Shown: positions 1-24,410 of the stretch, piece by piece | Layout of the letters: each line of letters opens with the position of its first letter | How positions within the stretch are numbered: the first letter of the stretch is position 1 | Source of the DNA: a virus | Taxonomy: Duplodnaviria > Caudoviricetes | DNA length: 24,410 nt | Virus record (IMG/VR): IMGVR_UViG_3300009108_000052 | Location: 1 to 24,410 of that record | Strand: one strand, 5' to 3' | Notes under the pieces: model-generated | Told to the model about the DNA's origin: nothing | Seen by the model: the letters and a program-made list of their open reading frames with translations, nothing else | Databases searched by the model: none | Program-made: the position numbers and the translations under genes

Positions 1-22
1 ACTATGTAATACAACCAGTTTT
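1..22 (+). repeat. 22-bp direct repeat copy 1 (ACTATGTAATACAACCAGTTTT), upstream of first ORF
   Basis: Identical to 2501-2522; may extend left of the window. Confidence 0.85.
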
Positions 23-43
23 TATTTATTGGAGAGTATCAAA

Positions 44-727
44 ATGATATTATTCGAGACTGATTTATTCGTGATTATTATCACCTTTAAATCATTAAAT
101 AATAAAACGGGGGACATGTGTCAAGTTTGGATAATTAATAAAGAATTTGACCCAGTCACAGCCGTTAAAAACGGTAGTAATTCAATTATATGTTTTGATT
201 GTAAGCATAAGGGTGAGACCTGTTATGTAAATCAGGGTCAAGCACCTTTATCAGTTTATAAAGCATATAAGAACGGCTTATATCAGCCTTTAGACTATGA
301 TGTACTTAAATATCAATTAAAACATAAGTATGTTAGGTTTGGGGCGTACGGTGAGCCTGTATTGATTCCTATTGAATTAATGCAATTTATTGCAGAAAAT
401 TCGAAAGGCTATACGGGTTATACTCACCAGTGGAGCGATAAAAAATACAGCGATTATAAGCAGTATTTAATGGCTTCAGTTGATACAGCCGAAGAGTACG
501 AAAATGCGACTCTTGATGGTTGGCGTTGTTATCGTGTTAGTTCAGATAATACACCTTTAAAGGGTGAAATTATTTGTCCGAATACGACTGATAACATCCA
601 ATGTCGAGATTGTCGCTTGTGTGATGGTTTACATAATCATCCGAATGCAAAAAATATTGTTACACTTGTACATGGTACAGTTGGCAAAATTAACGCATTT
701 AATCGTATTGCAATTGCTACTATTTAA
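44..727 (+). CDS. Cys-rich conserved phage protein, function unknown
   Basis: Track start 29; better start is ATG 44 after GGAG at 31-34. Motifs CFDC..TCY, RFGAYGEP, GYTHQW, MASVD, ICP..CRDCRLC. Confidence 0.8.
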   Translation: MILFETDLFVIIITFKSLNNKTGDMCQVWIINKEFDPVTAVKNGSNSIICFDCKHKGETCYVNQGQAPLSVYKAYKNGLYQPLDYDVLKYQLKHKYVRFGAYGEPVLIPIELMQFIAENSKGYTGYTHQWSDKKYSDYKQYLMASVDTAEEYENATLDGWRCYRVSSDNTPLKGEIICPNTTDNIQCRDCRLCDGLHNHPNAKNIVTLVHGTVGKINAFNRIAIATI

Positions 728-774
728 TAATAAATCAAAGCCCACTGTAATGAGTGGGTTTTTACTTGTTATTA
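725..774 (+). repeat. Intergenic hairpin repeat R1
   Basis: TAATAATAAATCAAAGCCCACT-GTAATG-AGTGGGTTTTTACTTGTTATTA; includes upstream stop, followed by GAGG SD. Confidence 0.95.
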
Positions 775-789
775 TGCGAGGGCTAAAAA

Positions 790-1020
790 ATGTCAAAGAA
801 AAAATGGCTAGAAATAATGAAAGAACTTTCTATAGGAAAGGAAAGCGAAGTTATTCGCAATCCATTTTCGGGTGCTGAAGTAACATTAGACCCAGTAGAA
901 GTTGCCGTTTATGATTATATTAAGGGTTGCGAGATAACCAAAATATATACATATTTTGATGATGCAAGATACTGGTTTATGAAAAAGAATTCACAAGCCT
1001 ATATGATTTTGCTTGATTGA
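790..1020 (+). CDS. hypothetical phage protein (76 aa)
   Basis: GAGG SD, ATG, exactly fills space between R1 and R2. Confidence 0.85.
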   Translation: MSKKKWLEIMKELSIGKESEVIRNPFSGAEVTLDPVEVAVYDYIKGCEITKIYTYFDDARYWFMKKNSQAYMILLD

Positions 1021-1094
1021 TAATAAATCAAAGCCTGTTTTCTATAAATCCTAGATTAAATTCGGGGACGAAAACAGGTTTTTACTTGTTATTA
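1018..1094 (+). repeat. Intergenic hairpin repeat R2 (long apical variant)
   Basis: Same outer arms; inner stem replaced by CCTGTTTTC (1034-1042)/GAAAACAGG (1070-1078) with 27-nt loop. Confidence 0.93.
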
Positions 1095-1109
1095 AGCGAG
1101 GACTAAAAA

Positions 1110-1454
1110 ATGTCTAGAGTTAAATATAAAGTGAAACAAATCGATTGGGATTTAATACCAAATTTCGATAATCGTGCAAGTGTTGAATTTGACGATTATA
1201 TGAAAATAAAAAGTGGTGTTTTCCAAAAAGATTTAGGTGTTTCAAAACTTATAGACCTTGTAAAAAATCGTAACGAATGGTACGAAGTTTGCGAGGGCTA
1301 TATCAATGGCTATTCTTTATGGAATGCTTACCAAGAGGGTAACATCGGTGAGCGAACTTTTAAGGGTGCTTCAATATCAACTGGTGACATCTTGATAGAT
1401 GAAGATAACCAAGAGTGGCTTTTAACTGACCAAGATTTTGAATTGGTCACATAG
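1110..1454 (+). CDS. hypothetical phage protein; C-terminal SISTGDIL motif reminiscent of YodL-like domains
   Basis: GAGG SD; fills R2-R3; family resemblance is weak. Confidence 0.8.
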   Translation: MSRVKYKVKQIDWDLIPNFDNRASVEFDDYMKIKSGVFQKDLGVSKLIDLVKNRNEWYEVCEGYINGYSLWNAYQEGNIGERTFKGASISTGDILIDEDNQEWLLTDQDFELVT

Positions 1455-1456
1455 AT

Positions 1457-1504
1457 TGATAATAAATCAAAGCCCATCTACGGATGGGTTTTTACTTGTT
1501 ATTA
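1457..1504 (+). repeat. Intergenic hairpin repeat R3
   Basis: TGATAATAAATCAAAGCCCATC-TACG-GATGGGTTTTTACTTGTTATTA. Confidence 0.95.
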
Positions 1505-1518
1505 AGCGAGGATAGAAA

Positions 1519-1743
1519 ATGTCAAATATAGATGAATTCGCTGTAAGAGATACAAGCGAAGACAAAACCAAGATATTCGTGGATGAAAATCCAAGAGGTT
1601 GTTTTGACAATGCATTAAGCAAGGGCTTATTCGATAGATTCGAAATGCTCTACTTTATGTATATGTATTCCAAAGAGGGTAGAGATTATTTCAAGCATCA
1701 AAATACTAGAAATTATGTCTCATGCCAACGGGGTGAATCATGA
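1519..1743 (+). CDS. hypothetical phage protein (74 aa)
   Basis: GAGG SD after R3; ATGA overlap with next gene. Confidence 0.82.
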   Translation: MSNIDEFAVRDTSEDKTKIFVDENPRGCFDNALSKGLFDRFEMLYFMYMYSKEGRDYFKHQNTRNYVSCQRGES

Positions 1744-2042
1744 TGGAAAATTCTGAAATTAAAATGATAAGAGATTTTCGTGAAAGTGCGGGAATCGATT
1801 TTAGTGAAAGGGAAACTTTTCTAACTGTGCATCAGCCTGTTAAAGGTTGGTCAGTACAGCAGATAGAATACAGCAAGGAACATGAAAGTTTTATTCCTTG
1901 TGGATTCTTTCCAAATGGTGACATTCTCGAATGGGCTTGTTCATCGGAGGAAGACGCAATCGATGAGGGAATACAATTAGCAACAGAACTTGAATTTCCA
2001 TTTAATTACACCACTGAAAGTGGTCAACATATTTTGTGTTAA
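1740..2042 (+). CDS. hypothetical phage protein (100 aa)
   Basis: Coupled via ATGA; stop lies in R4 left arm. Confidence 0.82.
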   Translation: MMENSEIKMIRDFRESAGIDFSERETFLTVHQPVKGWSVQQIEYSKEHESFIPCGFFPNGDILEWACSSEEDAIDEGIQLATELEFPFNYTTESGQHILC

Positions 2043-2087
2043 TAATAAATCAAAGCCCACTGAAAAGTGGGTTTTTACTTGTTATTA
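2040..2087 (+). repeat. Intergenic hairpin repeat R4
   Basis: TAATAATAAATCAAAGCCCACT-GAAA-AGTGGGTTTTTACTTGTTATTA. Confidence 0.95.
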
Positions 2088-2102
2088 TGCGAGGAGTAAG
2101 AA

Positions 2103-2321
2103 ATGAAAAAAGTACCATTGTTTCAACCTTTCAAAGATATAACTGAGGGTTTTGAAAAATTGGCAGAAATCATTGAAAAGGTAGAAAATGATGATGCGAA
2201 ATACCATTTGATAATTTGGTATGGTTGTTTTCATCAGACCTACAATGAACACCTTGAAAAATTATATGATTGTTGGGCGAATGGTGAAGATGATGATGAT
2301 GTCGCAGAGGGTGAATCATGA
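2103..2321 (+). CDS. hypothetical acidic phage protein (72 aa)
   Basis: GAGGAG SD after R4. Confidence 0.82.
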   Translation: MKKVPLFQPFKDITEGFEKLAEIIEKVENDDAKYHLIIWYGCFHQTYNEHLEKLYDCWANGEDDDDVAEGES

Positions 2322-2425
2322 AATTAATTTTATGGTTATCATTCTTTGGGACTCTATTATTCTTTGTGGCAGTCGCTCTAATTCTCAATGAGTTTTCGAG
2401 AGTTGGACTTCCACCATTTTATTAA
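2318..2425 (+). CDS. small membrane peptide (35 aa, MKLILWLSFFGTLLFFVAVALILNEFSRVGLPPFY)
   Basis: Not in track; ATGA overlap, hydrophobic helix, stop abuts R5. Confidence 0.7.
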   Translation: MKLILWLSFFGTLLFFVAVALILNEFSRVGLPPFY

Positions 2426-2475
2426 TAAATAATAAATCAAAGCCCATCTACGGATGGGTTTTTACTTGTTATTTA
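2426..2475 (+). repeat. Intergenic hairpin repeat R5
   Basis: TAAATAATAAATCAAAGCCCATC-TACG-GATGGGTTTTTACTTGTTATTTA. Confidence 0.95.
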
Positions 2476-2500
2476 GAGCCTCACTTTGTGGGGGGGGGCA

Positions 2501-2522
2501 ACTATGTAATACAACCAGTTTT
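2501..2522 (+). repeat. 22-bp direct repeat copy 2
   Basis: Identical to 1-22; preceded by a G-run, followed by SD of ORF at 2545. Confidence 0.85.
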
Positions 2523-2544
2523 AAACTGCAAGAGAGGAAGTGAT

Positions 2545-2817
2545 ATGACTTATAGGAAAACCACCTTTAATGATTTGCACATAAAAATAGCAGATAGGTA
2601 TTTTGATTTATTCAAGAGCCTTGACCTCGGATATGTTCCAGAGAAAATTGATATTCTTATATCTCTGGGTTACTCACCTTTATCAGAAAGTGATTTACAA
2701 AGATTGCTTGATGGTAGTGATGAAGACTTAGCCCACGATGTTTCTGGAATTAATTCACATATTTCTAGAGAAACAAAACTTATGGATGAGACCTTTGTTC
2801 CTCGATGTATGAGATAG
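2545..2817 (+). CDS. conserved phage protein (possibly DUF6874-like)
   Basis: Track start 2488; ATG 2545 follows GAGG. Motif LL..SD..LAHDV.GI..H..R.T......FVPR recalled from a phage family. Confidence 0.75.
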   Translation: MTYRKTTFNDLHIKIADRYFDLFKSLDLGYVPEKIDILISLGYSPLSESDLQRLLDGSDEDLAHDVSGINSHISRETKLMDETFVPRCMR

Positions 2818-3100
2818 GGGGCTGATATTTTACAAGTGGGTTGCCGAGTGCGACCCACGAAAATGCAGTTACTCGAATACCCTTTGTGTAAGGGAGGTAT
2901 AGAAATAAATGCAACATGCTGAATCAACTATGCATTTACCACAGACTAGCAAAATCGGTATCACAATGTGTCGACTGATTGTGATGCTAAGAGTCCTCGG
3001 TAAAAGACGGTTCGTATCCATGATTAATGCCAATAACCTACAATAATATAATGTGAATGCAAATTACATTTATAAATTGTCAATTTGGAAGACACAAATT
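2818..3100 (+). ncRNA. candidate structured ncRNA A
   Basis: No credible ORF; consecutive helices with G.U pairs on + strand (2836-2858, 2957-2988 and others). Confidence 0.45.
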
Positions 3101-3105
3101 TCAAG

Positions 3106-3134
3106 TTGAATAAATGGTTTTAAAAATCTATACT
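3106..3134 (+). promoter_or_regulatory. sigma70-like promoter
   Basis: TTGAAT (3106-3111), 17 bp spacer, TATACT (3129-3134), AT-rich upstream. Confidence 0.65.
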
Positions 3135-3250
3135 GGTCGTTGGAGGACGACCTTAAAAATACTGTCTACTTTGATTTAGAGATTCTTCTCTAAGACAATC
3201 AAGGTAGACTTCCTCCTCTTTAACTTTTGGAGACTAGTTATGAAATAGTC

Positions 3251-3292
3251 AATATATAAAAGTCTACTTTTAGGGGTAGGCTTTTACATATT
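3251..3292 (+). repeat. Divergent variant of the intergenic hairpin repeat
   Basis: AATATATAAAAGTCTAC...GTAGGCTTTTACATATT; keeps the A.C mismatch and TTTTAC, directly before GAGG SD. Confidence 0.55.
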
Positions 3293-3309
3293 AATTATGA
3301 GGTGAAATT

Positions 3310-3555
3310 ATGACTTTTGAAGAATATGTATATGATTTCTATGGTCAAGGTGACGACAGTCTTTACGGTGAAGAATTCTTCCCGTCTACTGGTGGTGTTA
3401 CTATGGCTGAAATCAGACTAGCAACAAAAATCAGAGAGTTAAATTGTGAGTTACCTTTTGATGGTGACAGTCTAGACAGAGAGATTGTCAGAGACATCAT
3501 GATTAATTCTAGAAATCCAGTTGCTGAGGTAGAACACGGCAACAATTTGAAATAA
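3310..3555 (+). CDS. hypothetical phage protein (81 aa)
   Basis: GAGG SD; stop inside R6. Confidence 0.82.
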   Translation: MTFEEYVYDFYGQGDDSLYGEEFFPSTGGVTMAEIRLATKIRELNCELPFDGDSLDREIVRDIMINSRNPVAEVEHGNNLK

Positions 3556-3598
3556 TAAATCAAAGCCCACTGCTGAAGTGGGTTTTTACTTATTATTT
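3550..3598 (+). repeat. Intergenic hairpin repeat R6
   Basis: AAATAATAAATCAAAGCCCACT-GCTGA-AGTGGGTTTTTACTTATTATTT. Confidence 0.95.
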
Positions 3599-3614
3599 AT
3601 AGGAGGAATAAGTT

Positions 3615-3794
3615 ATGAAAGATATATTCTTAATAAAAATTAGAAATGTTTATGGTAATAGGTTAATTTACCCTGTTAATAGTCTCGCTCTATCAGTTGC
3701 AAAACTGATGGGTAAGAAAACTTTTAACAAAGGTGAAATTCAAGAAATCAAGAAGATTGGATTTGAAGTTCAAGTTGAGCAGGAGGTCTTATGA
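3615..3794 (+). CDS. small conserved phage protein (59 aa, NVYG...YP...GKKT)
   Basis: Not in track; AGGAGG SD, ATG 3615, TGA 3792-3794 overlapping next ATG. Confidence 0.8.
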   Translation: MKDIFLIKIRNVYGNRLIYPVNSLALSVAKLMGKKTFNKGEIQEIKKIGFEVQVEQEVL

Positions 3795-4213
3795 CGGATG
3801 TTATAGATTTGTTTCAATCGGAATTTGGTAATCCAAATAAGTTTAACTTCTTTGCCAGAAAATGTGATGGCTGTGGGTCGGGTATGAACACAGGTTATTT
3901 GGTATCCGATGGGTACACAGCATGTTCAGAAAAATGCTGTCGTAAAGTTGTCGGTGACGATAACTTCAATGATGCCATGACAGAGTGGAAAGAGCATGGT
4001 GATTCTGATTACATTTACTGGACTGACTGGGAAGACTTGGCTAGTGAAGTTGAATGTGATGGTGGTTACTACACCAAGACAGGAGAATTTATTGAATGTA
4101 CTGTTGAAGAAGCCAAAGAGATATTAGTTAAATCTGAATATTTCTCTGATATCTATTTGAGTCCCGATGAAAAGTATGAGAAGTTAATGAAAGAACATGG
4201 GGTAGAACAATGA
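3791..4213 (+). CDS. Cys-containing (CxxC..CxxxC) hypothetical phage protein
   Basis: AGGAGG SD; CDGC and CSEKC motifs. Confidence 0.85.
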   Translation: MTDVIDLFQSEFGNPNKFNFFARKCDGCGSGMNTGYLVSDGYTACSEKCCRKVVGDDNFNDAMTEWKEHGDSDYIYWTDWEDLASEVECDGGYYTKTGEFIECTVEEAKEILVKSEYFSDIYLSPDEKYEKLMKEHGVEQ

Positions 4214-4491
4214 AAAAATTCTACCCACCTGTTAAGTCAGTAACCTTGAGAGACCAACAGACCGTATGGAAAGTTAATTTCAGTGGGGTCAATGGTGATT
4301 TACTTGGCTCAATAAAAAAGACTGAAGCAAGTAATCTCAAGGAAGCAAGAGAAATATTTCTCAAAAAGTATTCTACTAAAGCGAAATGCTTGGCTAATTC
4401 AGATATTAAGGTCGAGGGAGTTCAATATGAACTCACTTGGAATATTAAGTATCAGATAATGAAATTGATGAGACCAATAATCTTAGATTAA
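4210..4491 (+). CDS. hypothetical phage protein (93 aa)
   Basis: ATGA overlap with previous gene. Confidence 0.78.
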   Translation: MKKFYPPVKSVTLRDQQTVWKVNFSGVNGDLLGSIKKTEASNLKEAREIFLKKYSTKAKCLANSDIKVEGVQYELTWNIKYQIMKLMRPIILD

Positions 4492-4502
4492 AGGAGGTAG
4501 AT

Positions 4503-4697
4503 GTGACTGAGAATGAGTTTTTAAAAAGTTGGCATAGGGCAATAGACCATGCCATGCAAATCGTAGATTCTGAGGATGAACGGTATTATGTAGCAGATAA
4601 TACTGGGTTGGTCATGCTCGATGATGTAGATTTGGAAACAGCGTGTGTATACGCCAATAAGATTGATGGCTGTACTGCGTTTAGAAAAATTAGATAG
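4503..4697 (+). CDS. hypothetical phage protein (64 aa)
   Basis: AAGGAGG SD, GTG start; stop inside R7. Confidence 0.78.
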   Translation: MTENEFLKSWHRAIDHAMQIVDSEDERYYVADNTGLVMLDDVDLETACVYANKIDGCTAFRKIR

Positions 4698-4740
4698 TAA
4701 ATCAAAGCCCATCTACGGATGGGTTTTTACTTATTATTTA
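4691..4740 (+). repeat. Intergenic hairpin repeat R7
   Basis: TAGATAGTAAATCAAAGCCCATC-TACG-GATGGGTTTTTACTTATTATTTA. Confidence 0.95.
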
Positions 4741-4752
4741 TAAGGAGAGTGA

Positions 4753-4932
4753 ATGGTATATAAAGTAGGTGATTTAATTATAGCAAGGGATGATCTCGGC
4801 ATTGTCTACGATACTATCGGAAAAATTGAAAGTATCGATAAGGCTCATAGTGGTGAGAAAGTCTATACTTGTAAGTTTGATGTAGGAACTTTTCTACTTC
4901 AAGAGAAACATTTAAATCCATTTAAGGAGTAA
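4753..4932 (+). CDS. small phage protein (59 aa, YKVGD start, possibly SH3/KOW-like)
   Basis: Not in track; AAGGAG SD, ATG 4753, TAA 4930-4932. Confidence 0.75.
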   Translation: MVYKVGDLIIARDDLGIVYDTIGKIESIDKAHSGEKVYTCKFDVGTFLLQEKHLNPFKE

Positions 4933-4934
4933 AA

Positions 4935-5201
4935 ATGAGTTACTGGGAAGATTTCGAATTCAGACACGATGAGGTTACTTTAAGTACCCTCTTGACTTTT
5001 GCTGAAAAGACTGACTTCGGTTACTGGTTTGAACGAGAGATAGGAACTGAGTGGGGTTGGAATGAGTATGAAGAGAATTTCGACAACGGTGAGTTTGACC
5101 AAACTATGTGTGGTCTCTATTTCTTTGAACTAACACAGAGTGACCTTGAGAAAGTCCAAGAGCGAGAGAACTGGGTTTTGGAACAAAGAAAAAATCAATA
5201 A
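4935..5201 (+). CDS. hypothetical acidic phage protein (88 aa)
   Basis: AAGGAG SD. Confidence 0.82.
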   Translation: MSYWEDFEFRHDEVTLSTLLTFAEKTDFGYWFEREIGTEWGWNEYEENFDNGEFDQTMCGLYFFELTQSDLEKVQERENWVLEQRKNQ

Positions 5202-5202
5202 A

Positions 5203-5243
5203 ATATAGCACATCAGACAGGTGTGTTATATCTTATTTATTTT
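5203..5243 (+). terminator. hairpin with T-rich tail, possible terminator or processing site
   Basis: ATATAGCACATC-AGACA-GGTGTGTTATAT then CTTATTTATTTT. Confidence 0.4.
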
Positions 5244-5260
5244 ATGACATCTAGTACAGG
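5239..5260 (+). promoter_or_regulatory. putative phage RNAP promoter P1
   Basis: ATTTTATGACATCTAGTACAGG; matches 9677-9698 and 13355-13376. Confidence 0.65.
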
Positions 5261-5270
5261 AGGAAACATT

Positions 5271-5540
5271 ATGATTGATGAAACAAAGGTTAGTTATTTA
5301 AAGAATGACAAAGTTAAATTAACTATGTCTATGGAATCTTATATTAGATTGCTTAATGGCTACAATGATTTAAATAGTGCCTTAAGAACAATGATGGAAA
5401 TACAGGATTTATATCTAAGTGACATAAACAAGATAGATAATTTCCAATGGGTCTTATTTAGAGGTTTAGGTTTCAAGAGAGCCAAAGATAGTTGCTACAC
5501 CTATGATGCTGTTCTAAGTAACAGTGGGAGGGCAGAGTGA
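5271..5540 (+). CDS. hypothetical phage protein
   Basis: Track start 5223; ATG 5271 follows AGGAGG. Confidence 0.8.
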   Translation: MIDETKVSYLKNDKVKLTMSMESYIRLLNGYNDLNSALRTMMEIQDLYLSDINKIDNFQWVLFRGLGFKRAKDSCYTYDAVLSNSGRAE

Positions 5541-5722
5541 CTAAGGATAATGCTTATTATGGAAGAGATGATGAAATTTGCCCTAAGTGTAAATCTGATT
5601 TGGAATATATAGCATATGAAGATTGGGAGAATGAAATTTGGCATTGTACTGGTTGCAATGCTGACTTCAGTGTTCATCTTAATTATGTTAGAGATTGGGC
5701 TGATATGGAGGAGATGAAATGA
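5537..5722 (+). CDS. small zinc-ribbon protein
   Basis: CPKC...CTGC; GTGA overlap; GGGAGG SD. Confidence 0.78.
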   Translation: MTKDNAYYGRDDEICPKCKSDLEYIAYEDWENEIWHCTGCNADFSVHLNYVRDWADMEEMK

Positions 5723-6033
5723 TTATTTATGAATTAACTAATAAAGGTGACGACAAAAGTGATTTTTATTTATTTAAAGAATCACATCCCGATTCTGAAT
5801 CAATAGTAGTAGACCTATTCTTTAGCAAATATTATGCGACCAAAGATGAAGCAGTGAAATCAAAACGAGATGGTACAAGAATATTCAAACATGAATTGAA
5901 ACCTCTCTCTAGAGATGATGTTGCAATGATTCTATCTATGAATCATGTAGATGTATTTTATGAAAACGGTTGGAACGAACTTCATGATATTTCATCCTTG
6001 GTGAAAAATACTATTGAATTGGAGGTTTCATGA
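5719..6033 (+). CDS. hypothetical phage protein (104 aa)
   Basis: GGAGGAG SD, ATGA overlap. Confidence 0.8.
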   Translation: MIIYELTNKGDDKSDFYLFKESHPDSESIVVDLFFSKYYATKDEAVKSKRDGTRIFKHELKPLSRDDVAMILSMNHVDVFYENGWNELHDISSLVKNTIELEVS

Positions 6034-6266
6034 GGACAGATGATATAAGAGAAATGTTTAATAATATATGTTATCGGACTTTCGATAGAGATTGTTCAGT
6101 CCAAATGGACTCTTTTAAAATGTTGGTAAATAGACTTGATAGTTCGGAATCCAATTATGTAATTCAATGGATTCCGACCAATCCTCTGATGCCCCATAAA
6201 AGTCTAGTAAGGGTTTGGTGTAGCCAAACAGATTATGACGAGGGGGTTACTAATGAAGAAGAGTGA
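6030..6266 (+). CDS. hypothetical phage protein (78 aa)
   Basis: GGAGG SD, ATGA overlap. Confidence 0.78.
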   Translation: MRTDDIREMFNNICYRTFDRDCSVQMDSFKMLVNRLDSSESNYVIQWIPTNPLMPHKSLVRVWCSQTDYDEGVTNEEE

Positions 6267-6351
6267 TTATTGGGAAATTTTATCAACCCTAGTTGTCTTA
6301 ATTTTCCTCATTTGGCTACTTGTATATGTAGTAGATTATTTAATTGTTTAA
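6253..6351 (+). CDS. small membrane peptide (32 aa)
   Basis: Not in track; GAGGGGG SD; MKKSDYWEILSTLVVLIFLIWLLVYVVDYLIV. Confidence 0.6.
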   Translation: MKKSDYWEILSTLVVLIFLIWLLVYVVDYLIV

Positions 6352-6363
6352 GGAATTAGAGTC

Positions 6364-6651
6364 ATGAAAGTAGAAATATTAAAAAAATATATTGTAGAAG
6401 AGGGAACAGATTGGCACGGCGGTATTTTCGCCAAATATCAGTTCCCTAACGGTTATGGTGCAAGTGTCATTAAGAACAGTGTTAGTTATGGTGGTAAAAG
6501 TGGTTTATATGAATTGGCAGTTCTCAACAAGGATGGCAAAATTATATACGACACACCAATTACTGATGATGTTCTTGGGTACTTGACCCTTTTAGATGTA
6601 ACGAAACATCTGAAAGAAGTAAAAAACTTGGCACCCAAACTCGTATCCTAG
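6364..6651 (+). CDS. conserved phage protein (FPNGYGASV...GLYELAVL...TPITDDVLGYL family)
   Basis: AAGGA SD; motif widespread in phage small proteins. Confidence 0.85.
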   Translation: MKVEILKKYIVEEGTDWHGGIFAKYQFPNGYGASVIKNSVSYGGKSGLYELAVLNKDGKIIYDTPITDDVLGYLTLLDVTKHLKEVKNLAPKLVS

Positions 6652-6659
6652 GTTCATAT

Positions 6660-7180
6660 GGGGTTCAATAGTAGTCTGTCTTAGTATGGGCTATTATTGA
6701 TTTACGAAGGAAGTTGAAACTGACGAATGGGTTGGAGAACTTCGCCAAGAGTAATGCTATCTACACTAGTGGGCATTACAAAAGGTCTTTACTCGGTCTC
6801 GCACGAGATAAATAGTAAAGATGACAAGTAGTTGTATACACGACAGTTAACTAATGTACTTCAAGGCTGGGTATCCTTTCCTTTTCACACCATGAGATGA
6901 TTAACAAAAAAGGGGATGCTTGAGGAATATATGAAACAGATAAATGAGGAATGCTAACAAAGAAGAATTCGGTAACCTATGAGTCTATCCGTTAAAATCT
7001 ATAGGCTTTGTTTCACAGCAATTCTCTAGAAAGCATGATTATATTTTTCGAAAATAACTGCCCACCGAATTTAACCGAAGGGGGCAGAGAGAATTTCTCT
7101 GCTGGAGGGTGCAAGACCCTCTTCTTGGTGATATGGGAAGAATTTCCCATAGGGGGGTTCGATTCCCCCCACTTTTTTTT
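6660..7180 (+). ncRNA. candidate large structured ncRNA B (about 500 nt)
   Basis: About 540-nt gap with many helices, long-range pairings 6742-6751/7122-7131 and 6965-6973/7064-7072, and two T-arm-like hairpins. Confidence 0.55.
7152..7180 (+). terminator. intrinsic terminator-like hairpin
   Basis: GGGGGG-TTCGATT-CCCCCC-AC-T8. Confidence 0.6.
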
Positions 7181-7194
7181 AAGAGGAGATATTA

Positions 7195-7509
7195 ATGGCA
7201 AAAGATAAAAGTTACAAGATACACGGAACCACTGTGGACTCCAGTGTTGATATGCCCGATTCAATGGATGTCTATGATAGATATGGAGATTGGGTGGATA
7301 ATGTTCTAGTTGAGGAGGTGGATGGTCACCATAGTGCTGATGCTTACAAAGAGATGGCACTTGAGGAACAATTGGAAGAAATATATGAGACCGTAGTGGG
7401 TGACAGTGGGAGAGATAGGTTTTCCCACGGTGAACTCATTCAAGTTTTAAAAGACCTATATGATGATTCGCAAGTTTTACAAAATATTAATGACTATATG
7501 AGTAAATGA
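7195..7509 (+). CDS. hypothetical acidic phage protein (104 aa)
   Basis: GAGGAG SD. Confidence 0.82.
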   Translation: MAKDKSYKIHGTTVDSSVDMPDSMDVYDRYGDWVDNVLVEEVDGHHSADAYKEMALEEQLEEIYETVVGDSGRDRFSHGELIQVLKDLYDDSQVLQNINDYMSK

Positions 7510-7540
7510 AATGATGGCACAAGAAATGAAGGAATAAATT

Positions 7541-7810
7541 ATGAAAGTAGTAAGGAACAATTGTTATGGCGGTTACGCCTTATCAGAAGAAGCATATAAA
7601 TACTTAGACTTGCCTTGGGATGGCTATGGATTTGAGTTTGAAAACCATAGAGAAAACCCTAGATTGGTAGAAGTGGTTGAAGCATTAGGTAAGAAAGCCA
7701 GTGGTAGATGTGCAAACTTAATAATAGTTGAAATACCTGATGATGCTGAATGGTACATTGATGAATACGATGGTTGGGAAACCGTCAGAGAAAAACATAG
7801 AACATGGTAG
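7541..7810 (+). CDS. conserved phage protein (N.CYGG..LS...VEIPDD..W.I.EYDG.E family)
   Basis: AAGGA SD; recognisable phage family motif. Confidence 0.85.
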   Translation: MKVVRNNCYGGYALSEEAYKYLDLPWDGYGFEFENHRENPRLVEVVEALGKKASGRCANLIIVEIPDDAEWYIDEYDGWETVREKHRTW

Positions 7811-7821
7811 AATAGGAGTAA

Positions 7822-8070
7822 ATGATGGATCAGAAAAAACTGAAAAAATTGGAAGATGTGTACAAACGCAGTCCACAGTATAAATATATTTATTTGGATT
7901 ACGGTGAAGTTATAGAAGAAGTTACTGTTATTGCTAGAGACCGTGCAGAAGCCGATGAGTTGAAAGATGAAGGTCACGGGGAATGGAGAAGACTTCGGGA
8001 GGACTGGAGTGATTCTCGTTTTGATAGAATTGAGGAGATAACCGATGAGGAATATGATGAGAGTATATGA
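7822..8070 (+). CDS. hypothetical phage protein (82 aa)
   Basis: AGGAG SD. Confidence 0.8.
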   Translation: MMDQKKLKKLEDVYKRSPQYKYIYLDYGEVIEEVTVIARDRAEADELKDEGHGEWRRLREDWSDSRFDRIEEITDEEYDESI

Positions 8071-8242
8071 TAAGAAATTTATTATTTATTGCTATGGTGA
8101 ACACTGGCATATAAATTGGTTGAAAAATTCTGATGTAACACTTGAGGAGTTTTTCAAGGAACATGATGTAGAAATCGTTGACACAGATATTGATGGAGAA
8201 GAGATAAATGATATTAATAACTTTGAAAGAGCAGAGCGGTGA
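8057..8242 (+). CDS. hypothetical phage protein
   Basis: Track start 8045; GAGG at 8047-8050 favours ATG 8057. Confidence 0.72.
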   Translation: MRVYDKKFIIYCYGEHWHINWLKNSDVTLEEFFKEHDVEIVDTDIDGEEINDINNFERAER

Positions 8243-8495
8243 ACAGGAGTATTTCTCTTATCACTATATGCGTAGTATGACGACATCTGATTACTACGAT
8301 AATCCTAATAAAACTGAATATGAATTGGATGTGGAAATCATGACCGAACTTGGTTATGATGTCTATGAAGATAACTATGAAGAGGATGTTAGTATGTGGT
8401 GGTTTGATACTCGTCTAGTTGGTATCGATGGGATTCAAAATCTATCTGAGACCAGATTTAAAACATTAATTGAACTGGGGATATTGTATGAATGA
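8208..8495 (+). CDS. hypothetical acidic phage protein (95 aa)
   Basis: GGAG upstream; part of the overlapping gene chain. Confidence 0.75.
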   Translation: MILITLKEQSGEQEYFSYHYMRSMTTSDYYDNPNKTEYELDVEIMTELGYDVYEDNYEEDVSMWWFDTRLVGIDGIQNLSETRFKTLIELGILYE

Positions 8496-8730
8496 TAAAC
8501 ACTTAATAAAACAATTGGACAGAGAGATAGATTCTCTGAGAAGTGCGTTAAGTTATCAAGTTTCTGTCCGTAACCAAATTATTGATTGGTTAGAGGGCGA
8601 GATTGAACATAACGAACCTGTTATAAATGGTGATGAGGTATTAACTGATGGGACTGATGATATTCATGTTGGTCGTTCCGATTGTGCTAAGGCTTTACTT
8701 AGGCAAATCGCAAAATTTGAGGAGTGGTAG
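8488..8730 (+). CDS. hypothetical phage protein, coiled-coil N-terminus
   Basis: Track start 8470; ATG 8488 after GGGGA. Confidence 0.75.
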   Translation: MNDKHLIKQLDREIDSLRSALSYQVSVRNQIIDWLEGEIEHNEPVINGDEVLTDGTDDIHVGRSDCAKALLRQIAKFEEW

Positions 8731-8731
8731 G

Positions 8732-8917
8732 ATGAACATTAAAAATAAGTTAGGTGAAGAACTACTGTCCGATGGTGAAGTATTAGACATTCTTTATGAT
8801 TGGATGGGTAGAGAAACAAGAAATTATACTTTAGAGCATAAAGGTAGAAAACTACTGGCTAGAGAAGTTCTAGAGTTTCTTAGGGAAAATGAACAAGAGG
8901 AGATGTCTAATGAATAA
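8732..8917 (+). CDS. hypothetical phage protein
   Basis: Track start 8648; ATG 8732 after GAGGAG. Confidence 0.75.
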   Translation: MNIKNKLGEELLSDGEVLDILYDWMGRETRNYTLEHKGRKLLAREVLEFLRENEQEEMSNE

Positions 8918-9167
8918 AAAACCTTTTTGGAATAGAATGGTAGATGCTTACTATGAAAATGAGCAGAAGTCAGCAGAAGAATTGGACAAGGTTTGTGGTC
9001 TCTTAGCGTGGTTAAGTGTACACGCTGACGAGGACTGTCCAAGTGAATACAGAACCAAGCACTTTAGAAATGCTTTAGATGATGCAGTGGATTATTTAGA
9101 AAAAAGTGGTTGGTATGAGTTCAATAAAAACAAATGTTTAAGGGAGTCTAAAAATGACAATACCTAA
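8910..9167 (+). CDS. hypothetical phage protein
   Basis: Track start 8889; ATG 8910 after GAGGAG. Confidence 0.75.
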   Translation: MNKKPFWNRMVDAYYENEQKSAEELDKVCGLLAWLSVHADEDCPSEYRTKHFRNALDDAVDYLEKSGWYEFNKNKCLRESKNDNT

Positions 9168-9789
9168 ATTAATTGCAATGGTAGAAAGGATTTGCAGAAG
9201 GACAATCCAAGTTATATTTAAAGATATTGATGTTGAGGTGAATCATAACTATTTAGATCACTACCCGAAAGGGGAAGTTAGTGTCTCTGGTAGTTATGAT
9301 GACAACTCTGGTGAAGTTTGTATAACACTTATCTCTAGTTTTAATGACTCGGAAGTCTTTGATTTTAATGATAAAAGTTATGACTGGTTTAACAGTGAAT
9401 TGGTTAAAGTTTTAAGACACGAAGGAATTCACATTGAGCAAGATTTGAGAAATGATTTCTCACCCAGTCTCCACTCTGACGAGCATACTTACTTTTCCGA
9501 TGATTTGGAAATTGAAGCATATGGAAGAGCAGATGTTCCGTTAGAAGTTAGAGAAAGTTCGGAGGGTAGTTCTAAAACAGTAGAGATGTATATAGATATG
9601 TTCGGAAAAGACAGTGACGAAGTGAGAAAACTTTTACATTTCTACAAGATAGAGACAGGTTTGGATTACCCTTTGAATTATATGACATCTAATACAGAAG
9701 ACCTAACTAAAGCAGAATGTTTTAATGCAATAGTTGAAGGTATGAAAATATTAGGTTGGGATGATGAAAAGGAACATAATGGAAAATAA
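9154..9789 (+). CDS. HExxH zincin-like (putative metallopeptidase) protein
   Basis: LRHEGIHIEQ followed by YFSDDLEIEAYG; GGGAG SD. Confidence 0.65.
   Translation: MTIPKLIAMVERICRRTIQVIFKDIDVEVNHNYLDHYPKGEVSVSGSYDDNSGEVCITLISSFNDSEVFDFNDKSYDWFNSELVKVLRHEGIHIEQDLRNDFSPSLHSDEHTYFSDDLEIEAYGRADVPLEVRESSEGSSKTVEMYIDMFGKDSDEVRKLLHFYKIETGLDYPLNYMTSNTEDLTKAECFNAIVEGMKILGWDDEKEHNGK
9677..9698 (+). promoter_or_regulatory. putative phage RNAP promoter P2 (upstream of clpX and RNAP)
   Basis: ATTATATGACATCTAATACAGA. Confidence 0.6.
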
Positions 9790-11113
9790 AGACTGTATTT
9801 GTGCAATTTGCACAGGAGGTAAGTCAGATAAGGATATATTTAGACTTATTGAGTATTATAAAAAAGTTGTATGTGAGGTTTGTTTGCAGACAGTAGTGGC
9901 ACCTGCCTCACCTAAACTTTTTATCAATTATGTCAATAAAGGAAAAATCCTTTATGAAGATTTAAAGAAAGAACAAGATTACATAGAGTCACTAGATGTG
10001 GTAGATTCTTATTTTGAAGACAATGATGTTGGATATGCTGTTAAACCCGATGGTTCAATTATAAAAGCAAAGGGTGTCAGTGGTAAAGAGATAGAAGAAA
10101 CGACACCAAAGACCCTATTTAATTATCTAGAGGAAAATGCAGTAGGTCAAACAGAGGCAAAGAAAACTTTATCAGTTGCAATGTATAACCATTTTAAAAG
10201 AATTAAATTGAAGAGAGAAGGTATAGAAATTAACAAAAACAACATACTTCTTGTAGGAGGGACAGGTGTTGGTAAAACCTTCATAACTTCATTATTAGCA
10301 AAGAAATTGAATTTGCCATTCGTTGTTGCAGATGCAAACAGTTTAACCCAAGCAGGGTATGTTGGGGGCGATGTAGAGGACATATTGGACTCACTTGTAC
10401 AGAAAGCCAAAGGAAATTTAGATAAGGCACAGTGTGGAGTCGTTATTATTGATGAAATAGACAAGATTTGTTCTAATAAGTCTACAGGAGTTAAAGGAAG
10501 AGATCCGAGTGGTGAGGGTGTACAACAGGCACTTCTAAAATTTATCGAAGGTGGTGAGTTCAGAGTAGGTGCAGGTTATAAGAATGGTGTTAAGAAGAAA
10601 AGTTATATATTTGATACTACAGATGTTCTTTTTATTGTTGCAGGTGCTTTTACTGAAATTGAGGAAATAGTAATTTCAAGAGAAAGAGGTGACAGTATGG
10701 GTTTCCTAAGTGGCAACCAAGACAAATTGAGCAAGGATGAAATATATAGAAAAGTCGCCCACGAGGATTTTGAAAAATTTGGTATAATTCCTGAATTGTT
10801 GAGTAGATTACCAACTAGGGTCTCGTTAAATCCCCTTACTGAATCAAACCTAATAGATATTATGTCGAAAATTAACAACAACTTGGTAAGCCAATACAAG
10901 CATTTATTTGCAGAGGATGGGGTCGAATTTAAAATTACAAAAAGTGCGTTACAAGAAATTGCAAGGAGTTCTATATTAGAAAATACAGGTGCGAGAGGTT
11001 TGCACGGAATATTCGAACACCTTTCTAGAGAAATTATGTTTGAGTCGCCTTCTGACGATTTGATAACTGATTTCACAATAACTAAAGAAGATGTTATTAA
11101 CTTAACTTTATAA
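9779..11113 (+). CDS. clpX: ClpX-like AAA+ unfoldase
   Basis: N-terminal CAIC..CEVC Zn motif, GQTEAKK, Walker A GGTGVGKT, GYVG pore loop, Walker B IIDEIDK, GEGVQQALLK, MGF loop, GARGL; track start 9761, ATG 9779 after AAGGA. Confidence 0.93.
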   Translation: MENKDCICAICTGGKSDKDIFRLIEYYKKVVCEVCLQTVVAPASPKLFINYVNKGKILYEDLKKEQDYIESLDVVDSYFEDNDVGYAVKPDGSIIKAKGVSGKEIEETTPKTLFNYLEENAVGQTEAKKTLSVAMYNHFKRIKLKREGIEINKNNILLVGGTGVGKTFITSLLAKKLNLPFVVADANSLTQAGYVGGDVEDILDSLVQKAKGNLDKAQCGVVIIDEIDKICSNKSTGVKGRDPSGEGVQQALLKFIEGGEFRVGAGYKNGVKKKSYIFDTTDVLFIVAGAFTEIEEIVISRERGDSMGFLSGNQDKLSKDEIYRKVAHEDFEKFGIIPELLSRLPTRVSLNPLTESNLIDIMSKINNNLVSQYKHLFAEDGVEFKITKSALQEIARSSILENTGARGLHGIFEHLSREIMFESPSDDLITDFTITKEDVINLTL

Positions 11114-11126
11114 AAACGGAGGTTTT

Positions 11127-13355
11127 ATGGATAAGAGGGAACTACTATTATTACAAATCTCGTCACAATTAAATCATATGTCCCAAACGATAAGCAAGGG
11201 ACGGCAGTCTGCATTTAAGAAAGTTTTACTCGGTGCAGACAGTGTAAGAACAATAGCAGAAGATATTCTAGATTTTACAATTAGTGCGTTGTCGAAAGGT
11301 ACAGCGTTGACATCGACAGCATCAGCATTGGCTTCTAGAATGAATGTGCATACTCAATTCAATTTAAAATCGGGGACTTCACAGAAAGCAGAGGCTACTA
11401 TGATCTCAGCAGGAGTAGAAGCCTTAGGTTCCTTAGGGTCTCTTGGTTACACACAAGTGGTGACAGAGTCTCAAGGTGTTATGAAATTGAATAGATTAGA
11501 TTTTAAAGATGAGCGAAATTTACTTTTTCGTTATTTTCAAGAAATAAAACAGGTGTCGCCAATCGACTTACCCCTAGAGGAGTACAAGGGTTGGACACAT
11601 CCATACAAGAATGGTGTGCCAATAGTCAAGAAGATGCCACCAGAATTAAGTAAAAAATACCTGTATAAGAGGATGCCAAAAGTATACGATGCTTTGAACT
11701 CTTATGGGTCAACATCATTTACAGTGAATGAGGAGTTGTTGGAAATTGTCAAGGAGTTTGACAAGGACGACCACCCCTATATACCTAAAGCTGTAGATAG
11801 TGAGGAAGTAAGCAAGTCCCTCAAGAGTCTTCTGAGTTTCAAAAGAACATCAGAATTTGTAGGGAGACAAGCAAAGAAGTGGTATCTGGCTAATGTCAGT
11901 CACCAACTCTTAAAGAAAGGTCTAACAGTTGCCCAGATAGACGGTAGAAGTAATACTTACAAGAAGAGAAAAGCCTCTGGATGGATGAAGGATAAATCAT
12001 CAGATGCTTTGGATATAGTAAGAGCATCTTCCAAGAGATATGAATTTGACAGGGTTATGGATATGGCTACTCTAATGATTGATAAGGCTTTTCATTACGA
12101 TTTTCAATTAGACAGCAGAGGTAGATTTTATCCAATTGTTAATTACTTTGAACCTACAGGCTCAGATTTAGCGAAAGGATTATTGATGTTTAATCACGGA
12201 GTGTATTGGACTGAAGAAGTCGAAAGGGCTTTGGCAATACATACAGCAAATTGTGCAGGTGAGGACAAGATATCTATGGATGATAGAGTCCTCTGGACTT
12301 ATGTTTGGATGCCAGAGATACTAGAGGCATCTGAAGACCCTCTGAATTCTAAGTGGTTAAGACAATTCAGTGGCGATAAGAAGACCAAGTTTCAATTAAT
12401 ATCTGCTATCTTAGAGTGGAAGAAGTTGGAAGAGATGGGTAGGGATGACTATGTTTGTCATTTACCTATAGGTCTAGATGCAACCAATTCTGGGCTACAA
12501 ATCTTATCCGCTATGACTAGGGATAGGACAGGTGCTGAAGAGACAAATGTGGTAAACCATCCAAGTAAAGAAATTGGAGACGCATACATGGTTATAGCGA
12601 GATCTGTTCTTGATGGTGGTTTCTCTTATAAGAGTTTTGAAGATTTAGGTGATAAGGCTTGGAGGAAACTTTGCAAAAGACCAACAATGTCTTACTACTA
12701 CGATGCTGGTAGAGGTTGTATACAAGACCAAACCTTCGAAGATAGGCGTGACCACGGTTATGATATATTGTCAGAGATGACATATGATGATTCTGCCTAC
12801 ATAGGTACTGCCATTTTTGATGGTGTTAGGTTGGCATTCCCTAGACAAACACAAGCTAAAGACCTTTTGAAAAGAGGTGTCTGTGTATATCTAGAGAATA
12901 GTGGTAACAAGCCAATGATTACTTGGAAGACAGCCACAGGATTTACTGCTTTCCAGAATTATGCAAAAACTTCTATTAAAAGAGTAAATTGTATGTTTGG
13001 GAGTAGACCTGTGAAATTGAGTTATCAGGTTTTTCTTGATGAGGCTAGAAAGACTGACCATGAGAGGGGCATAAGTGCTAATTTTGTACATTCTCAAGAT
13101 GCATCTCTATTAACTTTAGTTATCTGTAGACTAGCAGAACTCGGTGCAATCAACTTTATGATGATTCATGACCAGTTTTCAGTAAGTGCAGATAACTTAG
13201 AACTACTTCTTAATGTATTTAAGGAGGTTTTTCAAGAGATATTTGAAAAAGACCAGCTTGGATCTACAATAGAAGCTTTTGGTCTTGAAGATGAAATTGA
13301 CTATGGTGATTTACAAATGGATGAAATTTCGGAATCCAAGTATATTATCTCTTAA
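11127..13355 (+). CDS. single-subunit T7-family DNA-directed RNA polymerase
   Basis: DSRGRFY, motif A LDATNSGLQILS, motif B RKLCKRPTMSYYY, ANFVHSQDA, motif C IHDQF; GGAGG SD. Confidence 0.95.
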   Translation: MDKRELLLLQISSQLNHMSQTISKGRQSAFKKVLLGADSVRTIAEDILDFTISALSKGTALTSTASALASRMNVHTQFNLKSGTSQKAEATMISAGVEALGSLGSLGYTQVVTESQGVMKLNRLDFKDERNLLFRYFQEIKQVSPIDLPLEEYKGWTHPYKNGVPIVKKMPPELSKKYLYKRMPKVYDALNSYGSTSFTVNEELLEIVKEFDKDDHPYIPKAVDSEEVSKSLKSLLSFKRTSEFVGRQAKKWYLANVSHQLLKKGLTVAQIDGRSNTYKKRKASGWMKDKSSDALDIVRASSKRYEFDRVMDMATLMIDKAFHYDFQLDSRGRFYPIVNYFEPTGSDLAKGLLMFNHGVYWTEEVERALAIHTANCAGEDKISMDDRVLWTYVWMPEILEASEDPLNSKWLRQFSGDKKTKFQLISAILEWKKLEEMGRDDYVCHLPIGLDATNSGLQILSAMTRDRTGAEETNVVNHPSKEIGDAYMVIARSVLDGGFSYKSFEDLGDKAWRKLCKRPTMSYYYDAGRGCIQDQTFEDRRDHGYDILSEMTYDDSAYIGTAIFDGVRLAFPRQTQAKDLLKRGVCVYLENSGNKPMITWKTATGFTAFQNYAKTSIKRVNCMFGSRPVKLSYQVFLDEARKTDHERGISANFVHSQDASLLTLVICRLAELGAINFMMIHDQFSVSADNLELLLNVFKEVFQEIFEKDQLGSTIEAFGLEDEIDYGDLQMDEISESKYIIS

Positions 13356-13376
13356 TTATATGACATCTTATAGAGG
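13355..13376 (+). promoter_or_regulatory. putative phage RNAP promoter P3 (start of replication cluster)
   Basis: ATTATATGACATCTTATAGAGG immediately after RNAP stop; SP6-like TGACA...TATAG. Confidence 0.7.
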
Positions 13377-13390
13377 ATAGGAGAACAGGA

Positions 13391-13579
13391 ATGTCAAGTG
13401 AATTTACAGAATTATGTGAAATGTATGGGTTATCGCCCGGAGACCCTGAGGCAATAGATAAATTAATTCATTTTATGGCTGACCCAGATGAAGAGGATGA
13501 TACTTGGTATTTTAATGAAAATGCCGATGCGTTTGATCCTGATGATTTAGAGACGGAGGAAGAGGATGAAGAACGATGA
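13391..13579 (+). CDS. small highly acidic hypothetical protein
   Basis: AGGAG SD; D/E-rich. Confidence 0.78.
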   Translation: MSSEFTELCEMYGLSPGDPEAIDKLIHFMADPDEEDDTWYFNENADAFDPDDLETEEEDEER

Positions 13580-13808
13580 AGTAAATAATCCAAAACATTA
13601 CACTTCGGGAAAAATAGAAGCCCTAGACATTATTGAGGATACTACTAAAGACCTCAATGGTCTAGAGGCTTTTGCAATAGGGAGTGCTTTTAAATATCTT
13701 ATCAGATTTGACAAAAAGGGCAATCCAATACAAGACCTTCAAAAGGCAATATTTTATATTGAGAAAGTTATATTTGAAAGGCAAAAGCAATCAAAGGAGG
13801 AAACATGA
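13566..13808 (+). CDS. DUF3310 family protein (T7 gp1.7/SaV-like)
   Basis: VNNPKHYT.G.IE..D, KYL.R..KKG...QDL.KA..YI. Confidence 0.85.
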   Translation: MKNDEVNNPKHYTSGKIEALDIIEDTTKDLNGLEAFAIGSAFKYLIRFDKKGNPIQDLQKAIFYIEKVIFERQKQSKEET

Positions 13809-13942
13809 TAATTATAGAGGCTGTACTTGAAACAGGGGAAAAAGAATTTCAACTGTCGGATGGTAAAGTAGGTGAGAGAACTTACTCTATTGATTTTGAA
13901 AGCATGGATGAATTAGAAAAATATGTAGAGGAGGAAGAATGA
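13805..13942 (+). CDS. small hypothetical protein (45 aa)
   Basis: Not in track; AAGGAGG SD, ATGA overlaps at both ends. Confidence 0.72.
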   Translation: MIIIEAVLETGEKEFQLSDGKVGERTYSIDFESMDELEKYVEEEE

Positions 13943-14826
13943 AAGCTTTAATAGATGCTGATATTATTGTTTACTGGTCAGCAAACCATTGCCAAACCAA
14001 TTACTATAATGTTATAGATAAGGATGGTGAGGTTTTACAAGAGTATGACAGTAAGCGACATGCACAAAATGGGTTAGAGGATATAAACACCCTTTGGAAA
14101 TTACAAGCTTCTGAGACTGAAGAGTCTCCATATAGTGTAGTTTCTGGAAAGATAATTATTGAGCCTTGGTCAGAATGTGTTGAATTTATAACAGACTTTA
14201 TAAAGAGTCTAGTTAAGAAGACAAAAGCTGACGAGTACGAACTGCATTTGTCAGGACACACTAACTTCAGAAAAGATATTGCAGTTACAAAACCATATAA
14301 AGGTAATAGGAAAGGATATAAACCATTCTATTACCAAAAGGTTAGAGATTATCTTATAGAAGAACTTGGTGCATTGGTATCTGAAGATGAAGAAGCTGAC
14401 GATACATTAGCTATCGCTCAGACCAATGACAAGGACAACACAATCATTTGCACCATAGATAAAGATTTATGGACTGTTCCGGGTGCAAAGTATGATTTCA
14501 AGAGAGAAGAATCAAGCTATGTCACTGAATACGATGGTATAAGACATTTTCAATACCAAATGTTAGCAGGTGACCCAGTTGATAATATACAGGGTGTTCC
14601 TAAGATTGGTCCTGTTAAAGCGAAAAAAATCTTAGGCGACTATGATGATATCCAAACTACTTGGAATATCATTAGGGATTATTACAAGGACTCTTACGGA
14701 GATGACTGTAATGATATTATGTTAGAAATGGGTAGACTACTTTGGATACGACACAATGTCGGTGAGATGTGGGACTTACCTCTTTTCGAAAATGAATTAG
14801 ACAAGAAGGAGGAAACCAATGGCTAA
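13939..14826 (+). CDS. 5'-3' exonuclease / RNase H (T7 gp6-like, FEN superfamily)
   Basis: LIDAD, YKGNR, EADD, DKDL, GDPVDNIQGVPKIG. Confidence 0.92.
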   Translation: MKALIDADIIVYWSANHCQTNYYNVIDKDGEVLQEYDSKRHAQNGLEDINTLWKLQASETEESPYSVVSGKIIIEPWSECVEFITDFIKSLVKKTKADEYELHLSGHTNFRKDIAVTKPYKGNRKGYKPFYYQKVRDYLIEELGALVSEDEEADDTLAIAQTNDKDNTIICTIDKDLWTVPGAKYDFKREESSYVTEYDGIRHFQYQMLAGDPVDNIQGVPKIGPVKAKKILGDYDDIQTTWNIIRDYYKDSYGDDCNDIMLEMGRLLWIRHNVGEMWDLPLFENELDKKEETNG

Positions 14827-15352
14827 TTTAGTTGAGAATGTGGAATTAAACTGGTGTTTCTTAGACCCCAGTAATCCACAAGAAAACTTCGAAAAACTTC
14901 AATGGTCTGTTACAGCTTATGTTGATAAGAAAATAGCAGAGAAGTTCAAGAAGAATGGTTTCATTAGAACTTTGCGACCTGTAGAGGATGCAGATGGTAA
15001 TGAGACTGGACAGTATAAAGTCACATTTAAGCAAAATGCGAAAACATCTGCAGGTAAGGATTTAATGCCTCCCGGTGTTTTCACAAGAACAGAGAAGGGT
15101 ACTATTAAACCGTTAACTGGTGTTATTGTAGGTAATGGTTCTATTGGTACTATTTCTTTCGATACCTATGATTGGGAATTCAAGGGCAATAAAGGAAGGT
15201 CTATGAGCCTTAAGAATGTTCTTGTTACTAATCTTATACCTTACGAGAAATCAGATCCTGCAGGTTCAGAGTTTGGTGACTTGGAGTCTGGTTCAGAATT
15301 TAATAAGAAGGAAGATGTCGATTTAGATTTTGAAGAGGATGGTGACTACTAA
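14819..15352 (+). CDS. single-stranded DNA-binding protein (T7 gp2.5-like)
   Basis: GNGS motif, acidic tail ending in aromatic residue, position in replication cluster. Confidence 0.8.
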   Translation: MANLVENVELNWCFLDPSNPQENFEKLQWSVTAYVDKKIAEKFKKNGFIRTLRPVEDADGNETGQYKVTFKQNAKTSAGKDLMPPGVFTRTEKGTIKPLTGVIVGNGSIGTISFDTYDWEFKGNKGRSMSLKNVLVTNLIPYEKSDPAGSEFGDLESGSEFNKKEDVDLDFEEDGDY

Positions 15353-15431
15353 GTGATTTAAGAGAGGTTCGGGCTAAAACTACCTAACCGTGAAAGCGTA
15401 GTCCTCTCATTTATTTTTCTACGGAGGAGAA

Positions 15432-17111
15432 ATGAAGAATAAAGAAAATACCCAAGAGGGTGTATTCATTAGGCATGAATCTTGTGAAGCCTGTGGTTCT
15501 AGGGATAATAAAGCCGTGTACGACAATGGTGACAAGATGACCTATTTCTGTTTCGGATGTGAAGATACAGGAATTTATATGGAAAAAGGTCAGGAGTTAA
15601 AACCTACACCTAAAGAATTTCATGTGTCTATGGAAAGCGTTGATGACATAAAAGACTACCCAATTAGAGGGTTTCGTGAACGCAAAATTAAAAAAGAGAT
15701 ATCTGAACTTTACGATGTTAGAATCGGATATTCAGAGGATGACGGTAAGACCATTAGGTATCACTATTATCCTATAACCAGCAGAGGCAAGATAGTTGGT
15801 TACGAGAGAAGAGATCTTAGAGATAAAAAGTTTCTTGCCATAGGGTCTGTTAAGAATAAAGATGAATTCTTCGGACAATCTAAATTCGCCCCCGGTTCTT
15901 GTAAAAGAATTGTTGTTACAGAAGGTGCCCTAGATGCAATGTCTATCCAACAAGTTTGGAAAGATAAAGGTCAAGAGTGGGCGGCTGTTTCAATTATCAA
16001 CGGAGCCCAAGGGGCACATAAACAAGTTGTTTCAAATCTAGCTTACCTAAATTCTTTTGATGAGGTCGTATTTTTATTTGACCACGATGAAGCAGGATTA
16101 GATGGTGCAAAATCTTGTGCTAGATTAGTTAGAACAGGAAAAGCTAAGATTGGGGTTTTAGGAAGATATGGTAAAGACCCCTCTGATTATCTAGTTGCAG
16201 GTAAGACTTATGAACTAGAGAAATCAATATGGAATGCAGAGATGTACTCCCCTGCAGGTATTGTTAATTCTGCAGATACTTGGGAGTTATTCAATGAGGA
16301 TAGAAGAGAGGATTCTGTCCCATACCCTGATTGTTTTGCTAATGTAAATAAGATGACTTTTGGTCGTAGGACTGGTGAACTTACTATTTTCACAGCAGGT
16401 ACTGGTTCTGGCAAATCTACCTTCGTTAAGGAAGATATTTACCATTTAATAATGACCACTGACTACCAAATTGGCGTAGTGTCCCTTGAGGAGTCCATAC
16501 GGGAGACTTTAGATGGGATAGTAGGGGTACACCTAGATAAGAGAATAAACCTCCCAGATGTCATATTTGACCGCTCAGGGGAAGAAGGCTTAAATGCTTG
16601 GAAAGAGGTGGCTGGTACAGGTCGTCTCTTATTGTTAGACCATCAGGGGTCAGTAAGTGATTCATCCCTTATGGATAAGATAGAATTTATGGCGGCATCC
16701 GGTTGTAAATTTATATTCCTAGACCACATAACTATAGCAGTTAGTGAGGTTGACGGCAATGTAAATGAGGCTATGGATAAAGCAATGTCAGACCTTTTAA
16801 AGTTATGTAAAAAGCACAATGTTTGGATTGGAGTGGTCTCTCATTTAAGGAAGACAAGTGGGGGTAAAACTTTTGAAGAGGGTGCTTTTATAACTGAAGA
16901 TTCGCTGAAAGGCTCTGGAAGTTTGAAGCAGATAGCTTTTCAAATTATAGGATTTTCTAGAAATAAGTACTCGGAGGACGAGGCTGAGAGGCAGAGAGTT
17001 AGCATATCAGTATTGAAGAACAGGTTTACGGGACATACGGGACCTGCAGGAAATGCCAGATATGATAATGTCACAGGTCGCCTATACAGTACTCCCTCGG
17101 AGTTTGAATAG
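15432..17111 (+). CDS. DNA primase-helicase (T7 gp4-like)
   Basis: Zn finger CEAC...CFGC, TOPRIM EGALD and FDHD, Walker A GTGSGKST, LDH, SHLRK, LKGSGS, KNRFTG. Confidence 0.95.
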   Translation: MKNKENTQEGVFIRHESCEACGSRDNKAVYDNGDKMTYFCFGCEDTGIYMEKGQELKPTPKEFHVSMESVDDIKDYPIRGFRERKIKKEISELYDVRIGYSEDDGKTIRYHYYPITSRGKIVGYERRDLRDKKFLAIGSVKNKDEFFGQSKFAPGSCKRIVVTEGALDAMSIQQVWKDKGQEWAAVSIINGAQGAHKQVVSNLAYLNSFDEVVFLFDHDEAGLDGAKSCARLVRTGKAKIGVLGRYGKDPSDYLVAGKTYELEKSIWNAEMYSPAGIVNSADTWELFNEDRREDSVPYPDCFANVNKMTFGRRTGELTIFTAGTGSGKSTFVKEDIYHLIMTTDYQIGVVSLEESIRETLDGIVGVHLDKRINLPDVIFDRSGEEGLNAWKEVAGTGRLLLLDHQGSVSDSSLMDKIEFMAASGCKFIFLDHITIAVSEVDGNVNEAMDKAMSDLLKLCKKHNVWIGVVSHLRKTSGGKTFEEGAFITEDSLKGSGSLKQIAFQIIGFSRNKYSEDEAERQRVSISVLKNRFTGHTGPAGNARYDNVTGRLYSTPSEFE

Positions 17112-17120
17112 GAGTAGGGT

Positions 17121-19073
17121 ATGAGAAAAATAGTTTTTGATGTAGAGTCAAACGGTTTTGTCAATGAAGCTACTAAAGCATGGTGTATTTCTACTTACGA
17201 TATAATGAATAAGACTTCAGTTACTTTTTCAGATAATGATTCTAACTGCCCCTCTATATCTGAGGGTCTTAAATATATAGCTAAAGCTGATGAATTGATA
17301 GGTCACAATATCATTATGTACGACATACCTCTTTTAGAAAAACTCTTTAATTTTAAGACTGATGCAAGACTCATTGATACTTTTCTAATGAGTCAATTAT
17401 TAAATTTCAACAGATGTCTAGGTAGGTACAGAGGTAGGCATGGTTTGGAAATGTGGGGTGAACACTTTGGTGTTCTAAAACCTTCACAGAACCAATGGTT
17501 ACAATTTGAATCCTCTATGCTTGGAAGATGTGAGCAGGATGTTTTAATCAATGTCAGGGTTTTTCATGCTCTTCTTAATGAGTTTAAAAAATCTGGTATA
17601 TCTAAAGATGTCCTTAACCGGGAATTCAAAATAGCTAAGATAAGTGCAAAACAGATTAAGAATGGGTGGTTGGTAGATAAAGATCTCGCTGATAAGCATT
17701 TAACATTTTTAACTGAAGAGATTGACAAACTTAGAGATAAGATTGAGCCTCTGATGCCACCTATTTTAAAATGCCCTGATTTCTGGGTTACTAATGAAGA
17801 GTGTAACAAGATAATGAAGACCGAGGGTGTGGATTATGAAAAAGATTTGGTTGGTGGTAAGCAGTTAAGAAAACCAATAGTCCCTAAATGGACTAAGAAA
17901 GGAGAACTGCACCAACACATAAAGAATTGGTTTGATGGCTATGAATGTATAGACTTGATAAATAATAAGAAAGGTTTGGTCATAAATGGACCATACTGTA
18001 GAGTTGATATTACTCCTGCAAAGCTAACTCAGACTGCAGAGGTTAAGAAACTTTTGTTCAAAAATGGTTGGAAGCCAACTGAATGGAACACTAAAAGGAC
18101 TGAAGATGGGAGCGTGATTAGAACTTCTGCTAAACTAACAGAGGACTCATATGCATCCATCAAGGGTGACCTTGGTCAAGATATAGCACTTCACGCTATA
18201 TATCAACATAGAAGAAACACACTACAGAATCAGAAAAACAAATCTAAAGGTTGGTTAGGTGTCTGTAGAGATGATGATAGGTTAGAATGTGTCCCATTTA
18301 CTTTAGGGACTGCTACTGGAAGAATGTCTCACAGGAACCTAGTTAATGTTCCCGGTGCAAAAGCCGTGTTCGGTAAAGAGATGAGAAGTCTCTTTATAGC
18401 ACCTAAGGGTAAAGTACTAGTAGGTTGTGACTTAGCGTCAGCCCAGTTGAGACTACTGGCATCTGCTATGGAAGACCCTGATTATGTTGACATTGTTACC
18501 ACTGGTAGAGAAGAGGATGGCACTGATGTGCATACTGTTAATCAGAAAGCCGTGGGATTGAAAAACAGAAGTCAGGCTAAAACTTTCATATATGGATTTC
18601 TATTCGGTGCAAGTGCGGCAAAACTTGGGTCTATCATTGGAGGTAAATCAAAAGAAGGGGCTGTTCTTAAGACTAAGTTTTTAAAAAGATTCCCTCTTTT
18701 GAGAGAACTTCAGAATAGATTGATATCTGAATTCACTAGGTCTGGAAGTAAATTTATAATTGCTCAAGATGGAAGAAGGATTCAAGTAGACTCTGAACAT
18801 AAATTACTCAATTATCTACTACAAGGTAATGAGGCAATTTTAGCAAAGGAGTGGGCTATTGTATCTGATAGTCTTATTAGGAAGAACAATATAGATTGTA
18901 AACTATTAGCCATTATGCACGATGAGCAGAACTTTGAATGCAGTAAAGATGATGCAAATAAACTTGCCAAGATACTAGAGAGATCTGCGACAATTGCAGG
19001 TGAGAGACTTGGCTTTAAATGCCCAATGAATGGGAACTCAAAAATAGGAGAGACTTGGTATGACATCCATTAA
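17121..19073 (+). CDS. family A DNA polymerase (T7 gp5-like)
   Basis: Exo I FDVE, Exo II GHN...YD, TGRMSH, motif A DLASAQLR, motif B RSQAKTFIYG, motif C HDE. Confidence 0.95.
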   Translation: MRKIVFDVESNGFVNEATKAWCISTYDIMNKTSVTFSDNDSNCPSISEGLKYIAKADELIGHNIIMYDIPLLEKLFNFKTDARLIDTFLMSQLLNFNRCLGRYRGRHGLEMWGEHFGVLKPSQNQWLQFESSMLGRCEQDVLINVRVFHALLNEFKKSGISKDVLNREFKIAKISAKQIKNGWLVDKDLADKHLTFLTEEIDKLRDKIEPLMPPILKCPDFWVTNEECNKIMKTEGVDYEKDLVGGKQLRKPIVPKWTKKGELHQHIKNWFDGYECIDLINNKKGLVINGPYCRVDITPAKLTQTAEVKKLLFKNGWKPTEWNTKRTEDGSVIRTSAKLTEDSYASIKGDLGQDIALHAIYQHRRNTLQNQKNKSKGWLGVCRDDDRLECVPFTLGTATGRMSHRNLVNVPGAKAVFGKEMRSLFIAPKGKVLVGCDLASAQLRLLASAMEDPDYVDIVTTGREEDGTDVHTVNQKAVGLKNRSQAKTFIYGFLFGASAAKLGSIIGGKSKEGAVLKTKFLKRFPLLRELQNRLISEFTRSGSKFIIAQDGRRIQVDSEHKLLNYLLQGNEAILAKEWAIVSDSLIRKNNIDCKLLAIMHDEQNFECSKDDANKLAKILERSATIAGERLGFKCPMNGNSKIGETWYDIH

Positions 19074-19317
19074 CTATGAACTGTTACGGACTGAAAATAG
19101 ACTTTTAAAGTCTTGTATACAGGACAGTCTAGCAGAGGAAAATGAAAAGGGGAATGATGTTATGCAGTTAGCTGAAGCGTTATCAAAGTTCCACAGTTTG
19201 ATTGAAGAAGACCCTGAATACTACGAAGGTTTTAGAATGTATTCGGATGTTCACAAAAGATATTTTAATAGGCTTAAGGAATTAGGTCTACTATCAGAGA
19301 TGAATGATGAAGACTAA
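19060..19317 (+). CDS. hypothetical protein (85 aa)
   Basis: AGGAG SD, overlaps polymerase stop. Confidence 0.75.
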   Translation: MTSINYELLRTENRLLKSCIQDSLAEENEKGNDVMQLAEALSKFHSLIEEDPEYYEGFRMYSDVHKRYFNRLKELGLLSEMNDED

Positions 19318-19447
19318 AAAGCATCCTGTGATAAACAAACTAAAGTATGCATTAAGATATGATAGGTTATGGCATACTAAAGTAATACTTAATAAAAAGA
19401 AAGAACAAAAAAAGCGAGGAGATTATCTTGAAGACATTACCGAATGA
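19304..19447 (+). CDS. small basic protein (47 aa), ArfA-like segment
   Basis: Not in track; fills gap before RNR; ALRYDRLWHTKVILNKK. Confidence 0.55.
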   Translation: MMKTKKHPVINKLKYALRYDRLWHTKVILNKKKEQKKRGDYLEDITE

Positions 19448-21404
19448 CTACCAGAATTTTATAGCCCTTAGTAGATATGCTAGGTGGTTACCAGAAGAGA
19501 AGAGAAGAGAGACTTGGGAAGAAACTGTTGCTCGATACTTTGACTTCATGGAAGAGCATTTAAAAGAAAATACTAATGCAACACTAACCCCTAAGACTAG
19601 AAAAATACTGGAAAATGCGGTTTTGGACCTTGAGGTTATGCCTAGTATGAGAGCATTAATGACAGCAGGTGAAGCCTTAAAAGATAACAATATAGCAGGG
19701 TATAACTGTGCTTACCTCAGTGTAGACCATCCTAAAGCATTTGATGAATGTTTATATATACTTATGCATGGTACAGGTGTTGGTTTCTCGGTAGAGCGTC
19801 AACATGTCAATAAACTACCAGAGGTCCCGGAAGAGATATCTGATGTAGAGGACACTATTGTTGTTCGAGACTCTAAAGAGGGTTGGCAATCTGCATTTAG
19901 GAAATTAATTATATTCTTATACAACGGTGAGGCACCATTGTGGGATACATCAAAGGTAAGACCAAAGGGTGCTAGACTTAATACATTTGGAGGTAGAGCC
20001 AGTGGTCCTGAACCACTTATTGACTTATTTATGTTTACTGTGCAAATGTTTAAGGATGCAGTGGGTCGTAAATTAACATCTTATGAATGCCATAGGCTTA
20101 TGGCAAAGGTTGCAGAAATAGTTGTGGTCGGTGGGGTTAGACGTTCAGCACTTATTAGTTTATCTAATCTAACTGATGAGCGTATGCGTAATGCTAAGAC
20201 TGGACAATGGTGGATAGATACACCAGAAATGGCACTAGCGAACAACAGTGTATGCTATACAGAGAAACCTGATATGGGTATCTTTATGAAAGAGTGGCTG
20301 TCACTATATGAGTCAAAATCTGGTGAGCGTGGCATCTTCAATCGAGAAGCCGCTATTAAACAAGTAGAGAAGTCTGGAAGAAGAGATCCTAATCACCAGT
20401 TTGGATGTAACCCGTGTTCAGAGATTATACTTCGAGATGGGCAGTTCTGCAATCTTACTGAGGTTGTGATTAGAGCCACTGATACACAGAAGGATATACT
20501 AAGGAAAGTGAGATTAGCTACTATACTTGGTACATTTCAAGCATCGCTAACAAATCTCAGAAGACTTAGAAAGAAATGGACTATTAATACAGAAGAAGAG
20601 GCACTCTTAGGTGTCTCACTTACTGGTATTATGGATAATGAACTTATGAATGGTAGTAATAATAGAAGAGGTTCATCAGAATTGATTAGTGGGAGGTTAA
20701 GCTTACCAGACTTTCTTATTAAATTAAAGAAAGAGACAATTAAGATTAATAAGGAGTGGTCAGAATCATTAGGAATAAACCAATCTACAGCAATCACAGC
20801 AATAAAACCCAGTGGTACTGTATCTCAACTTGTGGATTCAGCGTCAGGTATTCATACCAGACATAATGATTTCTATTTACGCAGAGTAAGGGCAGATGTT
20901 AAAGACCCTATAGCACAGCTAATGAAAGATGAGGGTGTACCCTGTGAACCTGATATTATGAAACCTGATAGTGTGGAAGTATTTACATTCCCAATGAAGG
21001 CACCGGAGGGTTCAATATTGAGAAATGATAGGACAGCAATAGAACAATTAGAGCTATGGCTTACCTATCAAAGGTACTACTGCGAGCACAAGCCAAGTAT
21101 AACAGTGAATGTGAAAGAACACGAGTGGATGGAAGTAGGGGCTTGGGTGTACAAACATTTTAATGAAGTGAGTGGTGTAAGCTTCCTACCACACTCAGAC
21201 CATAGTTATCAACAGGCTCCATATGAGGACTGTACAGAGGAAGTCTATCTTGAGGCTCTTTCTGCCATGCCTGAGTCTGTAAACTGGTCTAGGATAGAAG
21301 AATATGAACTCTCAGACACTACAATAAGTATGAAAACTATGGCATGTACTGGGAGTGTGTGCGAAATGGTAGATTTAACTGAAGAAGAAAGGGAAATAGA
21401 ATGA
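19428..21404 (+). CDS. nrdJ: class II (adenosylcobalamin-dependent) ribonucleotide reductase
   Basis: PSMR, YNC, GTGVGF, NPCSE, CNLTE, KPSGTVSQL, C-terminal CTGSVC; no beta subunit nearby; TTG start after GAGGAG. Confidence 0.9.
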   Translation: MKTLPNDYQNFIALSRYARWLPEEKRRETWEETVARYFDFMEEHLKENTNATLTPKTRKILENAVLDLEVMPSMRALMTAGEALKDNNIAGYNCAYLSVDHPKAFDECLYILMHGTGVGFSVERQHVNKLPEVPEEISDVEDTIVVRDSKEGWQSAFRKLIIFLYNGEAPLWDTSKVRPKGARLNTFGGRASGPEPLIDLFMFTVQMFKDAVGRKLTSYECHRLMAKVAEIVVVGGVRRSALISLSNLTDERMRNAKTGQWWIDTPEMALANNSVCYTEKPDMGIFMKEWLSLYESKSGERGIFNREAAIKQVEKSGRRDPNHQFGCNPCSEIILRDGQFCNLTEVVIRATDTQKDILRKVRLATILGTFQASLTNLRRLRKKWTINTEEEALLGVSLTGIMDNELMNGSNNRRGSSELISGRLSLPDFLIKLKKETIKINKEWSESLGINQSTAITAIKPSGTVSQLVDSASGIHTRHNDFYLRRVRADVKDPIAQLMKDEGVPCEPDIMKPDSVEVFTFPMKAPEGSILRNDRTAIEQLELWLTYQRYYCEHKPSITVNVKEHEWMEVGAWVYKHFNEVSGVSFLPHSDHSYQQAPYEDCTEEVYLEALSAMPESVNWSRIEEYELSDTTISMKTMACTGSVCEMVDLTEEEREIE

Positions 21405-21562
21405 AAACAGTAGCAGTAATAATTGTATTACAACTCATAGTAACCCTACTAACAGGGTGTACTCAGTTTGAAACTAAGATAGAGGAGATGAGAAATCAAC
21501 AATTATCTTGTTCACCAGAGGATTCGGAAATGTGCGTGGGGTGGGAAGTTGGAGAATTCTAA
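21401..21562 (+). CDS. small lipoprotein (53 aa)
   Basis: Not in track; MK plus hydrophobic stretch plus LTGC lipobox; ATGA overlap with nrdJ. Confidence 0.7.
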   Translation: MKTVAVIIVLQLIVTLLTGCTQFETKIEEMRNQQLSCSPEDSEMCVGWEVGEF

Positions 21563-21956
21563 TAATATAGAGTGTAAGAAGTGTGAGGAGTTAAAGGACT
21601 CCTCCCAGTTTAGCAAGGGTCAGGTAGAAAATCCTAATAGGATTTGCAAATCTTGTAGAAGTGAACTAAACAAGAATTGGAAAGAATCTAATCCCGGCTA
21701 TATGGATAAGTGGAGGTACAACCTTTCTGTTGAGGAAAAAGAAAAAATTAGTGAGGAACAAGGGGGTACTTGTGCCAATGAGAATTGCCAGTATGGTTTA
21801 GACGATGATCATAAGTTGTATGTTGACCATTGTCATGAAACTGGTAAGGTCAGGGGTCTATTGTGTCATCATTGTAATACCGCACTTGGACTTCTCATGG
21901 AGAGTCCTGAGAAAATATCAGGTCTCATGTACTATGCAAAGAGGCATATTACTTAA
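21549..21956 (+). CDS. endonuclease VII-like His-Me finger nuclease, possible homing endonuclease
   Basis: VDHCHETGKVRGLLCHHCNTALG; N-terminal CKKC..CKSC. Confidence 0.88.
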   Translation: MENSNNIECKKCEELKDSSQFSKGQVENPNRICKSCRSELNKNWKESNPGYMDKWRYNLSVEEKEKISEEQGGTCANENCQYGLDDDHKLYVDHCHETGKVRGLLCHHCNTALGLLMESPEKISGLMYYAKRHIT

Positions 21957-21980
21957 TTTTTAACAATATAGGAGTTATAA

Positions 21981-22223
21981 ATGTTAGAGAAAATCAAAAA
22001 CGCAGCTGATGGTGCGATTGATGTTGGAATCAAACTAATCAGTTTGTCTATTGTGCTTCAAATTATTTTCGGTAGTAAGGTAGCATTCCTTACTGGGGAT
22101 GTTATTGCATCTATACTGAATATAGTTTGGACTCTCGGCAACGCTGGGTTGGCAGGTTTAATTGCGGCAGGTATTATCTGGAAACTACTAGATAAAGATA
22201 TAACGAGTGAACTATCTAAGTAG
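21981..22223 (+). CDS. small membrane protein (about two hydrophobic helices)
   Basis: AGGAG SD; hydrophobic segments. Confidence 0.8.
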   Translation: MLEKIKNAADGAIDVGIKLISLSIVLQIIFGSKVAFLTGDVIASILNIVWTLGNAGLAGLIAAGIIWKLLDKDITSELSK

Positions 22224-22233
22224 GGGTATATAC

Positions 22234-22347
22234 ATGGACCAATTAACAGACCTAGCAAAAAAAGTGTTAGAAAATAAATCATTAACTATCTTTTTGGGCA
22301 TAGTCGTTCTAGCTTTGCTATTTGGATGGATTGGTGGTGGAGCGTAA
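22234..22347 (+). CDS. small membrane peptide (37 aa)
   Basis: Not in track; AGGGG SD; MDQLTDLAKKVLENKSLTIFLGIVVLALLFGWIGGGA. Confidence 0.6.
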   Translation: MDQLTDLAKKVLENKSLTIFLGIVVLALLFGWIGGGA

Positions 22348-22465
22348 GGCTCCTGAAAAAAAAGAGCCCGGTGGTCTTATTAAGAAAGATAGGACTGCCG
22401 AACTCTACAGGAGATTAAATAAAAAGAAATCAAGACCACTTTGGAAAAGTGATTGGAGAAAATAG
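22337..22465 (+). CDS. possible small basic protein (42 aa)
   Basis: Not in track; GTG start, fills the gap between neighbours. Confidence 0.4.
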   Translation: MERKAPEKKEPGGLIKKDRTAELYRRLNKKKSRPLWKSDWRK

Positions 22466-22472
22466 GAGGTTT

Positions 22473-22688
22473 ATGTCTAATTTATCAAAAAGTGATATAG
22501 AGAAGGCTTTTACACCAAAAGATGAGTGTTCAATATGTGGTAGTGAGTACGATGAAGAAGCAGGAGGAGTTCAAGGATATTTTGGTATATGCCCTGTTAC
22601 TTTTTGTGAATGGTGCTACTCCTCTTTAGTAGACATGGTGTCACAGCATCTAGGAATAGATGACGACTACTATGAAAGGAATGGGTAG
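22473..22688 (+). CDS. small zinc-finger protein
   Basis: Track start 22449; ATG 22473 after AGGAGG; CSIC...CEWC. Confidence 0.78.
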   Translation: MSNLSKSDIEKAFTPKDECSICGSEYDEEAGGVQGYFGICPVTFCEWCYSSLVDMVSQHLGIDDDYYERNG

Positions 22689-22691
22689 ACT

Positions 22692-23141
22692 ATGGGATAT
22701 AAACCTAATAACAGCTGGAAAAATAAGATAAGAAAAGCAGATTCTAAATGGGAGGGTGAGCTAAGGGACGGCATTCTATCGTCTTGTGAATATCATCCTG
22801 AGAAAATACCATATACTGTTGATCATCATTATCACCCAGATTTCAAGATAGGTGATATTTTGGTTGAGGCTAAAGGTAGATTCGTAGACTCTGCTGAGGC
22901 TCGTAAGTATCTCTTTATAAGGGATGCTCTACCATTTGGTACTGAATTGGTTTTCCTCTTTTATAACTACAAAACACCTATGCCAAGGGCAAAAGTTAGA
23001 AAAGATGGGACTAGACGTACACATGGTGAGTGGGCATCTAAGAATGGTTTTAGATGGTTTACGGAGAGTACTATAACTAAAATTTTAAAGAGAGGTAATT
23101 ATGGAAGAAATAATGGCGAAGGTAACGATACAGACAACTGA
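22692..23141 (+). CDS. T7 endonuclease I-like Holliday junction resolvase
   Basis: SKWE, YHPDF, VEAKGRF (PD-(D/E)xK), T..EWA.K.GF.W. Confidence 0.88.
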   Translation: MGYKPNNSWKNKIRKADSKWEGELRDGILSSCEYHPEKIPYTVDHHYHPDFKIGDILVEAKGRFVDSAEARKYLFIRDALPFGTELVFLFYNYKTPMPRAKVRKDGTRRTHGEWASKNGFRWFTESTITKILKRGNYGRNNGEGNDTDN

Positions 23142-23316
23142 TGTTAGTTCGCCAGTTGTTAATACTACTATCTATGAGATAGAAGATATCCCTTTAGAAG
23201 AGAAAGAACTTAGAAATCTTCTAGGTTTCCTAATAGAAGCCAAGAATGGTCCTTTCCCTTCAGAGGAAAAGAAAGAGGATAAACCTCTTGAAATTGTAAC
23301 TGACGACAAGTCGTAG
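23101..23316 (+). CDS. hypothetical protein (71 aa)
   Basis: GAGG SD; last gene before convergent terminator. Confidence 0.7.
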   Translation: MEEIMAKVTIQTTDVSSPVVNTTIYEIEDIPLEEKELRNLLGFLIEAKNGPFPSEEKKEDKPLEIVTDDKS

Positions 23317-23369
23317 AAAAATTAAGGTCACAAATTGGACAATTAATGTCTTTTTGTGACCTTTTTTTT
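23317..23369. terminator. likely bidirectional intrinsic terminator at convergence point
   Basis: AAGGTCACAAA (23324-23334)/TTTGTGACCTT (23353-23363), T-tract on +, A-tract upstream. Confidence 0.75.
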
Positions 23370-23378
23370 CGCTTGAGC

Positions 23379-23612
23379 TTAGTAGCCTCTAGCTCTTCGG
23401 ATATCAGCTAAAGTCTGTTGTGCCTGATTTCTTAAAGCATTACATTCTTTAACAGGTGTCCCTGCCTTAAGATTTTCTTTATACTCGTTGTTAATCATCC
23501 AAGTATTACACTTATTTGTCCCTGCATATTTCTCTGGACCACCATGCTCTCTTAAAAGCTCCAAGTCTGTTATGCCCATATGGGACAGTATATTATGATC
23601 TTTATATGGCAT
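23379..23612 (-). CDS. hypothetical protein (77 aa)
   Basis: GGAGG SD on - strand within the end of the upstream gene. Confidence 0.78.
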   Translation of the reverse strand: MPYKDHNILSHMGITDLELLREHGGPEKYAGTNKCNTWMINNEYKENLKAGTPVKECNALRNQAQQTLADIRRARGY

Positions 23613-23613
23613 T

Positions 23614-24410
23614 TTAGCCTCCCATTAATACTTCATTTAAACTACTATAACCTGCTGGGGGTTTTAAATCACCCTCAGTTTTTGTACCCAATGCACCATC
23701 TTTATAAGATTTAATACCTCTAGCTATCTCCCTTTTATTTGGATTAAGCATTCTCTCGTTTACTCTTTCTACGACTTCATTGAATGGTATACCAGTTGCT
23801 TTTGCTACTCCTTCTATCAACTCTTTCCTTAGATTATAACCATTATGCATTTCAATGAATACTTTACCAGCTATCTCTTTAGTCTTTCTAACATCTGGAG
23901 CCATGATAAAGAAAGCATCATGAACTACATATACAGGTACCCCTGCCTCGTTTAGTGCAATAACTAATTTAGTTAAATACCCAGCATCTACCATATGAAC
24001 TGCATTAGGGGATAAAGCTGAAGCCATACTCTTCATAGAGTCAGTTACAAATGGTTCTTCGTGTACCATTTTATTCTCTACTGCCCACACTCCTAAATCC
24101 GCAGAACTAATCCCTTTTCTAATAGCCGCTGGTGTTGATGCCATTCTTATAGCCAATGGATCAGTAGGTGCAATTGGAATTTCACTTGTTAATGTAATGT
24201 CTTTTTTCGCATAAGCTTCTTTCTTTTTCCCACTTTTAGTTAAACCTTTTGATTGTTTAATTTGAGGAAAATCTGGAAGTAAATTTACCTTTACTCTTTC
24301 CCGTGATACTTCAAACTGAGTTGCATATATTGTAAAATCAGTTTGATGACCAGAAGGTGATTTTACTAAAAGTGCTTTTCTAGGAGTACCTGATAATGGT
24401 GCTTCATTGT
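23614..24410 (-). CDS. C-terminal part of a second, divergent T7-family RNA polymerase (5' end outside window; possible virion RNAP)
   Basis: Frame stays open from 23614 to window end; LLVKSPSG, SALSPNAVHMVDA and VYVVHDAF match T7 WVTPDG, SGIAPNFVHSQD and IHDSF. Confidence 0.8.
   Translation of the reverse strand, partial: NEAPLSGTPRKALLVKSPSGHQTDFTIYATQFEVSRERVKVNLLPDFPQIKQSKGLTKSGKKKEAYAKKDITLTSEIPIAPTDPLAIRMASTPAAIRKGISSADLGVWAVENKMVHEEPFVTDSMKSMASALSPNAVHMVDAGYLTKLVIALNEAGVPVYVVHDAFFIMAPDVRKTKEIAGKVFIEMHNGYNLRKELIEGVAKATGIPFNEVVERVNERMLNPNKREIARGIKSYKDGALGTKTEGDLKPPAGYSSLNEVLMGG

Follow-up and report, generated by a model that had tools for sequence, protein, structure and literature searches.

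The closest described counterpart of the locus examined here is the early region of phage T7, in which five RNase III sites lie in a precursor of about 7,000 nt (PMC4858673). The text of PMC1540722 describes such sites through the proximal and distal boxes of their duplex: with E. coli RNase III, any change in the distal box of a minimal substrate gives a more than 5-fold loss and an upper helix of 10 bp a 50-fold loss, while the distal box may vary between species. Preferences for A-U/G-C and U-G pairs are reported to be common to B. subtilis (PMC11780869). Repeated intergenic stem-loops also occur in the PeSL cassettes of T4-like phages, which lie before a Shine-Dalgarno (SD) sequence within a variable region and are linked to gene exchange (PMC4122927), and clustered type II hammerhead ribozymes flank single genes in prophages (PMC3088659).

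The window, by which we mean the whole stretch of 24,410 nt that was analysed, includes the early region of a phage that has not been cultured and that encodes two RNA polymerases, one of them T7-like. A co-directional array of short ORFs on the plus strand (29..5540), in which almost all genes are of unknown function, is split by hairpins into blocks of one to four genes. The T7-like single-subunit RNA polymerase (742 aa; 11127..13355, plus strand) served as the lineage marker. The C-terminal part of the second, also of single-subunit type, is encoded on the minus strand (23614..24408); this polymerase-like protein measures 1342 aa in a longer identical contig, where its neighbours are large late-type genes. 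No cultured phage was similar across 700-2500, and a literature search covering the main texts of open papers returned nothing on the phage lineage or the hairpin element. Against Rfam, the hairpin scored above the gathering threshold for no family (best STnc100, 24.7 bits with 47 needed), and a descriptor of the hammerhead core with its three stems had no match anywhere in the window.

The seven hairpin copies reported in the first-pass annotation are all present on the plus strand, and its start coordinates hold except for 2426 and 4691, each of which is 1 nt early. The copies lie at 725..774 (copy 1, predicted cuts before 737 and before 765), 1018..1094 (copy 2, with a long apex; before 1030 and before 1085), 1457..1504 (copy 3, cUACGg apex; before 1469 and before 1495), 2040..2087 (copy 4, GAAA apex; before 2052 and before 2078), 2427..2474 (copy 5; before 2439 and 2465), 3550..3598 (copy 6; before 3562 and before 3589) and 4692..4739 (copy 7; before 4704 and before 4730). 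Both 17-nt arms, allowing zero to two mismatches, occur on the plus strand of the window at these seven places only. All seven adopt a common fold with a lower stem, a 3x3 loop and an upper stem of 10-13 bp; the loop can alternatively be read as an A.C mismatch, a U-A pair and a C.U mismatch, which makes the element a near-continuous duplex of about 21 bp. The described variation was borne out, with U.G becoming U-A in copies 6 and 7, extra G.U pairing in copy 7, a swapped outer pair, three cUACGg apices and GAAA. Every copy overlaps a stop codon or starts at most 3 nt after one, again as first noted; the ORF that ends before copy 5 is a 35-aa ORF at 2318-2425. The next start codon lies about 12-17 nt downstream of six copies, and copy 5 is followed by no SD. 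In the two copies tested, folding z-scores were -4.7 and -4.9 for the sense strand (0/200 shuffles as good) and -2.3 and -1.9 for the antisense strand. The G.U pairs, this strand asymmetry and the covariation described below support the earlier view that the element acts as sense-strand RNA.

Two diverged hairpins in the same register had been overlooked, at 3247..3296 and 5193..5241, both on the plus strand and both with a duplex of about 24 bp that keeps the A.C mismatch. The former has G-C at position 4 and may instead be the 3' end of a structured block at 2817-3246; the latter lacks the U-run. With these, the window has nine sites, all with 19-24 pairs and one or two mismatches, in line with the roughly two helical turns of duplex that mark a bacterial RNase III site of the T7 early type, and folding favours the sense strand. 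A covariance model (R1) found no extra copy in the window or in the remaining 9.2 kb of the contig; it scored copy 2 poorly, owing to the long apex of that copy, and does not find the sites of T7.

Among relatives, 25 further copies were found in nine close-relative contigs, with varied apices and reshuffled genes. Across 19 distinct sequences the 22-pair duplex is 91% paired and 13 of its pairs show two-sided changes; none of 500 shuffles paired as highly, although the sequences are related and this result is not to be read as a probability, and slid controls were 35-51% paired. The length of the apex is free (4-33 nt, with many sequences), which also holds for RNase III substrates (PMC1540722). 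When relatives were aligned with the window, 20 of 36 internal alignment ends fell within 20 nt of a copy, against 12% expected; misjoined assemblies at repeats can contribute to this count, and a single event recurs in it through related contigs. From the metagenome, 15 loci were taken and six dropped as not forming the element. Exact pattern matches in viral contigs proved to be the window's own genome (100% identical) and are not independent, and of 26 other loci retrieved with a relaxed pattern, 20 form no hairpin and six belong to a single, unrelated low-GC prophage family. Loci L107 and L108 held no additional hairpin. Relatives with 86-96% polymerase identity stop short of the array, leaving that range unsampled.

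In a sister clade whose polymerase is 64-68% identical, the same long duplex recurs with compensatory changes: AAAG/UUUU is replaced by AUUG/CAAU, and there is no U-run, the 8 nt after the GC core holding only two or three U in all 15 copies. There the hairpins alternate with type II hammerhead ribozymes, which are intergenic, lie on the sense strand without exception, and have stems of 5-7 bp and a covarying pseudoknot of 4-5 bp. They were identified with a descriptor of our own, built on the hammerhead core motif; an Rfam search detected none of them. The type II layout in the descriptor follows PMC3088659. Model R1 matched two of 44 hammerhead-bearing viral loci, L117 (on the same contig as L086) and L157. 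Within the sister-clade comparison, no gene that has a hairpin in one relative was seen to have a hammerhead in a different one.

The register in which duplex positions were numbered was deduced from the T7 hairpin preceding gene 1.1, which fits the GCAA loop and boxes in PMC1540722, and from the text of that paper. Positions 1-3 are A-U or U-A in all 21 in-register sites, and a 5' G stands at position 4 in 19 of them, both counts being partly imposed by the search patterns. The pairs at positions 1-3 and the 5' G match the proximal box described in PMC1540722 and the pair preferences that extend to B. subtilis (PMC11780869). Position 4, the first position of that box, is G-C in eight, G.U in 11 and A-U in two of the 21 sites. 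It is G.U, not G-C, in all seven main copies; the sister clade has G-C in nine, G.U in two and A-U in four of 15. In the distal box, U.G occurs in none of the seven main copies and U-A in four, and the sister clade is canonical; the distal box of three main copies matches the T7 hairpins before genes 0.5 and 1.3. In the register used, the T7 hairpins before genes 0.3 and 1 have 10 positions plus a tetraloop.

When copy 1 was compared with the 315 hairpins of T7 1-8000, the top three were the intergenic hairpins before genes 0.5, 1.1 and 1.3, with 14, 14 and 13 of 20 positions identical (maximum 13 in 20 shuffles). T7 records hold no RNase III annotation, and the names R0.3-R1.3 were given to the T7 hairpins by position, the one before gene 1.1 being identified by its loop and boxes as well. 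With a looser filter and six queries, the T7 terminator TE ranked 5, 3, 24, 1, 1 and 190 of 2353, level with or above the T7 cut sites for four of the six; it should be noted that the likeness is clean for copy 1's type under the strict filter only, the cut sites otherwise not being separated from TE. In both systems a phage with a T7-like polymerase has hairpins between its early genes that precede SDs, and these hairpins agree in AAG at positions 2-4, C-G at 7, A-U at 8 and similar pairs at 9-10, a free apex, and an interruption at the cut. They differ in that the window has nine sites in 4.5 kb, seven of them nearly identical, and a symmetric mismatch region where T7 has an offset internal loop. 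Further differences are the G.U pair of position 4, the U-run, the additional hairpin that starts at the cut, and gene swapping at the sites.

Based on these features, we consider it probable that the hairpins are T7-style RNase III processing sites that double as recombination joints. Weighing against this are the terminator-like features of the main copies, their non-canonical distal box in view of the losses measured with E. coli RNase III, the G.U instead of G-C at their position 4 and the A-U there in four sister-clade copies, the high ranking of TE, and the fact that model R1 does not recover the T7 sites. Host RNase III would cut the sense-strand duplexes of about 21 bp, turning a long early transcript into short messages as in T7. 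A dimer of the enzyme would bind the upper stem, with its A-U-rich proximal box and G at position 4. On the 3' strand it would cleave between UA and C, where the middle of the duplex is mismatched, and on the 5' strand perhaps before AAAG. The upstream piece would then retain a 3' hairpin, and the downstream piece would begin with a small hairpin beside the SD, refolded from the freed 3' arm of the lower stem. Such a hairpin is encoded: at 765..780 (plus strand) an alternative 5-bp hairpin starts at the predicted cut and is mutually exclusive with the lower stem, and counterparts begin at 1085, 1495, 2078, 3589 and 4730 (5-6 bp) and at 3287 (4 bp); copy 5 has none. Among 20 distinct downstream 22-mers, 15 form a hairpin of at least 5 bp that begins at the predicted cut base, compared with 5.6 in shuffles (1/2000 as high) and 81 of 270 in other SD regions, and these hairpins show G-C exchanged for A-U. 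No stable hairpin is formed at the cut by any of the 15 sister-clade copies, which counts against the reading. Where a small hairpin does begin at a fixed base, in competition with the lower stem, the best explanation is that an RNA end is made at that base. The near-identical copies likely provide DNA homology for the insertion, deletion and reordering of genes.

A rather doubtful alternative is that the copies are intrinsic terminators, leaky or subject to antitermination, which were copied together with gene cassettes and in which the lower stem is secondary. As in terminators of the T7 TE type, a GC hairpin is followed by a U-rich tail in all seven main copies (UUUUUACU, with 6 U in 8 nt), TE resembles the arms of the window hairpin, and a terminator scan flagged six of the seven. 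Four of five scored main copies were also positive, above TE, in a crude terminator score, an approximate formula that mis-scored an obvious candidate at 7152. Outside the window, the slot of the 3247 member is filled in L068 by a plain U7 terminator-like hairpin, and in the low-GC prophage family the core recurs, but three of six loci have lost the lower stem. Yet the duplex extends beyond that of TE-like terminators and is repeated within one operon, compensatory and G.U changes keep the lower stem paired, the U-run is absent from every sister-clade copy as well as from 5193..5241, and one L074 copy has a shortened U-run while G-C is restored. Six copies also stand close before a start codon, as noted above, and no promoter is conserved (extended -10 in 3/32 copies). 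RNase III processing may nevertheless be accompanied by some termination at the U-runs of the seven main copies.

It is improbable that the hairpins remain uncut and act either as barriers to exonucleases or, through the AUC/UAC loop, as binding sites of a phage protein. That loop, first described as invariant, is identical in all 32 close-clade copies, which the search pattern selected, and some copies have stable tetraloops. However, the tetraloops are not conserved in relatives, the two diverged members keep only the A.C of the loop and the sister clade differs wholly, which weakens sequence-specific binding there, and the fixed-base hairpin at the cut is better explained by an end made at that point. 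The suggestion that the copies act in the DNA as hairpin promoters like those of phage N4, read by the second RNA polymerase (possibly a virion enzyme), found no support and is very unlikely, even though a second polymerase-like protein is encoded and copies precede genes: as DNA, the template strand folds more weakly in five copies and equally in two, with the G.T pairs lost, and N4 promoters have short stems and 3-nt loops, unlike the loops of 4-33 nt seen here. Other repeats (1, 2501; 5244, 9682, 13360) are better promoter candidates. We give as little credence to composite terminator-plus-promoter cassettes of the PeSL type, or to recombination repeats that are neutral and do nothing as RNA. 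Insertion, loss and rearrangement of genes do map to the copies, as for PeSLs, but in a PeSL a sigma-70 promoter separates the stem-loop from the SD (PMC4122927), whereas here there is neither space for one nor a conserved -10; the window element has a long covarying lower stem, belongs to another phage group, and its pairing is under selection, which speaks against neutral repeats. Hammerheads occupy the same kind of slot, and their cleavage likewise leaves a hairpin at the new 5' end, whereas the window element has no hammerhead core and would require a protein.

Beyond RNase III processing, we tentatively propose a two-state module in which the long fold is a nuclease substrate, the cut flips the 3' arm into a 5'-terminal hairpin that both shields and tunes the next gene, and the repeat serves as a DNA joint for gene swapping. 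One clade would have spread this protein-dependent module over its entire early operon, and the sister clade would mix hairpins with hammerheads to the same end. The basic mechanism is that of T7, so that the surprise is moderate. For the hammerheads that cluster between phage genes, a purpose has so far only been proposed (PMC3088659). In a lineage whose operons combine them with RNase III-type hairpins, the idea that both serve to dice the early message can be tested on small constructs. If the two-state module is correct, the two clades would be a natural pair for asking why phages dice their early mRNA, and a 50-nt repeat that unites a cut site, protection of ends and homology for recombination would account for the exchange of accessory genes with their expression kept.

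Seven hairpin copies lie on the plus strand at 725-774, 1018-1094, 1457-1504, 2040-2087, 2427-2474, 3550-3598 and 4692-4739 (copies 1 to 7), within 1 nt of their positions in the first-pass annotation and nowhere else in the window, and strong folding on the sense strand only bears out its proposal of a sense-strand RNA element. The 3x3 AUC/UAC internal loop that it described can be redrawn as an A.C mismatch, a U-A pair and a C.U mismatch, so that each copy becomes a duplex of ~21 pairs. Scanning the window for this duplex geometry gave 11 sense-strand matches; nine have a perfect 10-pair upper stem, all within 737-5205: besides the seven copies, these are two diverged members (3247-3296 and 5193-5241) that retain the A.C mismatch. 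The element matched no Rfam family, and a literature search turned up no published description.

The text of PMC1540722 gives the RNase III proximal box as three A-U/U-A pairs followed by G-C, and the distal box as U.G, U-A. With the T7 hairpin preceding gene 1.1 as the anchor for the register, cuts on the 3' strand are predicted before 765, 1085, 1495, 2078, 2465, 3589 and 4730. Proximal box positions 1-3 fit in all 21 sites, while position 4 has a 5' G in 19 of 21 and is G.U in 7/7 main copies. A sister clade has the canonical distal box; the main copies have a non-canonical one, which in three of them matches the T7 hairpins preceding genes 0.5 and 1.3. When 315 T7 hairpins were ranked against copy 1, those before genes 0.5, 1.1 and 1.3 took the first three places. 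This likeness does not hold broadly, because under a looser filter four of six queries placed the T7 terminator TE level with the cut sites or higher, and a covariance model of the hairpin did not recover the T7 cut sites. According to PMC4858673 and PMC3867540, respectively, the T7 early precursor has five cut sites, and mismatches can restrict cutting to one strand, leaving a protective 3' hairpin.

A second hairpin begins exactly at the predicted first base, with at least 5 pairs in 15 of 20 distinct contexts (5.6 expected from shuffles; 30% in other SD regions). It is mutually exclusive with the lower stem, and in six of the seven copies its energy comes within 1.3-3 kcal/mol of that of the long fold. 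It exchanges G-C for A-U at the very base whose change turns the lower-stem U.G into U-A. No stable second hairpin was found in copy 5, the 5193 member or any of 15 sister-clade copies. Where present, it supports an RNA end at the predicted base without identifying the enzyme.

A metagenome scan returned 15 loci, nine of them relatives carrying 25 copies, in which the apex varies freely and G.U pairs are tolerated in the lower stem; the invariance of their core is circular, since the search pattern required it. Gene order between copies is unlike that of the window, with additional genes, three of which recur in several contigs. Internal alignment ends against the window fall within 20 nt of a copy in 20 of 36 cases (12% expected), a count drawn from contigs that are related to each other and in which repeats can cause assembly misjoins. 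A short repeat at gene overlaps (1731-1743 and 2309-2321), with five alignment ends from relatives at 1743, is possibly a second joint for gene exchange. This loop and upper-stem core also occur in unrelated low-GC prophages (L031, L038, L041 at 3001; also L025, L034, L036), where the 9-bp lower stem is a different one and three of the six have lost it.

The sister clade, whose polymerases are 64-68% identical and whose ClpX-polymerase layout is the same, has two repeated elements in this genome region, which alternate along one operon. The long duplex (15 copies, 7 loci) shares the AGUGGG 3' arm, replaces AAAG/UUUU with AUUG/CAAU, and precedes the SD without a U-run; its lower stem, which lay outside the search pattern, is paired at 9-11 of 12 positions against ~5 expected. 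Taken over the two clades, pairing in the 22-pair duplex reaches 91%, and there are 13 two-sided changes. The AUC/UAC loop sequence, earlier called invariant, is not retained, although the duplex is still interrupted at positions -3 to 0; either common ancestry or convergence may account for the two types. In other viral contigs (L085, L097, L099, L101-L103, L106), the sister-clade upper stem stands before an SD with 8/12 lower-stem positions paired.

The second element, a type II hammerhead, follows the layout given in PMC3088659 and contains a covarying pseudoknot. Such hammerheads, undetected by Rfam, number five to six per early operon (L058 127-4840, L059 226-6520, L062 3297, L094 6779, L108 1733, L157), with one more 3' of the polymerase gene (L058 9812, L059 11603, L063, L108). 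At L059 1915-2270, sequences after a hammerhead look tmRNA-like and tRNA-like by eye; ARAGORN was negative there.

The window, 24.4 kb of an uncultured phage, encodes short plus-strand ORFs, ClpX, a 742-aa T7-like RNA polymerase, primase-helicase, DNA polymerase and ribonucleotide reductase, and finishes with the C-terminal part of a second, single-subunit-type polymerase-like gene (23614-24408, minus strand). A 32-kb viral contig contains the window identically and gives this protein as 1342 aa (L113 4715-8743); it has large late-type neighbours and no close named family, and is possibly a virion enzyme. The RNA polymerase search found no close cultured phage (25-30% identity among the best matches listed). 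The ClpX (9761-11113) exceeds the NCBIfam cut-off, lies directly 5' of the polymerase and is kept in relatives. A motif at 5244, 9682 and 13360 (after the 5193 hairpin, before or near ClpX, and after the polymerase) is a candidate phage promoter; a 22-nt repeat before genes (1-22, where the contig begins, and 2501-2522, after a small hairpin and G-run 3' of copy 5) is a possible promoter. Four relatives conserve a noncoding block (2817-3246) that contains several covarying hairpins; on visual inspection, parts resemble tmRNA or the core of a group I intron, but ARAGORN and Rfam were negative. Some 540 nt without a long plus-strand ORF (6652-7194), with a tRNA T-arm-like hairpin and U8 at their end, are missing from a 96% relative (L008).

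Against the features of N4-type promoters, the template strand does not favour reading the copies as such promoters. The main copies would also make fair terminators: they have 6 U in 8 nt, four of five scored were positive by a crude terminator formula, and a plain U7 hairpin occupies one slot in a relative (L068). The 3' end left by a terminator would be 1-3 nt away from the predicted cut. The two can therefore be told apart only by a downstream 5' end and by dependence on rnc, the RNase III gene; both processes may operate. The copies share a gene-shuffling role with the promoter-stem-loop cassettes (PeSLs) of T4-like phages, but they leave no space for a promoter between the hairpin and the SD, which places them outside the definition in PMC4122927.

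Taken together, the copies are real, and their likeliest role, at moderate confidence, is as RNase III processing sites in the style of T7. What would be new is that such sites are standardised and two-state, serve as gene joints, and are paired with hammerheads in relatives.

Follow-up and report, generated by a model that had tools for sequence, protein, structure and literature searches.

GOLLD and ROOL, which we take to be the Rfam families RF02032 and RF03087, are large and apparently abundant phage-borne RNAs with multiple helices. GOLLD is often found beside tRNA islands, and ROOL has several pseudoknots supported by covariation. To our knowledge, both have structures but no known job, and none has emerged for decades for the species 1 RNA of phage T4. 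As regards layout, the available portion of PMC12286853 describes GOLLD as having a conserved 3' domain, a less conserved 5' region, and a variable linker sometimes holding tRNAs. The available portion of PMC9697503 lists RNAC and RNAD as T4 RNAs of unknown function; species 1 RNA (rnaC) is encoded at NC_000866 70908-71046 and comprises 139 nt.

The linear virus record that holds the element considered here, and which as a whole is referred to as the window, has 24,410 bases and is about 49% complete. Like GOLLD and ROOL, the element is large, phage-borne, multi-helix, and apparently abundant, and it shares with GOLLD, as far as the latter is described in that portion of PMC12286853, a conserved 3' region combined with a variable linker. 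However, it shows no match to either model at E <= 10 and no supported pseudoknot. Unlike GOLLD, moreover, it is shorter than most members, has no tRNA island in the window, holds protein genes in its linker, and ends in two T-arm units. Its 3' end resembles T4 species 1 RNA, a stable RNA in which a hairpin also directly precedes a 3' T arm in the absence of an anticodon arm (PMC9697503, portion available), but the 139-nt T4 RNA is a single unit, closed by a terminal stem and situated in a tRNA cluster; sequence likeness is confined to the T arm, and the covariance model R1 of the 3' module described below reports nothing there at E <= 1. The T arm of the element has 17 of 18 bases in common with the tmRNA of Cellulophaga phage phi14:2, and in both tmRNA and the element an ORF can lie inside the RNA, whereas the acceptor stem, CCA, and conserved tag of tmRNA (RF00023) are lacking and an extra hairpin precedes the T arm. 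The phi14:2 region was rejected as a relative because the similarity is limited to the T arm of its tmRNA; the tmRNA gene that ARAGORN reports there (L133 4031-4500) is absent from the RefSeq feature table. The same building block also occurs between genes of aquatic phages as uncatalogued single units or gene-end T arms (L007, L008, L012, L100), but in the element the unit is doubled and joined to a 400-nt body and a gene slot. The element is closest in layout to GOLLD and in its 3' end to T4 species 1 RNA, and is a member of neither. It is a real structured element, uncatalogued and belonging to no Rfam family, whose 3' module of two T-arm units shows covariation and whose slot takes exchangeable genes.

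A removable cassette and its gene slot

The window encodes a T7-type RNA polymerase, a primase/helicase, a family A DNA polymerase, a class II ribonucleotide reductase, and endonucleases I and VII. Polymerase identity to cultured phages is at most about 28% among the best 15 matches listed, and the sequencing runs holding the stretch are marine. The element sits among small genes without known function, upstream of clpX and the polymerase. The phage-encoded ClpX (9761-11113) scores above the NCBIfam cut-off, lies directly upstream of the T7-type RNA polymerase gene, and has close relatives on several viral contigs. A gap of about 540 nt had been noticed at the locus, and the distance between the ORF ending at 6651 and that starting at 7195 indeed measures 543 nt. 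Two ORFs overlapping it, 7008-7208 (+) and 7013-7360 (-), were rejected as genes because an insertion in the closely related locus L123 breaks both.

Copies of the D6 repeat (Table 1) are found before clpX and after the RNA polymerase gene, and the repeat may be a candidate promoter of the phage RNA polymerase. Between the small early genes, about seven copies of a different intergenic repeat of 40-60 nt, composed of an A tract, a hairpin, a T tract, and a ribosome-binding site, are located at 724-797, 1008-1117, 1442-1527, 2025-2110, 2412-2477, 3549-3601, and 4677-4742; these are likely terminator or recombination cassettes. A second ORF-free stretch (3047-3309) folds at z -6.0 and has no Rfam match at gathering score. 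Near the end of the window, a 180-aa ORF (23614-24156, minus strand) resembling the C-terminal part of T7-type RNA polymerase lies on the opposite strand at a flip of GC skew. The last 254 nt (24157-24410) reach z -5.9 when folded, and for L006 7037-7643 the value is z -12.

Table 1. Positions of the cassette, its parts, and neighbouring features in the window
Feature	Position	Strand	Remarks
Three-copy repeat (family D6)	5233-5259, 9671-9697, 13349-13375	+ (5233-5259)	upstream of gene blocks; 5233-5259 is the copy nearest the cassette
Upstream gene, phrog_4074, no known function	6364-6651	+	stop codon inside the cassette
Removable cassette	6647-7175	+	absent in the relative L004/L011, where the flanking genes abut
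15-bp 5' hairpin, likely 5' boundary or protector	6665-6700	+	pair probability 0.98, z -4.6; invariant in 3/3 alleles
Small hairpin ahead of the long-range helix	6720-6735	+	pair probability 0.84; invariant in 3/3 alleles
H1, 5' strand (pairs with 7122-7130)	6743-6751	+	pair probability 0.96; in L123, G6744A preserves the pairing
Two hairpins (6751-6779 and 6785-6822)	6751-6822	+	pair probability 0.95-0.99; 3 one-sided pair-keeping changes
AU-rich multi-helix body (6870-6920, 6921-6931/7040-7050, 6946-7026)	6828-7061	+	4 pair-keeping changes and 1 pair-breaking change
Conserved block shortly before the cargo site	7049-7066	+	18/23 identical to L015 267-288, shuffle P 0.007, block chosen by eye
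Cargo site (gene slot)	7067-7073	+	empty in the window and the X12 contig; 70-aa ORF in L123; 49-aa DUF7230 ORF in L015
Unit 1: GAAU-loop hairpin and T-loop hairpin	7083-7122	+	variant T loop here, canonical in L015; 3 two-sided changes in the hairpin
Unit 2: GAAU-loop hairpin and canonical T arm	7132-7170	+	two-sided changes: 6 in the hairpin, 1 in the T stem
T8 tract	7173-7180	+	with the T arm, an intrinsic-terminator-like site; T6 in L123, no run in L015
Downstream gene, 104 aa, no family	7195-7509	+	L123 has a different N-terminus after the cassette

The cassette is defined by a relative (L004/L011) with flanks about 88-93% identical to those of the window. By BLAST, window positions 6441-6646 correspond to L011 1-206 and 7176-7379 to L011 206-412. 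Since the flanking blocks adjoin in L004/L011, the segment between them was gained or lost as one block. The known examples of the element are three alleles that are nearly identical and a distant homolog, L015; one metagenome scan yielded two loci, the complete L123 and L124, which holds the 5' part. Between L123 and the window, 471 of 497 aligned bases (94.8%) are identical, compared with 86.3% and 90.3% for two upstream genes, a difference for which mosaic exchange could be an alternative cause. Paired bases account for 10 of the 26 substitutions in L123, and nine of these ten keep the pair (6.5 would be expected were these changes placed on paired positions at random, P 0.027, scored on a structure predicted from the window alone), none of them being two-sided. 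Indels between the close alleles remove or lengthen distal hairpins. H1 forms in the L123 allele, whose fold has z -7.0.

The gene slot is filled differently in the two relatives. The L123 ORF has its own ribosome-binding site and lies between window positions 7066 and 7074 within an insertion of 213 nt, leaving both RNA halves intact; H1 survives in the minimum free energy (MFE) fold with a pair-keeping change and spans the inserted gene. Its protein forms five clusters, all at least 75% identical, which belong to no family, and no relative was detected among viral contigs. A contig from run X12 holds L123-like 3' alleles without the ORF. The ORF of L015 (312-461) encodes a basic protein directly before the 3' module; it is unrelated to that of L123 but occupies the equivalent site, between the same two conserved blocks. 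Six of its 19 homologs are named ArfA by JGI, and on this naming the protein may be a putative ribosome-rescue-like factor, although no ArfA model in Pfam or NCBIfam matches it. At the DNA level, L015 312-461 has relatives in Acinetobacter T4-like phages. The cassette occurs in three states, namely absent, present and empty, and present with a gene.

Predicted fold and the twin T-arm module

A folding energy no better than that of shuffled controls had been named in the earlier note as a refuting outcome; the plus strand reaches -156.2 kcal/mol (z -4.09), a stability attained by 0 of 100 shuffles, and the minus strand of the gap has z -3.10. Three parts carry this signal, namely the 5' hairpin, the last 105 nt on the 3' side (z -3.3), and the H1-closed stretch 6743-7131 (z -4.2), whereas the middle alone is at about chance (6828-7061, z 0.1; 6706-7065, z -0.9). 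Low values are common in this genome, as ten sampled 260-nt tiles from its first 5 kb range from z -2.2 to -6.3; therefore, little can be concluded from the folding energy by itself.

Each of the 12 helix strands given in the earlier note is present in the sequence, including the four long-range strands at 6742-6751, 7122-7131, 6965-6973, and 7064-7072. The four local helices and the long-range helix 6742-6751/7122-7131 (H1) were recovered with pair probabilities of 0.86-0.98. In contrast, the second proposed long-range helix, 6965-6973/7064-7072, fails: its pair probability is 0.0 at both positions tested, and it is broken in nature, as the L123 gene interrupts its 3' strand and the X12 contig deletes part of its 5' strand. 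The formation of H1 is weakly shown. No two-sided change occurs in it, a run of ten pairs arises by chance in shuffles at P 0.09, and its partner in L015 is ambiguous among three candidates (P 0.84). The AU-rich body is probably closed by helix 6828-6835/7054-7061, which has a pair probability of only about 0.1 in the window yet is formed in the MFE fold of L123, where T6829C turns a U-G into a C-G pair. The distal hairpin 6794-6808 is optional, being cleanly deleted in L123. A pseudoknot candidate, 6728-6734/7058-7064, contains a single mismatch; in L015, its counterpart depends on an alignment at P 0.38. A 'tRNA with a giant anticodon arm' (acceptor 6706-6714/7171-7179, pair probability 0.84) was rejected, as it needs G-U pairs to the T tract and has no tRNA landmarks.

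The T8 tract reported after the terminal hairpin is likewise present (Table 1). Beyond what the earlier note described, the terminal hairpin is a textbook tRNA T arm (7153-7169, with the canonical 7-nt T loop), and a second T-loop hairpin lies at 7104-7122. The 3' 100 nt consist of two tandem units, each comprising a GAAU-loop hairpin followed by a tRNA-type T arm. The covariance model R1, built from 7081-7178 and searched against 853 kb from 100 sources, finds L015 478-575 with 39.3 bits (E 3e-6). With the same model, genuine tRNA T arms from L024 stay at or below 10.8 bits, so the L015 match is more than a T arm alone. The phage contig L015 encodes a ClpX of 57% identity and carries the module at a similar distance upstream of that gene. 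Two-sided changes between the window and L015 affect 10 of 29 pairs in an alignment to one distant sequence that was fitted to the model, a number reached in 0 of 500 shuffles, while slid controls gave 0-3; the same four hairpins appear when L015 is folded without constraints. Covariation in homologs, a check proposed at the outset, is accordingly found in the 3' module but not in H1.

The 5' body has no demonstrable distant homolog. L015 is missed by model R2, built from the 5' 171 nt, even when the filters are switched off; alignment of the entire 5' part to L015 gives P 0.29, and hand-picked blocks give P 0.007-0.38. On whole records, R1 matched 2 of 32 (a duplicate of this genome and the record of L015) and 0 of 32 in another set; this search is deemed strict at its first pass because it missed the 24-bit match in L100, and L039-L086 were covered at loci only. 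L100 (E 0.008), L056 (E 0.06), and L007/L008 (E 0.57) were rejected as R1 members, only a T arm or one unit being common to them. Single hairpin-plus-T-arm units without an anticodon arm stand between genes at L007 1130-1175, L008 1765-1810, and L012 160-205, and a T-arm hairpin at a gene end, also without an anticodon arm, is located at L100 2936-2981. L056 5950-6100 is a structured element comprising a T-loop hairpin and a terminator, which closes off a tRNA array and goes uncalled by ARAGORN. At its 5' side, L015 carries a type II hammerhead (2-70, E 0.0019, below gathering score) with a complete core and two 7-bp stems; its stem II is very short, and a pseudoknot with loop I is likely. No intact hammerhead was found by descriptor in window 6401-7300 or in L123.

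RNA contigs and searches against known families

Out of 20 listed runs, eight were examined. The RNA contigs of X4 and X5 (study P1, from which the DNA may also originate) and of X9 (P4) fall, within 4800-9200, only at 6629-7048, with a depth of 16-32, and are identical to the window or differ by one change; X9 holds in addition a 38-nt piece, under 90% identical, at 6362-6399. DNA run X2 covers 28 of 30 bins of the same region. Run X19 contributes two 151-nt pieces, one extending 80 nt into the upstream gene. Runs X3 and X4 share the same 373-nt contig at the same depth, which was counted once, and X3 is flagged as probably DNA. RNA contigs over 7049-7178, which includes the 3' module, were found in none of the runs examined, and this was not taken as proof of a transcript end. 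As the runs were chosen for holding the stretch, and contigs give neither strand nor ends, these data hint weakly at an abundant RNA, with transcription of the 5' 400 nt far exceeding that of the neighbouring sequence. A transcript, proposed as a check in the earlier note, is weakly indicated over the 5' 400 nt and not over the 3' module.

Membership in GOLLD or ROOL, which had been entertained, was not borne out, since neither model matches the window or L123 at E <= 10. The same negative result holds for tmRNA, RNase P, and introns in the window and in L123. At gathering scores, there is no Rfam match in the whole 24.4-kb window; at E <= 10 there are five, the best being tRNA-Sec at 7086-7177 with 21.8 of the 47 bits needed (E 0.14). 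With default settings, ARAGORN reports 0 tRNA genes and no tmRNA in the 24.4-kb window, the record being about 49% complete. When the element, the L123 allele, and L015 1-590 were compared by blastn with 50,697 phage records, nothing emerged apart from short matches due to chance or to T arms, and the cargo ORF. Sequence patterns retrieved from viral contigs a duplicate of this genome and five unrelated matches, and nothing else, and all four matches of a pattern in genome contigs are due to chance. Additionally, no publication on this RNA was found in the literature searched. In the available portion of PMC10690425, the motifs described are at most 151 nt long; six of its supplementary files contain no match, and three further files may list the 3' module.

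Competing readings and biological meaning

The best reading is a large structured phage RNA of a new class, as the earlier note had suggested, with pairs kept between close alleles, covariation in the 3' module, and RNA contigs confined to the cassette. That it forms one ornate RNA of about 520 nt is less well supported: only the last 100 nt show covariation, and no RNA contig spans both parts. In the form favoured here, to which we give about an even chance, 6647-7175 would encode one stable RNA of about 500 nt, closed by H1 and capped by T arms, that acts as a protective shell around a small-gene slot. Against a single RNA stand the middle that folds at chance, the 5' body without a distant homolog, the 3' module without an RNA contig, and the long-range helix that fails. 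The main alternative is two separate elements flanking the slot, a structured RNA or leader of about 400 nt (6660-7065) and a twin-T-arm terminator or processing signal (7083-7180), which came to touch through gene loss. Such an arrangement, which we consider somewhat unlikely, agrees with RNA contigs that end at or before 7048, with the conservation of only the 3' module and linkers in L015, with the free-standing single units of L007, L008, and L012 and the gene-end hairpin of L100, and with an early region rich in repeated intergenic hairpins. However, both parts are lost together at the empty site of L004/L011, H1 (pair probability 0.96) is retained across the 213-nt insertion with a change that preserves the pair, and the block upstream of the slot is conserved together with the module in L015.

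The remaining explanations assign the element to known kinds of RNA. An RNA-only cage akin to GOLLD or ROOL, with monomers joined by T-loop and kissing-loop contacts and an ORF-capable linker inside, would fit the size, the phage origin, and the succession of 5' domain, variable linker, and conserved 3' domain given for GOLLD in the available portion of PMC12286853. A palindrome of 8 nt in a loop (6764-6771) is invariant in 3/3 alleles, position 6760 taking three bases, but by estimate about 2-3 such palindromes per 520 nt are expected by chance. With neither model matching, no pseudoknot or kissing pair supported by covariation, and helices freely deleted or lengthened among close alleles, a cage seems distinctly improbable. 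More improbable still would be a tRNA or tmRNA gene in decay that contains insertions and has no present function. Under relaxed settings, ARAGORN scores 7086-7178 at 99.2 of the needed 100, with two acceptor mismatches and an ambiguous anticodon, and the best Rfam match is the tRNA-Sec hit given above. At a lowered threshold it further reports a tmRNA-like resume motif at about 7051-7068. On the other hand, the element contains no tRNA cloverleaf with an acceptor stem and 7-nt anticodon loop, nor the alanine acceptor stem with 3' CCA of tmRNA, since AC and a T run follow the T arm; what would be the anticodon arm corresponds in L015 to a second T arm; and the resume-like motif lies near the 3' end, its tag 'not identified' and its frame different between alleles, with no shared tag. 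Moreover, the cassette is better conserved than the neighbouring genes, and decay is further weakened by the 3' covariation. ORFs in peripheral loops are typical of group I and group II introns, which would suit a catalytic RNA harbouring a loop-borne gene, either a self-splicing intron or a derived RNase P RNA. This is scarcely credible, as no intron family matches at E <= 10, the cassette ends carry no intron signatures, and no spliced joint appears in the RNA contigs, though such contigs do not suffice to prove its absence. For RNase P, RF00010 gives nothing at E <= 10 although it detects 11 of 14 controls, the best match of a profile built on 30 RNase P RNAs of a single phylum has E 1, and the P4 pseudoknot with conserved regions I-V in order is not found in the element. 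The RNase P double T-loop is formed by UG..A and AG..A motifs according to the available portion of PMC3664808, and both occur in the internal loop 6932-6945/7027-7039; compared with that source, however, they stand in reverse order and are short enough for chance, and the idea was dropped.

The favoured reading of one protective shell builds on a cassette present or absent as a block with ORF-free and ORF-carrying alleles, on the twin hairpin-plus-T-arm fold that covariation shows for the 3' 100 nt, and on the weakly shown transcription of the 5' 400 nt far above their neighbours. Transcription would accompany that of the early accessory genes and may begin at the repeat 5233-5259. The RNA would end at the T arm and U tract, and its 5' release may take place near the 15-bp hairpin, the hammerhead of L015 being at the corresponding 5' side. 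The T loops could dock on the neighbouring GAAU loops to form caps resembling the tRNA elbow. If such caps resist exonucleases, the slot gene would be expressed from a long-lived message after decay of host mRNA begins. More speculatively, the empty form might be kept since an anticodon-free tRNA mimic would occupy host proteins that bind or cleave tRNA. A full class of shell and messenger RNAs, in which a self-processed, tRNA-capped chassis with a fixed socket carries swapped small genes, including a ribosome-rescue-like factor, on a decay-proof transcript, appears unlikely.

As the cassette exists naturally in absent, empty, and gene-carrying states, its role is directly testable. If it merely consists of two adjacent elements, the twin-T-arm module would still be an uncatalogued, covarying RNA motif. 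Should it serve as a stabilising chassis, this would account for the anticodon-free T arms scattered through phage accessory regions and would provide a portable mRNA-stabilising part.

Follow-up and report, generated by a model that had tools for sequence, protein, structure and literature searches.

A predicted second, cysteine-free T7-family RNA polymerase, probably injected, in a marine podovirus-like phage

Phages of the Autographiviridae are defined by a single RNA polymerase (RNAP) and by having all of their genes on one strand. Virion RNAPs occur in tailed phages such as crAss-like phi14:2 and Thermus phage P23-45, the latter having both a virion and a non-virion RNAP; these virion enzymes have a two-barrel fold and are unrelated to the T7 family. 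T7-fold virion RNAPs have so far been studied in N4-like phages, as giants of 3500 amino acids (aa). The precedents for the arrangement described here are N4, with an injected 3500-aa RNAP (vRNAP) and a split RNAPII (PMC4496689), and Lactococcus phage KSY1, with genes for two single-chain T7-like RNAPs, gp014 and gp033 (PMC11476376). A lack of cysteines has been noted as a trait of N4-type vRNAPs (PMC2784036), and in the Schitoviridae the vRNAP stands in for ejection protein number three (PMC13434306).

Here we analysed a stretch of 24,410 nucleotides (the window), a podovirus-like genome fragment of a marine phage. Its plus strand encodes small early genes, a ClpX-like ATPase, a single-chain T7-like RNAP of 742 aa with seven cysteines (RNAP1; 11127..13355), an exonuclease, SSB, a primase-helicase, PolA, a ribonucleotide reductase (RNR) and endonucleases, after which two minus-strand ORFs close the window. 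The ClpX-like AAA+ ATPase is phage-encoded, lies directly 5' of RNAP1 (9761-11113, plus strand) and is retained in the relative G001 (56%), and the early region holds a strong G+C terminator-like hairpin at 7152-7180 (plus strand). Where the two converging gene blocks meet, a terminator-like hairpin with a T run can be read from the sequence (23324..23369, plus strand), although it is absent from the terminator-scan listing. The first minus-strand ORF (77 aa, 23379..23612) sits immediately 3' of the second and is retained there in 78 of 79 loci; it is possibly a cofactor or inhibitor. The second, which we call RNAP2, is cut off because the virus record stops at the window end, so that the window holds its 3' end only (23614..24410, minus strand, residues 1079-1342).

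The first-pass annotation had taken this ORF to be open to the window edge and to carry the C-terminal catalytic domain of a second, divergent T7-family RNAP. The minus-strand frame indeed runs from 24408 to a stop at 23614-23616, giving 264 aa with no start needed in the window, and the SPSG, PNAVH and VVHDAF stretches are all present. The histidine and aspartate of motif C (H1241 and D1242; 23917..23922, minus strand) are the counterpart of T7 HD811-812. The unusually long spacing that had been remarked upon between SPSG and PNAVH is also right: this specificity-loop segment (24010..24348, minus strand) measures 113 aa, versus 45 aa in RNAP1 (11127) and 47 aa in T7, and is modelled as a long beta-hairpin region at low to middling confidence (pLDDT 56-80). 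Among the relatives, 17 long forms have 113-126 aa at this place and six short forms 67-72 aa. Even the 264-aa part passes the curated cut-off of Pfam PF00940 (RNA_pol), with 43.7 bits (E 2e-11).

An IMG/VR locus, L001, overlaps the window with 100% identity across 10,794 bases and completes the ORF (L001:4715-8743) to 1342 aa. Motifs A and B, on whose presence in the upstream part the identification hung, are both there, together with a DxxGR-type motif and motif C. In an alignment of 23 of the 26 relatives described below (about 30% identical overall), ten residues are invariant in 23/23 proteins: D672, R674 and R676 of the DxxGR-type motif (D-x-R-x-R, spelled DYRTR in RNAP2), D895 of motif A, R992, K996, Y1004 and G1005 of motif B, and H1241 and D1242 of motif C. 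The whole protein scores 62.1 bits against PF00940 (cut-off 22), a profile that all 23 members match, and a phmmer search of the PDB aligns three of its motifs with yeast mitochondrial RNAP. When residues 396-1342 were modelled with AlphaFold (pLDDT 78.8, pTM 0.79), they took on a right-hand, Pol I-like fold that matches T7 RNAP from about T7 residue 266 onwards (Foldseek E 1e-14; Z 29.9, rmsd 4.0 over 532 residues); scores are Z 19-25 against mitochondrial RNAPs and Z 14-19 against N4 mini-vRNAP (best 19.1, rmsd 5.1 over 572 residues). Motifs, Pfam score and modelled fold agree: the phage has a second T7-family RNAP, intact and very divergent, whose catalytic domain is C-terminal. A frameshifted or fragmentary gene is ruled out, as L001 and dozens of relatives have the ORF in one piece, and RNAP2 is no close paralogue of RNAP1, with which BLASTP finds a single 57-aa stretch (E 1e-4). 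We conclude that RNAP2 is, as judged from sequence and model, a single-chain T7-family RNA polymerase of 1342 aa with all catalytic motifs intact and predicted activity. Its N-terminal 400-430 aa or so received no Pfam, PHROG or ESM Atlas assignment. This part contains a PPI-x-D-x-x-G-x-x-x-DG-x-x-R stretch (residues 156-177, L001) that is found in the 17 long forms and not in the six short ones; to our eye it recalls ParB-like domains, for which the library search gave no hit.

A word-based search, which covered proteins of 738-2349 aa, yielded 26 RNAP2 relatives of 951-1412 aa with 31-100% identity. When 1.84 billion representatives were searched with RNAP2, seven clusters matched at E < 1e-30, while the next 126 matches, mostly covering the motif C stretch, started at 1e-7; because of this gap in E-values we consider the family discrete and deep. 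It is carried by 79 loci from two partly redundant collections. Using RNAP2 and a 1037-aa relative as queries, tblastn against 50,697 phage records returned only weak matches to ordinary RNAPs and no cultured carrier, and the host look-up found no relative among the genome contigs searched. A literature search that took in few subscription journals and no supplements produced no account of this family.

Among the large genes of the virion block, which lies on the opposite strand, RNAP2 comes last. Replication genes are reached in 67 of the 79 loci, always on the strand opposite RNAP2. The RNAP1 and RNAP2 genes lie on one contig in the L001/L003 contig and in three relatives (L018/L043, L019/L022 and G001), the other loci being too short to show this. 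An 853-aa ORF is seen upstream of RNAP2 in 37 of the 79 loci. In L057 the upstream region comprises a tail-fibre-like gene (E 2e-10) and 146-aa, G/Q-rich 237-aa, Gly-rich, 970-aa and 828-aa ORFs. The small virion-block genes of L057 are common to the relative G002 at 44-68%. The loci of the exact RNAP2 lineage analysed here, for which contigs of 49-63 kb exist, end short of the capsid genes, and the capsid context is taken from G002 (52 kb, 90% complete), where the virion block opens with terminase, portal, scaffold, capsid and tail genes. The large ORFs upstream of RNAP2 have no significant Pfam or PHROG match, so that their designation as putative ejection proteins rests on position and composition.

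The composition of RNAP2 sets it apart. Not one cysteine is present in its 1342 aa, nor in the two ORFs upstream, nor in N4 vRNAP, and the family has a single cysteine in 29,293 aa (23 relatives, 22 of them Cys-free). By comparison, none of 61 ordinary RNAPs of 740-900 aa, drawn from the search of 1.84 billion representatives, is Cys-free (median 10 cysteines), and RNAP1, DNA polymerase (DNAP), primase-helicase and RNR of the window have 7-14 cysteines each. The inheritance of RNAP2 likewise follows the virion genes. Locus L061 and the window lineage share 97% identity in DNAP, 96% in RNR and 96-97% in endonuclease I; RNAP2 is 34% and the 853-aa ORF 27% identical. Across seven close relatives, RNAP2 identity tracks that of the 853-aa neighbour (rho 0.76, p 0.02), not that of endonuclease I (rho 0.16, p 0.17); across all 17 loci, a small sample, it correlates with both (rho 0.70 and 0.58, respectively). 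These identity patterns show an exchange of RNAP2 as a module together with the upstream, apparently ejection-type genes. The annotation had called RNAP2 possibly virion-packaged, and this is now favoured because of its position at the end of the virion block, its lack of cysteines and its exchange with ejection-like neighbours. In several relatives (L028, L030, L031, L039, L073, L080 and others), two ORFs of about 330 and 600 aa, likely a class I RNR pair, stand at the site of the 658-aa RNR gene, other relatives keeping the class II gene.

Enzymes of this type extend beyond the RNAP2 family. In G002 the slot of RNAP2 is occupied by a different Cys-free RNAP of 1206 aa (PHROG 414, E 2e-10 to 2e-12), which aligns to the RNAP2 family from motif A to motif C (hhalign 96.6%, E 5e-10); its family reads FD instead of HD, and tblastn with it against the 50,697 phage records gave no match. 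The G002 capsid protein is closest to that of the cultured Roseobacter phage CRP-7 (44%), and capsid proteins of the 50-64 kb relatives resemble those of CRP-7, PaP3 and Venkman. G002 (L104) has the same virion block and two RNAPs; its replication module differs, with a separate primase, a helicase and a RecE-like exonuclease, and the window PolA finds no match in that record. CRP-7 (MK613349), a cultured podovirus, has an annotated T7-like RNAP, gp30, and a 'hypothetical' protein, gp33 (L110:9660-13367, minus strand), of 1235 aa without cysteines, encoded last in the opposite-strand virion block. A search of gp33 against PHROG gave no RNAP match, and the motifs of its family are altered, yet the aspartate of motif A, the R...YG of motif B and the HD of motif C are kept. 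The family matches RNA_pol clusters by language-model features (0.93), and the model of a relative 62% identical to gp33 folds as a T7-family RNAP (Z 19.7 to T7). We therefore predict from modelling that gp33, too, is a Cys-free RNAP of the T7 family, the second one of this cultured phage. The main text of the CRP-7 paper calls ORF30 alone an RNAP (PMC6918029), and our literature search, with the scope given above, met no account of gp33 as one. The gp33 and RNAP2 families are barely alignable (hhalign probability 15%, E 0.002), and profiles of the gp33 and G002 families found nothing among PDB sequences and did not match each other.

In 24 of 26 loci with the gp33 family, an ordinary RNAP lies on the other strand. 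We surveyed 24 of the longer records among 61 loci: in 12, PHROG 414 picks out a pair of RNAP-like ORFs on opposite strands (one of these ORFs being in two pieces), and six more, chosen for carrying the gp33 family, have it beside an ordinary RNAP. G009 has a weak second-RNAP candidate (E 5e-5), the fragment G019 shows the long enzyme only, and in three other surveyed fragments none was seen. Both RNAPs are present in 4/4 records that are at least 90% complete. In G024, a long RNAP-like gene lies in two open frames of 535 and 450 aa (G024:19463-20621), reflecting a split gene, a break or an assembly error. G012 (83% complete) has a related virion block and an ordinary RNAP, and no second RNAP was seen in the RNAP2 slot, where the block ends in ORFs of 930, 313, 393 and 550 aa (L176:464-6998) and smaller Cys-free ORFs fill the place; the RNAP2-type enzyme is therefore not universal in the group. 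An intact single-chain RNAP beside a divergent, possibly virion-packaged one had been described as an unusual transcription architecture. RNAP2 is indeed divergent, and intact as well, but the arrangement is no one-off: it marks a wider podovirus group that includes CRP-7, and two single-chain T7-like RNAP genes were already published for KSY1.

We built a tree on 266 core columns from 48 of 54 sequences, with ordinary RNAPs drawn from the matches to RNAP2; P0007, P0248, P0235-P0237 and KSY1 gp033 failed the motif cut and were left out. In this tree, whose branches are very long, one branch (UFBoot 91) separates the three RNAP2-type families together with N4 mini-vRNAP from the rest. Support is 94.5/89 in a tree of 22 taxa from which the CRP-7 family, N4 gp16 and KSY1 were left out. 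In an AU test, run with a warning of too few replicates, sisterhood of RNAP2 with T7 itself is rejected (p 0.016) and sisterhood with RNAP1 is not (p 0.086). A profile of the RNAP2 family gave no hit to N4 vRNAP. We treat kinship between RNAP2 and N4 vRNAP as a lead suggested by the tree, not as a result.

RNAP1 is less than 30% identical to the enzymes of the cultured phages listed, and its gene lies at least 11 kb from the genome's left end. Its motif B reads RKLCKRPTMSYYYDAG, with aspartate where the YG of T7 has glycine; this is kept in the 11 lineage loci read, and the site is YDAG in G002 RNAP1 and YSAG in CRP-7 gp30. Directly after the RNAP1 stop lies a T7-like promoter candidate, TATATGACATCTTATAGAG (13357..13375, plus strand), with a second copy 5' of the ClpX-like ATPase and RNAP1 (9679..9697, plus strand) and a third in the early region (5241..5259, plus strand). 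The copies at 5241, 9679 and 13357 follow the pattern (T/A)TATGACATCT(T/A)(A/G)TA(G/C)AG, for which the chance figure of 0.12 has inflated significance because the pattern was derived from the same copies. The candidate resembles the T7 promoter as printed in PMC13029058. Its core stands directly behind the RNAP1 stop in 17/17 loci with 86-100% RNAP1 identity; it is absent there in G001 (66% RNAP1 identity), and in G002 another T7-like sequence takes its place. Since two contigs keep the motif unaltered while their RNAP2 is only 44-49% identical, this duplex promoter likely belongs to RNAP1. For RNAP2, no promoter was found in the sequence searched, which stops short of the genome's left end.

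The early region also contains eight long intergenic hairpins (at 722, 1016, 1455, 2037, 2424, 3250, 3548 and 4690; 722..4741, plus strand), mostly just 5' of the ribosome-binding sites of early genes. Seven of the eight have the conserved flanks TAATAAATCAAAGCC ... GGTTTTTACTTGTTATT. They are built from an upper stem of at least 10 bp, a 3x3 internal loop and a lower stem of 9-10 bp with G-U pairs, capped by variable loops (UACG, GAAA, one long insert), and fold at z -5.4 to -8.1. Four copies were folded as either strand; stability is higher for the plus strand, and G-U pairs survive the differences among copies. No Rfam match was obtained, and no like repeat family appeared among the five largest listed per region in G002, G001 and CRP-7. 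The hairpins are likely RNA processing or termination sites, resembling the early RNase III sites of T7 or else terminators. N4-type template-strand promoters are disfavoured, since it is the plus-strand RNA with its G-U pairs that folds better.

We consider it probable that RNAP2 is a compact N4-type injected polymerase, placed in the slot of the third ejection protein, that hands over to RNAP1 with its own T7-like promoters. By analogy, it would most likely work like N4 vRNAP, yet it is not of that family by size or architecture. RNAP2 would be packed in the head and injected as the third ejection protein, the N-terminal 430 aa likely holding the promoter-binding and ejection-coupling parts. 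Once inside, it would transcribe the early genes, RNAP1 among them, and RNAP1 would then likely take over from its own promoters; the two promoter copies 5' of RNAP1 could let this enzyme boost its own synthesis after a first message from another enzyme.

It is also conceivable, if unlikely, that RNAP2 is injected mainly for a mechanical or priming job, such as pulling in the genome by transcription or making replication primers, with the host sigma-70 RNAP making early mRNA as in T7; the two readings overlap. The slot of RNAP2 is occupied in T7 by gp16, a protein linked with DNA entry (PMC13434306), and N4 vRNAP serves DNA replication too (PMC2784036). G012 manages without RNAP2, and the early hairpins are of the T7-like processing type. 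However, sigma-70-like sites in 1-14000 are at chance level (62 vs 54.4 +/- 8.2), a weak test as the genome's left end is absent, and the long, variable specificity-loop segment suggests sequence-specific initiation. We hold it to be decidedly improbable that RNAP2 stays out of the virion and serves late transcription, or acts in the cytoplasm as a partner of RNAP1. Such a role would fit the finding that the RNAP1 promoter motif has no copy on the virion-block strand up to 10 kb upstream of RNAP2, but the RNAP2 gene lies at the far end of the late block that it would have to transcribe, it encodes no cysteine where RNAP1 and the replication proteins have several, and its swaps involve the virion genes rather than those for replication. 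One might suspect an ejection protein with a structural or DNA-binding role, built on a polymerase fold that has lost catalysis, from the extreme divergence and fast, structural-protein-like evolution of RNAP2, the altered motifs of the CRP-7 family and the FD for HD of the G002 family (as in N4 vRNAP); this is hardly credible given that both catalytic aspartates and the R, K, Y and G of motif B are invariant in proteins about 30% identical.

Only tentatively do we extend the injected-polymerase relay to a large group of marine podoviruses of 50-64 kb, including CRP-7. In these phages a compact injected polymerase of 1000-1400 aa, replacing the third ejection protein, would work in relay with an intact T7-like RNAP; the compact enzymes would form a deep clade with N4 vRNAP, show what the giant N4 enzyme grew out of, and be swapped as a cassette with ejection genes, each with a new promoter specificity. 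If RNAP2 is injected, a version one-third the size of the N4 enzyme, beside an intact T7-like RNAP, would mean that the virion-RNAP strategy is wider and more modular; the compact enzyme would be a tractable model for threading an enzyme through an ejection channel and would bear on the origin of N4 vRNAP. The idea is open to testing, since CRP-7, a phage in culture, has a gene for which the same type of enzyme is predicted. Genes of the RNAP2 type escape annotation, as the missing PHROG RNAP hit of gp33 illustrates, and counts of phage RNAPs are therefore too low. The RNAP2 family also offers new single-chain polymerases whose specificity loops are unusual.

Compared with known systems, RNAP2 shares with N4 gp50 the T7-family fold, the absence of cysteines and the position at the end of a converging late block, which in the case of RNAP2 is behind putative ejection genes, and both phages have a second RNAP in the early/middle arm. 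RNAP2 and N4 vRNAP have a common motif B shape, K-x-P...YG-x-G, and group weakly in the tree; N4 vRNAP has FD in place of the HD of RNAP2. The two differ in size (3500 aa for gp50 versus 1342 aa, family range 1023-1412) and in architecture, as the polymerase domain of RNAP2 runs to the C terminus with no large C-terminal domain (CTD), whereas that of N4-type enzymes lies between an N-terminal domain (NTD) and a CTD. N4 RNAPII is a heterodimer of gp15 and gp16, while RNAP1 consists of a single chain (742 aa) and has duplex promoter candidates like those of T7, so that the phage lacks the heterodimeric RNAPII of the Schitoviridae. Structurally, RNAP2 is closer to T7 RNAP than to N4 mini-vRNAP. 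T7 RNAP is its best structural match, and the phage resembles the Autographiviridae in its T7-type primase-helicase, PolA, SSB, exonuclease and endonuclease I and in the promoter candidate right behind RNAP1, as T7 phi1.1A. It departs from their layout in having two RNAPs and converging blocks with the virion genes on the opposite strand. In KSY1 (NC_009817), gp033 (L113:15987-18449) has no cysteine in 820 aa and gp014 has 10, which hints, from composition, at a virion role for gp033. KSY1 differs in that its RNAP genes are on the same strand, its virion is phi29-like and the gene for the 820-aa gp033 lies before the packaging ATPase; no sequence link between gp033 and RNAP2 emerged in a 14-protein set (E 0.18).
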